In this document: in pieces, positions 1 to 64,000 of the stretch
How the letters are laid out: each line of letters starts with the position of its first letter
Numbering within the stretch: position 1 is the stretch's first letter
Sequence record: SRR31156797_212
Length of the DNA stretch: 64,000 nucleotides
Reading direction: 5' to 3' (one strand)
The notes under the pieces: generated by a model
The model's input: the letters and a program-made list of their open reading frames with translations, nothing else
What the model was told of the DNA's origin: nothing
Databases searched by the model: none
Position numbers and translations under genes: made by a program

Positions 1-52
1 ATATATATGTTTCATCTGTTTATAATTTATTTGTATTTGTCAGATGGAAGTC

Positions 53-104
53 GCAAGATCAAAATAATTATTATCGTGTTTGTTAATAATTATTTTAATC
101 ATGC
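53..104 (-). other. Long stem-loop downstream of susD (mRNA stabiliser/processing site or weak terminator)
   Basis: Perfect 13-bp inverted repeat aaaataattatta (61-73) / taataattatttt (84-96), extending imperfectly to 53-104; AT-rich, so function uncertain. Confidence 0.4.
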
Positions 105-168
105 TCGTTTCATAATTATTGATATTATTTATAAAATCATGTAAAAGTCAATCTCCTACACCAGATTT

Positions 169-1716
169 TTATTCTTGAATAGCATCCTTAAGAATTGGTA
201 AGGCATCCGACTGTTCCAATGGATATGGCATAAATGCCTTATCAGCGGTAAAGGTTCTACCTTCATAACTTAACTCCTCATATTTGCCCAAACGTACCAT
301 ATCATAAAAACGAATTCCCCACTCCATAGCCAACTCAGCAAATTTTTCATCCATTACCTGATCAAGTGTAACGCCAGATAAATTTCCTAATCCTGCTCTT
401 GTTCTCAAAGCATTAACAGCCTGATCTGCTGTCAAAGCTGTGCCAGTTGCACCTCCTGCAATTGCTTCAGCGTGCATCAGCAATATTTCGGCGTAACGAA
501 TTACTGTATAGTTTTTATTTGAACCGTATGAGGTTCTTCCAGAAATCAATTGATCGGAAGGTAAATAATGCTTACCACTTGCGAAAAATGCACGTGCATA
601 ATCATTAATTACATCTCCATCTCTAGTGGTATTTGATACAAATGATGGCAAATTAGGGTATTCTCCATCTTTTTGAATTTCAGCAATTCCTCTGTCCGTA
701 AATAAAACGCTAGTTTCTAAACGAACAGTTTCACCTCTGTCAAGCATAAACTTGACAAATTTTAAACTTGGCTCATAAAATCCCCAACCAGATTCAGCTC
801 CATCAACCGCAGGAGTCCAGTTTTGTGGTCCGTAAAACGCAAATAAGTGACTAATCTGATCACCAGTACCTTCGCCAAAATCAGAATATTGCAATTCTAA
901 TATATTCTCAGAGCTTAGTTTCCCTGGAATTTTGAATAACTCGTAATAATCATCTTCCAATTGATAAGCACCACTTGAAATAATTTCAGATGTTGCATCT
1001 GCTACACCTTGATAATTCTTCAACTCTAACTGAGCAATTGCTTCAATAGAAAGAGCTGTATATAGATTTACACCTCCAGGGATATCTGTACGATCCGCAG
1101 GATGAGTTTTTACCAAACTGCTTTTTACTTCAGCAATTTGATCAACAATATACTGCATTACTTCCGCCTTTGGTTTTAATCCCAGACTATACAACTCACT
1201 AGGTTGAGATGTCTCAGGTGTCATTATTGTACCAAAAGAACGCGAGATCTGCAACAAACAAAAAGAACGCAAAACTTTTGCTTCAGCAATATATTGATCA
1301 ACTAAACTTGAACTAATACCAGCTTCTCTATATTTCTCAAACTCTTCGATAGCAGCATTGAATTTAAAAATATCACCATAGAAATTCTTCCAAACTGAAT
1401 TAATCATCCAATATCCATTATCATACTTAAAGTCATCAATATCAGCAAATCCCTGCTGGTCGCCTTCTCCACCATGATTTACATCGTCACCACGAACGGC
1501 AATTGTTGGGATATCTTCCCAACCTCTCGAAGAGAACTCGGCATAAACACCAACAAGAGCACCATACATATTCGCTTCTTTTGTATAATCAATGTCCTCA
1601 ACAAAAGTTCTGTTTTCAGGCAACTCATCAAGATCGTCGTGACACGATGTAAAGGCTATACTCATAGCAAATAATAGTGTCACTATCATTGTTTTATATG
1701 TTGTTTTCATTATCAT
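169..1716 (-). CDS. susD: RagB/SusD family glycan-binding lipoprotein (PUL-1)
   Basis: Lipobox FTSC followed by acidic HDDLDE; SusD motifs IRYAEILLMHAEA, VNALRTRAG, ELAMEWGIRFYDMVR; directly downstream of susC; start could be 1710. Confidence 0.95.
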   Translation of the reverse strand: MIMKTTYKTMIVTLLFAMSIAFTSCHDDLDELPENRTFVEDIDYTKEANMYGALVGVYAEFSSRGWEDIPTIAVRGDDVNHGGEGDQQGFADIDDFKYDNGYWMINSVWKNFYGDIFKFNAAIEEFEKYREAGISSSLVDQYIAEAKVLRSFCLLQISRSFGTIMTPETSQPSELYSLGLKPKAEVMQYIVDQIAEVKSSLVKTHPADRTDIPGGVNLYTALSIEAIAQLELKNYQGVADATSEIISSGAYQLEDDYYELFKIPGKLSSENILELQYSDFGEGTGDQISHLFAFYGPQNWTPAVDGAESGWGFYEPSLKFVKFMLDRGETVRLETSVLFTDRGIAEIQKDGEYPNLPSFVSNTTRDGDVINDYARAFFASGKHYLPSDQLISGRTSYGSNKNYTVIRYAEILLMHAEAIAGGATGTALTADQAVNALRTRAGLGNLSGVTLDQVMDEKFAELAMEWGIRFYDMVRLGKYEELSYEGRTFTADKAFMPYPLEQSDALPILKDAIQE

Positions 1717-1757
1717 ATTTTTATATGTTATCCTTTTGAATAATACAATCTGATTAC

Positions 1758-4700
1758 TTAAAAATTAATATTTAGCCCTAAAGTATAAGAAGCAGGAATT
1801 GGATACGTTTGTGTATCAATACCATTCGCTATCTCAGGATTGAATCCATTGTAATCAGTAAATGTTACAGGGCGATCGGCTGTCAATATTATTTTAGTAT
1901 CAGGCATGTTTACACCCCATAAAGATTTTTTAGAGAATAAATAGGATAGCTGAACATTTTGGATTCTAAAGAATGAACCATCTTCAACAAAATAATTACT
2001 CATTTTTTGATTCCATCCTTTACGCAATCCTGCAGAAGAAACATATTTATTAGAAGTACCTTCTCCTCTCCAAAGATTCGAAGCTAAATCAGCATCCATA
2101 TTACCATCTGCAGTCCAAAGAATTTCACCACGCTTACGGTTTAAGATTTTATTCCCTTTTTGTCCGTAGAAACTAGCCGATAGATTCCAATTCTTATAAT
2201 TCACTGAAAAATCAAATCCATAAGTTAAATCAGGGAAATATGATCCAAGAAATACTCGGTCATTATCATCAATAACATCATCGCCATTTTGATTTACATA
2301 GCGGTAATCTCCTGGTTCCAAACCATTGGCAACAGCAATAGGATCAGCATCAATTTCCGCTTGATTTTGGTAAATTCCATCGGTTTTCCAACCATAAAAA
2401 GACATCAAAGGCTCACCTACTGCACTTCGCTGACGAAATTCAGCCTGTCCTGCATCAATATATGGTTGACCATTCAAATCTCTTACTTCATTTTTCAATG
2501 TTGACACATTAAATCCAACACTATAACTCCAATCGTTGGCAAAGCTATCATTCCAATTTACTGCCAATTCGAAACCTGAATTGCGAATAACACCAACATT
2601 TCTTAAAGTAGAAAAGCTTGTGAAAGGTTCTTTTACACTAATGGCTGCATTATCTGTATCACGAACGTAGTAATCTGCATCCAATGAAAGTCTTGAATTT
2701 AGAAGTGTAGAAGTGATTCCAAAGTTAGTCTCTGTACTCACTTCCCATTTTAGGAAAGAGTATATATTCTGAGTTACCGTACCTGGGATCTTGTTATCTC
2801 CAAGAGCGGCATCTACAACATTAGCAGTAGAAGTACCATCATTTGCCTGAACATTGTTATTTCCAAGTTCACCCCAACTAGCTCTTACTTTTAAGAAATC
2901 TACAAATAAAACATCTTTCATGAAATCTTCTTCGGAAAGAACCCAACCTGCACCAATTGTAGGGAAATAACCCCATTTTTCCTGGTATTTAGAACTACCA
3001 TCAGCTCTAAATGTACCATAAATTAAATACTTACTATCGTAATTGTATGAAACACGACCAAAATATGAGATCCCATAATATCTCGACCCATAATCATTAA
3101 CAGATCCTTCTTCAATTGTTTTAGCTTGACTTAAGTACCATGATTTTTCATCCTGATAAGGAAAATCAAGTCCTTTTGCTTCAAACCCAACAAAACTATC
3201 ATCGCGGTAAGAATGACCTGCCATAACCGTTAAGTTATGCTTGTCGAAAGAATCTGTGTAAGTTAAAACATTATCAATTGTTTCATTCTTATAGTTCTTG
3301 TCAACACGTTTAATAGAAGCTTCCTCAGGCAGACGTTGTGTCTGATAACCAATATCATAAGGAAGACGCACGTAACGCTCTGTAAGATTTGAAACGTTCT
3401 TGCTATAAGATGTCTTGAAGTTAAGCTTATTAGGTATAATATTGATTTGAGCATAAAAGCTTGCCAATGTTTTTTGAATATTTAATTCATTGCGACTATA
3501 ATTCATAGCAACAAAAGGATTTTGAGACCCTCTGTAACCCATCGATTTAGCGTTCGCCAAATTATCACCATCGTAAACTGGCATAATTGGGACTGCAAAA
3601 TATGCTTCTCTCCAAGCTCCTGATTCAGGTGCATTTTTATCTGCATCACTAAAAATCACATTACCACCAACTTTTAGCACCTTATTTACATCGTAATCAA
3701 TCTTTGCTCTAAGGTTAAGACGGTTGTAATCATTCTTCATATCTAAAATACCTTCCTGATCAAAATAACTAAAACCTAAAGCATAAATAGCTTTGTCTGA
3801 TCCACCAGCAACATTCAAACTGTGGTTTTGAATTGAAGCTGTTCGCATCACTTCGTCATACCAGTTTGTATTTGTTGCAGGAATGTTTGGGTTATCATGG
3901 CTTCTACCAAATTGTTGCATCGATTCGTAAACCTTTGCGATATCGGCACTGGATCCCGATTCCATGATCATTTGTGTATACTGTTCTGCATTTGCCATTT
4001 TTAAAACATCAGCCGCAACCTGAACACCATAGTATCCATTATATGTAATTGTGGCTTTTTGATTTTTTCTACCACTCTTGGTCTCGATCAAAACAACACC
4101 ATTAGCAGCTCGAACACCATAAATTGCAGAAGCAGAAGCATCTTTTAATACTGACATTGTCTCGATATCCGAAGAATTCAGAAAGTCTATATTGTCATAT
4201 AATACACCATCCACTACAAATAATGGATTCTCGCTATTGTTTCCTGGGTAAGAACCAATACCTCTAACACGCATGGTTGGGGAATCACCAGGAGAACCAG
4301 CGCTAACAATTTGCACACCGGCTACTTTTCCCTGCAAAGCTTGAATCGCTTGTCCAGAAGGAGTTTTCATTAAGTCTTCAGATTTAACTGTTGTGATTGA
4401 TGAAGTCAAATCTTTTACATTCATTTTTCCATAACCAACAACAATAACTTCTCCCACAAGCTCACTATCTTGTTGCAAGACTACATTAATAGTAGCTTGT
4501 CCATTAACAGGATGTGTTTGTGATAACATCCCGATAAATGAATAAACCAAAGTTCCATCAACAGGCACATCAGATAAGGTATATGAACCATCAATTGCTG
4601 TCGAAGTTCCATTGGTTGTGCCTTCAACAATAACAGTTACACCAATTAGTGGTTCACCATTAGCATCAGTAACAACGCCATTCACAGCATGATTCTGAGC

Positions 4701-4835
4701 TATTAGAACGTTGAAAGGAACTAACAGCATTAAAATCACAACCAACATCCTGGCATAATTTTTCTTGATTGCACCTATTGTTCCAATTGATTTGAACAAT
4801 TGTGCAAAAACGCTCTTTAGAATTTCTCTTAACAT
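1758..4835 (-). CDS. susC: SusC/RagA TonB-dependent outer-membrane transporter (PUL-1)
   Basis: N-terminal GVVTDANGEPLIGVTV domain; plug motifs NPLFVVDG and VLKDASASAIYGVRAANGVVLIETK; C-terminal GSFFRIQNVQLSY...GLNINF. Confidence 0.97.
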   Translation of the reverse strand: MLREILKSVFAQLFKSIGTIGAIKKNYARMLVVILMLLVPFNVLIAQNHAVNGVVTDANGEPLIGVTVIVEGTTNGTSTAIDGSYTLSDVPVDGTLVYSFIGMLSQTHPVNGQATINVVLQQDSELVGEVIVVGYGKMNVKDLTSSITTVKSEDLMKTPSGQAIQALQGKVAGVQIVSAGSPGDSPTMRVRGIGSYPGNNSENPLFVVDGVLYDNIDFLNSSDIETMSVLKDASASAIYGVRAANGVVLIETKSGRKNQKATITYNGYYGVQVAADVLKMANAEQYTQMIMESGSSADIAKVYESMQQFGRSHDNPNIPATNTNWYDEVMRTASIQNHSLNVAGGSDKAIYALGFSYFDQEGILDMKNDYNRLNLRAKIDYDVNKVLKVGGNVIFSDADKNAPESGAWREAYFAVPIMPVYDGDNLANAKSMGYRGSQNPFVAMNYSRNELNIQKTLASFYAQINIIPNKLNFKTSYSKNVSNLTERYVRLPYDIGYQTQRLPEEASIKRVDKNYKNETIDNVLTYTDSFDKHNLTVMAGHSYRDDSFVGFEAKGLDFPYQDEKSWYLSQAKTIEEGSVNDYGSRYYGISYFGRVSYNYDSKYLIYGTFRADGSSKYQEKWGYFPTIGAGWVLSEEDFMKDVLFVDFLKVRASWGELGNNNVQANDGTSTANVVDAALGDNKIPGTVTQNIYSFLKWEVSTETNFGITSTLLNSRLSLDADYYVRDTDNAAISVKEPFTSFSTLRNVGVIRNSGFELAVNWNDSFANDWSYSVGFNVSTLKNEVRDLNGQPYIDAGQAEFRQRSAVGEPLMSFYGWKTDGIYQNQAEIDADPIAVANGLEPGDYRYVNQNGDDVIDDNDRVFLGSYFPDLTYGFDFSVNYKNWNLSASFYGQKGNKILNRKRGEILWTADGNMDADLASNLWRGEGTSNKYVSSAGLRKGWNQKMSNYFVEDGSFFRIQNVQLSYLFSKKSLWGVNMPDTKIILTADRPVTFTDYNGFNPEIANGIDTQTYPIPASYTLGLNINF

Positions 4836-4878
4836 AGAATTACTTTTTATGATTAGAATTTAGGTAATTTCAATCTAT

Positions 4879-4922
4879 TATAACATACTACAGACTATTT
4901 ATTTTATCTGTAGCATGCTATA
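4879..4922 (-). other. 16-bp RNA hairpin in the GH3-susC intergenic region (susC 5' leader)
   Basis: Minus-strand tatagcatgctacaga / tctgtagtatgttata pairs fully with two G-U pairs that work only on the coding strand. Confidence 0.6.
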
Positions 4923-4935
4923 CTTTACACTTTTA

Positions 4936-7224
4936 TCACTCCATTACTAGTTCAAATTCAGCACTTAAAACTTCATCGGCTGAATGTGATCCAATCCAAA
5001 GTCGAAACTTACCAGGTTCAACTATTGACTGTTTATTCAAGCCCAAAAATTCAATTGTGCTTCGATCAATTGTGAAATTCACAATTTGTGACTCTCCCAT
5101 TTCAAGATTTATTTTCTCAAATCCTTTTAGTTCTTTAACCGGTCTGGTAACCGATGCTGAAACGTCCTGAATGTATAATTGTACAATTTCCTCTCCAGCA
5201 TAATGACCTGTATTCTCCACCTCAGCAGTAACCTCTATCTTACCATCTTCATTCAATGATGTAGCACTCAACTTTAAGGACTTATACTCGAAATTGGTAT
5301 AACTTAGTCCATACCCAAAAGGATACAAAGGAGAATTAGGTACATCTCTGTACGATGAAAGATAGTCAGCTCCGCTACCATCAATATATGGTCTACCGGT
5401 ATTCTTATGATTGTAATAAATTGGTATTTGTCCGATATTACGAGGAAATGTTAGCGTTAGCTTTGCAGAAGGATTATATGTTCCTGAAAGAACATCAGCA
5501 ACAGCCATCCCAGCCATAGTTCCCGGGTACCATGCCTCAACAATTGCATCTACATTTTCATCTTCCCAGGAAAGATCTAAAGGACGTCCGTTAAAAAGAA
5601 CAAGTACAATTGGTTTATTGGTCTTCTTTAATGCCTTCATTAATTTTAACTGAGGCATCGGAAGCTTCAAATTGGTTCGACAAGCAGCTTCACCAGACCA
5701 GTTGTAGTCTTCTCCTAGCGCTAAAACTATAATGTCACTGCTAGCAGCTACACGCATTGCCTCATTGAATCCTTTCATGTCATCCTCTTCATCAAGACCA
5801 CACCCTTTGGCATAGGAAAAGGAAACACTACTTTTTGCATAACGATCCATAAGCCCTTCATAAAGAGTGATACTTTCATTACGATCACCTCTAATGGCCC
5901 ATTCTCCGTTTAAGCTATTTCGTTCTTTAACCATTGGTCCGATTAAAGCCACACGTTTTTTATTTTGTGGATTTACAGGTAACACCTGATCCTTATTTTT
6001 CAATAATACAATAGAACGTTGAGCCACTTCCAAAGCCTGATCAAGGTGTGCAGAATTACCCACCATTTCTTTTGCTCTTTCTTCATTAAAGTACTTGAAT
6101 GGATCTTCAAAAAGTCCAAGCATGAACTTCATTTCCAGAATTCTTGCAGCTGCTCTGTCAATTGTTGATTCAGCTACTTTTCCTTCCTTTACCAATTCTT
6201 CCAGATGTTTAGTAAAAGCCATACTCTTCATATCCATATCGATACCAGCATTCACCGATTGCATACCAGCTTCTTTCAAGTCTTTGGCATAACCGTGATC
6301 TATCATTTCCTCAATAGCTGTATAATCGGTTACAACCATACCTTTAAAATCCCATTCATCCCGAAGAACATCAGTATATAAATACTTACTTCCTGTACAT
6401 GGAACTCCCGCAATTTCATTGAAAGCAGTCATAAAAGAAGCTACACCTGCATCAACAGCTGCTTCAAAAGGAGGGAAATATGTTTCACGCAAACGATGAT
6501 CCGAAATATCCACAGTATTGTAATCGCGTCCTGCCTCTGCGGCACCATAGGCTGCAAAATGTTTGGCACATGCAATCAATGTATTGGTTTTTTCCAAATC
6601 CTTGTAACTACTAATTCCCTGAAACCCTTTAACACGAGCACTTGCCACCAGACTTCCTAAATATGGATCTTCTCCTGCTCCTTCCATAACTCGTCCCCAT
6701 CGCGGATCACGAGCAATATCAACCATTGGTGCAAAATTCCAGTTAATCCCATCAGCTGTAGCTTCTATTGCCGCAGTTCTGGCACTTTGTTCCATCAATT
6801 CCAGATCCCAGGAACAAGACTCCGCCAAAGGAATAGGAAAGGTTGTTTTATATCCATGAATTACATCAGCTGCAAAAAGCACAGGAATATTCAAACGTGA
6901 CTTTTCAACAGCATATTCTTGAATTTTTCTTAAAGCATCTACCGAAAACACATTGAATATACTACCAACCAAACCCTTGTCAACATACTCGCGAAAGTCA
7001 TCACCTGTTGCAGGTCCTGTTAGGTTAGTGTGCCCCGAAAATTGAGCCATTTGCCCAATCTTCTCCTCAAGGGTCATCAGTGATAATAAAGAATCCACTT
7101 TGTGTTCAATCACAGGATCCTGACTATAACTTTTCCATCCATGGTTCACCGTACCATTATTGGATTGGCATCCAAACAATGACATTCCGGCAATTATTGC
7201 ACTATAAATAAACTTGTTCTTCAT
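4936..7224 (-). CDS. bglX: GH3 beta-glucosidase (BglX-like), lipoprotein
   Basis: Lipobox LFGC; DVIHG, RDPRWGR, KHFAAYG, nucleophile motif VVTDY, SGEA, PLYPFGYGLSY; C-terminal Fn3-like RPVKELKGF. Confidence 0.93.
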   Translation of the reverse strand: MKNKFIYSAIIAGMSLFGCQSNNGTVNHGWKSYSQDPVIEHKVDSLLSLMTLEEKIGQMAQFSGHTNLTGPATGDDFREYVDKGLVGSIFNVFSVDALRKIQEYAVEKSRLNIPVLFAADVIHGYKTTFPIPLAESCSWDLELMEQSARTAAIEATADGINWNFAPMVDIARDPRWGRVMEGAGEDPYLGSLVASARVKGFQGISSYKDLEKTNTLIACAKHFAAYGAAEAGRDYNTVDISDHRLRETYFPPFEAAVDAGVASFMTAFNEIAGVPCTGSKYLYTDVLRDEWDFKGMVVTDYTAIEEMIDHGYAKDLKEAGMQSVNAGIDMDMKSMAFTKHLEELVKEGKVAESTIDRAAARILEMKFMLGLFEDPFKYFNEERAKEMVGNSAHLDQALEVAQRSIVLLKNKDQVLPVNPQNKKRVALIGPMVKERNSLNGEWAIRGDRNESITLYEGLMDRYAKSSVSFSYAKGCGLDEEDDMKGFNEAMRVAASSDIIVLALGEDYNWSGEAACRTNLKLPMPQLKLMKALKKTNKPIVLVLFNGRPLDLSWEDENVDAIVEAWYPGTMAGMAVADVLSGTYNPSAKLTLTFPRNIGQIPIYYNHKNTGRPYIDGSGADYLSSYRDVPNSPLYPFGYGLSYTNFEYKSLKLSATSLNEDGKIEVTAEVENTGHYAGEEIVQLYIQDVSASVTRPVKELKGFEKINLEMGESQIVNFTIDRSTIEFLGLNKQSIVEPGKFRLWIGSHSADEVLSAEFELVME

Positions 7225-7247
7225 TATTCCTTTTTACTAAATCTGTA

Positions 7248-9482
<2,235 letters not shown>

Positions 9483-9490
9483 CTATACAA

Positions 9491-11740
9491 TTATCTACCT
9501 CTCAATTCAAAGCTTATTTCTTGTACATCCCTTGAATTGCCACCTACATATATATTGAACTTTCCAAAATCATAATCGTAACTTAAATCAGAGTGATAAT
9601 ACTTCAGATCATCTGTTGTAATTACAAAATGCAACACTTTTGACTCTCCAGCCTTTAGATTGACTTTTTGGAAGTTTTTTAATTCTTTAACTGGTCTGGA
9701 TATCTCCGCTACCGGATCATTGATATAAAGTTGTACTATCTCGGCTCCATCAACATCTCCTGTATTTTTTAACTCTACAGAAACTGTGAGAGAATCACCT
9801 GGAAACACATTCTTCCTATCAATTTGTATAGTTCCATACTCAAACTGTGTATAGCTTAAACCATATCCGAAAGGAAATAAAGGTTCGTTGGGAATATCCA
9901 GATATTTGGAAGTAAATTTGTAAGTCTCATCGTAAGGTCTACCCGTTCTCTTCTGATTGTAATAGACCGGAATTTGTCCTACCGAAACAGGAAATGAAAC
10001 AGTAAGTTTAGCAGAAGGATTCACCTCTCCAAACAATACATTGGCTAATGCTTCTGCTGCTCTTGTTCCTCCGTGCCAAGCCTCTACAATAGCATCCACA
10101 TTATCATTTTCCCATTTCAATGCCAAAGGACGTCCGTTTGCCAGCACCAATATCACCGGCTTATTTAAAGCCAATAAGTCTTTTAGTAAGTCTTGTTGAC
10201 ATTTGGGAAGAGAAATATCAGCGCGACTGGCAGCTTCACCACTCCAATCACGAGATTCACCCATAACAGCAAGGATAACATCGGATTTATCGGCAACCTG
10301 CAAAGCTTCCTTTTTCATCTTTTCAAGCTGCTGAGTATCTATTTTAATGTGATCCTTTTCTTCCTTATTTCGATTGAGCAAATATTCATCGGTGGTAAAT
10401 AAAGTTCCTTCAGCACCTAATATCTTTGCTTTGCCTGCAGCTGCTTCCTTTATTGCAGTATAAATTGTTTTCAGGTGATCGGTTTCATTGTGGGCACACC
10501 ACATGCCAAGTAAATCACTTTTGGTAAAAGCAAGAGGACCAATCACCCCTATGGTTCCACGTTTCTTTAATGGAAGTATTTCATTCTGATTTTTTAACAA
10601 CACAATCGATTGTTGCGCGAGTTCCAAAGAAGCATCCAAATGTGCCTGGCAGAGTACAATTTTTTTTGCCAATTCCGGCTGGAAATACTTAAAAGGATCA
10701 TCGAACAAGCCTAATTTTTGTTTGGCTTCCAATATTCTTCTACAAGCTATATTTACCTGGTCGATTGTAACCTGATTCTTTTCCAAAAGCTTTGGAATTT
10801 CTTTCATGTAACCCTCTCCAACCATGTCCATATCTACACCGGCTTTTAATGCCTTTTTTACTACCATAGTCAAATCGCCAATACCATGGTGTATCATTTC
10901 ATTAATTGCAGTATAATCAGTAACAACAAACCCATCAAAGTTCCACGTATCTCTCAATAGGTCGTTCATTAACCATGAATTTCCCGTTGCTGGAATTCCC
11001 TCCACCAAATTGAATGATGTCATCACCGAACCAACTCCTGCGTCAACAGCTGCCTTATAGGGTAACATATATTCATTAAACATACTCACACGGCTCATGT
11101 CAACAGTGTTGTAATCGCGACCTGCTTCCGAAGCACCATACAAAGCAAAATGCTTCATACATGCCATCATTGTATTTGATGCAGAAAGATCATCACCCTG
11201 ATAACCTCTTACCATAGCCTTTGCAATTTGTGCTCCATACCATGGATCTTCACCAGCACATTCAGCAATACGTCCCCATCGTGGATCTCTGCTTATATCT
11301 ACCATAGGTGAATAATTCCAGCAGGTTCCGCTTACTGTTGATTCAATTGCTGCAATTCTGGCACTTTTTTCAATTAATGGTAAGTTCCAGGAACATGCAC
11401 TTGCTAATGGAATAGGGAAAATTGTGGTATGTCCGTGTATGATATCTCGTCCTGCAATAAGCGGAATTCCCAAACGTGATTCATTAACTGCAATGCGCTG
11501 ACTTTTAATTCCACCTGAGCAACCTATTAAGCCTTGTCTGATGTAATCTTCACGAGCGTCACCTTTTCCTATCACTGGTATTCCTGCTGCTCCACCTGAT
11601 AAGTTCAATTGACCAATCTTTTCAAGCAGTGTCATTTCTTGTAAAAGAGAATCAAGAAAATCAGCATCCCCTTTAGAATTTTGAGAATAAGTACTAAAGC
11701 TTATTAGTAAAAGCAATATTATGCAGTAAGGTTTATTCAT
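9491..11740 (-). CDS. bglX: GH3 beta-glucosidase (BglX-like), SPI signal peptide
   Basis: DIIHG, RDPRWGR, KHFALYGASEAGRDYN, VVTDY, SGEA, PLFPFGYGLSY, RPVKELKNF; paralogous to 4936-7224. Confidence 0.92.
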   Translation of the reverse strand: MNKPYCIILLLLISFSTYSQNSKGDADFLDSLLQEMTLLEKIGQLNLSGGAAGIPVIGKGDAREDYIRQGLIGCSGGIKSQRIAVNESRLGIPLIAGRDIIHGHTTIFPIPLASACSWNLPLIEKSARIAAIESTVSGTCWNYSPMVDISRDPRWGRIAECAGEDPWYGAQIAKAMVRGYQGDDLSASNTMMACMKHFALYGASEAGRDYNTVDMSRVSMFNEYMLPYKAAVDAGVGSVMTSFNLVEGIPATGNSWLMNDLLRDTWNFDGFVVTDYTAINEMIHHGIGDLTMVVKKALKAGVDMDMVGEGYMKEIPKLLEKNQVTIDQVNIACRRILEAKQKLGLFDDPFKYFQPELAKKIVLCQAHLDASLELAQQSIVLLKNQNEILPLKKRGTIGVIGPLAFTKSDLLGMWCAHNETDHLKTIYTAIKEAAAGKAKILGAEGTLFTTDEYLLNRNKEEKDHIKIDTQQLEKMKKEALQVADKSDVILAVMGESRDWSGEAASRADISLPKCQQDLLKDLLALNKPVILVLANGRPLALKWENDNVDAIVEAWHGGTRAAEALANVLFGEVNPSAKLTVSFPVSVGQIPVYYNQKRTGRPYDETYKFTSKYLDIPNEPLFPFGYGLSYTQFEYGTIQIDRKNVFPGDSLTVSVELKNTGDVDGAEIVQLYINDPVAEISRPVKELKNFQKVNLKAGESKVLHFVITTDDLKYYHSDLSYDYDFGKFNIYVGGNSRDVQEISFELRGR

Positions 11741-11953
11741 AGTTGGTTTGGGTTAGTAAATTTCAGCTGCCTGAAATAATTTTTAGTAAAAATAAAGCCG
11801 ATGTCATTGGTAGCCAAAGAATCCCTGACACACGAACCATACACCTCCTACAAGCACCACTACAATACTACAACACACATCACATTATTATTTATTTTCA
11901 ATCACTTACAAAAATCATATTTGAGATATTTTCTAATTTAATATCAAGATTAC

Positions 11954-11984
11954 TTGTCGCTATTGGATGAATATTTTATATTTG
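11954..11984 (+). promoter_or_regulatory. Bacteroidota sigma-A promoter of the LuxR-type regulator
   Basis: TTG (11954-11956), 20-nt spacer, TATATTTG (11977-11984) matching the -33 TTTG / -7 TAnnTTTG consensus, about 75 nt upstream of the ORF. Confidence 0.6.
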
Positions 11985-12058
11985 ACTCGCTTGTAAAACT
12001 ATGGAATGCTAAAATTTTACGTCCAATTCCTTATTCATGAAATTCAATTTTCAATATT

Positions 12059-14905
12059 TTGAGCAATAAATCTTCCAATAAAATCCTAATCTTTCTCCTG
12101 TATCTCCTGATGCCGATATTAAGCCTTGCTAAAGATTACAGTCCCGTAATTATCTATTACCCTAGAAATGAATACCATTCCAAAAGTCAGAATTGGAGTG
12201 TTGTTTCCGATAAGAAGGGTAACATATACTTTGGTAATAATGATGGACTACTGGAATATGATGGATTCAACTGGAAAATGCACAAGCACCCTAATACAGT
12301 TAATACAAGATCACTTTATTACGACGCCGAAAAAGATCGAATCTATTCGGGACACTACGAGGAAGTTGGCTATTGGGAAAGAGACATTTATGGAAATCTT
12401 GGCTACACTAGCCTGAGAGATAAAATTAAACAGGAATATTTGACTGACAATAGCTTCTGGTCAATTACCAAACAAGATTCCATTGTGTATTTTCAGTCTT
12501 TTTCTGCCATACTTTCCTACAATGAATCTTCGAACAAAAGTAAACTAATTACACACCACGGAGCTTTACTGTTTTTAGGAAAGGTCAATGAAAAAATATA
12601 TTCCAAATCGGGCGGATTGGGAATTATCAAGATTCAAAATGAATCATTTGATGCACTCAATTTAAAGGACTCAATAAGCAGTTCAACATTGCGCTTTTAT
12701 CTTGATCATCAGGATGGAGTAATTGTTGGAAGTGCAGAACATGGTCTATATCTTTTAAAAGACAAAAAGCTAAAAGAGTGGAATCCGACATCAAATGATT
12801 TATTAAAAACTCAAAATATTAACTGTGGTGTTAGGCTAAAAAATGGAAACTATGCAATTGGTTCAATCTCCGGTGGTTTATTCATGCTTGATAGTAATGG
12901 GAATATTTTATACCAAATCAACCAACACAATGGTCTTGAAAACAATACAGTACTTAGCATCACCAAAGATCAGCAAGAGAATCTATGGTTAGGTCTTGAT
13001 AATGGAATAGCCCATATCATTATCAACTCTCCTCTGCATTATCGGGTCGATAAAAAGAACATTCCCTATTCTATTTACTCAGTTATCGAACATCAAGGTT
13101 ATTGCTATTTGGCCACTAACACTGGCTTACTTTACGCCAAAGCCGAAAGTGCTAAACATTTGAATTTTAGCGATCTTAAATTAATGCCCGAATTTAATGA
13201 ACACATTTGGAAACTGGATGTAATCGAAGGTGAATTGCTTTGTGGTAGTAACAATGGATTATATGTAATCAGGAATAATAAAGCAATTAGTATATCTGGC
13301 AAATCAGGAGTAACTGATTTCTCGTTAACCAGACACAAGGAAAAAAAATATCTAATAGCTTCAACTTATAATGACTTGTATGTATTTCTACTGAACAACA
13401 ACAAATGGCAGTTTAAACATAGCATTGAAGGTTTTTCAGGCACTTGTCGCTTAATCGAAATTGACAATTATGATTTTGTTTGGTTAAGTCATGAAGTGAA
13501 AGGATTGACTCGACTTAAGCTCGACGAATCATTTAAAAAAATCCTATCCTCAAAATCTTTTGGAATTAAAGATGGATTACCAAGCAACTATCATTTAGAT
13601 ATTTTTAATGCAAATCAGCACATTGTAATTTCAACAGATAATGGTTTATATACATTTGATCACATACACAACAAAATAGTACCATTCGCAAAACTAAACC
13701 GAATATTGTCTCCTTCTGAAAGAATCAATAACATCATGTCGGATGGTAATGACCATTTATGGGTAGTGGGTGACAGAAAAATCTCCTTGATTAAAAGTGA
13801 TATCGACAGTGTATATATTAAGCAAAATTATACTATCGAAGAGCATTTTAGCTTAACGGATAAATTCCAAAGCTTAACAACTGGTGGTAGCAATACTTAT
13901 TTCTGCCTCGACAATGGATTTGCAATGATTAATAAGGATTATCATCGAAGTGAAATAAAAGATGAATTGTTCTTCACCAAAGTTGAAATTCAACAATCAC
14001 CTTATAAAGATCCTGTCTTATTACCACTTCAACCTAAATCAAAAATTAACCTTAAAAAGAACAGAAGCAATATCACCTTCTCATTCAACACAAAATTTAT
14101 AAAAACCTATAAACCGATATTTCAGTACAAACTAACACCTGAACAAAACCAATGGATAGATTTAAAGCAGGGCAACACACTTAGTTTTCAACAATTAGAA
14201 ACGGGTAACTATAAACTGTATATACGATTTATGAATGAATCGGGTGAATACTCAGATGAAATTAGCTATCGATTCACCGTTTTACCATTATTACTGTCTT
14301 ACACCTATATTCCAATTGGATTGGTCCTAATTGTTCTATCAATAACCTTAATATCCGTTGCAACCTACAAGAAAAGAACAAGCAAAATTAAGGTAAAACA
14401 TAACAAACAATTAAAGAAAAAAGAACATTTGGTAGAGGTACTTAAAGAAGAGGTAAAAAGAAAGGAACTTGAAAATCTGGAAAACAAATTGACCATATCT
14501 ACTAATGAGATTCTTAAAAGAGATGAAGCAATTGGAGCCATTAAAAATGAACTAACAAAAGCTTATGCAGATTTAAGAGGAAGATTCCCTCAAAAAAACT
14601 ATAAAAAAATACTTGAAACCATTGAGTTGCAAATGGTGAATAGCGAAAAAGATCGTTCGAACTTTGAGCAATATTTTATGGCCTCCCAAAACAGATTCTA
14701 TGACAAATTAAAACAAGATTTCCCAAAGCTTACCACAACCGATTTGCGACTTTGTGCACTCCTAAAAATGAATTTAAGTTCTAAAGAAATTGCAACTTAT
14801 CTCAACATTGCTCATCGTAGTGTAGAAGTAAGTCGATATAGATTAAGAAAAAAACTTGATTTAGATCCTGAAACCAGTCTATTACACTTTTTGCTTAAAT
14901 ACTGA
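12059..14905 (+). CDS. Membrane-anchored sensor-regulator: periplasmic beta-propeller + Y_Y_Y domain + TM helix + coiled coil + LuxR-type HTH
   Basis: Repeated propeller motifs (GNIYFGNNDGLLEYDG, GLENNTVLSI..DQQENLWLGLDNGI); FQQLETGNYKLYIRF; TM segment; C-terminal LTTTDLRLCALLKMNLSSKEIA...SVEVSRYRLRKKL; no kinase or receiver domain; TTG start. Confidence 0.9.
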   Translation: MSNKSSNKILIFLLYLLMPILSLAKDYSPVIIYYPRNEYHSKSQNWSVVSDKKGNIYFGNNDGLLEYDGFNWKMHKHPNTVNTRSLYYDAEKDRIYSGHYEEVGYWERDIYGNLGYTSLRDKIKQEYLTDNSFWSITKQDSIVYFQSFSAILSYNESSNKSKLITHHGALLFLGKVNEKIYSKSGGLGIIKIQNESFDALNLKDSISSSTLRFYLDHQDGVIVGSAEHGLYLLKDKKLKEWNPTSNDLLKTQNINCGVRLKNGNYAIGSISGGLFMLDSNGNILYQINQHNGLENNTVLSITKDQQENLWLGLDNGIAHIIINSPLHYRVDKKNIPYSIYSVIEHQGYCYLATNTGLLYAKAESAKHLNFSDLKLMPEFNEHIWKLDVIEGELLCGSNNGLYVIRNNKAISISGKSGVTDFSLTRHKEKKYLIASTYNDLYVFLLNNNKWQFKHSIEGFSGTCRLIEIDNYDFVWLSHEVKGLTRLKLDESFKKILSSKSFGIKDGLPSNYHLDIFNANQHIVISTDNGLYTFDHIHNKIVPFAKLNRILSPSERINNIMSDGNDHLWVVGDRKISLIKSDIDSVYIKQNYTIEEHFSLTDKFQSLTTGGSNTYFCLDNGFAMINKDYHRSEIKDELFFTKVEIQQSPYKDPVLLPLQPKSKINLKKNRSNITFSFNTKFIKTYKPIFQYKLTPEQNQWIDLKQGNTLSFQQLETGNYKLYIRFMNESGEYSDEISYRFTVLPLLLSYTYIPIGLVLIVLSITLISVATYKKRTSKIKVKHNKQLKKKEHLVEVLKEEVKRKELENLENKLTISTNEILKRDEAIGAIKNELTKAYADLRGRFPQKNYKKILETIELQMVNSEKDRSNFEQYFMASQNRFYDKLKQDFPKLTTTDLRLCALLKMNLSSKEIATYLNIAHRSVEVSRYRLRKKLDLDPETSLLHFLLKY

Positions 14906-15067
14906 AAAAACAATTCCAATTCATTAATCAATTCCCCATTAAATCTTATACTTAAAACAGTTCTATTCTAATTATAAAATATGAATTGTTTCATACTTCA
15001 AACGACTGAAAATCTATTTAGTTTGAGCACTTACTATTAAGCTATAACTCCTGGTAGCTCCTAAGAT

Positions 15068-15103
15068 AAAAAAGTGCATAATTCATATGAATCAGGCACT
15101 TTT
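15068..15103. terminator. Probable bidirectional intrinsic terminator between the convergent regulator and GH92
   Basis: aaaagtgc...gcactttt inverted repeat with inner attc/gaat arms, flanked by A and T tracts. Confidence 0.6.
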
Positions 15104-15119
15104 ATTTAATTATTTAGGA

Positions 15120-18050
15120 TTAATAATCTATGTGTTTAAATACTCTCTTCGGAATTTTTTGTCGTTCAACACCAGGACCTTCCCACTCAACGACCAAATC
15201 AATATTATCTGAACATTGATAGAATCCCATCCGTATTTGATGCAATCCTTTCTCTAGTTGCAAACTCGCTTGCTGACCAAACGAAACAGACTTTCTTCCA
15301 TCACTTTCAAACAATTCTTCCCCGTCAATACTCAACTTACACCCATCGTTTGAAGACATATAAAAAGTGTATTCTCCTGATTTTGGAATATCAATCAATC
15401 CTTTAAAATCAATTCCAATCCATTCCATTCGATCACAAATATCAAGAGTCGGAATTGCAACTATTCCAGTTTTAGCGGGGATATCTAGTTCATAATCATA
15501 AACTGAACGATAAATTCCCTCAAAATAAGAATACCGCAATCCACTTTTTACAGCACTAAGGGTATAAGCTAATGCCTTTTGCTTTGTCAAATTACGCTTT
15601 ACAACAATTCCGGGTTCACAATCTTCTTTATATGTTCGAAAACTTAAATCTACACTTTTATCGATTTCAAAAGGTTTTAGAAACTGATTACCTTCTTTGT
15701 TTGGTTCACTTCCATCAAGCGTATAATAGATTTTCACATCAGGGTCATCGCTTTTAATATCGACCAAAAATCTCTCAATAAATACATCTGATGATTCTGT
15801 TAGATATGCAATTGGAGCTGCATTATATTCTTTTTTCAAGTCAATGTTTGCTGCCCATTCTTTATTTGGAGCACTTCCCATTTCCAACACAAGACTACTT
15901 CCATTTATAATATCAGCATGCAATAATGAACTTTTGTTTAAAGATTTTCCATTCAGCATAGCCGATTGTATGTACTTGTTTGCCTCACTATTGTTATTTG
16001 CCGTAAGAGTAAAAGTTTTTCCATTATCCAAATGGATTTTAACATTTGAGAATATTGGAGAACCAATTGAATAAACAGCTTTGCCTGGACAATCAGAATA
16101 AAATCCCATAGCACTAAGCACATACCAGGCAGACATCTGACCACAATCTTCATTACCACAAAGCCCATCTGGAGTATCATGATATTGTGTCGACATTATT
16201 TTACGAACCATTTGTTGAGTTTTCCATGCTGCTCCTGAATAATTATACAGATAAGCCATATGGTGACTTGGTTCATTGCCATGTGCATATTGTCCGATTA
16301 AACCACTTACATCGGTATCATCACCCAATTCATGTTGCATCTCAGTTGTAAAAAGATTATCCAACCAATTTTCCAATTCTTTTTTCCCTTCTAATAATTC
16401 GATTACACCTGGAATATCATGAGGAACAAATAAGCTATATTGATAAGAATTTCCTTCAGTATAATTGTAACCTACAGCAGTTGGATCAAAATCTTTAACC
16501 CAAGTATGATTATCGGTTTTTCCGCGCATGAAACCAACACTTAAATCGTAAATATTACGATAATTGCTTGCACGATTCATATAGTAATTATATCTATCCT
16601 TCTTATTTAAAGCTTTTGCAACTTGTGCGATACACCAATCGTTATAGGCATATTCCAATGTCTTGGAAACAGCCTGACTACTTTTATTCGAGGGAACATA
16701 TCCTAAAGTTCTGTAAGCTTTTAATCCCCTTTTATCGAGCATTGCCGTACGCTCCATTTCAATGTAAGCATCCTCCAAATTAAAATTTGTAATCCCTTTT
16801 GCATACGCATCTGCAATTAAGGAAACGGCATGATAACCAATCATACAACGTGTATCGTTAGAAGCCAATTCCCACATTGGGTATTCACCAAACTCTTTAC
16901 TCTTTTGTACCAAACATTGTGCAAAATCACCAGATCGCTCTGGCTCGATAATGGTTAATAATGGGTGTAATGCTCTAAAAGTATCCCATAAAGAAAAAAC
17001 TGTGTAATTCGTAAAACCCTCTGCCTTATGAACTTTTCCATCCATACCTCTATACAAACCATCAACATCCTGCGAAACATTCGGTGTTAATAAAGTGTGA
17101 TAAAGTGCAGTATAGAAATTGCGTTTTTCCTCAATGCTCCCACCTTCAACCTCAATTTTCCCCAAGCTTTTACTCCATCTCTCTTTTGCAGAAATTCTTG
17201 CCTTTTCAAAATCAATTCCTTTTGCTTCCGTTTCTAAATTTTTACGTGCTCCTTCGATACTAACATTCGATAGAGCAACTTTAATTTCTATAGGTTCACC
17301 TTCAAGAACATTAATAAATGCTATAGTTTGAAGTTGAGTTCCTTCGGCTTGCTTCTTTGCTACAATTTCCTTTTTATTTTCGAAAATTTTAACCGAATCA
17401 AAAGGTTTAGAAATTTCCATTGCAAAAAACAATTGCTGATCGCCAGCCCAATATTTAGATCTTCTTTTCCCCTCAATTCGATTATTATCTACAATTCTGA
17501 TTTCAGATTCAATAACCGGATCTCGGTGAATTAAATCCAATAATAGCTTAACTTGACCTGCTTCATCGAAAGTATATTTGTGATATCCTACTCTGTTTCC
17601 AGAGGTTAATTCCACTTTCACCTTGTAATCATCCAAATAAACAGAATAATATCCAGGTTCGGCTCTTTCCGTGTCATGAAAAAAACGGGAACGATAACCT
17701 TTGTCAGGATTTTTACTTGTACCTGAATTAAGATTTACTTTTCCTGTAATTGGCATCAATAGAACATCACCATAATCTGACACACCAGTTCCAGATAAAT
17801 GTGTATGGCTAAAACCTATAATGGATGAATCGGAATAATGATAACCTCCGCAACCATCCCACGATTCGTCATTGCGGGTATCTGGGCTTAATTGCACCAT
17901 TCCAAACGGCACTTGTGCTCCCGGATAAGTATGACCATGAGCTCCTGTTCCTATAAATGGATCAACGTACTGCGCATTATCTTTAGATTCATTACACGAA
18001 GAAATCGTTATTAGAATCGTAAGAAATACTATTATATATCTCGCTTTCAT
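15120..18050 (-). CDS. GH92 alpha-mannosidase with C-terminal Fn3-associated (chitobiase-like) and PA14 domains, lipoprotein
   Basis: YVDPFIGT, PFGMVQLSPD, SLWDTFR, EGNSYQYS, HGNEPSHH, GNEDCGQMSAWY; KIYYTLDGSEP; PA14-like GLRYSYFEG...GEYTFYMSSNDG; lipobox ISSC. Confidence 0.93.
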   Translation of the reverse strand: MKARYIIVFLTILITISSCNESKDNAQYVDPFIGTGAHGHTYPGAQVPFGMVQLSPDTRNDESWDGCGGYHYSDSSIIGFSHTHLSGTGVSDYGDVLLMPITGKVNLNSGTSKNPDKGYRSRFFHDTERAEPGYYSVYLDDYKVKVELTSGNRVGYHKYTFDEAGQVKLLLDLIHRDPVIESEIRIVDNNRIEGKRRSKYWAGDQQLFFAMEISKPFDSVKIFENKKEIVAKKQAEGTQLQTIAFINVLEGEPIEIKVALSNVSIEGARKNLETEAKGIDFEKARISAKERWSKSLGKIEVEGGSIEEKRNFYTALYHTLLTPNVSQDVDGLYRGMDGKVHKAEGFTNYTVFSLWDTFRALHPLLTIIEPERSGDFAQCLVQKSKEFGEYPMWELASNDTRCMIGYHAVSLIADAYAKGITNFNLEDAYIEMERTAMLDKRGLKAYRTLGYVPSNKSSQAVSKTLEYAYNDWCIAQVAKALNKKDRYNYYMNRASNYRNIYDLSVGFMRGKTDNHTWVKDFDPTAVGYNYTEGNSYQYSLFVPHDIPGVIELLEGKKELENWLDNLFTTEMQHELGDDTDVSGLIGQYAHGNEPSHHMAYLYNYSGAAWKTQQMVRKIMSTQYHDTPDGLCGNEDCGQMSAWYVLSAMGFYSDCPGKAVYSIGSPIFSNVKIHLDNGKTFTLTANNNSEANKYIQSAMLNGKSLNKSSLLHADIINGSSLVLEMGSAPNKEWAANIDLKKEYNAAPIAYLTESSDVFIERFLVDIKSDDPDVKIYYTLDGSEPNKEGNQFLKPFEIDKSVDLSFRTYKEDCEPGIVVKRNLTKQKALAYTLSAVKSGLRYSYFEGIYRSVYDYELDIPAKTGIVAIPTLDICDRMEWIGIDFKGLIDIPKSGEYTFYMSSNDGCKLSIDGEELFESDGRKSVSFGQQASLQLEKGLHQIRMGFYQCSDNIDLVVEWEGPGVERQKIPKRVFKHIDY

Positions 18051-18074
18051 ATGTAATTCTGAAATTAGTTAAGC

Positions 18075-19154
18075 TTAATTTCTTTGTTCTTTCAACTGCT
18101 GATCAATTTGTTCAATTTTTCCTGTTTTCAAATCATTTTGATATTCTTGCCAAAGAGAAGCAACGGAAAATTGTAATATTTCCTGAGTTGCTGCTTCCCA
18201 AGACCATGGATTGATTGTTTTCGCCGTTTGGTTAAACTTGTGTAAAAAATTAGAATCTTTGGAGTGCAACCAATCTATAAAGAAACCTGAAGTCCTGTAT
18301 CCATCTTTCCAATTGCCTCCTATACTACGACTTTCTGTAGTAAAATAACCACTCACATATCGTACATAATCTGCCATACCTTCAATAAAACCATAAAAAT
18401 CGGTACCGCTTTCATATGATCCTGCTCCTATAGGAGAATATTGATATCCATGAGTAATTTCATGAAACAAGACGCCTTTAATTTCTTTCAGTAATTCTTC
18501 ATCTGATAAACCTTCTTTTTGTTTGGTTTCTAAATATCTCGAACTAAAAAAGATACTAATATGAGGAGGTTGTCCGCCTTTGGCTGAGATACCATCTGTA
18601 TCCTCAATTGTATAGGTAATTTTATCCAATACATCAATTTCTTCCACATCCATAAACAACCAGTTACATACATCAAAACATACTGATCGAATCAATTCTT
18701 CAGGCTTTGGAACCAATTGAGCATATAATGCTCCATTACCACTTAAACTTGTATTCTTAAAATCAATAGTTGGATAAACAAATTGACTCCAACTTTCCTT
18801 TGAATATACTGTAATGTAATCACTTTTTACTACTTCATTAGTTTCATCTTTATCATTAAAAGCTTTAAGACTAACTTTATATTTTCCTTTGTGAGCAAAT
18901 CGTACAACAGGATTTTCTTCGGTGCTTGACTCGGGATTACCTCCTTCAAATGTCCAAATATAAGAGGTAGCTCCCTTCGATGAATTTGTGAATTGTACCA
19001 GATCGTTTAAGTACACAACTTCTTTATCTGACGAAAAATCAGCATTTATTTCTGCTTCTAATTTCGAGATATCAAATTTCTCATCTTTACTGCAACTGCA
19101 TATGAAAATCTGTGCTAAGAATATTAACAGTATTCCTTTATTTATAAGCTTCAT
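18075..19154 (-). CDS. PKD domain + BSP (basic secretory protein)-family putative zinc metallopeptidase, surface lipoprotein
   Basis: Start moved to ATG 19154 (MKLINKG...ICSCSKDEK lipobox) because the ORF-track start lies inside a hairpin; PKD motif FTNSS...YIWTFEGG.P..STEENP; HEITH zinc motif and downstream EGMADYVR, W.DGY. Confidence 0.8.
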   Translation of the reverse strand: MKLINKGILLIFLAQIFICSCSKDEKFDISKLEAEINADFSSDKEVVYLNDLVQFTNSSKGATSYIWTFEGGNPESSTEENPVVRFAHKGKYKVSLKAFNDKDETNEVVKSDYITVYSKESWSQFVYPTIDFKNTSLSGNGALYAQLVPKPEELIRSVCFDVCNWLFMDVEEIDVLDKITYTIEDTDGISAKGGQPPHISIFFSSRYLETKQKEGLSDEELLKEIKGVLFHEITHGYQYSPIGAGSYESGTDFYGFIEGMADYVRYVSGYFTTESRSIGGNWKDGYRTSGFFIDWLHSKDSNFLHKFNQTAKTINPWSWEAATQEILQFSVASLWQEYQNDLKTGKIEQIDQQLKEQRN

Positions 19155-19189
19155 GTTATAATTATTTAAAGTGGTAGAAATGGTGACGA

Positions 19190-19220
19190 TAAAAGACCTG
19201 ATCATTGACCAGGTCTTTTA
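19190..19220 (-). terminator. Intra-operon hairpin/terminator after the second GH92
   Basis: taaaagacctg (19190-19200) / caggtctttta (19210-19220) inverted repeat. Confidence 0.6.
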
Positions 19221-19225
19221 TTGAT

Positions 19226-21571
19226 CTAATTATGGGTAGTAGATTTTGGCTTTGATTCAGGCCCTGTTGCCCACTTTTTATTTGGGTATTTACTCATCTT
19301 AAATATCAGTTCACCACCATTTACAATGTCGCTATGATTTATGAAACTTTTATTCCATTTTTCACCATTTATCATTACTGATTTAATGTAGGTGTTTTTA
19401 GCTGAGTAGTTTTCTGTCTTAATTGTAAATGTCTTTCCATTCTCCAAATTAAGAACTGCTTCGTTAATTGATGGTACTCCAATTGCATACTGACCAGAAC
19501 CTGGACAGACTGGGTAAAATCCTAAAGAGGAAAAAATATACCATGCAGACATTTGTCCACAATCATCATTTCCGCACAAACCATCTGGCTTGTTCAAATA
19601 TTTGGTAGTCATTATTTGATTGATGCGTTCCTGAGTTTTCCATGGTTTATTTGCCCAGTTATACATATATGCTACATGATGACTTGGTTCATTTCCATGA
19701 ACATATCCACCCATAATTCCTTCTCGAGTAATATCTTCATTATGAGCAAAATATTTATCAGGAATATGCATGGTAAAAAGCGAATCCAAATGTTCTGAAA
19801 ATCGCTCTTCACCACCCATATTACTAACCAAACCACTAACATTCTGTGGAACATACAAAGAGTAGTTCCATGAATTTCCTTCAATAAACCCAGCTGCATG
19901 AGTATCTAGCGGATCAAATGGAGAAACCCACTCTCCATTTTTATATTTTGCTCTTACGTAACCTGTTTTATCATCGAATAGATTTCTCCAGTTCTCCGAT
20001 CGTTTCAAATATTCTTTTTCCAAATCTGATTTTCCCATGCTTTTAGCCAATTGAGCTATGGTCCAGTCATCGTAAGAATACTCTAAAGTAATAGAAGCTC
20101 CTACTTTGCTTGTTTCGTGTGGCACATAAGCATATTTCAAATAATCGCCTATTCCGTCATACTTTTCGTAATTGGCACTGGCAATGCAAGCCTCCAAAGC
20201 CTTTTCTTTATCGACTCCTTCCAATCCGTTAACCAAAGCATCCGCAATTACCGGCACTGCGTGATATCCAATCATACACCAGTTTTCATTGCCAAAATGG
20301 CTCCAAATTGGTAAGATTTTGTGAACGCTTTGCTCGTAATGTGCCAACATGGAATTGATCATATCGGCAGATCTTTTAGGCTGAATAAGAGAGAGTAAAG
20401 GGTGCTGCGCACGATAAGTATCCCAAAGTGAGAAAACTGTATAGTTTGTAAACCCTTCTGCCTGATGAATATTATGATCCAAACCTCTGTACTTTCCATC
20501 TACATCCATATATTCGATTGGATTTATGAATGAATGATACATAGAGGTATAAAAGGTTGTTTTTTTCTCTTCTGATGCAGCTATTTTAATTCTGTTTAAC
20601 TCCTTGTTCCACTTTGCTTTTGTTTCTTGTCGTATCTGCTCGAAATTAAAGTGAGGAACTTCGGCTTTCAGATTTTTCAAAGCACCTTCGGTACTCACAG
20701 CCGAAAGAGCAAATTTCACTTTAATTTTCTCCTTCTCTTTCGTAGTAAAATTAAAGTTAGCAGTTAAAGCCTTTCCTGCCATTTCAGGAAAATTCTTTGT
20801 TTCATCAAACTTACGCCAAAAGCCATTATAAACAACCTTTTCATTGTTTCTACAGGCATAACTTTCGATAGGTTTGGAAAAGCTCATAGCAAAGTACTGA
20901 TAGTTAGACCTTGCCCAGCCTCGTGTAATTCTATAACCCGTTACCAATGTATCATTTTCCACACGAATAGTCGACCATAATACCTTACCATCATAATTAT
21001 AAATACCATGAGTTAGATCTAAAACAATATGAGACTCATCAGAAGATGGAAAAGTATACTGATGAAAACCTACACGTTGTGTAGCTGTTAGTTCCGCTTT
21101 CACCTTGTAGTCGTCCAATTCAACAGTGTAATATCCGGGTTCCGCTTTTTCCGTTTCTTTTCGGAACATTGAACGATACCCTCTAGAAGTGTCGTCAATT
21201 GTACCCGGATTGTAATGTACTTTCCCCACTGTTGGCATGATTAAAAAATCTCCCAAATCAGAATGTCCTGTTCCGCTTAAGTGAGTATGACTAAATCCGA
21301 CAATAGATTTATCTTTGTATTGATATCCGGCACAATACCGATAAACTTCTTTATTATACTTTCCCTCATGAATAAATTGCACACTATCCGTATCCGGGCT
21401 TAACTGAACCATTCCAAATGGAGCACATGCTCCAGGAAAGGTATGCCCCATTTCTTCTGTTCCAATAAAAGGATCTACATATTGAGTCAGGTCTTTCTCC
21501 TGAGCAAAACCTGCTGAGGCAAAAACAATGCTACAACAACAAGTATAAAAGGCAAAAATTAAAGATCTCAT
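19226..21571 (-). CDS. GH92 alpha-mannosidase
   Basis: YVDPFIGT, PFGMVQLSPD, SLWDTYR, EGNSWNYS, HGNEPSHH, GNDDCGQMSAWY; SPI signal (AFAQ-like cleavage). Confidence 0.95.
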   Translation of the reverse strand: MRSLIFAFYTCCCSIVFASAGFAQEKDLTQYVDPFIGTEEMGHTFPGACAPFGMVQLSPDTDSVQFIHEGKYNKEVYRYCAGYQYKDKSIVGFSHTHLSGTGHSDLGDFLIMPTVGKVHYNPGTIDDTSRGYRSMFRKETEKAEPGYYTVELDDYKVKAELTATQRVGFHQYTFPSSDESHIVLDLTHGIYNYDGKVLWSTIRVENDTLVTGYRITRGWARSNYQYFAMSFSKPIESYACRNNEKVVYNGFWRKFDETKNFPEMAGKALTANFNFTTKEKEKIKVKFALSAVSTEGALKNLKAEVPHFNFEQIRQETKAKWNKELNRIKIAASEEKKTTFYTSMYHSFINPIEYMDVDGKYRGLDHNIHQAEGFTNYTVFSLWDTYRAQHPLLSLIQPKRSADMINSMLAHYEQSVHKILPIWSHFGNENWCMIGYHAVPVIADALVNGLEGVDKEKALEACIASANYEKYDGIGDYLKYAYVPHETSKVGASITLEYSYDDWTIAQLAKSMGKSDLEKEYLKRSENWRNLFDDKTGYVRAKYKNGEWVSPFDPLDTHAAGFIEGNSWNYSLYVPQNVSGLVSNMGGEERFSEHLDSLFTMHIPDKYFAHNEDITREGIMGGYVHGNEPSHHVAYMYNWANKPWKTQERINQIMTTKYLNKPDGLCGNDDCGQMSAWYIFSSLGFYPVCPGSGQYAIGVPSINEAVLNLENGKTFTIKTENYSAKNTYIKSVMINGEKWNKSFINHSDIVNGGELIFKMSKYPNKKWATGPESKPKSTTHN

Positions 21572-21646
21572 ATGTCTGTATTTTAATGATTTGCTAACAA
21601 CTAAAATTAAGTGATTTTTATCTATAGCAAATTAAATTTTCATTTT

Positions 21647-23965
21647 TTAATTAATATCTGAAAAAGAAGGAGGACGAGTCGAATCAGTTGATGCAAAGCC
21701 TTTATTAATAACATCTCCTAAGACAAACTCAATTCTTCCTCCATTCACTATATCCGTATAATTAAACCAACTTTTATTCCAATCAATACCATTAATTTTA
21801 ACTGATTGGATGTAAACATTTTCTTTTGAATAATTCTTTGCAATAACTTCAAGAGAATTGCCATTACTCATATTCATTTTAACATATGGAACGGCAGGTG
21901 ATGTAAGTATATATTGATCGCTACCTGGACAAACAGGATAAAATCCCATTGCATTAAAAATATACCATGCCGACATCTGCCCACAATCATCATTTCCACA
22001 TAAAGAACCTGGCTGGTTACCATATTGTGTTTCAATAATCTTACGTGTTAATTCCTGAGTTTTCCATGCCTGTCCGGCATAAGAATACAAATAACTGATA
22101 TGGTGACTTGGTTCGTTACCATGCCAATAATCACCTATTCGTCCATGAATATCGTCTACCCCCAGATAATCTTCACCTTTTTTATTTGCAAATACAGCAT
22201 CTAATTTATCTGTAAAATTCTCGTTCCCTCCATAAAGATTTATTAATCCCTGAACATCATGTGGAACCGTCCAGGTATACTGCCAAGTGGTTCCTTCAGT
22301 AAAAGCTCCCATGTGCTTAAAAAAGTGAGGCTCAAAATCCGGCAACCACTCACCTTTACTATCCTTAGGTCTCATCCAACCAATTTCAGAATCGAATAGA
22401 TTTTGATATGCCATTGCTCTTTTTGAGAATCTATGATAATCTTCTGTTTTTCCCATAGCCTTTGCCATACGCGCAATGCAATAGTCGTCGTAAGCATATT
22501 CCAATGTCTTTGATACCGATTCGTTCTCAAGATCATAAGGAACGTATCCTAAATTCTCATATTCTTGAGTTGCATCATACTCTGGGTGTGTAGCTGAATG
22601 AATACAAGCTTGATAAGCCAGTTCCCAATCTACCCCCTGTACACCTTTAAAGTAAGCATCTACAATCACAGGAACTGCATGATAACCAATCATACACCAG
22701 GTTTCGTTGTTCCAAAATGACCAAATTGGTAATAAGTTATCCGGACTTTGCTCATAATGTTTCAACATCGATTGAATCATATTTGCGTTTCTATCTGCCT
22801 GAGTTAAACAAAATAAAGGGTGTGTTGCTCTATATGTATCCCACAAAGAAAAGACCGTATAGTTGTCAAAACCTTCTGCAGTATGAATATTTTGATCTAA
22901 GCCTCGATAAGTTCTGTCAACATCAAAATAATTTGTAGGCGACATAAATGCATGATAAGCTGCTGTGTAAAAAGTTTCTTTTTGTTCTTTAGATCCTTCT
23001 ACTTCAAATTTTGCCAATTCCTTATTCCAAAGCGTTTTTCCTTTGTTTTTAATGTTTTCAAAATCCCAGTTTGGAATTTCTGCATTTAAATTTTCCATTG
23101 CATTGGAGGTACTAATTGCAGATATACCAACTTTCACCATAATCTGCTCAGAGTCTTTCGTTTGGTAATTTGCTACAAATTGTATATCTGGTCCAGCGCT
23201 TTCAATACTACTTCTAAATCGGTAAGTTTTATAGGAATTATACTTTTCCTCTTTACCATTCGAGAAAATTCTGGTATTATCGAAAGGGCGAGAAAATTTA
23301 GCGGCAAAATATACATACCTTTCTTTTGCCCATCCTTTTACCTGGTGCATGCCGGTAATGGTTACCTCGTCTTCAACTCGAACATTAGACCATATTACTT
23401 TGTGTCTTAATACATGACTTAGGTCCAATACAATATGGGCACTATCTGTTTTTGGGAAAGTATATCGCATAAGTCCTGCACGATTCGCTGCAGTAAGCTC
23501 AACTTTTACATCATAATCATCAAGAAGAACAGAATAATAATTCACCTCGGAAATTTCATTATCGTGTGAAAAACTTGAAAGATAGCCTTCTTCGCTAAGA
23601 TCTTTCTCCCCACTTCTAATATGAAGTTTTCCTACTGTAGGCATGAATAGAATATCCCCCATATCAGGGATACCTGTTCCATGCAAATGAGTCATTGAGA
23701 ATCCATAAATAGTGCTATCTGAGTATTCATAACCAGAAGCTGCTCCCCAATTCCACTTTTCTGTATCTGGACTAAGTTGAACCATTCCAAATGGAACTTG
23801 TGGTCCTGGATAAGTATTTCCTTCACCCAATGTTCCAACCAAAGGGTTTACATATTGGCAATAATCTTCTTGTATGCTTGTATCTGTTTTAGTTTTTGTA
23901 GAACAAGCAAATAGAGTTAGAAAAACAAGGATTAAAAGGCTTATTTTATTGAGTAATAAGTTCAT
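21647..23965 (-). CDS. GH92 alpha-mannosidase, lipoprotein
   Basis: Lipobox LFAC; YVNPLVGT, PFGMVQLSPD, SLWDTYR, EGTTWQY, HGNEPSHH, GNDDCGQMSAWY. Confidence 0.95.
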   Translation of the reverse strand: MNLLLNKISLLILVFLTLFACSTKTKTDTSIQEDYCQYVNPLVGTLGEGNTYPGPQVPFGMVQLSPDTEKWNWGAASGYEYSDSTIYGFSMTHLHGTGIPDMGDILFMPTVGKLHIRSGEKDLSEEGYLSSFSHDNEISEVNYYSVLLDDYDVKVELTAANRAGLMRYTFPKTDSAHIVLDLSHVLRHKVIWSNVRVEDEVTITGMHQVKGWAKERYVYFAAKFSRPFDNTRIFSNGKEEKYNSYKTYRFRSSIESAGPDIQFVANYQTKDSEQIMVKVGISAISTSNAMENLNAEIPNWDFENIKNKGKTLWNKELAKFEVEGSKEQKETFYTAAYHAFMSPTNYFDVDRTYRGLDQNIHTAEGFDNYTVFSLWDTYRATHPLFCLTQADRNANMIQSMLKHYEQSPDNLLPIWSFWNNETWCMIGYHAVPVIVDAYFKGVQGVDWELAYQACIHSATHPEYDATQEYENLGYVPYDLENESVSKTLEYAYDDYCIARMAKAMGKTEDYHRFSKRAMAYQNLFDSEIGWMRPKDSKGEWLPDFEPHFFKHMGAFTEGTTWQYTWTVPHDVQGLINLYGGNENFTDKLDAVFANKKGEDYLGVDDIHGRIGDYWHGNEPSHHISYLYSYAGQAWKTQELTRKIIETQYGNQPGSLCGNDDCGQMSAWYIFNAMGFYPVCPGSDQYILTSPAVPYVKMNMSNGNSLEVIAKNYSKENVYIQSVKINGIDWNKSWFNYTDIVNGGRIEFVLGDVINKGFASTDSTRPPSFSDIN

Positions 23966-23998
23966 TCTATTGTCATTTTAAGGAAAATACATCCACAT

Positions 23999-24757
23999 TT
24001 AAATTAGATCTAAGTGCATTTCATTTTGATATTGCTCCCATAGTTTTTCTACCGGAGTACCAGTAATAATCTCAACTTGCTTCCATGTCCATTTTACTCC
24101 ATCATCAGGAAGCATACTTTGGTTCAACTTGTAAATAAAATCTTTCCGAATATTTCTTTCGATCCAAACAAAAAAGAATGCAGAAGTAGAATAAGCATCC
24201 TTATAACTTCCACCAGGTTTTTTAGAATTGTAATCTTTATAGCCTAAAAGAGTTCGAACTGCATCTGCAATTCCTTCAATTACTCCTCCAATTTCACTAT
24301 ATCTGTCACCATCATCCCACTGGTAGGCATGAGTTAATTCGTGAGATAAAACTCCAACAATCTCATTCAAAAGCTGCAATGTATCTCGATTTGTTACATT
24401 GAATTTTTTTTCTAAATATCCTGAGCTAAACGAAATATTAATAACTGGTGGAATACCGCCTTTAGCAGATATCCCATTATAATCCGAAACGGTATATTTA
24501 ACCATTTCTACATTTGGGATTTCTTCTACATTTCTATACAAAACCTGACAAACCTTGAAACTTGTTTTCTTGATTAAATCCTCTGGATTCTTGGTAATAT
24601 CAACATATAAAGTCCCTTTGGAAGTTGAATCTAAGTTCATAAAATCAACCCTAGGTTCCTTAAAATCAGCTTTATTAATTTGCGAAAACAAATTCAGACA
24701 AGTGCACGAAAACACTATAACAAGAGTAATCTTGCTAAATACATTTGATTTAAACAT
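23999..24757 (-). CDS. BSP-family putative zinc metallopeptidase, secreted
   Basis: Signal peptide; GISAKGG.PP.I.I.FSS.YLE segment shared with 18075-19154; HELTH motif and EGIADAVR. Confidence 0.8.
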   Translation of the reverse strand: MFKSNVFSKITLVIVFSCTCLNLFSQINKADFKEPRVDFMNLDSTSKGTLYVDITKNPEDLIKKTSFKVCQVLYRNVEEIPNVEMVKYTVSDYNGISAKGGIPPVINISFSSGYLEKKFNVTNRDTLQLLNEIVGVLSHELTHAYQWDDGDRYSEIGGVIEGIADAVRTLLGYKDYNSKKPGGSYKDAYSTSAFFFVWIERNIRKDFIYKLNQSMLPDDGVKWTWKQVEIITGTPVEKLWEQYQNEMHLDLI

Positions 24758-24777
24758 CTGCGATTAAAAGATAAAGT

Positions 24778-24807
24778 ATCCGAGCTGAACATTCATTCAG
24801 CTCGGAT
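24778..24807 (-). terminator. Strong hairpin immediately after susD (PUL-2); terminator or stabiliser
   Basis: Perfect 12-bp stem atccgagctgaa / ttcagctcggat, followed on the minus strand by actttatctttt. Confidence 0.7.
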
Positions 24808-24814
24808 GTAAAAT

Positions 24815-26317
24815 TTAATTTTTTAAATTTGGATTGTTATCAGTTGCAGAAAGAGGATATGGGAATATCTCACGATCCTGTGCTGATGTTTGCTTATCCC
24901 ACCAGGTTCCGCCAAACTTACCGAAACGGATTAAATCCTGACGTCGGTGACCTTCAAATGAAAACTCTCGAGCACGTTCATCAATTAACTCATCTAATGT
25001 TAATGAAGATGCATTATAGTTGTGATCTACATTTTCAAATGCACGCTCTCTGATAGTGTTTACCAAAGGTAAAGCTTCTGCTGTTTTACCTAAACGAACC
25101 AATGCTTCTGCTTTCATCATTAAAGCATCGGTATATCGCCAAATAACAAAATCATTATTCAGTCCCCAGGCTTCACCAACAACCACCTCGTACTTAACAC
25201 TCCTAGCGCCTTCATCTTCTCTTGATTCTGCCATATTTTTAATATCAACAGTTAAAACCAGAGGTTCATCTTTAGCTTCTTCCACCCCCAACAAAGGATT
25301 CCCATCCTGATCGAATTGAGGTCCAACAAGAAATTGATTCAAACGAGTATCTTCCGCATCAAATACCCGATAATGATCTGGTTGAACAACAATTCCATTC
25401 CAGGGACCATATTGCAAATTAAATCCTTGCTGATGACTATAGTGCAACATAAACGCATGGTGATAAAAACCTCCGATTTTGTTCTCTTCAAAAGGAATAA
25501 CAAAAATATTCTCATCACAATTTTCATTTCTTGCTAAGAATGGTTCTTGCCATTTGTCTGCCAAAGTATATCCTGTAATTTTATCAATTTCATTGATACA
25601 TTCTTGCCAACGATCTTGTCCTGTATAAACTTTACTGTTTAAGTAAACTTTTGCTAACAGCATATGTGCCGCAGCCTGGGTAAAATGTCCATATGCAGAA
25701 GGTTCACCTTTTGTAGGCAAATCATCAATAATTTCCGTAATCTCCTGCTCTATGAATTCAATAACTTCAGAAGCTGGTACAGGTGCAGGAGAAGTAGGTT
25801 CTCCAACCTTAGTTACAATAGGTACGTTTCTAAAATTATCCATCAATAAATAGTAATGGTAAGCACGCATAGCACGCATTTCAGCTCTCATTTGATCTAA
25901 TGAAACAGATAATTGCATATTCGAAACATCTATTCCTTCTGTATTTGTCAGAAACTCATTACAGTAACCAATTGCCTGATAGGTATTATTCCAAGCACCT
26001 TTTATTTCGTGATGCTCAGGAGTCCAATTGTGCCAGTGTAACTGTTGCCATTTCCCCCCATCATATCCATGCTTTCCTTTTTGAGGCCATGCGGCACAAT
26101 CACCACTTAATTCACCACAAATCCAATGAGCCAAAGTAGTTGTTACATACAAACGAGTATATGGTTTTAAGTAATTAGCTGTTACTTCCTCACCCGACTT
26201 ATAAAAAGTTTGAGTGGTTATTTCAGAATAAACTTCTTCATCAAGATTAGTACACCCCACTAGTCCTAATAATAAGAATACGACTGAAATACCTGTATAT
26301 ATTTTATTCTTCATCAT
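24815..26317 (-). CDS. susD: RagB/SusD family lipoprotein (PUL-2)
   Basis: Lipobox LVGC-TNLDE; AEMRAMRAYHY; WRYTDALMMKAEA; ERAREFSFEGHRRQDLIRFG. Confidence 0.95.
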   Translation of the reverse strand: MMKNKIYTGISVVFLLLGLVGCTNLDEEVYSEITTQTFYKSGEEVTANYLKPYTRLYVTTTLAHWICGELSGDCAAWPQKGKHGYDGGKWQQLHWHNWTPEHHEIKGAWNNTYQAIGYCNEFLTNTEGIDVSNMQLSVSLDQMRAEMRAMRAYHYYLLMDNFRNVPIVTKVGEPTSPAPVPASEVIEFIEQEITEIIDDLPTKGEPSAYGHFTQAAAHMLLAKVYLNSKVYTGQDRWQECINEIDKITGYTLADKWQEPFLARNENCDENIFVIPFEENKIGGFYHHAFMLHYSHQQGFNLQYGPWNGIVVQPDHYRVFDAEDTRLNQFLVGPQFDQDGNPLLGVEEAKDEPLVLTVDIKNMAESREDEGARSVKYEVVVGEAWGLNNDFVIWRYTDALMMKAEALVRLGKTAEALPLVNTIRERAFENVDHNYNASSLTLDELIDERAREFSFEGHRRQDLIRFGKFGGTWWDKQTSAQDREIFPYPLSATDNNPNLKN

Positions 26318-26328
26318 TTTTATTGCAA

Positions 26329-29300
26329 TTAGAATTTAACATTTACACCTAAAGTATAGGTAGTTGTTCGTGGATAAAAACCTCTCTGATCTACACCTGC
26401 TTTAGCTCCCAAATCAAGTTCCGGATCCAATCCTGAGTAACCTGTAAATGTTGCAACATTCAAGGCAGAGAAATAGATTCTTGCATAATCAAGTCCAAAC
26501 AGTTTTTCTTTAGGTATGGTGTATCCCAATGTAATGTTATCGAGTTTAAGATAACTTCCATCTTCCAAGTAGTAATCTGAATATTGAGGATCTGCATTCA
26601 CCGGAGAATTAACTGCGGATTTCAACATATTTCCAGAATACCATTGCGGGTTTCCATAGTACATTTTATTTACATTCAATACATCAAAACCGAATGCGCC
26701 TCTAAAATTCATAGTAAAATCAAAGCCTTTAACAGAAATGTGCGGACTAAAAGAAATATTATATTTAGGATTTCCATTTCCAATGAATGTCCTATCTGCA
26801 TCAGTAATACCTTCTTCTCCATCTAAATCTTCGAAAATCCATTCACCATCAGCAGTAAGCCCTTTATATTTATAACCATAAAAAGATCCAATCGAATGTC
26901 CTTCTTCATATCTAAAAATGGTTCCTAATTGCCCAGGAGCTGGCAGGTCTTCATAGTTTACCGCCTGAAATTTAAATGTTTCATTAGATAAGCTTACCAA
27001 TTCGTTTTCATTATAGGAAAAAGTAGCATCTACCCCAATTTTCCATGTCTCATTATCAACAATATTGGCATTTAGAGCTATTTCAACACCTTGATTTGTT
27101 ATTTCTCCAATGTTAGACAATACTTCACCATGAATCATTGATGGAACCTGAGCAACCAATTTCCATAGTAAGTCTTTGGTTTTTCGTTGGTAAACATCAA
27201 CAGATCCACTTAGTTTATTATTAAAAACTCCAAAGTCTAAACCTAGGTTGGTCTCTTTTTTAGTTTCCCATTTTAAATTTTCATTTGGATTTGTTGTTGA
27301 ACCATACGATTTAAGGTATTGATCATTTAATATCCACAATCCTCCTGAACCCATTCTAGGAATTGATTCATATGGCTCATCAACAATGTTTCCCGTAACA
27401 CCATAGCCAATTCGTAATTTTAAGTCATTTACCCAACTCACATCAGACATAAAGTCTTCTTCAGTTAATCGCCAACCTAAAGAAGCTGCTGGAAAAGTAG
27501 CCCATTTGTTATTGTCTCCAAATTTTGAAGATCCTTCTCTTCTTACTGTTGCCGAAAACAAATATTTACTTTCATACGAATAAGTTACACGTCCAAAAAA
27601 TGAAATTAATTTCTCAGTTTTTTTATAACTATCCATATCTGCCTTTCCATCAGCTAAACCCGCGCCTGAACCTAAATCATGATACTGTTGAGCGTCACTT
27701 ACAAAATCTTTGTTTTCTGCCCAAAAATCCTCATACGATTTATCTTCATAACTGTATCCACCTAACACGGTGAAAGCATGATTATCTAAAACCTTTTTAT
27801 AATTAACAGTGGTTTCAAACATCTTTTTATATCTATGCCAGGTTTTCTGTTTAGCTCTTCCCTTATAACCATCTCTATCGGAACTTTTTGAATCAATATC
27901 ATCATATTCATGTTCCAAAAGATCACGTACATCAATAGCTCCGAAAGCTCCTATTTTTAAACCCTCTATCAAATCAAAATCTGCTCGCAGACTAATCTGA
28001 TTGTTTTTCTCCTTACCACCTCTGCGTTCCTGATTTAAATTTGCCACAGGATTAAATTCACCATAACCATTTGGCTGCCAATAAGTACCATCCTCATTTC
28101 TAACAGGCATTGTAGGATTAAGAATCGCAGCCATATCAAATGCTGAATAAGAAGTATAATCTTTCTCCATTAAAGTAGAAGACATATTAAACTGAAGCTT
28201 CAAACGATCGTTATAACCTGTATGAGTTAAATTAACACGTCCGTTCAAATATTCTTGTCCCGTATTAAGAACAATTCCTTCCAGATTACGATAATTTAAA
28301 GATGCTCGATAGGTTAAGTTATCTTTTCCTCCTGAAAATGATAAGTTATGAACATGTGAGATATTCTTTCTAATAATCTCCTCTGACCAATTCGTATTCG
28401 CACCACCGTCAACATAAGCAATCCCTTTCACATCTCCGTAAGCACGATATTCATCAGCTGAAAGTACATCTGGTAAAGCTGTTGCGTCTTCAGTAGATAC
28501 ATATCCAGAGTATTCTACTTTTAATTCACCAGTTGAACCTTGTTTAGTTGTAATAATAATAACACCATTGGTTCCTCTTGTACCATAAATCGCTGCTGCA
28601 GATCCATCTCGCAACACATCCATGCTTTCAATATCTTCTGGTGCAACCGAACTAATATCAACTCCTGTAATTCCATCTACAATAATCAATGGATCACTTG
28701 ATGCATTTAAAGAGGAAGTTCCTCTTAATCTAATTCTTGGTGAAGCATTAGGATCAGTACCTGCGGTGCGCACAATCTGCAGTCCTGCAACCTTACCTTC
28801 AATCGATTGTAAAGCATTAGTCGCGAAACCTTTATTAAAATCATCACTTGAAACATTGGCAATAGAGCTTGTAATTTCTGTTTTTTTCTGGATTCCATAC
28901 CCCACAGCTATCACCTCGGCCAAACCAATGGCATCCTCTTTCATTTCAACCTCTAATTTCGAAATTCCATCAATCGAAATCGATTGTGTAAGCATGCCAA
29001 CAAAAGAAAAAACCAATTTTTGATTTTCCTCTTTCACATCAATGGAGTAATTCCCATCAATATCTGTTACAGTTCCCAAGATAGTTCCTTCAACAACAAC
29101 GGTTACGCCTGGCAACCCCAAACCTTGTTGATCAACTACAATTCCTTTTATTGTACGATCTCCATTTTTTTGTTCCTGTGGAGCAATTACAATATCCTTA
29201 TCAACAATCTTATAACTTAATCCGGTATTTTTAAACACAAAATCAAGCACCTCTTTAATTGATACATTTTGCATATCAACATCCATCCTCTTATTTTGAG

Positions 29301-29538
29301 GTATTTGCTCATTCCTATAAAAGAAATCAAAGTCCGATTTAGCTTGAATTAATTTGAATACCTCTGTAATTCGAGCGTTCTTTAAACTAACTGAGATTTT
29401 ATTTTGCTGATTTCCACTCGTTGCACTCGCACTGGTAACGCCAGTCAACATTAAAATTAAACTTAGCAAGAAAACAATTGTAATTTGTTTCCAACCTTCC
29501 TTCCAGAAAGAAGGCACTAAAAACGATTTTTTTTTCAT
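26329..29538 (-). CDS. susC: SusC/RagA TonB-dependent transducer with N-terminal STN-like signalling domain (PUL-2)
   Basis: N-terminal extension (ISVSLKNARITEVFKLIQ...YKIVDKDIVI) typical of FecR-coupled transducers; PLIIVDG, VLRDGSAAAIYGTRGTNGVIIITTK; ends GVNVKF. Confidence 0.97.
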   Translation of the reverse strand: MKKKSFLVPSFWKEGWKQITIVFLLSLILMLTGVTSASATSGNQQNKISVSLKNARITEVFKLIQAKSDFDFFYRNEQIPQNKRMDVDMQNVSIKEVLDFVFKNTGLSYKIVDKDIVIAPQEQKNGDRTIKGIVVDQQGLGLPGVTVVVEGTILGTVTDIDGNYSIDVKEENQKLVFSFVGMLTQSISIDGISKLEVEMKEDAIGLAEVIAVGYGIQKKTEITSSIANVSSDDFNKGFATNALQSIEGKVAGLQIVRTAGTDPNASPRIRLRGTSSLNASSDPLIIVDGITGVDISSVAPEDIESMDVLRDGSAAAIYGTRGTNGVIIITTKQGSTGELKVEYSGYVSTEDATALPDVLSADEYRAYGDVKGIAYVDGGANTNWSEEIIRKNISHVHNLSFSGGKDNLTYRASLNYRNLEGIVLNTGQEYLNGRVNLTHTGYNDRLKLQFNMSSTLMEKDYTSYSAFDMAAILNPTMPVRNEDGTYWQPNGYGEFNPVANLNQERRGGKEKNNQISLRADFDLIEGLKIGAFGAIDVRDLLEHEYDDIDSKSSDRDGYKGRAKQKTWHRYKKMFETTVNYKKVLDNHAFTVLGGYSYEDKSYEDFWAENKDFVSDAQQYHDLGSGAGLADGKADMDSYKKTEKLISFFGRVTYSYESKYLFSATVRREGSSKFGDNNKWATFPAASLGWRLTEEDFMSDVSWVNDLKLRIGYGVTGNIVDEPYESIPRMGSGGLWILNDQYLKSYGSTTNPNENLKWETKKETNLGLDFGVFNNKLSGSVDVYQRKTKDLLWKLVAQVPSMIHGEVLSNIGEITNQGVEIALNANIVDNETWKIGVDATFSYNENELVSLSNETFKFQAVNYEDLPAPGQLGTIFRYEEGHSIGSFYGYKYKGLTADGEWIFEDLDGEEGITDADRTFIGNGNPKYNISFSPHISVKGFDFTMNFRGAFGFDVLNVNKMYYGNPQWYSGNMLKSAVNSPVNADPQYSDYYLEDGSYLKLDNITLGYTIPKEKLFGLDYARIYFSALNVATFTGYSGLDPELDLGAKAGVDQRGFYPRTTTYTLGVNVKF

Positions 29539-29545
29539 AAATTTG
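29538..29545 (+). promoter_or_regulatory. Antisense -7 promoter element overlapping the susC start codon
   Basis: TAAATTTG matches TAnnTTTG on the + strand, sharing its first base with the cat of the susC ATG. Confidence 0.6.
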
Positions 29546-29551
29546 AAAGGT

Positions 29552-29627
29552 TATAATTAATGACTCGATGTTTCTTCACAAACATCGTTTACTCGGGGAA
29601 TGTTAGCGCATTTCCCGTTTTGTTTTT
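29552..29627 (+). ncRNA. Putative cis-antisense sRNA to the susC leader (DonS-like)
   Basis: Downstream of + strand TAAATTTG; internal hairpin cgatgttt/aaacatcg (29566-29587); terminator hairpin cggggaatg/catttcccg (29594-29617, G-U pair only on + strand) followed by ttttgttttt; located between anti-sigma and susC; ends approximate. Confidence 0.6.
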
Positions 29628-29771
29628 GGTTAATTATTACATCATTGGCATTATACATTTTAAGGGTTAAATATTATATATTACACTTTTTTTTGTTTCT
29701 GATCTCAACATACTAAATCGATTTAGTTTTTATGACAAATTACATCCTCTATAATACTTTAACACATGAAA

Positions 29772-30764
29772 TTATAAAGGTTTGATTACTATCTTATCAC
29801 CATCTATCTGATAACTAATAGGTGTAGTATGATTAATTAATTTTAGAACATGCTCAACAGGTTTTGTTCTCTTAATTACGCCAGAATAATGTATATTTTG
29901 GAAAAACTTTTTTGGGTAGATAAATTCAACATCATACCAGCGTTCCACCATTGCCATCAATGTTTCAAAGTCTTCATTATCGAATATATAGCGACCATCG
30001 CGCCATACAGTATAGTAACTCGTTTCTACTTTTTTCAGAGATAACCTATTACTAATCCGACTATAAATCAATTGCTGATTGGGCTCTATAACAACTGTTC
30101 TCCCGGCAGCTTTTACTTCAACACTACCTTCTTCTAATGTTGTGTAAACATTCTCCTCATTTTCGTAGGATCTCACATTAAAAACAGTCCCAAGTACCTT
30201 TAAACTTTGTCCTTTCACATTCACAATAAAAGGTTTTTCCTCATCTCGGCTAACATTAAAAAAAGCTTCACCACTTAAGGTTACAACTCTCTGTTTTTTA
30301 TCATCATCAAACGAAAAATCCAATTTAGAATCAGAATTTAACCATACTTCTGTTCCATCAGCCAAAGCCAGCTTAGATCTTTGTCCTTTTGGCACCTCAA
30401 GTTTATGAACAAGCTGCTTAGGAACATTAAAAGAATCTAAAATCATATTAGAACCCCAACCCAAGCCAAACACTACTATAATTATTGCAGCAATCCTCAT
30501 CCACAAAGTAAAATTCCTCTTTAAGGTAAAGGTTTTTGGTATTTTCATCAGATCAACACGATTGGATAAAACCTTCCATTCTCTCTTTAGATTTATATTT
30601 CCTTTTTCCGAATGCATTTTATAGGAATCCCAGATATCTTTTTGCTGGAAATACTCCTTTTTATTCTCTGCATTTGAATAAATCCAATCGAGAAACTGAA
30701 CCTGTTCTTCTTCACTAAGCTGTCCCTGAAGGAATTGTACTATTTTATCCTTATTATCCATCAT
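29772..30764 (-). CDS. fecR: FecR family anti-sigma factor
   Basis: Single TM (WMRIAAIIIVVFGLG); LADGTEVWLNSDS, LSGEAFFNV, KVLGTVFNV, TLEEGSV; between ECF sigma and susC. Confidence 0.93.
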   Translation of the reverse strand: MMDNKDKIVQFLQGQLSEEEQVQFLDWIYSNAENKKEYFQQKDIWDSYKMHSEKGNINLKREWKVLSNRVDLMKIPKTFTLKRNFTLWMRIAAIIIVVFGLGWGSNMILDSFNVPKQLVHKLEVPKGQRSKLALADGTEVWLNSDSKLDFSFDDDKKQRVVTLSGEAFFNVSRDEEKPFIVNVKGQSLKVLGTVFNVRSYENEENVYTTLEEGSVEVKAAGRTVVIEPNQQLIYSRISNRLSLKKVETSYYTVWRDGRYIFDNEDFETLMAMVERWYDVEFIYPKKFFQNIHYSGVIKRTKPVEHVLKLINHTTPISYQIDGDKIVIKPL

Positions 30765-30934
30765 TAATTATCGGTTACTATACTACATGATCGGAAAAAT
30801 AGATTTTACCCTACCTCCAATTTTTATTTTTTTACATTTTTATAATGTTACAGTAATATAAGGTGGTCAGTTTATTGTATGAATAAATACGAAAGGAGTA
30901 TTTTAAAATCACAACTTAATTTAATCGCATGACC

Positions 30935-31519
30935 TTATAAAAAATCGGATCCATTAAAGTACAAATACATTAAAAGAGGAAGATATTCTTTAAGCTCAAG
31001 CCTAAGAATTTTAAGAGCTTTGGTTATTTGTTTTTCAACTGCTTTTACAGAAATTCCCAACTGTTCTGCAATTTCCTTATTCTTTAAGCCATTAAAACGA
31101 CTCATGATAAACACTCTACGGCAAGCATCTGGCATCTTATCCATAGCTTCTTTCAGTTTTTCTTCTAACTCTAGTTCAATTATACTTTTTATTCCATCGT
31201 TATAATAAGCGAGCTCATCAAGGTTTAATGCTTCTGTGCTATAATTGTTTCTAACTTTTTGTCTCTCGATTTCCTGAAGACATTTGTTACGAACCATTCT
31301 AAAGAGGTAGGCAGATAGAGAGGATTTGATCGTGATGTTTTCTTTGTTCTGCCAAAATATCATAAAAACGTCGTGAACTAAATCTCTTGCCAAATCATCA
31401 TCTACAAATTTACAGGCATAGAAATACATCGAAGTGTAATACTCTTCAAACAATTCTTGAAAAGCATTTTTATCTCCAGCCTTTAGTTTTGTATACAATT
31501 GGTTGTTTAGATCAGTCAT
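30935..31519 (-). CDS. ECF sigma-70 factor (Bacteroidota PUL type)
   Basis: AFQELFEEYY, DLVHDVF, YLFRMVRNKCL (region 2); MPDACRRVFIMSRFNGLKNKEIAEQLGISVKAVEKQI (region 4). Confidence 0.95.
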   Translation of the reverse strand: MTDLNNQLYTKLKAGDKNAFQELFEEYYTSMYFYACKFVDDDLARDLVHDVFMIFWQNKENITIKSSLSAYLFRMVRNKCLQEIERQKVRNNYSTEALNLDELAYYNDGIKSIIELELEEKLKEAMDKMPDACRRVFIMSRFNGLKNKEIAEQLGISVKAVEKQITKALKILRLELKEYLPLLMYLYFNGSDFL

Positions 31520-31538
31520 TGACTTTTTTTCTTGCAGT

Positions 31539-31546
31539 CAAATTTA
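31539..31546 (-). promoter_or_regulatory. -7 promoter element of the ECF sigma gene
   Basis: Minus-strand TAAATTTG 20 nt upstream of the ATG; no clear -33 element. Confidence 0.5.
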
Positions 31547-31770
31547 AAAATCTTTTTCTATTTTAAGAATGACATGAATTTCCAAGTTGATCGATATATC
31601 TATTTCGAAGACCAATTGTACAAGTATAAATGCTAAACTTCTTTTTTTGAACTATACAATAAGAATACATCCAAAGCATTTACATTTTTCACAATACCCA
31701 AACGCCTAAAAACCTTCAATTCAGATATTTATTTATCATTTCTGATTCTCAACAATTCGATCAAAATAAC

Positions 31771-31799
31771 AAAAAAAGGCACCCATATGGATGCCCTTT
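31771..31799 (-). terminator. Intrinsic terminator downstream of GH20
   Basis: Minus strand ggcatcca-ta-tgggtgcc followed by a T7 tract. Confidence 0.75.
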
Positions 31800-31849
31800 A
31801 TATTTTCAAAACTTGCTTAGCAAGTAATACTAATCAACTAATTGAAATA

Positions 31850-33433
31850 TTATTCTTTTACTTCTTCTAGTTTCTCCTTACTCCAAGGTACCAATTTCGA
31901 TTGGTAGTAGTTGATGTTTAGAATTTCGAATCGTTCCTGTTGTTTGCCCAAACGAACTTTATATTCGTCCCATGAGTTGTTCTCATCTGGCGACCAGCCC
32001 AATTCTGCATAACCCAACAGACGAGGGAAAACAAGGTATTCTATGTCGTCCATAGTTTCGATCGTTTCTGCCCAAAGTGGCGCTTCAATACCAATAATAT
32101 CTTCTTTGGCAATTCCTTCCACATTGCTTTCCAATGTCCAGTTGTATGCCTTATCTACCTCAAGGTATCCTGCCCAGTGCAATCCAAGCGGAGAAATTGA
32201 ATCGTACTGCATATCTAAATAGGCACGTGTTGCAGGAGACATTATAATCTTAACATTTTGCTTCACTGCCTTTAATGCATTTTTTGGTTTGGTTTGCCAA
32301 AACTGTGCTACCGAACTTTCGTCGAGTGTAGCAGCAGCCACATCGGCCCAACCCATCATTTTCTTGTTGTGAGATTGAACAATCTTCTGCACCTTATTCA
32401 CAAACTTAATGTAGTCCTTTTTCTTGGTAACATGCGATTCGTCGCCACCAATATGAATGTACTCACCCGGAGTAATGGCTGCCAATTCACGAATGACATC
32501 ATCAATAAATTTATAGGTAATCTCTTTATCCGTAGCCAAAGTACTAAAACCAACCCTTGTACCAGTATACAATTCGGTAGCTTTGCCATTAGCATTTAGT
32601 TCAGCATAGGAAGCCAATGCAGCATTGGTATGACCTGGCATATCAATTTCAGGAATAATGGTAATAAAACGATCCTGAGCATATTTTACAATCTCCTTGT
32701 ATTCTTCCTGAGTGTAAAATCCACCTTCACCGCCACCTACTTGAGTGCTTCCTCCAATTTCGGTAAGCTTAGGCCAGGATTTGATCTCAATTCTCCACCC
32801 CTGATCATCGGTAAGGTGCAAATGCAAAACATTCATTTTATAAGCAGCCAAATATTCGATGTATTGCTTTACATCTTCAACACTAAAGAAATGACGAACC
32901 ACATCTAACATGGCACCGCGGTATCCGTATTGCGGGGCATCATTAATGGTTCCGCTGGCAATTAGCCAAGGACCTTTCTGAAGTTTATCCGCTTCGATTT
33001 TAGCTGGCAATAACTGACGGATGGTTTGCACACCACGAAAGATACCTGCCGCTTGAAATGCCTCTAAAGTTATCTTTCTTGAATCGATACTTAGATTGTA
33101 ACCTTCTGCACCTAAATCTTTCTTATCCGGGTTGATAACTAAAGCAATTCCTCTGCTACCTACCGGTTTCTTTAATTCTTTGATTTTTGCTTTAAATCCT
33201 GTAGAAGGTTCAATTAATTCAGCAAGGTAATTAGCAATTTGCTTAAGTTCTTCGTTTCCTGTTTGAACCAAGATTTGAGTGTTTTTTGTCCATTCAAATG
33301 AACTTCCGGTTGCTGTAAGGCTAACTGGTTTTGGGATTAAGTTTTCTTTGCTCAAATCTTTGGGGATAGGTTTTGTACAAGAAAATAGCATAAGGCTAAG
33401 AGCTACTATTCCTATTTGTAAAGTTTTACTCAT
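31850..33433 (-). CDS. GH20 beta-N-acetylhexosaminidase, lipoprotein
   Basis: Lipobox LFSC; YRGAMLDVVRHF, HLHLTDDQGWR, PEIDMPGH, catalytic HIGGDE, PLWAE, FPRL. Confidence 0.95.
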   Translation of the reverse strand: MSKTLQIGIVALSLMLFSCTKPIPKDLSKENLIPKPVSLTATGSSFEWTKNTQILVQTGNEELKQIANYLAELIEPSTGFKAKIKELKKPVGSRGIALVINPDKKDLGAEGYNLSIDSRKITLEAFQAAGIFRGVQTIRQLLPAKIEADKLQKGPWLIASGTINDAPQYGYRGAMLDVVRHFFSVEDVKQYIEYLAAYKMNVLHLHLTDDQGWRIEIKSWPKLTEIGGSTQVGGGEGGFYTQEEYKEIVKYAQDRFITIIPEIDMPGHTNAALASYAELNANGKATELYTGTRVGFSTLATDKEITYKFIDDVIRELAAITPGEYIHIGGDESHVTKKKDYIKFVNKVQKIVQSHNKKMMGWADVAAATLDESSVAQFWQTKPKNALKAVKQNVKIIMSPATRAYLDMQYDSISPLGLHWAGYLEVDKAYNWTLESNVEGIAKEDIIGIEAPLWAETIETMDDIEYLVFPRLLGYAELGWSPDENNSWDEYKVRLGKQQERFEILNINYYQSKLVPWSKEKLEEVKE

Positions 33434-33522
33434 GGTATCGTATTTTGGTTTTTATTCAGTTTCGAAGAATTATACTAGTACTTGGAATTAAAAAACTAGA
33501 CTATTTAATGAACCAAATGCGC

Positions 33523-33558
33523 AAAAAAAATCGCAGTAAAGCAAGCCTTACCACGATT
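33523..33558 (-). terminator. Intrinsic terminator downstream of galE
   Basis: Minus strand aatcgtggtaaggc / gctttactgcgatt stem (with G-U pairs) followed by a T tract. Confidence 0.75.
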
Positions 33559-33567
33559 GTATATATT

Positions 33568-34599
33568 CTATTTTTCAGTCTCCATAATGTTCGTTTGCCA
33601 TTTCCAGGCAGAAGAGAGTGTTTCGTCCAGCGTACTTTGAGCTGTCCATCCTAACTCCTCGTTTGCAAAAGATGTATCGGCATATATCTGCTCGATATCA
33701 CCTGCTCGGCGATCAACTATCTTATGAGGAACTTTCTCTCCTGTTGCTCTCTCGAATGATTCAATAATTTCAAGTACTGAAACTCCGTTTCCAGTTCCAA
33801 CATTAAAATACTCGTAGTTTCCTTTGTTCTTATCGTTTAACAATCTTTCGATTGCAACTACATGTGCTTTTGCTAAATCAACTACATGAATGTAATCGCG
33901 AATGGCTGATCCGTCAGGTGTATTGTAATCGTCACCAAAAACACTTAGCTCTGGTCTGATACCTGCAACTGTTTGTGTTAAAAATGGAATTAGATTGTTA
34001 GGTACTCCCAATGGCAACTCACCAATTTTAGCTGTTGCATGCGCTCCAATCGGATTGAAATATCTTAAGGCAATTCCTTTTAGTTCTTTATTTGCACCAA
34101 CTGTATCGCGAATGATATCTTCACAGATACTTTTGGTATTTCCATAAGGCGATTCTGCTTCCTTACGAGGTGTTTGTTCGGTTACCGGAAGTTGATCAGG
34201 CTGACCATAAACAGTACATGATGATGAGAAAACCAGATTATTGACCTTAAATTTGCTCATGCATTCCATGATATTCATAAGTGAATTCAAGTTGTTACTG
34301 TAATACATCAAAGGTTTCTCCACCGATTCACCAACAGCTTTTGATGCAGCGAAATGAATAATCGCATCTAGCTTAGTATATTCTTTGAAGAAAGATTTCA
34401 CTTTGTTTTTATCCGTTAAATCAAATTCTTCAAACTTTGGCCGCTTGCCTGTAATCTCTTCAATTTGATCTAAAACCTCAATCTTAGAATTGGAAAGATT
34501 ATCAACAATTACAACTTCGTATCCACTGTTCTGCAACTCTACAACTGTATGAGAGCCAATAAATCCTGTACCACCTGTAACAAGTATCTGTTTTGCCAT
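33568..34599 (-). CDS. galE: UDP-glucose/UDP-GlcNAc 4-epimerase
   Basis: TGGTGFIGSHT, IHFAASKAVGES, FSSSCTVYG, YGNTK catalytic YxxxK, LRYFNP, RDYIHVVDLA. Confidence 0.96.
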   Translation of the reverse strand: MAKQILVTGGTGFIGSHTVVELQNSGYEVVIVDNLSNSKIEVLDQIEEITGKRPKFEEFDLTDKNKVKSFFKEYTKLDAIIHFAASKAVGESVEKPLMYYSNNLNSLMNIMECMSKFKVNNLVFSSSCTVYGQPDQLPVTEQTPRKEAESPYGNTKSICEDIIRDTVGANKELKGIALRYFNPIGAHATAKIGELPLGVPNNLIPFLTQTVAGIRPELSVFGDDYNTPDGSAIRDYIHVVDLAKAHVVAIERLLNDKNKGNYEYFNVGTGNGVSVLEIIESFERATGEKVPHKIVDRRAGDIEQIYADTSFANEELGWTAQSTLDETLSSAWKWQTNIMETEK

Positions 34600-34656
34600 T
34601 ATTCTTCTGCTTTTATATCGAGTATTATAAAACTTAATCGTATTAAATTCCTTTTA

Positions 34657-35616
34657 TTACAAAGATAACTGATCGTTCCAAATTAATGCAGCTGATCCTA
34701 AAATTGCAGCATCCTCTCCCAACTGAGAAGGCAACAAATCGATCTTATCTTTGTAAAGAAAAAGGATGTTCTTTTGCATGGCTTCACGAACCGGATCAAA
34801 TAGTAAATCTCCGGCTTTTGCCAAACCACCAAAAAAGAAAATTGCCCTCGGACTGGTTACCGATGCGACATTAGCCAAAGCTTCGCCCAACATTTTTCCT
34901 GTGTAAGCAAAAATCTCCATGGCTAATAAATCACCTTCATTTGCAGCATCTGCAACCATTTTTGCAGTCAATTGATTGAATGGAACATCTCGCAAAGAAC
35001 TATTTCCCATGTGTTTTGCCAGCATTTTATATGCTGTTCTTTTTACTCCTGTTGCCGACACATAAGTTTCCAAACATCCTCTTCGCCCACATCCACATTC
35101 TCTTCCTCCCGGACGCATGATAATGTGTCCTACTTCACCTGCAAATCCATCATGTCCATAAAGTAGGTCGCCATTCACAACAATACCGCTACCTAAACCT
35201 GTTCCAAGAGTAATTACCATGAAATCACTCATGTCTTTTGCACCACCAAACATTCTTTCGCCCAAAGCTGCAGCATTGGCATCATTAGTTACTTTTACCG
35301 GAACATTTAAGGCATTAGATAATGTCTCGGCAATTGGCAAACTGCCCTTCCAACGAAGGTTAGCTGCATCTTCTATTGTTCCTGTTCTGAAATTTGCATT
35401 TGGAGCACCAACACCTACGCCTATTAATTGAACAGGTTCACTTATCGTCTTTAATGCCTCTCCAATTTCAGCCAATAAATCCTTGCAATAATCTTCAAAT
35501 GTTTCTCTGGTTTGAGTTGGGATACTTCCACCAAATAACGATTTTCCGCTATTGTCGATACATCCGAAAACGGTATTTGTACCTCCTATATCTATTCCTA
35601 ATGCAATTTTAATCAT
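34657..35616 (-). CDS. ROK family sugar kinase (glucokinase/GlcNAc kinase-like)
   Basis: GIDIGGT ATP motif, NDANAAALGE, TLGTGLGSG, GEVGH...CGCGRRGCLE; no HTH; ATG at 35616 preferred over GTG at 35640. Confidence 0.9.
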   Translation of the reverse strand: MIKIALGIDIGGTNTVFGCIDNSGKSLFGGSIPTQTRETFEDYCKDLLAEIGEALKTISEPVQLIGVGVGAPNANFRTGTIEDAANLRWKGSLPIAETLSNALNVPVKVTNDANAAALGERMFGGAKDMSDFMVITLGTGLGSGIVVNGDLLYGHDGFAGEVGHIIMRPGGRECGCGRRGCLETYVSATGVKRTAYKMLAKHMGNSSLRDVPFNQLTAKMVADAANEGDLLAMEIFAYTGKMLGEALANVASVTSPRAIFFFGGLAKAGDLLFDPVREAMQKNILFLYKDKIDLLPSQLGEDAAILGSAALIWNDQLSL

Positions 35617-35687
35617 TATTTTCTCAATGTCTTTTCTCACTTTTGTTCAATACTTCAGAACAAGAGCTAAGTTCTCTTTAAAGCTAC

Positions 35688-36329
35688 TTATTCTAAAATC
35701 AGTTTACCAAAGGATGATGGTATATGAAAATCAGGCTCTGGAACCTCTGGATTTACCCAAGAAATCCATCTCAATTCAGCCTCTTTCTGATCAGCAGGTA
35801 ACTTCATACAGTAGCCTCTATACAAGCCTGCTTCTAAAAGATTGTCTTTTAACAAACCTAAATTCTCTAATGAGGATAGATTGATAAAGCCTTCTACTAC
35901 ATATCCTTTCCCATTCTTAGATGCTTTTACCTCCATATTTTCGGCTAGCCATTCCCAATTAAAATCAAAATCCCGATAATAATTCGCTTTATAATCCAGC
36001 ACTCTTGCATGGGCATCCATCTCCAAACAGTAGTAAGGAGTTAAGTTCTCATCTTTTCTGAAAAATATTTCCACACGATCCGAGTCAACCACCTCCATTT
36101 TATGGTTCTGATCAACAAATGTAAGTACATTTTTATCTTCTACATCAAATCTAAAATAAAATTTCTTATCGTCATGTAAAGCTCTAAATGATGTAAGCGG
36201 AGCTTTAAACTCCTCCCAAGGATAGTTAAATTCGGTATTTACATTGGCCATATCCCAAACAGGGTGCATTTTATCTCCTGATATTTCCAAAATATCAGAC
36301 TTAATTCTTTTTACGATATATTCCTTCAT
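35688..36329 (-). CDS. CBM9-like/DOMON-fold sugar-binding domain protein, no signal peptide
   Basis: T.FRALHD...FYFRFDVED, DSDRVEIF, YYCLEMD, GYVVEG.I, GLYR, W...PEPDFH..FG pattern recognised as CBM9-like; ATG at 36329. Confidence 0.65.
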   Translation of the reverse strand: MKEYIVKRIKSDILEISGDKMHPVWDMANVNTEFNYPWEEFKAPLTSFRALHDDKKFYFRFDVEDKNVLTFVDQNHKMEVVDSDRVEIFFRKDENLTPYYCLEMDAHARVLDYKANYYRDFDFNWEWLAENMEVKASKNGKGYVVEGFINLSSLENLGLLKDNLLEAGLYRGYCMKLPADQKEAELRWISWVNPEVPEPDFHIPSSFGKLILE

Positions 36330-36337
36330 CAACTAAG

Positions 36338-36373
36338 AAAAAAAAGGGCCGAAGGATAAGAATCCTCCGACCC
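36338..36373 (-). terminator. Intrinsic terminator after the nagB-like gene
   Basis: Minus strand gggtcggaggat-tctt-atccttcggccc followed by T8. Confidence 0.8.
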
Positions 36374-36394
36374 AGAGGTATTTATGTGTGGTAC

Positions 36395-38722
36395 TTAAAA
36401 CGGATTTTCTTCAACTGCTTTTTCCAAGTCTTGTGCCATTGCAACGAATTCATCGGCAGTCATTTCTTTCATGTAAACCAAACCATGAGTAGCTCTTACC
36501 AATGGGTGATTGTTCTCGTAAAAGAAATTCTTACCTAATAACAATTGAATTTGCTTTAATTGTTGAACCCAAACCTTTTGAGTCAACTCATTAAATTTGC
36601 CATCGTACTCGTAACTTGGGAAAGATGCATTTACCTGACTCATGTAACTTTCGGTAAATGAATTTTCCAATACATCTAATGCATTTAATGATACTGGCAC
36701 AATGGTATCGGCTTCAGCTGGATGATACTTAAACCAAACATTACGATAGCCAATAATTCGTAATTTCGATAAATCTTCTTCCTCTTTCCACTCTTTAACA
36801 GCTCCTGCAATTGCTTGCAAAACTTTATAGTGAGTATCAGGACCACTTCCTTCAGGATCCATAGCCAAACTGATAATACTTGGCTTGTGCTTTCTAAATT
36901 CTTCCAAAACAGGAAGCATATCTCTATTCTTCTCAGGTAATTCTGTAAATACATCACCTTTGTAGAATCCAAGACGTAAATGATGAATATTTTTAACCGG
37001 AGTTCCAAAGTGAGCCCAAACTAGCTCTTCTTCAAACTCACGAATCATTCCTTTCATTTTCTGAACCTCAGGAGAATTCTTTCCTCCATCGTAACTACTT
37101 TCCAAATCGTTAATGATAAAAGCAATAGTTTCATTCAGGTGCTCTTTATTTTTAACTTTCCAGGTTTCAACAATAGAACGAATTACACGGTGGCAAAGAC
37201 CCCTTCTCTTTCCATTAGCATTTCTTGCTGCAACAGAATTCAAGAAGTGATAAACATCCTTGTCCCACTTCTTGCTATATCCAATCTCGAAGAAATCAGG
37301 ATACTCCAGCATTTGGATTGCACCATTGGCAATAAACTCCTGACACTCTTTCAATACACCAATAACAAAACCATTGGTTACTGCTGTAAATCCAGAAGTA
37401 AGTACTGAGAAGTGAATATCATTACTTGCCGAACGCATCTGACGATTTGTATAAGGCATCATTCCCAACATGATATCATCGTGGTGAGGTCCTGTATGAT
37501 AAATCACCTCATTGGTATCAGGTTTCATTCCTTTTTCCAGCTTCCCTTTAATAGAATCGATAACTGTTTGAACAGTCCCTTCATTTAAATTTGGAATTTG
37601 GCTAGTATATGGATCGGCTTTTAGATCTTCCATTGTTAAATGGTGACCATACTTATTTATCTTCTTACAAAGATCAATTACAGATCTTTCAGATTTAGCA
37701 TGAGACCAATCTCCTTTTTTGTAAAACTGATCTACACTATCAGTCAACTTGCAAGCTGCACCTGTAGTCAGGTAAAAACGGCTATTTTTCTGACGTTGTA
37801 GAACCGAAGCAGGATAAACCGCATCTGGCTTACTTTCCAATGAACCTTTAACAATATCTGCTTTAGCTTCACCCGCGGCAAATATGATTGAAACAGCATC
37901 CGGATCGTGAGTAATTGTATCTAAACCAATGGTAATCACCAAACGATTTCTTGATACCTCGATACCACCTAAGTCACCAGCGGCAACTGCTTGTGTTTCA
38001 AAATTGGTTTTAGTTAATCGTGTTGTAGAGTAATGATCTGAGCCACGCGTATTAAAGGCAATGTGACCATCAGGTCCAATTCCTCCAAGGAAAAAACCAA
38101 TTCCTCCTTTATCGCGAATCTGCTGTTCGTAAGAAGTACACCAATTGTCAATCATGAAAATTGATTTTTGCTGCATTTCTTCGACAACGCTTGTAGCCTC
38201 GCGATAACGTAGAGACAAATCAATATTGTAATCAGGGAAAACTTCCAAAAAGTGCTTGTTATCCACCAATGGAATTTCCTCTGAATTAATAAGTAATGAA
38301 TTGGATTTCTCCAAGCCAAAACCATCAATGTAGTACTTCATCACATAGTTGTAGAAACTATTGTGCTGACGTGGATCAATTGGGTAAAACTCATCGATCT
38401 GAACAAACTGCAATCCTCTTAAATCTGGTTTAGCCATATTCCCCAATCCGTATTGTCCACGGATATCCATACCTTTGGCATTGTTCCAGTTCTCTAAAAG
38501 ATACTGTGTGTACTTGATAAAATACTCAGGTGTTTTACCTGTTGGCAAACTGATTACCCCCTGAGGATTTTGCTCTGTCCACTCCAAAAATCGAAGTGAA
38601 GTCATTAAACCCAATTTTGGGAAATTATCAACTGTTACATAAGGTATTTGAGTTGTAATTTCCGGCACTCCTGATAAATCATGAAATGCTTGCTCTACTT
38701 TTGATGTAAATAATGTTCCCAT
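36395..38722 (-). CDS. nagB: Glucosamine-6-phosphate deaminase-like domain fused to a PIG-L/LmbE-like deacetylase domain
   Basis: N-terminal half: SLPTGKTP, QIDEFY, LGGIGPDGHIAFN, ITIGL, GEAKA, PASVLQ; C-terminal half: GPHHDDIMLG, R..E, GPDTH. Confidence 0.8.
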   Translation of the reverse strand: MGTLFTSKVEQAFHDLSGVPEITTQIPYVTVDNFPKLGLMTSLRFLEWTEQNPQGVISLPTGKTPEYFIKYTQYLLENWNNAKGMDIRGQYGLGNMAKPDLRGLQFVQIDEFYPIDPRQHNSFYNYVMKYYIDGFGLEKSNSLLINSEEIPLVDNKHFLEVFPDYNIDLSLRYREATSVVEEMQQKSIFMIDNWCTSYEQQIRDKGGIGFFLGGIGPDGHIAFNTRGSDHYSTTRLTKTNFETQAVAAGDLGGIEVSRNRLVITIGLDTITHDPDAVSIIFAAGEAKADIVKGSLESKPDAVYPASVLQRQKNSRFYLTTGAACKLTDSVDQFYKKGDWSHAKSERSVIDLCKKINKYGHHLTMEDLKADPYTSQIPNLNEGTVQTVIDSIKGKLEKGMKPDTNEVIYHTGPHHDDIMLGMMPYTNRQMRSASNDIHFSVLTSGFTAVTNGFVIGVLKECQEFIANGAIQMLEYPDFFEIGYSKKWDKDVYHFLNSVAARNANGKRRGLCHRVIRSIVETWKVKNKEHLNETIAFIINDLESSYDGGKNSPEVQKMKGMIREFEEELVWAHFGTPVKNIHHLRLGFYKGDVFTELPEKNRDMLPVLEEFRKHKPSIISLAMDPEGSGPDTHYKVLQAIAGAVKEWKEEEDLSKLRIIGYRNVWFKYHPAEADTIVPVSLNALDVLENSFTESYMSQVNASFPSYEYDGKFNELTQKVWVQQLKQIQLLLGKNFFYENNHPLVRATHGLVYMKEMTADEFVAMAQDLEKAVEENPF

Positions 38723-38851
38723 TTTCTTTTTTATTTCTATAATCTCTAAACCTTACTCGTTTAAAACCTGCAGTTTAAAAGAAACTACCTATTTTAAAAT
38801 TCGCTACCACACGATTAAATACCGGGTCTGGTATCAGAAATAAAATTCTAA

Positions 38852-39955
38852 TTACACTGACAATTCTTTGCTATATTCAATAACCACTTGCTTCATTTGC
38901 TTGAACTGATCTTCCACACTTCTCAACAGTTTGTATTGAGCATGAGTTCTTATCAAGTTGTGCTGTGGCGATTTAATTTTATAATATTGATCTCCGTTGA
39001 TGTAATCCATCAAAAATCGAAGAACTTGTTCAAAGGTGATGTATCTCGCAGAAAATGCCAGATACTCCAACTCTGTATTGGTTAAAAATGAGACTGTTTC
39101 TTCCAAATATCCTTTGGTATAAGCTTTGAATATTTCCATATCCATACTTACATTTTCCAGATTCTCGTCATCTTCCAATCCTGTATTTGTGTAGGATCTC
39201 ATAGCATCGCCATAATCGTTTAGTACGGTACTATTCAATACTGTATCCAAATCGATTACACACAAATCATTACCATCCTTATCGAAAAGAATATTGTTGA
39301 TTTTGGTATCGTTATGAGTTACTCTTGAAGGTATTCTACCATCCTCTACCAACTCCCAAAACTCAAGCATCTCAGCTCTTCTCTCCTCAATCCAGGAAAT
39401 CTCTTTAGCTAAATCTTTCTTTCTGTTTACAGGATCTGATTCTAAAATCTCATCCCACTGTTCAAATCGAAATCGGATGTTGTGAAAGCCTGGTAAAATA
39501 TCTACCAAAGGTTCTTTCATATCCGCCAACATCGCCTGAAATTTTCCTATTCCTTTTCCTCCTGCATAAGCCAATTCAGGACTATCTGCCGATTCATAAG
39601 TGATATTATCCTTGATAAAAAGGCAAAGTGTCCAAAAATCTCCTTCCTCATCCTGGAAATAAGGATTTCCATTCTCCACTTCAATAATTGTCATTGCCTC
39701 ACGACTTGGATCTCCTCCAGCAATTTCAATTTTTGATTTAAGATGTGCCGATACTTTTTGGATATTCCTCATCATTCCGGGAACATCCTTAAAAATATTT
39801 TTATTTTTTCTCTGAAAAAGATAATCAGGATCGTCTTGAGCCTTGGTCTTCACCAAAAAAGTATCATTGATGAATCCCTCTCCCAATGGTTGAATGGTTT
39901 CAACCGTTCCTTCAGTCTTAAACTTCGATACTATTGTATATAAGTTCTTGTTCAT
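38852..39955 (-). CDS. APH/choline-kinase-fold phosphotransferase, N-acetylhexosamine 1-kinase (NahK)-like
   Basis: GEGFINDTF, RVTHNDTKINNILF, VIDLDTV, DYGDAMR, RFLMDYINGD.YYKI, HNLIR - NahK/LnpB-type signature. Confidence 0.85.
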   Translation of the reverse strand: MNKNLYTIVSKFKTEGTVETIQPLGEGFINDTFLVKTKAQDDPDYLFQRKNKNIFKDVPGMMRNIQKVSAHLKSKIEIAGGDPSREAMTIIEVENGNPYFQDEEGDFWTLCLFIKDNITYESADSPELAYAGGKGIGKFQAMLADMKEPLVDILPGFHNIRFRFEQWDEILESDPVNRKKDLAKEISWIEERRAEMLEFWELVEDGRIPSRVTHNDTKINNILFDKDGNDLCVIDLDTVLNSTVLNDYGDAMRSYTNTGLEDDENLENVSMDMEIFKAYTKGYLEETVSFLTNTELEYLAFSARYITFEQVLRFLMDYINGDQYYKIKSPQHNLIRTHAQYKLLRSVEDQFKQMKQVVIEYSKELSV

Positions 39956-39991
39956 TTGATCTTAATAATTCTGGATGTGACTAAAGAAAAA

Positions 39992-40033
39992 TTCTGCAAT
40001 TCCAATGGTATTACCAACATTACAATTGCAGAA
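39992..40033 (-). terminator. Hairpin/terminator after the MFS transporter
   Basis: ttctgcaatt / aattgcagaa inverted repeat followed on the minus strand by tttttcttt. Confidence 0.55.
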
Positions 40034-40042
40034 CTGTATTCT

Positions 40043-41356
40043 TTATTTTCCTAATTCTGCACTTGTTTCATTACTATTTACACCACCTGGTTTCCAAGAG
40101 CGTATTTTATATCCCTTAACGGCATAGAAAAAGATGAACATGTAACATGGAACAACAACCCAATAGGCTTGTTGTGTGCTAAATACATCAGATAAACGTC
40201 CCCATATTAATGGTAAAATTGCACCACCCGAAATTGCCATTACCAATAAGGCTGAACCTGTATTGATAAAACTACCTAAGCCAGATAGAGCAAGAGGCCA
40301 AATTGCAGGCCAAACCAAAGCGTTTGCCAATCCGAACATTGCTACAAAAATCACGGAAGTTATTCCTGAAGTGAATATTGCTCCAAATGCAAATAAAATA
40401 CCTAAAACAGCAGATACTTTAAGAGCAAAACGCTGATCAATTACTTTAGGTATAAGTGTTACTCCCAATAAATAACCAACAACCATTGTTACCATAGTGT
40501 ATGATGTAAATGCTTTTGCCGTATCCAATTCGATACCTAATGAAAGTCCATAATTAATTATTGTATCACCAGCAATCACCTCGGCTCCTACATAAAAGAA
40601 CAACGCAAGAACTCCCAAAATAAGGTGAGGGAATGCCATAATTGAATTCTTCTTTTTCTCGCCATTTTCCGCTTTTGCATCTTCCTCATTTGTTTCAATT
40701 TCAGGAAGCGGAGCCAAACGAACACCAATTCCCATCACAACCAAAACAATAGTCATTACGATATATGGATTGATTACTCTGGCAGCTAATGAATCCAATG
40801 CTGCAACACGTGCAGTTGCATCCATTGCTTTCAAACTTTCAACAAAAGCATCACCATCGTTAAGAATGTAGTAAGCTAAAATTAGTGGAGCCATTGCACC
40901 TGCAAACTTGTTACAGATACCTAAAATACTGATTCTTCGAGCGGCACTTTCTTTAGGTCCAATAATGGTAACATAAGGATTCGAGGCTGTTTGCAATAAT
41001 GCTAATCCGGTTCCCATTACGAACAATCCGGTTAAGAAAACACTAAAAGTTCTCGACATGGCAGCAGGAATAAATATCATAGTACCAACGGCCATAACCA
41101 ATAATCCAACCATCATACCATTCTTAAAGCCCGTTTTCTTCAAAACCCAGGCTGATGGTAAAGCCATAATCGTATAAGCGATATAAAATGCAAATGCTAC
41201 AAATAATGCCTGGAAATCGGTTAGCTGACAAGCTATTTTCAAGTATGGAATTAATATCCCATTCAACCAGGTTACAAAACCGAAAATAAAGAACAATGCT
41301 CCAATGATAATCATTGGTAGAATAAAGTTCTTAAATGAAGATTTAGAAGTACTCAT
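40043..41356 (-). CDS. MFS sugar:H+ symporter, FucP/GluP (NagP-like) family
   Basis: LFFIFGFVTWLN, LLQTASNPYV..IGP..SAARR, FFYVGAEV, ANALVWPAIWPLAL, LVMAISGGA; about 12 hydrophobic segments. Confidence 0.92.
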   Translation of the reverse strand: MSTSKSSFKNFILPMIIIGALFFIFGFVTWLNGILIPYLKIACQLTDFQALFVAFAFYIAYTIMALPSAWVLKKTGFKNGMMVGLLVMAVGTMIFIPAAMSRTFSVFLTGLFVMGTGLALLQTASNPYVTIIGPKESAARRISILGICNKFAGAMAPLILAYYILNDGDAFVESLKAMDATARVAALDSLAARVINPYIVMTIVLVVMGIGVRLAPLPEIETNEEDAKAENGEKKKNSIMAFPHLILGVLALFFYVGAEVIAGDTIINYGLSLGIELDTAKAFTSYTMVTMVVGYLLGVTLIPKVIDQRFALKVSAVLGILFAFGAIFTSGITSVIFVAMFGLANALVWPAIWPLALSGLGSFINTGSALLVMAISGGAILPLIWGRLSDVFSTQQAYWVVVPCYMFIFFYAVKGYKIRSWKPGGVNSNETSAELGK

Positions 41357-41402
41357 GTTGGTTTAAGTTTTAAAAATCAATCTTTTACAATAGATTATTT
41401 CG

Positions 41403-42782
41403 TTATTTTTTTATTTTCATCAGTTGTTTTACACAGGCAACCAAATCGTTAGCATACTCCTGAGTTTTAGCTTCAGAATAAATGCGAATAATTGGTTCAG
41501 TATTTGATTTTCTTAAGTGAACCCATCCTTCCGGAAAAGTTATCTTAACACCATCAATGGTATTGCATGGGTAATCAATGAATTTTCGTCTTATTTGCTC
41601 AAGAATTCCATTAAGATCACTTACACCTTCCAATTGTATTTTATCTTTTACAATCTTGTGATCAGGATATTTAGCACGCAATTCGGAAGAAGTCATTTTA
41701 GATTTAGCTAAGTAGGTTAGAAATAAAGCTACTCCAACTAATGCATCTCTGCCGTAATGTAGCTCAGGATATATAACACCACCGTTTCCTTCCCCTCCAA
41801 TCACAGCTGATTGCTTTTTCATTTCGCAAACAACATTTACTTCACCTACGGCTGATTCAAAAAATTCAACACCATGCTTTTCAGCAATCTCGCGCAAAGC
41901 CATTGTTGATGATAAGTTTGCAGCAAGACTTCCCTTTGTATTTTCAAGAACATAATCTGCTATTGAAACCAAAGTATACTCTTCTCCAAAAGGCTTTCCA
42001 TTATCACAAACCATTGCCAAACGATCCACATCAGGATCGACAATAATTCCCAAATCCAAATTCTCATTCCTCACCAATTCAGAAATTTCCACAATATTTT
42101 CGGGAAGTGGTTCTGGGTTATGAGCAAAATTACCATCGGGATTGCAATTGATTTCTTTAATGTTTTTTACCCCAAGGGACTTTAACAATTGAGGAATAGC
42201 AATACCTCCAACCGAGTTTACTGCATCAACAGCAATCGAAAAATTTGCCTCCTCAATCAACTTTGCATCAACCAAGGGTAAATTAAGAATATGCTGAATA
42301 TGAGTCTCTAAGTAATTTTCATTTAAGGAATATTTCCCTAAATCATCAACCTCATTGTATTTAAATTCCTGTTTTTCAACAAGGTTTAACAAATCCTTTC
42401 CATCCTGATCGTTAATAAACTCACCTTTATTATTTAGTAATTTTAAGGCGTTCCAATTCTTTGGATTATGACTTGCGGTGATAATAATTCCACCACCAGC
42501 TTTCATATCTACAACTGCCATTTCAACTGTAGGTGTAGAGGCTAAGCCTAAATCCACAACTTCAACTCCAACAGAAAGTAAGGCTCCTACTACCAACTGG
42601 TTAACCATTTCGCCACTCATTCTGGCATCACGACCAATTACGATCTTTTTATTCGCTCCACTATTTCGAAGCCACATTCCAAATGCACCTGAAATACTAA
42701 CAATGTCCATAGGAGTTAAGGCTTGTCCAGGACGACCACCAATAGTTCCTCTAATTCCTGATATCGATTTTATTAATGTCAT
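41403..42782 (-). CDS. glmM: Alpha-D-phosphohexomutase (phosphoglucosamine mutase-like)
   Basis: SISGIRG, phosphoserine loop TASHNP, metal loop DPDVDR, GGEGNGG, RKSNTEP.IRIYSE. Confidence 0.85.
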   Translation of the reverse strand: MTLIKSISGIRGTIGGRPGQALTPMDIVSISGAFGMWLRNSGANKKIVIGRDARMSGEMVNQLVVGALLSVGVEVVDLGLASTPTVEMAVVDMKAGGGIIITASHNPKNWNALKLLNNKGEFINDQDGKDLLNLVEKQEFKYNEVDDLGKYSLNENYLETHIQHILNLPLVDAKLIEEANFSIAVDAVNSVGGIAIPQLLKSLGVKNIKEINCNPDGNFAHNPEPLPENIVEISELVRNENLDLGIIVDPDVDRLAMVCDNGKPFGEEYTLVSIADYVLENTKGSLAANLSSTMALREIAEKHGVEFFESAVGEVNVVCEMKKQSAVIGGEGNGGVIYPELHYGRDALVGVALFLTYLAKSKMTSSELRAKYPDHKIVKDKIQLEGVSDLNGILEQIRRKFIDYPCNTIDGVKITFPEGWVHLRKSNTEPIIRIYSEAKTQEYANDLVACVKQLMKIKK

Positions 42783-42794
42783 AGGTTTGTCCTC

Positions 42795-43697
42795 TTACTT
42801 ATCCCAAAGTTTTGCTGGATAAACTCCAGATTTAATCAGTGCTTCAATAGCTTTAATGGCCTTTTCTTTATCTTCTTTGTAGGTTACTCCGAACCATTGT
42901 GCATTTGATTTTAGCACTTTAAATTGTGCCTCATCATTACCAATAATTTCAGCTATTACTGATGGAATGTAGAATTCAGATTTCAACTGATCTCCTTGCT
43001 CTTTTAGGAAATCTTTAAACTGATCTTCTAAATGCTCGAATAACTTTGGAGTAAATCCCCAAAAGTTCATCGACACTGTAGTTGATTCTTCTAATGGATA
43101 CCATTTCTCATTCTCAAGATATGCGATATCTTCAACTAGTTTTTCGATATGAGTACGTTCCACAATAGTGGTTAACTGTTCGTTCTCATTTGTAGAACAA
43201 ACACCTCTTGAAACCGATCCGTTCTCAGAAATGGTATTCGCTAAACGATAACCAACCATGCAATTCTCAGCATCGCTAATTGAATTGATAAGGTAATCAG
43301 CTATGGTTTTAAAAGCTTCAACTCCGTAATAATCATCTGCATTAATCACCGCGAAAGGCTCATTAATACAATCCTTTGCCATCAAAATGGCATGACCTGT
43401 TCCCCATGGTTTTTCTCTATCCGGATGATATAAAAATCCTTCAGGAACTTTCGCTAAATCCTGATTAACGTAATCAACCTCTATCTTTCCCTGTAATTTT
43501 GAATTGTATAATTCTTTAAATTCCTTTTCGAAACTTTCACGAATAACAAAAACAATCTTTCCAAACCCGGCTTTAATTGCATCATGAATTGAATAATCAA
43601 TAATAGTTTCGTTTGATGGTCCGATTGGGTCCATTTGTTTTAAGCCTCCATATCGACTTCCCATTCCCGCAGCTAATACCAATAATGTGGGTTTCAT
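42795..43697 (-). CDS. Sugar-1-phosphate nucleotidyltransferase (NTP_transferase fold)
   Basis: LAAGMGSRYGGLKQ, KPWGTGHA, VINADDYYG, VSRG, SMNFWGF, WFGVTY. Confidence 0.88.
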   Translation of the reverse strand: MKPTLLVLAAGMGSRYGGLKQMDPIGPSNETIIDYSIHDAIKAGFGKIVFVIRESFEKEFKELYNSKLQGKIEVDYVNQDLAKVPEGFLYHPDREKPWGTGHAILMAKDCINEPFAVINADDYYGVEAFKTIADYLINSISDAENCMVGYRLANTISENGSVSRGVCSTNENEQLTTIVERTHIEKLVEDIAYLENEKWYPLEESTTVSMNFWGFTPKLFEHLEDQFKDFLKEQGDQLKSEFYIPSVIAEIIGNDEAQFKVLKSNAQWFGVTYKEDKEKAIKAIEALIKSGVYPAKLWDK

Positions 43698-43734
43698 ATC
43701 AATCTTCTCCTTTGTTAATTTTTAGTTTCATAAA

Positions 43735-43814
43735 AAGTGAAAGGTAATCATCCGGCAAACACTACTACTACAATATTTTTTACCTAAAATAACAGATGAT
43801 TACCTTAATCACTT
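43735..43814 (-). repeat. Hairpin A of a tandem pair with a shared loop motif
   Basis: Stem aaggtaatcatc (43741-43752) / gatgattacctt (43795-43806), extended by aagtga/tcactt; loop contains aacactactactacaat (43758-43774). Confidence 0.7.
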
Positions 43815-43821
43815 ATCTTAT

Positions 43822-43889
43822 AAAATTGATTCCCGCAAGAACACTACTTCTACAATTTCACCAAATGAAAAACCGCAGGAATCAATTTT
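43822..43889 (-). repeat. Hairpin B of a tandem pair with a shared loop motif
   Basis: Stem aaaattgattcc (43822-43833) / ggaatcaatttt (43878-43889), extended by G-U pairs on the minus strand; loop contains aacactacttctacaat (43840-43856). Confidence 0.7.
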
Positions 43890-43892
43890 CAC

Positions 43893-45119
43893 CTAATTAT
43901 TACTAAATGTTTTTTTCATCACATTAGCCATCGTACCCATTAAAGCAGCATCCTCTAATAAGTCGGAACTAACCAGCTCAGTTTCCGAGCTAATTCTGTC
44001 CATGGCATATTTATTCATCGACATGCTTACCGGATCGATAATATATTTTCCGGCCGGTGCCAATTTTCCTCCAATTATTATCATTTCAGGATTCAACAGG
44101 TGAATTAAGGTCACAAGTCCTTTCCCAAGATATTCACACATTTTATTCAACTGATCAATGGCGAACTGATCTCCCGACAAAATAGCTTCAACCACTGCTC
44201 TCAAGTCTATTTTCTGCTCTCTCTCTTTGTGTTTTGCCAAAAAACTTTCCTGTCCGTTATCAATGGCTTCACGAATTTGTCTAACCAAAATCTTACCAGA
44301 TGTTAAGGTCTCTAAACATCCAATTTTACCACAATGACAAAGTTTACCATCAGGATCAATTAAAATATGCCCGAATTCACCGGCAAAACCATTTTTACCA
44401 CTGTGCAATTCTCCATTTAAAATCATTCCCAAACCAATCCCATTGCTAAGATTTAGGCACAAAACATTTTTCTTATCCTTAGCTTTACCAAAAGCTTTCT
44501 CACCCAAAGCCATTGTACGTGCATCATTATCCATTAGAACACGACATTCAAATAATCCTTCCAAATGTGCAGCCAATCCTTCTTGAGCAAAGGTTAGATG
44601 TGTGTGACTAAGACCTTTCTCGGCATCAACCAAACCGGGAATCGAAACTCCTACAGATAAAACCTTCTCTTTAGAAATATCCATTTCGTCAAGAGCTAAT
44701 TTCACTTTATCTCTTAAGCCATTTGTATAACGAATTGTATTTTCAAGTTCACAATTCTGATATTCTTTACGATAAACCAATTGATTGTTCAAATCAAAAA
44801 TGGCAATATTCAAAGTATGTAAGTTAATATCAACACCAACTACATATTGATATTTTGGATTAATACAAAACAAATTTGGTCTTCTTCCACCTATCGATTC
44901 ACCAATACCATTGTCCAATATCACACCAAAACCAATTAAATCTTCAACAAGAGAAGCAACCAATGGCTGGCTCAATTTTGAGGATTTTACAATTTCCGCA
45001 ATCGATGCCGTTTTGGTATCATATAAATGGGATACAATTTTTCGATATTGTTCCTGCTTCCTCTTTTTTGAATTAACGGTTCCCGTTAAGCACTTTTCGT
45101 ATTGAAATTCTGGCTTCAA
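43893..45119 (-). CDS. ROK family transcriptional repressor (NagC/XylR-like)
   Basis: N-terminal wHTH (SIAEIVKSSKLSQPLV..LVEDL), linker S.GGRRP, ROK domain DNDARTMALGE, GEFGH...CHCGKIGCLE; TTG start. Confidence 0.92.
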   Translation of the reverse strand: MKPEFQYEKCLTGTVNSKKRKQEQYRKIVSHLYDTKTASIAEIVKSSKLSQPLVASLVEDLIGFGVILDNGIGESIGGRRPNLFCINPKYQYVVGVDINLHTLNIAIFDLNNQLVYRKEYQNCELENTIRYTNGLRDKVKLALDEMDISKEKVLSVGVSIPGLVDAEKGLSHTHLTFAQEGLAAHLEGLFECRVLMDNDARTMALGEKAFGKAKDKKNVLCLNLSNGIGLGMILNGELHSGKNGFAGEFGHILIDPDGKLCHCGKIGCLETLTSGKILVRQIREAIDNGQESFLAKHKEREQKIDLRAVVEAILSGDQFAIDQLNKMCEYLGKGLVTLIHLLNPEMIIIGGKLAPAGKYIIDPVSMSMNKYAMDRISSETELVSSDLLEDAALMGTMANVMKKTFSNN

Positions 45120-45300
45120 TTCAATATCTGTTTTAGATTAATATTATTTCTTGCCATAAAAGTATGCAATATCTTTTAAAAACAATCAATTCTTTTATAA
45201 TTTATTTTAAAAGATTACTAATGTTAAAAATAATAGTTATTATTATTCAATTCAAACTATCCACATATGATTGAAAACCCCAATAAAAACAAACTAAATT

Positions 45301-48480
<3,180 letters not shown>

Positions 48481-48495
48481 CTAAATATTTTTTAA

Positions 48496-49980
48496 TTAAT
48501 GAACATTCAACTGACCTTTTGAATCTGCTTTTCTTAAATTACGAACACTTGTACTTCCAGCTCCCTTCATACTCAAATCAATCGGTTGATTTGTCTTCCA
48601 AGCTCCTCTGGTAAAATCAGGAATATCAATTGGTCGTGAACCATTGGCAATAGACCACTCACTAAGTGGCGTAATACAACTCCAGGAAGCTGCATCGTAA
48701 ACATCCATATCTACTGGCAATCCATTACGCAAGCAATCGATTAATCTCCAATCCATTACAAAATCCATTCCTCCATGACCTCCAACTTGCTTGGCCATTT
48801 CACCTACTCGACGTATTATTTCCGGAGTGTATTTATCTTCCAGTTCCTTAAATTGAGCCTGATCGATTACATTGTGTCCAAATGCAATGTGTTGCTTAGG
48901 CCATTTTTGTGCAAAACACTTGGTTCCACTCAACATATGAATTCTAGAATATGGGCGAGGAGAACTGATATCATGCTGAATCATAATTGTACGTCCTTTA
49001 TTGGTACGAATCATTTGCATATCCATATTTCCACGCATCTCCCATCCCACAAACTTTTCGAAGAATGGATCCTCTTTTGCCATTTCAGCAATTCTATGTT
49101 TTAAGGTAAAATCATCGGACATCATGGATGTTAGGTAATCCATTTTATCACCTCTATTGATATCCATTGCCTGGCAAATTGGTCCTAATCCATGAGTTGG
49201 ATATACATTTGCTTTACGTTTGTTTTCATGTAAACGCCACATTTTTGTGTAAGCACCATCACTCATTTTATCATCTTTTGGCTTATTAAAGTGCCAGTAA
49301 TCCAAATCGTGAATGTAAGCACCTTCGCCATGTATCAAATCTCCAAATGCTCCTTGCTGTGCCATGCTAATGGTCAACATTTCAAAAAAGTCATAACAAC
49401 AATTTTCCAAAATCACACAATGCTTTTTGGTTCGCTCCGACGTTTCAACCATTTGCCAGCATTCGTCCATGGTTTTTGCTGTAGATACTTCAACAGCGGT
49501 ATGCTTTTCACCTTCCATTGCTGCAATAGCAACAGGAACATGCCATTCCCATGGAGTAGCAATGTACACCAAATCAACATCTCCACTATCACAAAGTGCT
49601 TTAAAGCCCTTATCACCATCTACATATTCTTTGGCCTTTGGTAAACCTGCATCAGATAATATTTTCTGAGCTCCATCAACTGCCGCCTGACGAATATCAC
49701 AAACAGCTGTAATTTCAACTCCCTCAATATAAGTCATTCGTTTTACTGCACCAGAACCCCGATCACCAATACCAACAAAACCAACTCTTACGGTATCCAA
49801 TTTTGGAGCAGCATAACCACACATATTAAAGTTCATTTTAGGCTGCTTTTCAGCATTCTTCTTAATGTATGATAACTTACTTTCTTCTTTCGATTCTGCA
49901 CATGATGCTAAAGGTGCAGCTGCAAGTACTCCTGCTCCAAGGGCAAGATTACTTAAAAATGATCTTCTGTTTGTTGCCAT
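48496..49980 (-). CDS. GH109 NAD+-dependent alpha-N-acetylgalactosaminidase, Tat-exported lipoprotein
   Basis: Tat motif NRRSFL and LASC; VGIGDRG Rossmann; ATPWEWH, LENCCY, YPTHG, catalytic GGHGGMD. Confidence 0.9.
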   Translation of the reverse strand: MATNRRSFLSNLALGAGVLAAAPLASCAESKEESKLSYIKKNAEKQPKMNFNMCGYAAPKLDTVRVGFVGIGDRGSGAVKRMTYIEGVEITAVCDIRQAAVDGAQKILSDAGLPKAKEYVDGDKGFKALCDSGDVDLVYIATPWEWHVPVAIAAMEGEKHTAVEVSTAKTMDECWQMVETSERTKKHCVILENCCYDFFEMLTISMAQQGAFGDLIHGEGAYIHDLDYWHFNKPKDDKMSDGAYTKMWRLHENKRKANVYPTHGLGPICQAMDINRGDKMDYLTSMMSDDFTLKHRIAEMAKEDPFFEKFVGWEMRGNMDMQMIRTNKGRTIMIQHDISSPRPYSRIHMLSGTKCFAQKWPKQHIAFGHNVIDQAQFKELEDKYTPEIIRRVGEMAKQVGGHGGMDFVMDWRLIDCLRNGLPVDMDVYDAASWSCITPLSEWSIANGSRPIDIPDFTRGAWKTNQPIDLSMKGAGSTSVRNLRKADSKGQLNVH

Positions 49981-50166
49981 TTATTGTCTGTTTTATTTAG
50001 TCTATCGTAATCTGATTCAAAAAAATCATGATCATTTAGTCTTATATCTGGGTTATCTCACTAAAATTAAGATTTTCTATTTCAATCTTATCCTTCTGTT
50101 TATCTTGATTCAATAATTTTTATTAGATCTATTTTACTATTAACTATTGATTTATTAATTCACCCT

Positions 50167-50193
50167 TAAAAAGGAGGAAGATCCTCCTTTTTA
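50167..50193 (-). terminator. Intrinsic terminator after the DUF3472-like gene
   Basis: aaaaaggagga-aga-tcctccttttt perfect inverted repeat abutting the stop codon. Confidence 0.75.
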
Positions 50194-51525
50194 TTAGGGC
50201 AAGGTTGAGAAATCTATAATTGGTTGTGTTTGTGTTTTCTCTCTTGTATATTCTGTATCATAAGGAACTCTTTCATTAAAGAATCCACAATTCTTCAAAT
50301 AAAACTTCCCATTTTCAACTCCTCCTGCATAATCTCTTCTGGCATCTTTTCTTGCCGTTGCATCAGCTGTAAATTTTACTCCTGTTAACTCATGCCAATT
50401 TTCATTAGTATCAACAAGCCATTGGTTGCTGTAATAGGCTTTTCGACTAATCGTGCCCATTCCTGTAATAAAGTTCTCTAAAAAGGAATGAGGTCTTGTA
50501 ATATAAGTTGTGGTTTTTGGTCTTCTGAAACTGGCAATTAGTTCCCATTTGTTCTTTTCTGGCGCATAAAAATATGCTGTATAGTCTGTAGAATTGTTTT
50601 CTGATGGATGACCTTTTAAAAGGAATTTATAAGTACTACCAGCCTTCCAATTGTATATCTTATAACTTTGTCCTCCGGAACCTTCGTTACCAAACTCTCC
50701 TGTATTAACACTTTCACCCTTTTTAAGCAACTTGATTTTATCTTCATCTGGAATACTATTAGGATCATCCGTTTGATATGGACTCCAAACTGAAAATAAA
50801 ATTCTTCTTTCTGATGTTGAATTCACCTGAATTCCAAAATACCCTTCTCCAAATCCATTCGCCATAAAATAAGATCCAACAACATCTTCCCCATCAGGAA
50901 CTGTAATTTCGTTGTAAAACCATTCTACATCTCCAATACTTTCCGGCACCTGATAGCCTAAATGTACCGATGGACCTCTTCTTCCCCAGTAAAAATCATC
51001 CTTCACGTAAAACACATCACCACCTGTAACATCTCCTCCTATAAGGATATGACTCAATTCACCAAAGTCGTTCCCTGACTTATCCAAACCTTTCACATCA
51101 ATATAATAGTATCCTGGTTCTTCAATAGTATAGGTTCCTACATCAATTGTTGAAAAGGATGAAGCGTTAAGTTTGACTTCAGTAGATTCCGATCCAAATG
51201 TAAAACGAACAGTAGATTCATCTGAACTCTGTTTGGCTTTTGCACCTATATGAAGAGTTCCCGTTTTTTCAATTCGAAACCAGGTTCTAATAACAGCTTT
51301 TTCATCGGTCCAATTTTTAACCGCATCATCAGTAATCATACTTTTATTCAATTTAGCATCGTTTACTATCCATGAATTTCCGCCCATTGGCACTGATATT
51401 GAATATTGAATCGGATCAACCTTCTCATCTTCATTATCTGAATCTTTACTGCAACTGCATGATACTATTAAAAGTATTGTTACAAATGCGAACAATAATG
51501 ATATTTGGGTATATATTTTACTCAC
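50194..51525 (-). CDS. DUF5077/DUF3472-like surface lipoprotein of unknown function
   Basis: Lipobox VSCSC then SKDSDNEDE; YWGRRGPSVHL, YFMANGFGEGYFGIQVNS, FSVWSP, FGNEGSGGQS, SFLENF recognised as DUF3472-type; GTG start. Confidence 0.75.
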   Translation of the reverse strand: MSKIYTQISLLFAFVTILLIVSCSCSKDSDNEDEKVDPIQYSISVPMGGNSWIVNDAKLNKSMITDDAVKNWTDEKAVIRTWFRIEKTGTLHIGAKAKQSSDESTVRFTFGSESTEVKLNASSFSTIDVGTYTIEEPGYYYIDVKGLDKSGNDFGELSHILIGGDVTGGDVFYVKDDFYWGRRGPSVHLGYQVPESIGDVEWFYNEITVPDGEDVVGSYFMANGFGEGYFGIQVNSTSERRILFSVWSPYQTDDPNSIPDEDKIKLLKKGESVNTGEFGNEGSGGQSYKIYNWKAGSTYKFLLKGHPSENNSTDYTAYFYAPEKNKWELIASFRRPKTTTYITRPHSFLENFITGMGTISRKAYYSNQWLVDTNENWHELTGVKFTADATARKDARRDYAGGVENGKFYLKNCGFFNERVPYDTEYTREKTQTQPIIDFSTLP

Positions 51526-51578
51526 CTCAATAATTGTTTAATAAAAGCTTTGTGTTTTTTGGATCTCTTTTTATAATC

Positions 51579-51665
51579 TGCAAGACAAGAGACGACATTT
51601 CAACTTAATAATGAAATGACAGTGTGAGGTCAATCGAAACTACTAATTGCCGCCTCTGTCTTGCA
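51579..51665 (-). other. Branched RNA structure downstream of susD (PUL-3)
   Basis: Outer stem tgcaagaca/tgtcttgca extended by G-U pairs on the minus strand; inner catttca/tgaaatg (51596-51618) is an alternative or nested stem. Confidence 0.55.
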
Positions 51666-51687
51666 AATAATCACTAACTACTACTAT

Positions 51688-53391
51688 CTATGGATTTTGT
51701 TGTAACACAATTGGATAAGCATCAATTTCGCGTTGTGGAATAAAACATACAACCTCATTAGCTGTATATGATACCTCCAAACGAACAGCTGTTGCTGATC
51801 CCAAATCATGAGTTCCCGGATATCTTCTGTTTAAAGTCATTTTATTCCTGAAAACATCATATTTTCTGTGACCCTCATAAGCCAACTCAACTCTTCTTTC
51901 CTGTAGAACAACATCCAAAATTGTTTGTCCTGTTGGAACAGCTGTATAAGTTGGAATACCAGCACGCTCTCTAATTAAATTGATATCGGCCAATGCATTA
52001 GTTGCATCATCTTTTTTAGCGTAACTTTCAGCTCTATTCAAATACATTTCTGCTAAACGAGAAACAATAGGTGACCAGTTCTGAGTTTTACCTTCCTGGC
52101 GAGAACATTTCACAACGTAATACTTAGGATATCCATTTCTAGCCTTCATTTGGTAAGTCAATTCAACATATTGCTTATCGCTTCCCAACATGATATAGTT
52201 GCGAGTGATATCACCTTCAACTTCAGTTTCCACATAGGTTTTGCTTCCACCTTCTTCAAAGAAATATTTCATTGTCCCGCTTACATCTTCTTCCTGAACA
52301 TCCTTAACTACGTAACGATATCTCTCGTGCCCCTGATTGGCGTCATCATACTCTTCTGACCACTGAATCGTTCTGGTTTTATTTCCATTTTCATCTTCCA
52401 CAAACTGTGGCTCAATAAATGCATGACGTAAATCCTGTGGGTATTGCATCATCACATCACGTAATGATTTAGAGGCATACATTTCACCCCAACCCATTCC
52501 ATCAATATGAGAATACATAGCACCAACTGTTAAGTAAGCATTCCATTGTCCCCAACCTTGAGGCAAATCAATCTCAGTTAAGTGACGCAATGCAAAAATG
52601 GTTTCCGCATTATCCTCTGGTAAATGCTGTGGATATTTCTGATAGTCATCTCCTTGGATCAATTCATATCTATCTGAATCGATTACTTTATTTGAATATT
52701 CTATACACTTGTCATTATTCTCCATGTACAAATAAACACGAGACAATAAAGCTTGAGCTACTTGTTTTGAGGCATAAGCAGAATTTTTACTTTCTTCCAA
52801 CAAGCCTTCAGCTTTTAAAAGATCAGCCTCAATTTGAGCGTACACTTCAGAAACTTTTGCTCTTGGAGGAAATTCATTAACATCTGAAGATGTTTTCAAT
52901 GGAACTCCTAAACTTGCGCCAGCATCCTGAGCATAAGGTCTACCAAAAGCATTTACCATTGTGAAATATAAGAATGCTCTCAAATAATAGTTTTCACCAA
53001 TAAGATTATCCATTTCGGTACTCTGACCTTCTGCAGCTTTCTCAATTACTTTATTACAAGCAATTATTACTTTAAATGAGTTAGCCCAAAGACCAGATAA
53101 ATGTCCATTATCCTTATTTCTTTGCAGATTATACAAATAGAACAATCCATCTGTGGTTGATCCACTCAATGCAACATTATCACTACCAAACTCTGGTATG
53201 TAGTGAAATGGTTTCACGAAATATTCTGATTTAAGGAAAGAATAATTTCCTAAAGTTGCTGCATAAAGTCCCTCTTCTGTGCTTAAAGCAACCTCATCGC
53301 TCATCGACTCATATGGAAGCTTCTCGATATCACAAGAAGACAGAATTCCCAGAGTCAAAACAAACAATAATATATATGTAAGTCTTTTCAT
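51688..53391 (-). CDS. susD: RagB/SusD family lipoprotein (PUL-3)
   Basis: Lipobox LSSC-DIEK; GENYYLRAFLYF; SRLAEMYLNRAE; ERRVELAYEGHRKYDVFR. Confidence 0.95.
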   Translation of the reverse strand: MKRLTYILLFVLTLGILSSCDIEKLPYESMSDEVALSTEEGLYAATLGNYSFLKSEYFVKPFHYIPEFGSDNVALSGSTTDGLFYLYNLQRNKDNGHLSGLWANSFKVIIACNKVIEKAAEGQSTEMDNLIGENYYLRAFLYFTMVNAFGRPYAQDAGASLGVPLKTSSDVNEFPPRAKVSEVYAQIEADLLKAEGLLEESKNSAYASKQVAQALLSRVYLYMENNDKCIEYSNKVIDSDRYELIQGDDYQKYPQHLPEDNAETIFALRHLTEIDLPQGWGQWNAYLTVGAMYSHIDGMGWGEMYASKSLRDVMMQYPQDLRHAFIEPQFVEDENGNKTRTIQWSEEYDDANQGHERYRYVVKDVQEEDVSGTMKYFFEEGGSKTYVETEVEGDITRNYIMLGSDKQYVELTYQMKARNGYPKYYVVKCSRQEGKTQNWSPIVSRLAEMYLNRAESYAKKDDATNALADINLIRERAGIPTYTAVPTGQTILDVVLQERRVELAYEGHRKYDVFRNKMTLNRRYPGTHDLGSATAVRLEVSYTANEVVCFIPQREIDAYPIVLQQNP

Positions 53392-53409
53392 TGTATTTTC
53401 TTTTATTGA

Positions 53410-56400
53410 TTAAAACTGAATGTTAACTCCGAATAAGAATTTGCGAGACATTGGATACAATGTTCCTGCTGTTCCTTCAGAATAATATCTATCCGAATAG
53501 TCGCCTGTATCACCAACAACTGCTACTTCAGGATCAGTACCTGAGAAATCTGTCAAGGTCCAAAGGTTCTCACCTGTTACAAAGAATTTTACTGACTTTA
53601 ATTTCATCTTTGTCAATACAGATTCTGGCAAATTATAGCTAAGAGTTACATTACGTAGTTTCAAATATGATCCATCTTCCAAATATCTTGAAGATGGCTT
53701 GTAAGCCTGATTGTTTCCACCTTCGATTGCTTTTGGATGAGTTGCCTTATCACCTGGCTTTTCCCAACGACTCCAACCATCATACATTTTCATATTGTTG
53801 AAAGTAGGGTAACCTCCATCGCTATCAAAAGTTTCACGAGCGCTATGGTAGATATAATTACCATATGCATATCCGAAATTTGCAGAAAGATTTACATTCT
53901 TATAGTTTAAAGAAGTGGAGAATCCACCAAAGAAATCAGGAGCTGAAGATTTGTCTAATAACTCACGAGTTGCGCTAGCATAATCCATTGTAGTCTCTTT
54001 TGTTCCATCTTCGTTATGAATATACCACATTGGAGCACCTGTTGCTTGATCTACACCAGCCCATTCTCTCATAAACCACTCATTCATATCGTGTCCTTCG
54101 CTATACTTCTTCTTACCAATAATCTGAGGTTGTCCGTTGTACATTTCCTTGATTTCATTCTTATTGAATCCGATATTAAAATCAAAATCCCAATTGAAAT
54201 CATCACCTCTAACAATATCAGTATTTAAAGTAATTTCAATACCACGATTATTCAACTCTCCCACATTTTGCCATTGTCCCTGGTAACCTGTAATAGATGT
54301 AAGAGGAACATAATACAACAAATCAGAAGTATTTTTATCGTATAAATCGATACTTAAATTTACACGATTGAATAAGCGAGCATCAATGGCGAAGTTACTC
54401 ATGTAAGATTTTTCCCATGTTAAATCCTCATTTGCCAACTGTGATGGAAAAGCAGCAGGAATACCTACATAGTGACGATTAATTGAATACAATCCGTAAG
54501 CACCATAATATGAAGTTGGCATGTTACCAACCGAACCATAACTAGTTCTCACCTTCAAAGTATTTAACCATTCAATATTCTGCATAAAATCTTCTTCATG
54601 AACTGACCAACCAGCACTTACAGTAAAGAAATTACCAAAGCGTTTGTTTTCACCAAATCTTGAAGAACCATCTCTACGGAATGAGAATTGTGCCATATAT
54701 CTGTTCTTAAAAATGTAATTGGTGTTGAACAGGTAAGATTCCATGGCCCACTCATATCTGGCACCTCCTACTGATTTTGGTTCAGCAGCAACATTTAACA
54801 CTTCAGTACCTTGAGGAATTCCTTTTCCAACAGCTGATGAGCTTTCATATACATAGTCAGTAAATTCATATCCTGCCAAAGCTGTTAAGTTATGATCGTC
54901 ACCAAATGCTTTATTGAACTTGAACATCTGATTTGTAAATCTTTTAGTAACCGAAGAGTTATCATTATTCAAAGAGCCTTTATCTGATTCACCTGATGTG
55001 GATCTTGCATCAGTGTAACTCTCTCCTAAATAATGTTTGTAATTATAGTTATTTGTTGATTCGAAAGACAAGAAAGGAGTAATTTTATACTCAAATCCCA
55101 TGTTCACATCACCACCAACTCTTCTTGATCTTGACCAGTTCCATTGTAAATTATACAGGTAATTCGAACCATCACGACCAATCCAATAATCACCTTCAGT
55201 TCCATTTTCTAAACTAGCAGTTCCTTCATCACCTTTTCTTACTGAACCATCCAAATTCTTTGGACTATCCCAAGGCAAGTAGTGATACATTGCATAAACA
55301 GAGTGTTGCTTGCTATCTGATTTTGTTACAAATCCCGATAATTTTGTTTTCAAGGTCAATTTATCATTCACTTTGTAATCCAAATTTACACGCATGGTGT
55401 ATTTGTCATACTCATATCCTTTTACAGAACCAGTTTCGTTATAGTAATCACCCATTATAAAAGTGCTCACTTTTCCAGTTGTTCCCGAATAAGACATGTT
55501 GTAATTCTGTACAGTTCCTGTTTGTGTTCCTACATCAAACCAATCCGTATCAGTATCCAATAATTTTTCAGTAAACCAAGGCTTACTATTCCATGATTTG
55601 TGATAATCATACAATTCTTGAGAATTCATCACCTCAAAATTCCCTAAAGACAGAATGTTAACACCATAATTGGCATTTACAGAAAGTACTTCTCTACCTT
55701 TCTTTGCCGTTTTTGTTGTAACAATGATTACACCATTTGCACCACGAGATCCATATAAGGCAGTTGCAGATGCATCTTTTAAAATTGAGATATTTTCAAT
55801 CTCATTTGGACTGATAGAAGAACCATCGGCTCCTACTACTCCATCAACAACCCATAAAGGATCAACTTCCGAGCTTAAAGATCCTTTACCACGGATTCTG
55901 ATTTTTGCCTTACTTCCTGGTTGTCCACTTGCTGTAGAAACATAAACTCCGGATGCTTTACCTTGTAATAGGTTTTCAACTCGTGGAGTAGTAACATCCT
56001 TCAGTTTGTCAGCTTTTACAGAAGCCACCGAACCTGTAAGGTTTGATTTCTTTTGAGTTCCATAAGCAACAACAACAACTTCATCAAGACTTTCGGTATC
56101 AGCTTCTAAATTAAAATTGATTGTTGTTTGCTTAGCTATAATTACCTCTTGAGTTTGATACCCAATAAAAGAAACAGCCAAAACATCCGACTCATTTTCA
56201 GATTCGATAGTGTAATTACCGTCAAAATTGGTAGTGGTTCCAACTGTTGTTCCTATAATCCACAGGTTTGCCCCAATGATGGTTTCACCAGTTTTGGCAT
56301 CAGTAACAGTTCCTGTAATTGTTCTTTTTTCTCCATTTTGAGCTACAGCGGTTGCAGCAAATAGAACAAGAACGAGTGCAGCACTTAAAATATGCCTAAG

Positions 56401-56436
56401 TCCTTTGCACGATTTCTTTACATGTGTCATTAGCAT
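53410..56436 (-). CDS. susC: SusC/RagA TonB-dependent transporter (PUL-3)
   Basis: ITGTVTDAKTGETIIGA; PLWVVDG; ILKDASATALYGSRGANGVIIVTTK; LEDGSYLKLRNVTLSY; ends GVNIQF; start ATG 56436 or GTG 56442. Confidence 0.97.
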   Translation of the reverse strand: MLMTHVKKSCKGLRHILSAALVLVLFAATAVAQNGEKRTITGTVTDAKTGETIIGANLWIIGTTVGTTTNFDGNYTIESENESDVLAVSFIGYQTQEVIIAKQTTINFNLEADTESLDEVVVVAYGTQKKSNLTGSVASVKADKLKDVTTPRVENLLQGKASGVYVSTASGQPGSKAKIRIRGKGSLSSEVDPLWVVDGVVGADGSSISPNEIENISILKDASATALYGSRGANGVIIVTTKTAKKGREVLSVNANYGVNILSLGNFEVMNSQELYDYHKSWNSKPWFTEKLLDTDTDWFDVGTQTGTVQNYNMSYSGTTGKVSTFIMGDYYNETGSVKGYEYDKYTMRVNLDYKVNDKLTLKTKLSGFVTKSDSKQHSVYAMYHYLPWDSPKNLDGSVRKGDEGTASLENGTEGDYWIGRDGSNYLYNLQWNWSRSRRVGGDVNMGFEYKITPFLSFESTNNYNYKHYLGESYTDARSTSGESDKGSLNNDNSSVTKRFTNQMFKFNKAFGDDHNLTALAGYEFTDYVYESSSAVGKGIPQGTEVLNVAAEPKSVGGARYEWAMESYLFNTNYIFKNRYMAQFSFRRDGSSRFGENKRFGNFFTVSAGWSVHEEDFMQNIEWLNTLKVRTSYGSVGNMPTSYYGAYGLYSINRHYVGIPAAFPSQLANEDLTWEKSYMSNFAIDARLFNRVNLSIDLYDKNTSDLLYYVPLTSITGYQGQWQNVGELNNRGIEITLNTDIVRGDDFNWDFDFNIGFNKNEIKEMYNGQPQIIGKKKYSEGHDMNEWFMREWAGVDQATGAPMWYIHNEDGTKETTMDYASATRELLDKSSAPDFFGGFSTSLNYKNVNLSANFGYAYGNYIYHSARETFDSDGGYPTFNNMKMYDGWSRWEKPGDKATHPKAIEGGNNQAYKPSSRYLEDGSYLKLRNVTLSYNLPESVLTKMKLKSVKFFVTGENLWTLTDFSGTDPEVAVVGDTGDYSDRYYSEGTAGTLYPMSRKFLFGVNIQF

Positions 56437-56586
56437 TTTCACTTAGATTAGTTATTAAAAACGGGTTAATAGATTCTAAACTTCCGATTTCAAGACTGCT
56501 TTCGATCAGTTATAGCAAATCAAAAACAATCTCATAACTCATTGAAATTTTTGAATCCTGTCAAAATTGAAAATTAGAGATGAAAG

Positions 56587-56624
56587 GGAGGTGTAAATTT
56601 TCGGCTATGGAGGGGAGATATTTT
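56587..56624. promoter_or_regulatory. Candidate HTCS (AraC-type) operator, imperfect direct repeat
   Basis: ggaggtgtaaatttt and ggaggggagatattt start 22 nt apart (56587, 56609), just upstream of a degenerate minus-strand -7 (CAATTTTG, 56562-56569) for susC. Confidence 0.4.
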
Positions 56625-56955
56625 AAGACAAGCAAAAAACAAGAATTCTCTTCAATTCAAATAGATCACCCTAAACTCACTAATTACTGACTATCTTACA
56701 CTTAAGGTCATCATCAGCATATTTAATTACTATTAAAACTATTTTTCCATGTCCACTAAGTGTAATTTTTAAGCAAATAGGTGGATATTCTCTGCAAGCC
56801 TTAAATTAACTTAGAAATTAAAAGGTAGTCTTCAATCTTTCGAATTATATTGTAGAGCTTTCAATTAATGTGCTGAAAAAGGAGAATTATAGCTTGACAG
56901 GCTTACTTGCGATATGTATTTTTGAAAATACTTCTGGATTGATAAAAAATTGAAT

Positions 56956-59900
56956 ATGAAAAAATGGTACCGAAATATTGTAAAGTCTGTGCTTTTGGTT
57001 GCAACCAGTTTTTCAACAGTATTTTGCTTCGCCGATGAATCAACGAATTTTATTCATTTAAAAGCGGAAATAAACCGTCAACATACCAATGCCACCAATG
57101 TAATTGAAGATTCTCTTGGCTATTTATGGCTTGAGTCACATGCCGGTTTATTACGATTCGATGGTTATGAATACATGGAGATTCCTTTCTATAGTATTTT
57201 TGATAAAAAAGCTAATCCATCTTCTCTTCTAAGACTAGTAAAAGATAAAAAAGGACATATTTGGGCGGTTTCGAAAAAAGGCAATATATCTAAACAAAAT
57301 CACCACTCAATATTTATCCCTCAATATTCTTGCTTTAACAAATTAAAAGAAGAGCAAGAAATTAAATCCATACATATAGGAAAATCACATCTCTGGTTAG
57401 GAAGTAATTTTGGAGTATTAAAAAGGCAATCACTAACTGATTCAACGAGCGTTGTATTTAATATCCATTCTTCTAATGAGGGAATCACTTCAATTTCAGA
57501 ATGCAAAAACAACACGGTATGGTTCAGTACAGATAAAGGACGAATTTTTAAAATCAACACAAAAACAAATGATTTAGAAGAACTTAAAGGACCTTTCAGT
57601 AATCCTTTTAATACCATTATCTTAACATGTGATAACAATGATAAATTATGGATAGGAACTGAATTGTATGGTTTTTTCTGTTACGATCCTATTAGTCAAA
57701 CCTACCAACAATACCACAATCAAACTGAAGGACTCAATTTTGTTCCTTCAAATATGATTATCAGAATATTTAAAGATAGTAAAGGATTTATTTGGCTTGG
57801 AACTGATGGTGGTGGTTTGTTTAAGGTAAATCCTGATAACAAACAAGTTCAACATTTTAACCATTCAAAGACCAATCAATTATCCTTACAAAGCAAATCG
57901 GTAATTGGAATTGGAGAAACTAATAATCATGATATCTGGATTTTCACCAATTATGGTAATATCAATATTCTTCCTCATGAATCCAATACTGTAGGTTATC
58001 ACAGTGGAAGTATTTCCGGATCTCCTACTAGAATTCTATCAGTTCTAAAAGCAAAAAATGGAAACCTTTGGATTGGAACCGATGGAGAAGGACTTACTCT
58101 TATCGATAAAAATGGCGCTCAAAAAAAGCAATTTATAGCAAAAACAAAAGCTGCAAAAGGATTATCTGGCAATTACATACAAGCTATTACCGAAGATAAA
58201 ACTGGTAATCTTTGGGTCGGCACCTATTTAAATGGCTTAAATTATTACGATCAAAAAAAGAATACTTTCTATCCTATCCAAACGGTGAATCAATCCGGAC
58301 AAAGGGCATCCGATATCCGATCTTTATATGTGGACAACAAAAACAGAATTTGGGTTGGAAGTAACATTGGTTTGTTTGTTTATTCAACCAATAAGGTACA
58401 ATTAGCCTTTTTTCCATATAACAAACAAGATTTGCAAGGAACGATAGCAGAATTCTTTTTGGAAGATGAATTGGGACAATTTTGGATCGGGATGTATAGT
58501 GGAGGAATCTGTTTATTCGATGAAGCTGATAAACTGCAAAATTCCCGATTTACAACTTACAAACTATCTACCTCCAACAACAATAACAAAAGCAGTTTAA
58601 TTCATGGTTCTTCGGATCAAGCTGGTCATTTATATTTGGTGAATTCTTATTCCAAACTATTAAAATTTGATATTAAGCGCAGAGAAGTTCTTCCTATTAA
58701 AGGATTTACAAATAGCCAACTACACAAAACAGTTGCTGTTATTTCTATCGATTCGTCTAATCTCTGGCTTTCTAAAAGCAATGGAATATCTCACTTGGAT
58801 TTGAATACAAAAAAAGACTATTTCTACACTTGGAAAAATGGAACCATTAAAGGAAGTTACCTGTCAGGAAGTTCATTTATCGATGAAAATGGAATACTTT
58901 ACTTTGGTGGTATTGGTGGCTTGAATTATTTCAATCCACATGAAATGAAAACAACCAAAAAAGATTTACATCTATACATTAATCAATTGCAAATCGTAAA
59001 CCGAGATGCGAACGACTTAATTCCTACTCAATTAAAATCTGGTATTGAGCATTTAAAACACTTAAAGTTAAATCACCATCAAACCGCATTTTCCTTTCAG
59101 TTTGCTGTTATCAACGATCATTTGGATCCAAATTATTACTATGCTTATCGTTTAAAAGGATTCGATAACAATTGGATTACAACAGAAAACAAAAGAAGTG
59201 CAACCTATACCAATATTCCTTATGGCGATTACACCTTTGAGGTAAAAGCAGGAACCAAACGAGATCTTTGGGACATTAGAACAAAATCAGTAGAAATAAG
59301 CATTATACCACCCTTTTGGAAAAGATGGTGGGCATATTTAATATATACAACTCTATTTTTGATAATAAGTTTCTTTATCATTAGATACTATCTAATGTGG
59401 GCAAGATTGAAGCACAAATTGGTAATCGAGGAACTTCTGAATGAGAAAAACAAGGAGCTTTATGCTATGAAAATGAATTTCTTTGCAAAAATGTCACATG
59501 AAATTCAGACTCCACTCACACTTATTCTTTCACCTATTGAAAACATGATTGAACGCGCAGAAGGTAACCTTTTGCTTACACAACGCCTACATGTAATTAA
59601 GAATAATGCAAAACGATTGTCTAGAATTGCGATGGAATTAATGACCATTAGAAATCGGGAAATGGGCAGGCTACGTATCAATGCCAGTGAAAACAATATT
59701 ATATCGGATATTAATAAAATAGCTCTTTCGTTTAGAGAACAAGCGCGATTTAAGAATGTAGATTTTATTGTAGAAAACAACAATATAAACGAATTAAATC
59801 TATGGTATGATCAGCAAAAACTAGAACATATCATTTACAATTTACTAGCCAATGCATTTAAATTCACACCCAAAGAAGGAAAAATAACATTAAGCATAGA

Positions 59901-61047
59901 ACCAAAACGTACTGACAATATAGTAGAATTAAAAATTACCGATACTGGTATCGGAATTCCCAATGATGAATTGCAAAATATTTTCAATCTGTTTTATCAA
60001 TCGAAAGATGGAAAAGCCGTTGGTGGTACAGGAATTGGTTTGGCTCTCACAAAAGAGTTAATTCAACTGCACAAAGGTGAAATAACTGTTGATTCAAAAA
60101 TTACTGAAGGCACCACCTTCACAATAACCCTACAATCAGGCAAAGAACATTTTAGCTCTGAGGAAATAATAAATACTGAATTAAAGCCAAAAAAAGAGGA
60201 TAAAACCTATACACTTCCTCAATCTAACAATGATGAAGTTTCAATATCTAAGGATGATAAAGAATACAGAAATATTTTAATTGTTGAAGACAACTTCGAA
60301 ATGCTACTATTTCTGGAAGATAGTTTCAAATCTGAATACAAGGTGAGAACCGCTCAAAATGGTCATGAAGCCTTAGAAGTTATTTCTGAATTTACACCGG
60401 ATATAATTCTCAGCGATGTAATGATGCCAATGATGGATGGCATAACACTTTGCAAAAAGCTTAAGGAACAAAAAACTACACGTCATATTCCTCTTATTTT
60501 ATTAACAACCAAAAATGCAACCAGCTCAAAACTGGAAGGACTTAAATATGGTGCCATAGAATACATCAACAAGCCTTTTAATGTAAAAGAGCTAAAACTT
60601 AAAGTATTTAATATTCTAGATACTCAAAATAAGATGATTGAAAAATATCGAACCGAGATATTAACTGAGAGTAAGGAAATACAAGTTGAATCACCTGACG
60701 AAAAATTTATTGAATCGGTTATACTTGAAATGGAGAAGAATTTTGAAGATCCAGAATTTAAACTCGAAGAGTTAGCCGATATGCTTAACATGAGTTATTC
60801 AAATATCTACAGAAAATTCCAAAGTCTTACGGATAAAACATTGGTTGATTTTATGCGATCCTTTCGATTAAAAAAAGCTGAATCATTACTTATCAATCAC
60901 AATTTTTCCATTTCCGAAATTGCCTATCAAATTGGATTTAACGATCCAAAGTATTTCTCAAAATGTTTCAAAAAGGAATATGGAATGACACCTAAGCAAT
61001 ACAAACAGGAAAAACAGTTCATCGCCAAAGACAATCCTATCGATTAA
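56956..61047 (+). CDS. Hybrid two-component system (propeller sensor, Y_Y_Y, TM, His kinase, receiver, AraC HTH)
   Basis: Repeated WIGTDG propellers; ATYTNIPYGDYTFEV; PPFWKRWWAY; SHEIQTPLTLI; NLLANAFKFT; GTGIGLAL; ILIVEDN...SDVMMP; GFNDPKYFSKCFKKEYG; ATG 56956 or TTG 56950. Confidence 0.96.
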   Translation: MKKWYRNIVKSVLLVATSFSTVFCFADESTNFIHLKAEINRQHTNATNVIEDSLGYLWLESHAGLLRFDGYEYMEIPFYSIFDKKANPSSLLRLVKDKKGHIWAVSKKGNISKQNHHSIFIPQYSCFNKLKEEQEIKSIHIGKSHLWLGSNFGVLKRQSLTDSTSVVFNIHSSNEGITSISECKNNTVWFSTDKGRIFKINTKTNDLEELKGPFSNPFNTIILTCDNNDKLWIGTELYGFFCYDPISQTYQQYHNQTEGLNFVPSNMIIRIFKDSKGFIWLGTDGGGLFKVNPDNKQVQHFNHSKTNQLSLQSKSVIGIGETNNHDIWIFTNYGNINILPHESNTVGYHSGSISGSPTRILSVLKAKNGNLWIGTDGEGLTLIDKNGAQKKQFIAKTKAAKGLSGNYIQAITEDKTGNLWVGTYLNGLNYYDQKKNTFYPIQTVNQSGQRASDIRSLYVDNKNRIWVGSNIGLFVYSTNKVQLAFFPYNKQDLQGTIAEFFLEDELGQFWIGMYSGGICLFDEADKLQNSRFTTYKLSTSNNNNKSSLIHGSSDQAGHLYLVNSYSKLLKFDIKRREVLPIKGFTNSQLHKTVAVISIDSSNLWLSKSNGISHLDLNTKKDYFYTWKNGTIKGSYLSGSSFIDENGILYFGGIGGLNYFNPHEMKTTKKDLHLYINQLQIVNRDANDLIPTQLKSGIEHLKHLKLNHHQTAFSFQFAVINDHLDPNYYYAYRLKGFDNNWITTENKRSATYTNIPYGDYTFEVKAGTKRDLWDIRTKSVEISIIPPFWKRWWAYLIYTTLFLIISFFIIRYYLMWARLKHKLVIEELLNEKNKELYAMKMNFFAKMSHEIQTPLTLILSPIENMIERAEGNLLLTQRLHVIKNNAKRLSRIAMELMTIRNREMGRLRINASENNIISDINKIALSFREQARFKNVDFIVENNNINELNLWYDQQKLEHIIYNLLANAFKFTPKEGKITLSIEPKRTDNIVELKITDTGIGIPNDELQNIFNLFYQSKDGKAVGGTGIGLALTKELIQLHKGEITVDSKITEGTTFTITLQSGKEHFSSEEIINTELKPKKEDKTYTLPQSNNDEVSISKDDKEYRNILIVEDNFEMLLFLEDSFKSEYKVRTAQNGHEALEVISEFTPDIILSDVMMPMMDGITLCKKLKEQKTTRHIPLILLTTKNATSSKLEGLKYGAIEYINKPFNVKELKLKVFNILDTQNKMIEKYRTEILTESKEIQVESPDEKFIESVILEMEKNFEDPEFKLEELADMLNMSYSNIYRKFQSLTDKTLVDFMRSFRLKKAESLLINHNFSISEIAYQIGFNDPKYFSKCFKKEYGMTPKQYKQEKQFIAKDNPID

Positions 61048-62435
61048 TGAAAGTATTCTTCCAACGAAATAAATTTCTAGTATTCATACTCGCAGTATTA
61101 TTTTTTGCGATTGCATTTGTTGCAAGTATAAAAGGTATTGATCGAGTAACTTCAACTGATAGCTATTGTATGTCCTGCCATGTTCATCCGCATGCAGAAA
61201 GCACATGGAAGCAAGCTTCGCATCACAACAATAAAAGTGGAGTTGTTGTTCATTGTATCGATTGTCACTTACCTCCAAAACATCAGAATAACTATTGGTC
61301 TGAGAAAATAAATGCAGGTTCTCGCGATTTATATTCTTATTGGTTTAAAGATCCTAATCAAATTAATTGGGATCAAAAATCAGAACTTGAACATGCAAAA
61401 AAGCACGTTTTTAACGAATCATGTATCAATTGTCATGAAAATCTCTTTTCTCTTCATCTTTCCAAAGAAGGTGATGAAGCACATTTGTATTACAAACACA
61501 ATCAAGATAAATTGGATTGTATAAATTGTCACTTAAATGTTGGTCACGGAGGCAAAAATACTCACAAAGCCAATCCTTCTTTTTTACTAGCTAATAAGCA
61601 GAACGAAATATTCAAAAATGCCAGCAAAGTAGATGAATTTTCAAGTTTTAAAGAACAGATTCCTGGTACCGATGTTTCTTTTGAGATGATTGCAATTCCT
61701 ACTCATAAAGACTTTGATTCGTTCTTTATTGGCAAAACAGAAATATCATGGAATGAATACAAGGTCTTTCTATCTGAAACCGAATCGGAAGGTAGAGCTG
61801 ATGATATAAAACCAGAAGTAGATGTAATATCAGGAGCAACTCCTCCATTTGGTGATCCCTCTCAAGGTTGGGGAATGGGAGAAAGACCAGCAATTACAAT
61901 GACCTGGCATGCAGCCAACACCTATTGCAAATGGTTATCGGCTAAAACCGGAAAAAAATACAGGCTTCCTACAAAAGAAGAATGGATATATGCATGTAAT
62001 GGTGAATCACCTGATGATTTCTTTTTTGGTGGACAAGTTAAAGATTATCAAGCTAAAAAATTCCCATCGAATCTTTTCAAAAAACCTAGTGTGAAGATCA
62101 ATAATTTTGTTGTTTGGAGTGAAATTAGCAATGGTAAAACAGCTTTACCAAAAAATGTTCATGGCAACTCATTTGGCTTACTAAACATGCTTGGGAATGT
62201 AAAAGAATTCTGTTCGGATACCATTTTAATAGATAATAAAACAGAGCACATAATTATGGGTGGTTCGTTTAAAAGTGAACTTACAGGTTTATTGCTTACA
62301 AAAATTGATCATACTAAACATGATGATTGGTTGATCACCGATCCTCAAATTCCTAAAAGCATTTGGTGGTACTCCGATTGCAATGATGTTGGATTTAGAG
62401 TCGTTTGCGAATTCAATAAAGTTCCTGAAAATTAA
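61047..62435 (+). CDS. Membrane-anchored NapC/NirT-type tetraheme cytochrome c fused to an FGE/SUMF1-like domain
   Basis: N-terminal TM then TST..YCMSCH, CIDCH, CINCH, CINCH (4 CxxCH); C-terminal FFIGKTEIS, W..A..YCKWLS.KTGKKYRLPT.EEW.YAC, FGL.NMLGNV.E, GGSF, VGFRVV; ATG overlaps the HTCS stop (TAATG). Confidence 0.85.
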   Translation: MKVFFQRNKFLVFILAVLFFAIAFVASIKGIDRVTSTDSYCMSCHVHPHAESTWKQASHHNNKSGVVVHCIDCHLPPKHQNNYWSEKINAGSRDLYSYWFKDPNQINWDQKSELEHAKKHVFNESCINCHENLFSLHLSKEGDEAHLYYKHNQDKLDCINCHLNVGHGGKNTHKANPSFLLANKQNEIFKNASKVDEFSSFKEQIPGTDVSFEMIAIPTHKDFDSFFIGKTEISWNEYKVFLSETESEGRADDIKPEVDVISGATPPFGDPSQGWGMGERPAITMTWHAANTYCKWLSAKTGKKYRLPTKEEWIYACNGESPDDFFFGGQVKDYQAKKFPSNLFKKPSVKINNFVVWSEISNGKTALPKNVHGNSFGLLNMLGNVKEFCSDTILIDNKTEHIIMGGSFKSELTGLLLTKIDHTKHDDWLITDPQIPKSIWWYSDCNDVGFRVVCEFNKVPEN

Positions 62436-62453
62436 TACCTATTGTTATATCAG

Positions 62454-63800
62454 ATGAATAAAGATTATTACAACAGCAGAAGAAAATTTATAAAGAATAC
62501 AGCAGCAGCTGGTCTCATTGGTGCAATAGGCGCCAATGCTCTTTTTTCCTCATGTCAAAATAGTAAAAAACAAGATTACACTTTTCCTCCCATGTTGAAA
62601 AAAGCTCCTGACGGTTCACTTTTAAAAGCTGGTGTTGTAGGCTGTGGCTATCGGGGAACAGGAGCTGCAATAAATTTTTTGAATTCTGGTCCAAATGTTG
62701 AAATCTCCGCCCTTGCTGATGTTTTTCCTGATCGTGTTGAAGCTTGTCGAAAACAAATTAAAGAACAAAAAGATCTTGATATTTCTCCTGATAAATGTTT
62801 CTCGGGAATTAACTCATTCGAAAAATTAATGGAATGTGATTTAGATGTAGTAATTCTGGCAACTCCACCACATTTTCGTCCTCAACATTTCGAAGCCTGC
62901 GTTAAAGCAAAAAAGCATGTCTTCATGGAGAAACCAATTGCTGTAGATCCTGTTGGTGTTCGCTCAGTTATGGTTTCAGCTGAAAAAGCAAAAATGCTTG
63001 GTCTGTCGGTGGTAACAGGAACCATCAAACGTCATCAGCAAGATTACATCGAAACCTTTAAGCAGGTAAACAATGGTGCCATTGGAGATATTGTATCTGC
63101 AAATAGCTATTACAATGTTGGAAAATTATGGCATCGAAATCCACGTGCCGATTGGTCGGAATTGGAAAATATGATTCGCAATTGGGTAAATTGGTGCTGG
63201 CTTTCCGGAGATCATATTGTAGAACAACATGTCCACAATTTAGATACCGTAAATTGGTTCGTTGGAAAACATCCCGAAAAAGCGCTTGGTTTTGGTGCTC
63301 GTCAAAGAAGAATTACTGGTGATCAATACGATATGTTTAGTGTTGATTTTGTCTACGATAAAAACATTCATTATCACAGTATGTGTCGTCAAATTAACGA
63401 TTGTTCCAACATTGTTTCCGATAGAATTCAAGGAACCAAAGGAACTACAAATTGTGAAAATACCATTTATAAACTTGATGGATCCATTGACTGGACCTAC
63501 AAATATCCTAAAGAAGGAACAGGTAAAAACATTAGTCGCTTAGCAAATAATCCATACGATCAGGAACATATTGATTTGGTAACGGCTATTCGAACTAGCA
63601 AACCTATAAACGAAGCTTTTCAAATTGCAGAATCAACACTAACCGGAATAATGGGTAGAATCTCAGCCTATACAGGAAAAGAAGTGACTTGGGAAGAAAT
63701 GATGAATTCCGATTTGTACTTAGGTCCCAAAACCTATCCAATTGGTCCTGTTGACATTCCTAAAGATATTCCAAAGCCAGGTAAAGCTCCTACCAAATAA
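62454..63800 (+). CDS. Gfo/Idh/MocA family NAD(P)-dependent oxidoreductase, Tat-exported lipoprotein
   Basis: SRRKFIK Tat motif and FSSC lipobox; GVVGCGYRGTG; LATPPHFRP; EKP; WLSGDHIVEQHVHNLD; ATG 62454 preferred over TTG 62442. Confidence 0.92.
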   Translation: MNKDYYNSRRKFIKNTAAAGLIGAIGANALFSSCQNSKKQDYTFPPMLKKAPDGSLLKAGVVGCGYRGTGAAINFLNSGPNVEISALADVFPDRVEACRKQIKEQKDLDISPDKCFSGINSFEKLMECDLDVVILATPPHFRPQHFEACVKAKKHVFMEKPIAVDPVGVRSVMVSAEKAKMLGLSVVTGTIKRHQQDYIETFKQVNNGAIGDIVSANSYYNVGKLWHRNPRADWSELENMIRNWVNWCWLSGDHIVEQHVHNLDTVNWFVGKHPEKALGFGARQRRITGDQYDMFSVDFVYDKNIHYHSMCRQINDCSNIVSDRIQGTKGTTNCENTIYKLDGSIDWTYKYPKEGTGKNISRLANNPYDQEHIDLVTAIRTSKPINEAFQIAESTLTGIMGRISAYTGKEVTWEEMMNSDLYLGPKTYPIGPVDIPKDIPKPGKAPTK

Positions 63801-63818
63801 AATAGAAGAATTTAGAGC

Positions 63819-63845
63819 AAAGAAAAAGGGTCCAACAAGACCCTT
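63819..63845 (-). terminator. Terminator hairpin oriented for a minus-strand transcript (may also end the + strand operon)
   Basis: aagggtc-caacaa-gaccctt with the T-rich tail on the minus strand. Confidence 0.55.
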
Positions 63846-64000
63846 AATCAAAGAAAACCAATTAATTATGCTATTAAAACCAAAATCCCGGGACACCACT
63901 CCCAATTTTTGGGAAACCATTGTATTAATGATTTCGCATATATAATTACAAGCAGCGGACCAAAAATCTTTTTACATTGATATACTGACACTTAATGTAT

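Follow-up and report, generated by a model that had tools for sequence, protein, structure and literature searches.

The window analyzed here is a stretch of 64,000 nucleotides (sequence record SRR31156797_212) from a Marinifilum species, a marine Bacteroidales bacterium. At positions 33568..45119 it carries a cluster in which every gene lies on the minus strand, with the ORF limits given in the original prediction. GH109 and GH2 genes lie directly upstream on the same strand, and the predicted same-strand set behind these two glycosidases is borne out in coordinates, strand, and gene content. Unless otherwise marked, family calls are Pfam and NCBIfam profile scores of the window ORFs. The features, all on the minus strand, are as follows.

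48496..49980, minus: GH109 alpha-N-acetylgalactosaminidase-type enzyme (PF21252 Glyco_hydro_109_C, 137.5 bits, plus a GFO_IDH_MocA Rossmann domain)
45301..48480, minus: GH2 LacZ-type beta-galactosidase (five GH2 domains; NF052611, 1072.6 bits, cut-off 999)
43893..45119, minus: ROK-family NagC-like transcription regulator, 408 aa, TTG start (PF00480 on residues 94-399)
43698..43892, minus: leader, 195 nt, with two long hairpins (RNA fold)
42795..43697, minus: NTP_transferase of the 3PNN family, 300 aa (PF00483, 41.4 bits)
41403..42782, minus: four-domain phosphohexomutase, archaeal-GlmM type (TIGR03990 Arch_GlmM, 508.9 bits, cut-off 439)
40043..41356, minus: MFS sugar importer, NagP/GluP/FucP type (NF046060 NagP, TIGR01272 gluP)
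38852..39955, minus: APH-family kinase, NahK/BT4240-type N-acetylhexosamine 1-kinase (matches to NahK structures)
36395..38722, minus: fusion protein, 775 aa, NagB-like plus PIG-L/LmbE-like (PRK02122, motifs, fold)
36346..36373, minus: terminator-like hairpin, 12 pairs then T8, between the fusion and CBM9-like genes
35688..36332, minus: CBM9-like protein, 214 aa (PF06452 CBM9_1, 65.3 bits)
34657..35640, minus: ROK sugar kinase, 327 aa (PF00480, 217.8 bits; TIGR00744)
33568..34599, minus: UDP-hexose 4-epimerase GalE (TIGR01179, 406.6 bits, cut-off 262.3)
33529..33558, minus: terminator-like hairpin, 13 pairs then a T run, 3' of galE
31850..33433, minus: GH20 beta-N-acetylhexosaminidase, last gene of the block (PF00728, 307 bits; PF02838, 79 bits)

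The GH109 enzyme, which is probably periplasmic, opens the gene block upstream of the cluster. All genes named in the original prediction are present; the CBM9-like ORF (35688-36332) and the two strong terminator-like hairpins on the minus strand had been overlooked. No signal peptide is visible in the translation of the CBM9-like protein, and a structure database search found no solved relative at E<0.4; its look-alikes in the atlas are unnamed CBM9-like clusters from Verrucomicrobiota and Bacteroidota.

Gene Order and Regulation

We compared 55 fetched loci containing the kinase gene. Twelve of them, with the titles Marinifilum, Labilibaculum, Ancylomarina, and Marinifilaceae, have the same gene order as far as their contig reaches; the transferase belongs to the same cluster in 11 Marinifilaceae loci, and the twelfth (L005) begins at the kinase. 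The transferase lies immediately upstream of the kinase in a further 8 of the 55 (Draconibacterium, Mariniphaga, Tangfeifania, and Prolixibacteraceae), and the remaining 35 have the kinase without a transferase inside the available stretch, several loci without the transferase being short. Order is preserved across four named genera in which the proteins are only 58-94% identical, an arrangement that exceeds chance. The fusion gene is the best conserved (88-94% identity vs 58-92% for its neighbors, loci L002-L033) and is followed by the CBM9-like gene in 11 of the 55 loci, while GH20 is likewise found 3' of the cluster in loci L001 and L006. Some positions vary: the mutase is absent from two of the 11 Marinifilaceae loci spanning its place (L004 and L006), a different MFS (37-40% identical) fills the importer slot in Labilibaculum and most Ancylomarina loci, and galE is not in the cluster in Ancylomarina loci, both Ancylomarina genomes having a single close copy elsewhere.

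The ROK regulator, which heads the cluster in the 11 loci extending that far upstream, scores 206.5 bits with the NagC model over residues 39-400, under the 650 cut-off. The leader (43698..43892) folds at -51.9 kcal/mol (z -4.83), a value equaled by none of 200 shuffles, and each of its hairpin loops carries one copy of ATTGTAG(A/T)AGTAGTGTT, a motif found nowhere else in the window. Its 14-nt core precedes the transferase gene in 7 of 75 loci, exclusively from Marinifilum or Labilibaculum, and the leader is a candidate operator or attenuator. Since the two terminator-like hairpins (36373-36346 and 33558-33529) are each followed by a T run, the cluster is probably split into two or three transcription units, with GH20 after them. 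RNA-seq contigs from two libraries of one study, with pieces showing 0-3 differences over 151-320 letters, cover the leader and the transferase, MFS, and kinase genes, which is consistent with transcription or DNA carry-over.

A NahK-Type Kinase and a Linked Nucleotidyltransferase

The kinase is clearly an N-acetylhexosamine 1-kinase of the NahK/BT4240 type, as predicted. It matches the bifidobacterial NahK structures 4ocu, 4wh1, and 4ocj over residues 2-360 (E 5.5e-69 to 4.3e-66), retains the VTHNDTKxNNIL and IDLDT motifs, and has relatives of 57-80% identity across Bacteroidales and Maribacter. By analogy it would act on O1 of GalNAc and GlcNAc, 1-phosphorylation of which is published for the homologues NahK and BT4240 only. 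According to the published study (PMC11992087), BT4240, which is 39% identical to NahK, phosphorylates O1 with a ~275-fold preference for GalNAc, is required by Bacteroides thetaiotaomicron for growth on GalNAc, and is encoded alongside GH2, MFS, and GH109, the GH2 enzyme BT4241 being a beta-1,3-galactosidase.

The transferase matches PDB entry 3pnn, a "conserved domain protein," at E 1.8e-99, with GalU-type enzymes next (E 1e-7 and weaker), and an NCBIfam search gave no match to MurU or GlmU models at E≤0.001. For this member of an uncharacterized family we propose a HexNAc-1-P uridylyltransferase activity (UDP-GalNAc/UDP-GlcNAc pyrophosphorylase). Its predicted link to the kinase is supported by both gene order and co-occurrence. 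Among 101 genomes drawn evenly from the host's order, 59 have the transferase and 35 the kinase, the latter never without the transferase (Fisher p 1.4e-11, uncorrected for kinship), the two genes lying ≤5 kb apart in 11 of the 35 by coordinate comparison. The transferase was also present in 5/5 extra kinase-positive genomes (by locus titles, two Maribacter, two Dysgonomonas, and one Prevotella sp.), which brings the transferase to 40/40 NahK-positive genomes examined overall. The pair recurs in many lineages at 31-70% kinase identity, and one Draconibacterium genome has two separate pairs, one of them a transferase-mutase-kinase operon.

The transferase is also found in 24 of the 66 kinase-negative genomes of the sample, with unrelated housekeeping genes around it in 6 of 7 neighborhoods inspected. 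A search of three Marinifilaceae genomes for the family found a single copy in each, and none of five relatives has a bifunctional GlmU over cut-off. Because of its single copy and its housekeeping neighbors elsewhere, the transferase probably also serves biosynthesis; it may simply be a general UDP-GlcNAc pyrophosphorylase. The original prediction had counted it as adverse if the cluster genes were sole housekeeping copies. This may partly apply, through the transferase.

Enzymes of the Proposed Later Steps

The predicted NagB-deacetylase fusion has Pfam scores under gathering for both domains (19.0 vs 27 and 14.3 vs 28.2) and it reaches 184.8 bits with PRK02122 (cut-off 384), so that our reading is based on the PRK02122 match, motifs, and fold together. 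The predicted model (pLDDT 92.2, pTM 0.88) does contain both folds, with a NagB-fold domain at residues ~25-340 and a PIG-L/LmbE-fold deacetylase with insertions at ~405-775. As found with Foldseek, it resembles NagB chains (E 1e-14, TM on target 0.81-0.91) as well as LnmX (5bmo, E 5e-5) and diacetylchitobiose deacetylase (8bgo, E 9e-5). In a set of 34 family members sharing 26-88% identity, the NagB-side residues D110, D218, H220, and N224 are kept in 26, 28, 30, and 34, respectively, and the PIG-L-side residues H413, D415, D416, and H631 in 28, 31, 33, and 30. The NagB-like domain scores far under the NagB cut-offs and has no Glu after the AFN motif, the family having V/L/T/M instead; we take this Glu to be catalytic in E. 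coli NagB. In Draconibacterium, the fusion gene is flanked by a ROK regulator and a canonical nagB. We propose that the fusion protein is a GlcNAc-6-P deacetylase and possibly a GlcN-6-P deaminase too.

The cluster mutase, for which we propose GlcNAc-1-P <-> GlcNAc-6-P interconversion, holds the TASHNP, DPDVDR, GEGNGG, and RKSNTEP loops and is 80-85% identical between genera. A second copy, ~60% identical, is found elsewhere in each relative, and since both paralogues share all four loops, nothing marks the cluster mutase as specific for acetylated sugars. The MFS protein is over the cut-off for gluP (TIGR01272, 300 bits vs 202.6) and under that for NagP (NF046060, 457 bits vs 625). The ROK kinase, a proposed GlcNAc (and glucose) 6-kinase, falls slightly below the cut-off of the ROK glucokinase family TIGR00744 (252.1 bits vs 260.35).

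Cluster GalE had been predicted to act on acetylated UDP-sugars. At the C5-pocket position aligned with Cys307 of human GALE, a small Cys/Ser goes with UDP-HexNAc activity and Tyr/Leu with UDP-Glc/Gal enzymes, as stated in PMC6668579. Here the residue is Ile305, not the Cys/Ser of HexNAc-active epimerases, which speaks against the predicted step. Five relatives together have 8 GalE copies, and all 8 carry Ile whether or not they lie in the cluster; the cluster enzyme looks like a general GalE.

The original prediction also held that nagA and aga genes are absent. This is so in the 64-kb window and in the relatives searched, where nagA (0/4), agaS (0/5), and tagatose-bisphosphate aldolase (0/5) were never over cut-off. 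The cluster has no GalT, the HIT-family exchange enzyme; a class I galT is located elsewhere in the genome of 5/5 relatives. The label "Leloir-type" is therefore a misnomer: with its defining enzyme missing from the cluster, the step would be pyrophosphorylase-driven.

Discussion

What we observe at this locus, namely its gene content, families, folds, gene order, and co-occurrence, fits the cytoplasmic half of N-acetylhexosamine utilization behind a glycan-harvesting block of SusC/SusD, GH109, and GH2, with GalNAc passing via UDP-sugars to fructose-6-P. We regard this reading as evenly poised between right and wrong; of the complete GalNAc route predicted, the gene content, kinase, transferase link, and fusion folds stand, the "Leloir-type" name does not, and the GalE specificity is unsupported. 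We infer every step past the kinase, as well as which way the flux runs. GH109, GH2, and GH20 would release GalNAc, Gal, and GlcNAc in the periplasm, and the MFS protein would bring in free HexNAc. The kinase would use ATP to convert GalNAc to GalNAc-1-P (and GlcNAc to GlcNAc-1-P), the 3PNN-family transferase would turn HexNAc-1-P and UTP into UDP-HexNAc and PPi, and GalE would epimerize UDP-GalNAc to UDP-GlcNAc. The latter could enter envelope synthesis or return to GlcNAc-1-P via the same transferase and PPi, a back-reaction that would recycle UTP and PPi at a net cost of one ATP. GlcNAc-6-P would arise from GlcNAc-1-P through the cluster mutase, or directly from GlcNAc through the ROK kinase. 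Its deacetylation would then fall to the PIG-L-like domain of the fusion protein, in place of the absent NagA, and fructose-6-P and ammonia would come from the NagB-like domain or, where there is one, from a separate NagB, the whole set being governed by the NagC-like ROK regulator.

The kinase and transferase might instead turn scavenged GalNAc and GlcNAc into UDP-sugars that feed peptidoglycan, lipopolysaccharide, capsule, or protein glycosylation. The mutase would then be anabolic (GlcNAc-6-P to GlcNAc-1-P), only GlcNAc would be burnt, via ROK kinase and fusion protein, and no GalNAc carbon would reach fructose-6-P through the cluster. The AmgK-MurU pair, a kinase and uridylyltransferase used for salvage, is a precedent, and the single-copy transferase (3/3 Marinifilaceae genomes), its housekeeping neighbors in 6/7 kinase-negative loci inspected, the lack of bifunctional GlmU over cut-off in five relatives, and a GalE without HexNAc signature all point the same way. 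So does Capnocytophaga canimorsus, an organism living on scavenged GlcNAc, in which a monofunctional GlcNAc-1-P uridylyltransferase is essential, according to PMC4358021. However, B. thetaiotaomicron needs a kinase of orthologous type for GalNAc as a carbon source (PMC11992087), so that carbon there passes through GalNAc-1-P. Moreover, other GalNAc routes were not found in the relatives (nagA 0/4, agaS 0/5, tagatose-bisphosphate aldolase 0/5), a NagC-like regulator heads the cluster, and the locus is one of glycan degradation in which the deacetylase/deaminase gene shares an apparent transcription unit with the kinase. We consider salvage in place of catabolism rather unlikely.

Still less probable is a 6-phosphate route in which the mutase makes GalNAc-6-P from GalNAc-1-P and the fusion protein acts as AgaA and AgaI/AgaS, deacetylating it and converting GalN-6-P to tagatose-6-P, with transferase and GalE as bystanders. 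The NagB-like domain does match the galactosamine-6-phosphate isomerase model NF007291 (E 3.1e-9), the fusion protein combines unusual conservation with divergence from ordinary NagB, and the mutase adjoins the kinase in several loci. But the fusion scores higher with NagB models than with the AgaI model, tagatose-bisphosphate aldolase and AgaS are each over cut-off in 0/5 relatives, and the tight, repeated transferase-kinase pairing would go unexplained. That pairing, seen in many lineages with kinases of 31-70% identity, likewise makes it improbable that housekeeping genes (glmM-like, UDP-sugar pyrophosphorylase, galE, and glucokinase) merely adjoin a GlcNAc operon without a shared GalNAc pathway. 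GalE and transferase do resemble general-purpose copies and terminator-like hairpins divide the cluster, but its order is kept over four named genera at 58-94% protein identity, and its mutase is an extra paralogue.

If true, the route through UDP-sugars to fructose-6-P would close the gap that follows the Bacteroides GalNAc kinase reported in 2025, entry of GalNAc into central metabolism via sugar-1-phosphate and UDP-sugar being still undescribed for this phylum. All four families of the BT4240 locus (kinase, GH2, MFS, and GH109) are also present in the window, whose GH109 and GH2 are of the same families as BT4243 and BT4241, respectively (PMC11992087). The proposed pyrophosphorylase-fold step resembles the Isselbacher and eukaryotic salvage routes, and the route as a whole would be a plausible variant of the bifidobacterial GNB/LNB logic.

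Gene content and transcription units of the cluster

The original prediction read a Leloir-type route for GalNAc catabolism, running through GalNAc-1-phosphate and UDP-sugars, into one minus-strand gene cluster, and ORF listing together with Pfam and NCBIfam scans recovered every gene that it had listed, each at the position expected. The window has a G+C content of 32-39%, and almost every gene between 169 and 56442 lies on the minus strand. In a kinase-centred search with one genome per species, which fetched 55 loci, the best locus (L001, 99% identical) belongs to an assembly titled uncultured Marinifilum sp., and the next ones, at 72-80%, to Labilibaculum, Marinifilum and Ancylomarina. Genome-wide counts rest on the genomes of relatives (G002-G006) and on genome samples, including an even sample of 101 Bacteroidales genomes (the order sample).

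Genes of the cluster and its immediate surroundings
50194-51525, minus: DUF5077+DUF3472 protein, 443 aa, between SusD and GH109
48496-49980, minus: GH109, directly upstream of the cluster
45301-48480, minus: GH2, directly upstream of the cluster
43893-45119, minus: NagC-like ROK regulator (Pfam/NCBIfam scans)
42795-43697, minus: NTP_transferase protein, 300 aa (Pfam/NCBIfam scans)
41403-42782, minus: four-domain phosphohexomutase (above the archaeal GlmM cut-off)
40043-41356, minus: NagP-like MFS transporter (Pfam/NCBIfam scans)
38852-39955, minus: APH-family kinase (Pfam/NCBIfam scans)
36395-38722, minus: 775-aa fusion protein (ORF listing, fold model)
35688-36332, minus: CBM9-like ORF, 214 aa, no signal peptide visible (Pfam scan)
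34657-35640, minus: ROK kinase (Pfam/NCBIfam scans)
33568-34599, minus: GalE (Pfam/NCBIfam scans)
31850-33433, minus: GH20, after GalE

Upstream of GH109 and GH2, the domain scan shows the DUF5077/DUF3472 protein, SusD and SusC. The gene list of the original prediction lacked the CBM9-like ORF. It also lacked two strong hairpins that resemble terminators, located downstream of the 775-aa gene and of galE, respectively. These hairpins suggest three transcription units, namely transferase-mutase-MFS-kinase-fusion, CBM9-ROK kinase-GalE, and GH20.

As for the CBM9-like protein, 11 Marinifilaceae loci have it after the fusion gene, and in the Atlas it resembles CBM9-like clusters without names from Verrucomicrobiota, Bacteroidota and Planctomycetota. 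A search for a solved relative gave none, and a cytoplasmic "carbohydrate-binding" fold is puzzling in an amino-sugar operon. The DUF5077+DUF3472 protein has a 52%-identical homologue (locus L056, 13684-15015) adjoining a Draconibacterium transferase-mutase-kinase operon and SusC/SusD, and may be a glycan-active enzyme for GalNAc-containing substrates; a literature search for DUF3472 returned only centipede-venom and Drosophila-virus papers, none of them relevant. Elsewhere in the window, a second minus-strand locus (15120-24757 and 4936-11740) encodes an ECF sigma/anti-sigma pair, SusC/SusD, three GH92, two BSP-family peptidases, two GH3 and one GH97, and its domain content suggests that N-glycans or mannan are the target of this neighbour of the GalNAc locus. 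On the plus strand, the ORF at 61047-62435 shows an unusual pairing of a NapC/NirT-type cytochrome c domain and an FGE-sulfatase-like domain; a hybrid two-component regulator precedes it and a GFO/IDH/MocA oxidoreductase comes next.

A predicted N-acetylhexosamine 1-kinase

The kinase matches Bifidobacterium NahK (PDB 4ocu) over nearly its full length (residues 2-360, E = 5.5e-69) and scores 52.7 bits against PF01636 (APH), with zero matches among NCBIfam models. Its HNDxxxNN loop (VTHNDTKINNIL) and its IDLDT segment, which carries a DLD motif, line up with their counterparts in 4ocu; we take the loop to be catalytic and the DLD motif to bind metal. Fold similarity and motifs thus place the protein among N-acetylhexosamine 1-kinases, in the APH family and outside the GHMP family to which the galactokinase of the Leloir pathway belongs. 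By analogy, it is predicted to phosphorylate O1 of GalNAc/GlcNAc, as shown for B. longum NahK and for BT4240 of Bacteroides thetaiotaomicron (PMC11992087).

According to the main text of that 2025 study, BT4240, which is 39% identical to NahK, phosphorylates O1 with a ~275-fold preference for GalNAc over GlcNAc, is the sole such kinase in the B. thetaiotaomicron genome and is encoded together with a GH2 beta-1,3-galactosidase, an MFS transporter and a GH109 (PMC11992087). This single 1-kinase gates GalNAc use, being required for growth on GalNAc, and about half of growth on chondroitin sulphate depends on it. Since the same main text is free of the terms UDP, epimerase, uridylyltransferase, pyrophosphorylase, mutase, deacetylase, Leloir and tagatose, the fate of GalNAc-1-phosphate is left open there. 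In the open-access main texts searched, we found no described route after GalNAc-1-phosphate in Bacteroidota. Section 2.7 of a CRISPRi study from 2026 on mucin utilisation deals with genes for GlcNAc and galactose and names none for GalNAc (PMC13634575).

The kinase travels with a 3PNN-family transferase

The only strong solved relative of the transferase is 3pnn (E = 1.8e-99), a structure described as a "conserved domain protein", and the next matches in the structural database are GalU-type enzymes that align with the N-terminal nucleotide-binding part only. In public sources the family goes by generic names ("nucleotidyltransferase family protein", "UTP-glucose-1-phosphate uridylyltransferase"), and neither MurU model (NF045761, NF045697) is among the five NCBIfam families matched at E<=0.001.

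Comparative evidence is what assigns this protein a role. Transferase and kinase share one cluster in 11 Marinifilaceae loci of the 55, a twelfth (L005) beginning at the kinase, and the transferase lies immediately upstream of the kinase in eight of the 55 (titled Draconibacterium, Mariniphaga, Tangfeifania and Prolixibacteraceae). One Draconibacterium genome has two transferase copies, each beside a NahK homologue, one of them in a transferase-mutase-kinase operon next to a convergent DUF3472-SusD-SusC block. Across the order sample the transferase occurs in 59/101 genomes and the kinase in 35/101, with the transferase in all 35 kinase-positive genomes and the kinase alone in none (Fisher p = 1.4e-11, uncorrected for kinship). 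Coordinate comparison puts the two genes within 5 kb of each other in 11 of these 35 genomes, including pairs whose kinases are just 31-43% identical to the one in the window, and five more kinase-positive genomes, two of them titled Maribacter, all have the transferase.

The transferase is also found in 24 kinase-negative genomes of the order sample. In six of the seven such neighbourhoods inspected, it is surrounded by unrelated housekeeping genes, including those for ApbE, OMP decarboxylase, DXP synthase, a MutS-domain protein and purD (PurD-type GAR synthetase domains); the seventh is a ROK regulator-MFS-transferase arrangement. Because the gene is, in addition, single-copy in 3/3 Marinifilaceae genomes searched, and bifunctional GlmU over cut-off was found in 0/5 relatives, the transferase probably also supplies UDP-GlcNAc for biosynthesis. 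Such a function has a described counterpart in the monofunctional GlmU_Cc of Capnocytophaga canimorsus, which makes UDP-GlcNAc for biosynthesis (PMC4358021). An alternative candidate for a stand-alone UDP-GlcNAc role is a 334-aa RmlA-long/Arch_GlmU-like protein of Labilibaculum (L057).

The mutase is an extra paralogue

The mutase scores 508.9 bits against TIGR03990 (cut-off 439) and has all four phosphohexomutase loops. Relatives that possess the cluster mutase have two copies, one in the cluster that is 80-85% identical to that of the window and one elsewhere that is 59-61% identical; Marinifilum caeruleilacunae lacks the cluster mutase and has the second type only. The cluster mutase is thus a paralogue additional to the second type, as would suit a role specific to this pathway. 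All four signature loops are the same in both paralogue types and so give no sign of substrate preference. The GEGNGG loop presumably recalls the motif of eukaryotic GlcNAc-phosphate mutase, a lead only.

A NagB/PIG-L fusion and the scarcity of nagA

Nothing was found at gathering scores when the 775-aa protein was scanned against Pfam, the subthreshold matches being to PF02585 (PIG-L, 14.3 bits vs 28.2) and PF01182 (NagB, 19 bits vs 27); likewise, TIGR00502 gave 78 vs 237 and a long NCBIfam "glucosamine-6-phosphate deaminase-like" model matched well below cut-off. A structure model built on 34 family members is confident (pLDDT 92.2, pTM 0.88). Foldseek aligned it with NagB structures 3hn6, 1ne7, 2bkv and 1dea (E ~1e-14, whole chains covered, TM on target 0.81-0.91) and with the PIG-L/LmbE deacetylases 5bmo (E = 5e-5) and 8bgo (E = 9e-5). 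The modelled protein thus contains both a NagB fold and a PIG-L/LmbE fold. At source the family is named "glucosamine-6-phosphate isomerase / PIG-L deacetylase".

Motifs were compared in the 34 members, which are 26-88% identical to the protein of the window. We take the NagB catalytic set to be that of the E. coli enzyme (the Asp of DEY, Asp-x-His and the Glu after AFN) and, from MshB, the His-x-Asp-Asp and distal His to be the metal and base residues of PIG-L/LmbE proteins. In the NagB half, 26-30 of the 34 members have D110, D218 and H220, and Glu is not among the four commonest residues listed after N224 of the AFN motif; whether or not it is catalytic, this half keeps the fold. The PIG-L half retains H413 in 28 of the 34 members, D415 in 31, D416 in 33 and H631 in 30.

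The family counts 245 representatives at E<=1e-30 in a library clustered at 50%. Within the cluster, the fusion is the most conserved gene, with 88-94% identity between genera while its neighbours show 58-92% (loci L002-L033), which points to unusually strong selection on it. It is the only NagB-like gene in two Ancylomarina genomes; Labilibaculum and M. caeruleilacunae have an additional long NagB form of 667 aa, and Draconibacterium has a ROK regulator, the 775-aa gene and a canonical nagB in a row.

An amidohydrolase-fold nagA (TIGR00221) was found neither among the window ORFs nor, over cut-off, in 4/4 relatives, so the absence of nagA that had been predicted stands, at this cut-off, for the window and these relatives; of the aga genes, AgaS over cut-off was found in 0/5 relatives. 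The pattern in the relatives fits a deacetylase that would stand in for NagA. In the order sample, nagA is over cut-off in 1/101 genomes and present at E<=1e-40 in 4/101. The fusion family itself occurs in 21/101, and 13 of these 21 genomes are kinase-positive vs 22/80 of the others (p = 0.005). With nagA so rare, the order sample gives no basis for an anti-correlation between nagA and the fusion family: of just four genomes with nagA at E<=1e-40, two have the fusion family. More generally, neither bifunctional GlmU nor NagA is usual in these Bacteroidales, and therefore UDP-GlcNAc synthesis and GlcNAc-6-phosphate deacetylation must use non-textbook enzymes across the group.

GalE is the weakest link of the proposed route

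GalE is a clear member of its family (TIGR01179, 406.6 bits vs a cut-off of 262.3), in which an alignment places Ile305 opposite Cys307 of human GALE. At this position, UDP-GalNAc-active enzymes have Cys or Ser and UDP-Glc/Gal enzymes have Tyr or Leu, and in both the E. coli and the human enzyme a replacement here switches the specificity (PMC6668579). The GalE of the window has Ile where the enzymes of groups 2/3 have the small Cys/Ser that forms their large C5 pocket, and Ile falls outside the rule as given there. Close GalE copies of five relatives have Ile in 8/8, whether they are cluster copies, copies near galT or sole copies, so the cluster GalE is not specialised, and we rejected subfunctionalisation. 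Moreover, galE is part of the cluster in just 4 of 12 Marinifilaceae loci (L001, L003, L005 and L006). From these comparisons, GalE is the weakest link of the proposed route, and its activity on UDP-GalNAc is a question rather than a prediction.

Among the 33 window ORFs of at least 150 aa, the Pfam scan found no GalT/HIT domain and no GH112 phosphorylase, the hydrolases being GH2, GH109 and GH20 instead. The expectation of a pyrophosphorylase-fold transferase in place of GalT is thus borne out, the cluster enzyme having an NTP_transferase fold, and for the same reason, together with a kinase that is not GHMP, the name "Leloir-type" has to be dropped. Class I galT is present in 5/5 relatives, away from the cluster and in two of them near a second galE, which means that a true Leloir pathway for galactose exists there. 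Neither AgaS nor tagatose-bisphosphate aldolase was found over cut-off in any of the five relatives, which argues against a GalNAc-6-phosphate/tagatose route.

Leader region and expression

The 195-nt leader between the regulator and transferase genes (43698-43892, minus strand) folds into two long hairpins (z = -4.83), whose loops each carry one copy of a 17-nt motif, ATTGTAG(A/T)AGTAGTGTT, present nowhere else in the window; its 14-nt core is in the same place in seven Marinifilum/Labilibaculum loci. The leader may hold an operator for the ROK regulator or act as an attenuator. No Rfam family was found at gathering score in 31000-57500, a search for an operator shared by ten upstream regions gave only AT-rich noise, so that the leader motif was the one signal to emerge, and a sigma-70 promoter scan was uninformative (60 sites vs 70.1 expected). 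RNA-seq contigs from two marine-sediment libraries of one study match parts of the transferase, MFS and kinase genes, and the leader over its full length, with near identity. This is consistent with transcription, and DNA carry-over could also account for it.

A candidate route from GalNAc-1-phosphate

Every mucin O-glycan is anchored through GalNAc, which also accounts for half of chondroitin, and in this cluster candidate enzymes for each step after GalNAc-1-phosphate stand side by side. While all that was observed in the original prediction holds, its interpretation holds in part: a kinase-transferase(-mutase) module and a NagA-free deacetylase/deaminase have good comparative evidence behind them, and we infer that GalE epimerises the UDP-sugar, that the pyrophosphorylase also runs backwards and which way the flux goes. 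In the route we propose, the 3PNN-family transferase would work forward (GalNAc-1-P + UTP -> UDP-GalNAc) and, after epimerisation, in reverse (UDP-GlcNAc + PPi -> GlcNAc-1-P), the archaeal-type mutase paralogue would act on acetylated sugar phosphates, and the NagB/PIG-L fusion would replace NagA. That Bacteroidota burn GalNAc by such a pyrophosphorylase-driven UDP-sugar cycle, with a transferase that is also the stand-alone UDP-GlcNAc pyrophosphorylase of the phylum, is a view we hold tentatively, as conceivable and somewhat short of probable; it would supply the route missing after the BT4240-type kinase and give bacteria a third way of using GalNAc, in addition to the Aga and bifidobacterial pathways.

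A serious rival is that the locus serves salvage only, in which case it would show scavenged amino sugars being fed straight into envelope synthesis. On the question of whether these genes are the sole housekeeping copies in relatives, the answer is divided: the single copy of the transferase speaks against a dedicated role of this enzyme, and the mutase, as an extra paralogue, fits a pathway-specific one. Should the catabolic cycle be correct, three families with generic annotations, the 3PNN-type nucleotidyltransferase, the GlmM-like paralogue and the 775-aa fusion, would gain functions that can be tested, and the cycle would explain how GlcNAc-6-phosphate is deacetylated in Bacteroidales without nagA.

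Comparison with known systems

The chemistry proposed here, with an anomeric kinase, a UTP-dependent pyrophosphorylase and a 4-epimerase, is that of eukaryotic GalNAc salvage (GALK2, AGX1/UAP1 and GALE) and of the Isselbacher route, in which a pyrophosphorylase serves galactose. However, the eukaryotic kinase is GHMP and non-homologous to the APH-fold kinase of the cluster, the pyrophosphorylase is of another family, and eukaryotic salvage is anabolic whereas the route here would continue into catabolism. An APH-fold anomeric kinase paired with a small NTP_transferase-fold uridylyltransferase is also found in AmgK-MurU, the cell-wall sugar recycling system of Pseudomonas and Tannerella. In contrast to that system, the transferase of the cluster matches no MurU model, the kinase is much closer to NahK, and the context is glycan degradation rather than muropeptide recycling. 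The Aga pathway of E. coli and Shewanella (GalNAc-6-P, AgaA, AgaS/AgaI, tagatose-6-P kinase and tagatose-bisphosphate aldolase) shares the substrate and a deacetylation with the proposed route, but operates at the 6-phosphate level and without UDP-sugars.

By its description, GlmU_Cc (Ccan_15070) offers a parallel for the transferase, as a stand-alone GlcNAc-1-P uridylyltransferase from a member of the Bacteroidota without bifunctional GlmU (PMC4358021), a deficit shared by the relatives of the window. The BT4240-BT4243 operon, as presented in the main text of its source, has the same four families (1-kinase, GH2, MFS and GH109) that are found here on one strand (PMC11992087), and kinase homologues from Bacteroides-labelled MAGs, 59-61% identical, lie beside GH109 (L014); the cluster differs from that operon in that its kinase gene is accompanied by genes for candidate enzymes of the later steps.

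The bifidobacterial galacto-N-biose/lacto-N-biose pathway (LnpA phosphorylase, LnpB = NahK, LnpC GalT-type uridylyltransferase and LnpD = GalE) has in common with the cluster a NahK-type 1-kinase and a clustered galE and, as proposed here, HexNAc-1-P and UDP-HexNAc intermediates with GlcNAc-1-P as the end product fed to amino-sugar catabolism. It differs in its GH112 phosphorylase and GalT/HIT enzyme, the uridylyl step here being assigned to an NTP_transferase-fold pyrophosphorylase, and in import by an ABC transporter instead of an MFS. Its GalE has Cys299 where that of the window has Ile (PMC6668579), and only here are a mutase and a deacetylase/deaminase encoded in the same cluster. The cluster is best described as a candidate new variant of the bifidobacterial HexNAc-1-P/UDP-HexNAc logic, and as a concrete candidate for the steps that follow the Bacteroides GalNAc kinase.

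Follow-up and report, generated by a model that had tools for sequence, protein, structure and literature searches.

Membrane-anchored tetrahaem cytochromes of the NapC/NirT family as a rule oxidise quinol, and Lys82 of NrfH, equivalent to Lys91 of CymA, is required for interaction with quinol, according to the relevant passages of PMC2762525. The fusion protein described here resembles NrfH, CymA and NapC in its N-terminal membrane helix, its four CxxCH haem-binding motifs and a lysine (Lys87) at the position of NrfH Lys82 and CymA Lys91. It differs from them in an extra C-terminal domain of roughly 270 residues with the fold of the formylglycine-generating enzyme (FGE), and in its partner, an NAD(P)-type dehydrogenase, with electrons probably flowing towards the quinone and no Nrf, Nap or Tor reductase nearby; its haem 1 motif is CxxCHxH, in contrast to CxxCHxM in NrfH. 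TorC and DorC combine a tetrahaem module serving the quinone pool with a C-terminal domain dedicated to one periplasmic partner, and the fusion has the same design, except that TorC is extended by a monohaem cytochrome and the fusion by an FGE fold without haem. Periplasmic FGE folds without the catalytic cysteines are shared with PvdO of P. aeruginosa (5hha), variable protein 1 of T. denticola (2y3c) and PorK/GldK, but these lack the DPQIPKS...WW segment, the flavinylation-type loop, the cytochrome fusion and the Gfo/Idh/MocA partner found here.

Among Tat-exported Gfo/Idh/MocA proteins, the glucose-fructose oxidoreductase of Zymomonas and BT2158/BT2159 of Bacteroides thetaiotaomicron are thought to retain tightly bound NAD(P) in the periplasm, as outlined in part of PMC8121099. 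The dehydrogenase of this locus is likewise a Tat-exported Gfo/Idh/MocA protein; recycling of the cofactor via a second sugar has been proposed for the described enzymes, whereas this one is encoded together with a cytochrome. A functional analogue of the proposed pair is the LacABC type of glucoside 3-dehydrogenase, in which electrons from periplasmic sugar oxidation reach the respiratory chain by way of a flavin and a cytochrome (a section of PMC8121099). LacABC consists of a GMC-type FAD subunit and a separate cytochrome c, whereas the present pair has an NAD(P)-dependent primary dehydrogenase, and the putative flavin would be carried by an FGE-fold domain fused to the NapC/NirT cytochrome. 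Like the carriers flavinylated by ApbE (NqrC, RnfG, NosR, PplA, DUF2271 and DUF3570), this domain is exported, stands in a redox context and has an exact match to the flavinylation motif; unlike them it has an FGE/C-type-lectin-like fold rather than FMN_bind, and its flavin is putative. The main texts of a flavinylation survey (PMC8238504) and of a 2024 preprint (10.1101/2024.03.13.584918) do not mention the fusion family, and since apbE is absent from the fused loci, a search that starts from apbE clusters would overlook it. No publication on the NapC/NirT-FGE fusion family was found, nor any printed description of a link from sugar oxidation to quinone through such a pair.

The two genes probably encode a pair through which sugar oxidation outside the cytoplasm delivers electrons to the quinones of the respiratory chain. 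A periplasmic dehydrogenase linked to quinone is the best reading of the locus because the pairing with the Gfo gene is conserved, docking of the two proteins is predicted and the quinol-site lysine is retained.

Architecture and distribution of the fusion gene

The window is the whole 64,000-nucleotide stretch of sequence record SRR31156797_212 that was analysed. The fusion gene and its parts are as follows.

61047..62435, plus strand: fusion gene, 462 residues, with membrane anchor, tetrahaem NapC/NirT module, flexible linker and FGE-like domain
61074..61133, plus strand: N-terminal transmembrane helix, about residues 10-29, a hydrophobic stretch in the translation with K2, R7 and K9 before it
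61167..61187, plus strand: haem 1 motif CMSCH from C41, with His47 (CxxCHxH)
61254..61268, plus strand: haem 2 motif CIDCH from C70
61305..61328, plus strand: Lys87 to Asp94, putative quinone-site residues by alignment to NrfH
61422..61436, plus strand: haem 3 motif CINCH from C126
61518..61532, plus strand: haem 4 motif CINCH from C158
61638..62411, plus strand: FGE-fold domain, about residues 198-455, without the FGE catalytic cysteine pair (Pfam, AF2)

Translation and Pfam matches confirm the preliminary description of a single ORF that joins a membrane anchor and four CxxCH motifs to an FGE fold. Both domains score above the curated cut-offs: Cytochrom_NNT (PF03264) at residues 10-167 (9.3e-24; 84.5 bits against 24.1), which places the protein in that family, and FGE-sulfatase (PF03781) at residues 217-392 (1.6e-22; 80.9 bits against 23.3). 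The full-length AF2 model is poor (pLDDT 59) and has a helix at residues 9-35. By analogy with the NapC/NirT family, the globular part is expected to face the periplasm, with the N-terminus on the cytoplasmic side. Both PF03264 and PF03781 are present in every one of the best 120 relatives (from 5513), so the architecture is far removed from a chance fusion. Relatives of the fusion occur in at least 592 species genomes; its conservation, on which the earlier proposal depended, is thus borne out, and the fusion is widespread.

Four CxxCH motifs are present in 200 of the 201 family members examined, and 197 of the 201 have histidine at the position of His47, which aligns with Met49, at the haem 1 ligand position of D. 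vulgaris NrfH (2j7a_C). Lys82 and Asp89 of the same NrfH chain align with Lys87 and Asp94 of the fusion, both invariant (alignments A1 and A2). The cytochrome module thus retains the quinol-site lysine of NrfH and CymA, which supports the link to quinone that had been suggested for it. Identification of the protein as NrfH, NapC or TorC itself was rejected, its scores being far below the NCBIfam equivalog cut-offs (NrfH, 80.9 against 134.2; napC_nirT, 47.2 against 310.6; TorC models, about 53 bits, for example 53.7 against 478.2, with cut-offs of 455-478). The earlier statement that the window contains no nap, nrf, nir or tor reductase and no sulfatase gene holds for Pfam matches of all 33 ORFs of at least 150 residues, one of which (36395-38722) matches no Pfam family.

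A Tat-exported dehydrogenase paired with the fusion

The gene directly downstream of the fusion and on the same strand encodes a dehydrogenase of the NAD(P)-dependent type.

62454..63800, plus strand: Tat-exported Gfo/Idh/MocA lipoprotein of 448 residues (Pfam, NCBIfam)
62640..62669, plus strand: G63 to A72 (GCGYRGTGAA), dinucleotide-binding loop; residues 66-73 are predicted to contact the FGE-like domain

Its ATG at 62454 lies 18 nt past the fusion stop codon, in agreement with the earlier report of a Tat lipoprotein of this family within 20 nt. The protein matches PF01408 (3.6e-15), and PF22725 and PF02894 also exceed their cut-offs, in agreement with the N-terminal Rossmann fold and C-terminal alpha/beta domain of the family; its Tat signal scores 21.3 bits against a cut-off of 16.7 (TIGR01409) and includes the motif SRRKF. 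The signal residues R9, R10 and F12 and the lipobox cysteine Cys34 are invariant in 64 orthologues, as are the GxGxxG (G63-G68) and EKP (E159-K160-P161) motifs. Both subunits are membrane-anchored, the fusion by its transmembrane helix and the Gfo protein by Cys34. The likeness to the enzymes of BT2156-BT2160, drawn in the preliminary description, extends only to the superfamily: the window protein reaches 25.9 bits for BT_2158_fam (cut-off 750) and 19.7 bits for BT_2159_fam (cut-off 650), far too low for an orthologue of the BT2158/BT2159 glycoside 3-dehydrogenases, a candidate that was rejected. A "+2" Gfo paralogue from locus L004 reaches 144 bits against 750 for BT_2158_fam.

The pairing recurs in other genomes, as had been anticipated. 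A Gfo gene is directly downstream of the fusion on the same strand in 67 of the 78 loci that have a downstream ORF, and such a gene is present in 72 of the 81 fused loci, a 73rd having a fragment at the contig end. These "+1" proteins group together as a clade of 70 tips, and the 25 "+2" paralogues all fall outside it. Of 31 loci that encode an unfused relative of the FGE-like domain, 28 have a member of the same clade beside it; as called, the unfused relatives are ORFs of 279-353 residues with a hydrophobic N-terminal leader and no CxxCH motif.

Predicted complex of the FGE-like domain and the dehydrogenase

Residues 186-462 of the fusion and 40-448 of the Gfo protein were modelled together, with NAD and FMN included. 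Three runs gave an ipSAE of 0.76, compared with 0.00 for the best of three controls; ipSAE is the model's own confidence, its pass mark (attained by 51 of 78 complexes of known structure, against 2 of 108 mismatched pairs) is only a rough guide here because the calibration set had no small molecules, and products of neighbouring genes pass at times (7 of 44 in the tool's trial). Agreement of contacts between runs was at least 86% and the pLDDT of the partners at least 84. Sequence relatives of the two proteins in the PDB have no entry in common, so the pass is unlikely to reflect memory of a solved complex. The contacts of lowest expected error are at residues 433-436 of the FGE-like domain, within a conserved segment.

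62340..62360, plus strand: DPQIPKS, residues 432-438, start of the subfamily-specific C-terminal segment and core of the predicted dehydrogenase interface

This segment is invariant in alignments A1, A2 and A4 and is also present in the unfused relatives. On the other side of the interface, R67, G68, G70, A71, W226 and Y368 of the Gfo protein are conserved in the partners of both fused (64) and unfused (29) forms, the first four being fixed in both sets, and are replaced in the 25 "+2" paralogues; the interface residues are thus specific to the subfamily. The model lends support to docking of the FGE-like domain onto the dehydrogenase, as already suggested in the preliminary description.

A putative flavin between NAD(P)H and haem

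Covalent attachment of FMN by ApbE is directed by the motif D-x-x-[S/T]-G-A-[S/T], as defined in the pertinent part of PMC12052999, and the FGE-like domain contains an exact match.

61821..61841, plus strand: DVISGAT, residues 259-265, with Thr265 as putative FMN attachment site

The core of the motif is kept in 193 of the 201 fused members, with the canonical Ala in 106 and Pro in its place in 87, and seven of the remaining eight keep D-x-x-[S/T]-[G/R]-[A/P]-T; the background frequency is 3 in 998 other ORFs. The motif Asp, Gly and Thr are invariant, as is Thr265-Pro. In the AF2 model of the domain the motif is on a loop of low pLDDT (about 53), and Thr265 is inside the predicted interface with the dehydrogenase.

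None of the 1079 ORFs in the 81 fused loci matched ApbE. ApbE genes are present in all five fusion-carrying genomes searched, more than 290 kb from the fusion, and ApbE was also matched in the B. thetaiotaomicron control genome; ApbE is common in such bacteria regardless, serving other substrates. Of the 31 loci with unfused relatives, 10 do include apbE, with no fewer than six gene orders among them, and the five genes scored against Pfam ApbE gave 230-266 bits. Chance would give about 0.2, on the basis of 10 ApbE matches per 26.4 Mb of genome scaled to about 0.44 Mb of loci, which makes the excess roughly 50-fold. Ser or Thr occupies the attachment position in all 31 unfused relatives, most of which have T-R-P-[T/S], departing from the published motif, and the client of ApbE in these operons could be another of their proteins.

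Conservation of the motif, together with the apbE genes linked to the unfused relatives, suggests that covalent FMN on Thr265 may be the step that carries hydride to haem. The preliminary description had given no step by which hydride from NAD(P)H could reach one-electron haems. A path from substrate to bound NAD(P)H, covalent FMN, the four haems and menaquinone is considered moderately probable. The products of the two genes would then form a periplasmic dehydrogenase of two subunits, tethered to the membrane and feeding electrons into the menaquinone pool. The Gfo lipoprotein would be exported by Tat already folded, with NAD(P) tightly bound, and would oxidise a sugar-type substrate. The FGE-like domain, having lost FGE chemistry, would dock over the dinucleotide-binding side of the dehydrogenase, with FMN attached to Thr265 by ApbE on the flexible loop; hydride from bound NAD(P)H would pass to FMN, and single electrons from there to the NapC/NirT module with its four c-type haems; the module would reduce menaquinone where it meets the membrane surface, Lys87 forming part of the site. 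We infer the flavinylation, the retention of NAD(P) by the Gfo enzyme, the direction of the electrons and the substrate.

The same complex and the same direction of flow could be had without covalent flavin, if the FGE-like domain were a docking adaptor between dehydrogenase and cytochrome and electrons left by another route: a flavin held non-covalently, a mediator free to diffuse, or some cofactor on the Gfo protein that is not NAD(P). This arrangement is credible but rather unlikely: it agrees with the predicted docking, with the lack of apbE in the 81 fused loci, with Pro for Ala in 87 of 193 motifs and the non-canonical motif of the unfused forms, and with the role of the FGE fold as a non-enzymatic scaffold elsewhere, for example in PorK/GldK and PvdO, but it leaves the hydride-to-haem step without explanation and accounts neither for the invariant motif Asp, Gly and Thr on a flexible interface loop nor for the presence of apbE next to the unfused pairs about 50 times as often as chance predicts.

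Direction of electron flow

Characterised NapC/NirT proteins such as NrfH, CymA and NapC are mostly quinol dehydrogenases, as stated in part of PMC2762525, and the module of the fusion might likewise oxidise menaquinol and pass electrons, by way of the FGE-like domain, to the Gfo protein, which would act as a periplasmic reductase of a keto-sugar or other carbonyl. The Gfo/Idh/MocA family does include ketoreductases, and one PDB match of the dehydrogenase is entitled 'sugar 3-ketoreductase' (3rbv). Against such a reversal, which is judged improbable, the genes found near related loci, encoding a xylose-isomerase-like TIM barrel, ThuA and a second Tat-exported Gfo protein, look like oxidative sugar pathways. 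The midpoint potentials are about -74 mV for menaquinol and about -320 mV for NAD(P)+, and with these textbook values transfer from menaquinol to NAD(P)+ would be strongly uphill. It is purely by this thermodynamic reasoning that flow towards the quinone would be preferred for the proposed dehydrogenase.

Loss of FGE chemistry

The FGE-like domain modelled by itself has a pLDDT of 82.9 and a pTM of 0.85, and its Foldseek matches (2y3c, PvdO 5hha, ToxD, CarF and FGEs, the last at E about 1e-6) identify it as an FGE fold. The PvdO/2y3c group gives the top PDB matches by both sequence and fold, with 18-20% identity and TM-scores of 0.56-0.58. The catalytic, copper-binding cysteines of FGE, which we take to be Cys336 and Cys341 of the human enzyme, are named in PDB titles among the Foldseek matches as the mutants C336S and C341S. 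No Cys follows the GGS motif in GGSFKSELTG of the fusion protein or in the aligned members, and the window stretch GGSFKSELTGLLL lacks the catalytic pair of a functional FGE. Because the pair is missing, the domain is not a sulfatase maturase.

Another kind of catalysis by the domain is distinctly improbable. Its target might be a small molecule of the periplasm, which it would oxidise, or a residue of the Gfo or another protein, which it would modify, with the haems as electron sink and the Gfo protein as pathway neighbour or substrate instead of electron donor. PvdO, the best PDB match by sequence and among the best by fold, is named 'dihydropyoverdine dehydrogenase' in NCBIfam, and FGE-fold enzymes such as FGE, EgtB and OvoA perform varied oxidative chemistry; yet the alignments of the domain contain no invariant His and no Cys pair able to form a copper or iron site, scores against the PvdO, EgtB and OvoA models are all far below the cut-offs, and the invariant segments lie at the predicted protein-protein interface, not in a pocket. 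That the domain is an ordinary FGE maturing sulfatases, fused to a cytochrome by chance, can be dismissed as exceedingly improbable, the Pfam FGE-sulfatase match and database names such as 'sulfatase modifying factor 1' being its sole support, against the loss of both cysteines after GGS in the window protein and every aligned member and the lack of a sulfatase both in the window's 33 ORFs and in the 10 annotated, conserved neighbour clusters of related loci.

Regulatory and genomic context

The gene upstream of the fusion encodes a hybrid two-component system (HTCS) regulator, and a divergent polysaccharide utilization locus (PUL) contains a glycosidase gene.

56950..61047, plus strand: HTCS regulator (Pfam: Reg_prop, Y_Y_Y, HisKA, HATPase_c, Response_reg, HTH_18)
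48496-49980, minus strand: GH109 gene in the divergent PUL

Nothing in the analysis points to the resetting of GH109 cofactors that had been suggested for the pair. The fusion ATG does lie within TAATG at 61044-61049, overlapping the HTCS stop codon as first noted. The coupling to a PUL regulator is not a general feature and is specific to a lineage: an HTCS gene is directly upstream on the same strand in only three of the 81 loci, namely the window and two Labilibaculum loci, where it overlaps the fusion by 8 nt (L001) or is separated from it by 7 nt (L002).

Gene layout at the right end of the window

At its right end, the window carries three near-contiguous genes on the plus strand:

56950-61047, + strand: HTCS, a hybrid two-component regulator, upstream of the fusion
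61047-62435, + strand: cytochrome-FGE fusion, 462 amino acids, with an ATG that overlaps the HTCS stop codon in TAATG
62454-63800, + strand: Gfo/Idh/MocA oxidoreductase, 448 amino acids from the ATG at 62454, with a twin-arginine signal and a lipobox cysteine

The fusion protein possesses a hydrophobic N-terminal helix followed by four CxxCH motifs, and matches the Pfam families Cytochrom_NNT (9.3e-24) and FGE-sulfatase (1.6e-22). Pfam was run on every ORF of the window of at least 150 amino acids (n = 33), and no sulfatase and no Nap, Nrf, Nir or Tor reductase was found among the 33. The preliminary description of this region, namely a fusion overlapping the HTCS stop codon and adjoining a Tat-exported Gfo protein in a window with none of these enzymes, was correct in every particular. 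The ORFs of the window make up three polysaccharide utilisation loci (PULs) with SusC/SusD pairs, and the PUL enzymes identified by Pfam are GH3, GH97, three GH92, GH20, GH2 and GH109.

A promoter scan, the coverage of which does not extend to Bacteroidota promoters, returned 23 promoter-like sites where 33.8 were expected, not above chance, and a terminator scan returned 6 terminator-like sites where 4.5 were expected, with nothing above chance; the operon structure is therefore judged solely from the 1-nt overlap of HTCS and fusion and the 18-nt gap between fusion and Gfo gene. Short contigs from two marine-sediment RNA libraries match the Gfo gene at 62482-62658 and 63265-63530 with 2 differences each, two more pieces from these libraries match it with 15 and 19 differences, and a contig in one run of uncertain type covers 61679-62027 of the fusion. 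Such contigs show neither strand nor level and may include DNA carry-over, and they give no more than a hint that the pair is transcribed.

Distribution and neighbourhood of the fusion

At E<=1e-3, 5513 relatives were found by protein search, and the best 120 of them all contain both domains; a scan of one genome per species confirmed at least 592 matched stretches. Among the matches listed, the carriers are mostly Bacteroidales- and Marinilabiliales-type MAGs; record titles add Alistipes hominis, Tannerella, a Calditrichia MAG and a MAG labelled Deferribacteres, and the fetched loci include the gut genera Alistipes (L066) and Tannerella (L063, L072 and L079).

ORFs were called in 80 fetched loci and the window (81 loci), and the resulting 1079 proteins were clustered. 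A member of the Gfo/Idh/MocA cluster lies directly downstream of the fusion on the same strand (position '+1') in 67 of the 78 loci that have any downstream ORF; the remaining three loci end less than 600 bp from the fusion. A gene of this cluster is present anywhere in the locus in 72 of 81 cases, and one additional locus has a fragment at the contig end. When the 103 members of the cluster were placed in a tree, all 67 '+1' genes fell into a single clade of 70 tips, the other three of which belong to pairs split by an inserted gene. The second downstream gene ('+2') encodes another Tat-exported Gfo protein in 27 loci, two of which are '+1'-clade proteins displaced by an inserted gene. Less constant neighbours are a Tat-exported xylose-isomerase-like TIM barrel (22 loci) and a ThuA-like lipoprotein (20 loci). 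The conserved linkage of fusion and oxidoreductase that had been anticipated is thus found. The proposed coupling to a PUL regulator is not: an HTCS is directly upstream of the fusion only in the window and two Labilibaculum loci (3/81), so the connection to a PUL is local and does not characterise the system as a whole.

Two conserved upstream clusters were left out of the interpretation as probably due to shared synteny of related genomes: cluster 17 (MsrAB), which immediately precedes the fusion in 10 loci, and cluster 21 (fumarate hydratase). The genome G002 has two copies of the fusion about 100 kb apart (C1:1746292-1747242 and C1:1850983-1851930), each followed by its own Gfo gene (loci L099 and L004).

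Predicted complex with the dehydrogenase

Residues 186-462 of the fusion (the FGE-like domain) and residues 40-448 of the Gfo protein (the mature dehydrogenase) were submitted to complex prediction together with NAD and FMN. An ipSAE of 0.76 was obtained in all three runs, against 0.00 for the best of three controls, with contact agreement of at least 86% between runs and partner pLDDT of at least 84. In the calibration of the pass mark, on a set lacking small molecules, 51 of 78 solved complexes scored high enough to pass, as did 2 of 108 mismatched pairs. No PDB entry contains sequence relatives of both proteins, which makes recall of a solved complex unlikely. The model therefore supports binding of the FGE-like domain to its Gfo partner, as the preliminary description had supposed.

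On the FGE-like side, the modelled interface is made up of Thr265 to Asp270, residues 433-436 of a C-terminal DPQIPKS segment, and residues 443-447; on the Gfo side, it comprises residues 66-73, just past the GxG of the dinucleotide-binding loop, as well as 222-229 and 355-368. Six of these Gfo residues (R67, G68, G70, A71, W226 and Y368) are fixed in 64 partners of the fused form and in 29 partners of stand-alone FGE-like proteins, and are replaced in 25 '+2' paralogues, as would be expected if the interface is specific.

Proposed electron path and candidate flavin attachment site

Haems take single electrons, whereas NAD(P)H releases a hydride, so a converter between two-electron and one-electron transfer is needed. 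The best-supported reading, somewhat more probable than not, is that the two proteins form a two-subunit periplasmic dehydrogenase, in which electrons from the substrate would pass to bound NAD(P)H of the Gfo protein, then to FMN carried on Thr265 of the FGE-like domain, then to the four haems of the NapC/NirT module, and finally to menaquinone. The motif at which ApbE attaches flavin covalently consists of seven residues, D-x-x-[S/T]-G-A-[S/T], according to a review (PMC12052999), and the loop DVISGAT of the window protein matches it exactly. The strict pattern is present in 193 of 201 family members (with Ala before the Thr in 106 and Pro in 87), its core is retained in seven of the eight others, and only three among 998 other ORFs of the same loci have the canonical motif. 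The loop was modelled at low confidence, as expected of a flexible arm; its Thr belongs to the predicted interface.

No ApbE was found among the 1079 ORFs of the 81 fused loci, and in five fusion-carrying genomes the ApbE genes are more than 290 kb from the fusion. Both results count against flavinylation of the fused form, and the same complex operating without a covalent flavin is an unlikely alternative. The canonical motif of the fused form might be served by the housekeeping ApbE of the cell, and a non-canonical motif may need a dedicated enzyme.

Cytochrome module and direction of electron flow

By Pfam, the cytochrome half is a member of the NapC/NirT family, with NCBIfam scores far under the cut-offs of the NrfH, NapC and TorC equivalogs. 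Its closest solved relative is NrfH of D. vulgaris (2j7a_C, E 1e-3), in alignment with which Lys87 of the window protein falls on Lys82, Asp94 on Asp89, and His47 on Met49, the unusual haem-1 ligand of NrfH. His47, Lys87 and Asp94 are invariant in alignments of 21 and 64 family members. According to PMC2762525, NrfH Lys82 (equivalent to Lys91 of CymA) holds the quinol analogue HOQNO, and the K91Q substitution in CymA abolishes quinol-dependent function. With these quinol-site residues conserved, the module appears able to transfer electrons to or from the quinone pool. The full-length AF2 model of the fusion, built on 21 sequences, has a pLDDT of 59, too poor for haem geometry. Electron flow in the reverse direction through the same module, with quinol driving a reduction, is improbable; such a reduction through NAD(P) is thermodynamically unfavourable on textbook midpoint potentials.

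The FGE-like domain

An AF2 model of the domain alone, based on 64 sequences, is confident (pLDDT 82.9, pTM 0.85). Its best matches in the PDB have the FGE fold: T. denticola variable protein 1, PvdO, ToxD and CarF, followed by true FGEs, EgtB/OvsA and PorK. Two invariant features define the subfamily: the loop D-[AG]-[IV]-[ST]-G-[AP]-T-P-P and the C-terminal segment DPQ[IM]PKS.WWYSD. Databases name the family 'NapC/NirT family cytochrome c' or 'SUMF1/EgtB/PvdO family nonheme iron enzyme'. An independent catalytic role of the domain is slightly less probable still than reverse flow; no His cluster able to bind iron or copper is conserved in the alignments of the domain. The cysteine pair that follows the GGS motif in true FGEs is likewise absent from the window protein and all aligned members. 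Since both the catalytic cysteines and a metal-binding His cluster are missing, the domain, to judge from its residues, is not a sulfatase maturase, and that it might be a true FGE despite its Pfam match has a negligible probability.

Unfused relatives

Among the 120 closest relatives found for the domain, some 'FGE-only' proteins were considered as unfused forms and rejected as gene calls cut short: of the seven checked, six retain part of the cytochrome module and one begins in the linker. True unfused forms surfaced only in genome searches, for which a profile of the FGE-like domain was applied to genomes of the class (201) and of the phylum (401). The fused form was present in only three of these genomes (G002, G036 and G561), and at least 21 of the 401 have a single-domain relative with the C-terminal DPQIPKS segment; a stand-alone FGE-like protein with a same-clade Gfo protein is several times commoner than the fusion in the 401 sampled Bacteroidota genomes. 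The unfused proteins (reported frames of 314-416 amino acids, or 279-353 in our own ORF calls) have a hydrophobic N-terminal leader, no CxxCH, and an additional conserved C-terminal tail of about 25 residues.

In 28 of the 31 unfused loci fetched (L087-L097 and L100-L119), the FGE-like gene directly adjoins a same-clade Gfo gene, and the Gfo neighbours score 321-574 bits against a profile of the '+1' proteins. A TIM-barrel gene is present in 16 of the 31 loci and apbE in 10, eight or nine of which directly flank the pair, in at least six gene orders; by chance about 0.2 apbE would be expected in the approximately 0.44 Mb of unfused loci, given 10 ApbE matches in 26.4 Mb of genome. Five apbE products tested score 230-266 bits against Pfam ApbE. 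A frequent operon encodes the FGE-like protein, Gfo, ApbE and a Tat-exported TIM barrel. The attachment position is Ser or Thr in all 31 loci, within a motif that is mostly D-A-[IV]-T-R-P-[T/S] as opposed to S-G-A-T, the canonical form being found in one locus only.

A plausible, though not quite probable, generalization is that the FGE fold constitutes a new class of ApbE-flavinylated carrier, the tethered FMN of which re-oxidises NAD(P)H bound tightly by Tat-exported Gfo/Idh/MocA dehydrogenases as a general bacterial solution to periplasmic cofactor regeneration. Electrons would then reach menaquinone through the fused tetrahaem module in the window and at least 592 species, or through separate cytochromes in the commoner unfused form, with a dedicated ApbE that recognises T-R-P-[T/S]. 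A small c-type cytochrome, a 217-aa Tll0287-like protein (PF11845) with a single CxxCH, encoded directly upstream of an unfused FGE-like gene and overlapping it (L093:6262-6915), could be the electron acceptor, as could a look-alike 218-aa single-CxxCH ORF, likewise directly upstream, that ends 17 nt before the FGE-like gene (L111:6258-6914). Another unfused locus, L088, encodes a large cytochrome-c-containing protein. In two loci (L100:6917-14858 and L101:6857-14846), an FGE-like lipoprotein has other redox-type genes in place of a Gfo neighbour: a 180-aa protein, apbE (L100 only), a protein of about 780 amino acids with two CxxCH, and a Tat-signal protein of about 485 amino acids follow in that order. 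This arrangement suggests that the FGE-like carrier can serve other redox partners.

Relation to known systems

Many bacteria export Gfo/Idh/MocA dehydrogenases to the periplasm, a compartment with no free NAD(P) pool. According to PMC8121099, cofactor recycling there is known only for glucose-fructose oxidoreductase and merely guessed for the 3-keto-glycoside enzymes of Bacteroides. Both types of Gfo protein score far under every NCBIfam equivalog cut-off (iolG, BT_2158_fam and BT_2159_fam), so the likeness to the BT2156-BT2160 pathway drawn in the preliminary description holds at the level of superfamily and theme and fails at the level of equivalogs. Nothing was found in support of its suggestion that cofactors of the neighbouring GH109 are reset. 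BT2160 had been considered as a cytochrome-SUMF1 protein and was rejected, as PMC8121099 describes it as a SusR-family regulator.

The proposed system is akin to quinone-linked periplasmic dehydrogenases, to NapC/NirT cytochromes with an added partner domain, and to ApbE-flavinylated carriers. In full-text literature searches, neither the fusion nor the unfused pair was found to be described, and by term look-up the family is absent from the main texts of the flavinylation surveys PMC8238504 and 10.1101/2024.03.13.584918; the supplementary tables of the former could list PF03781 among ApbE-associated domains. New here are a complex prediction that passed its test and yielded an interface, the finding that this interface is conserved in a subfamily-specific way, and the linkage of apbE to the unfused relatives. 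If the proposed electron path is true, a dedicated flavin-haem partner solves cofactor recycling for a large clade, the FGE fold acquires a new function, the range of ApbE substrates and motifs is widened, and glycan-degrading Bacteroidota, including the gut genera Alistipes and Tannerella, gain a new route to respiratory energy from sugars before uptake.

Other features of the window

A 948-aa protein (12059-14905, + strand), the sole match of which at E<=1e-5 is a Y_Y_Y domain, resembles an HTCS-type sensor with no recognisable kinase, receiver or AraC parts; its gene is divergent from the PUL of GH3 and GH97. Two genes of the BSP family 'peptidase of plants and bacteria' (PF04450; 18075-19205 and 23999-24757, - strand) are interleaved with the three GH92 genes in one PUL, which is under the control of an ECF sigma/FecR anti-sigma factor pair (29772-31519) and has a SusC with an STN domain. 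A 775-aa ORF with no Pfam match at E<=1e-5 (36395-38722, - strand) is flanked by genes for a CBM9-like protein and an APH-type kinase. A DUF5077/DUF3472 protein (50194-51525, - strand) is encoded between SusD and GH109 in the PUL that is divergent from HTCS.
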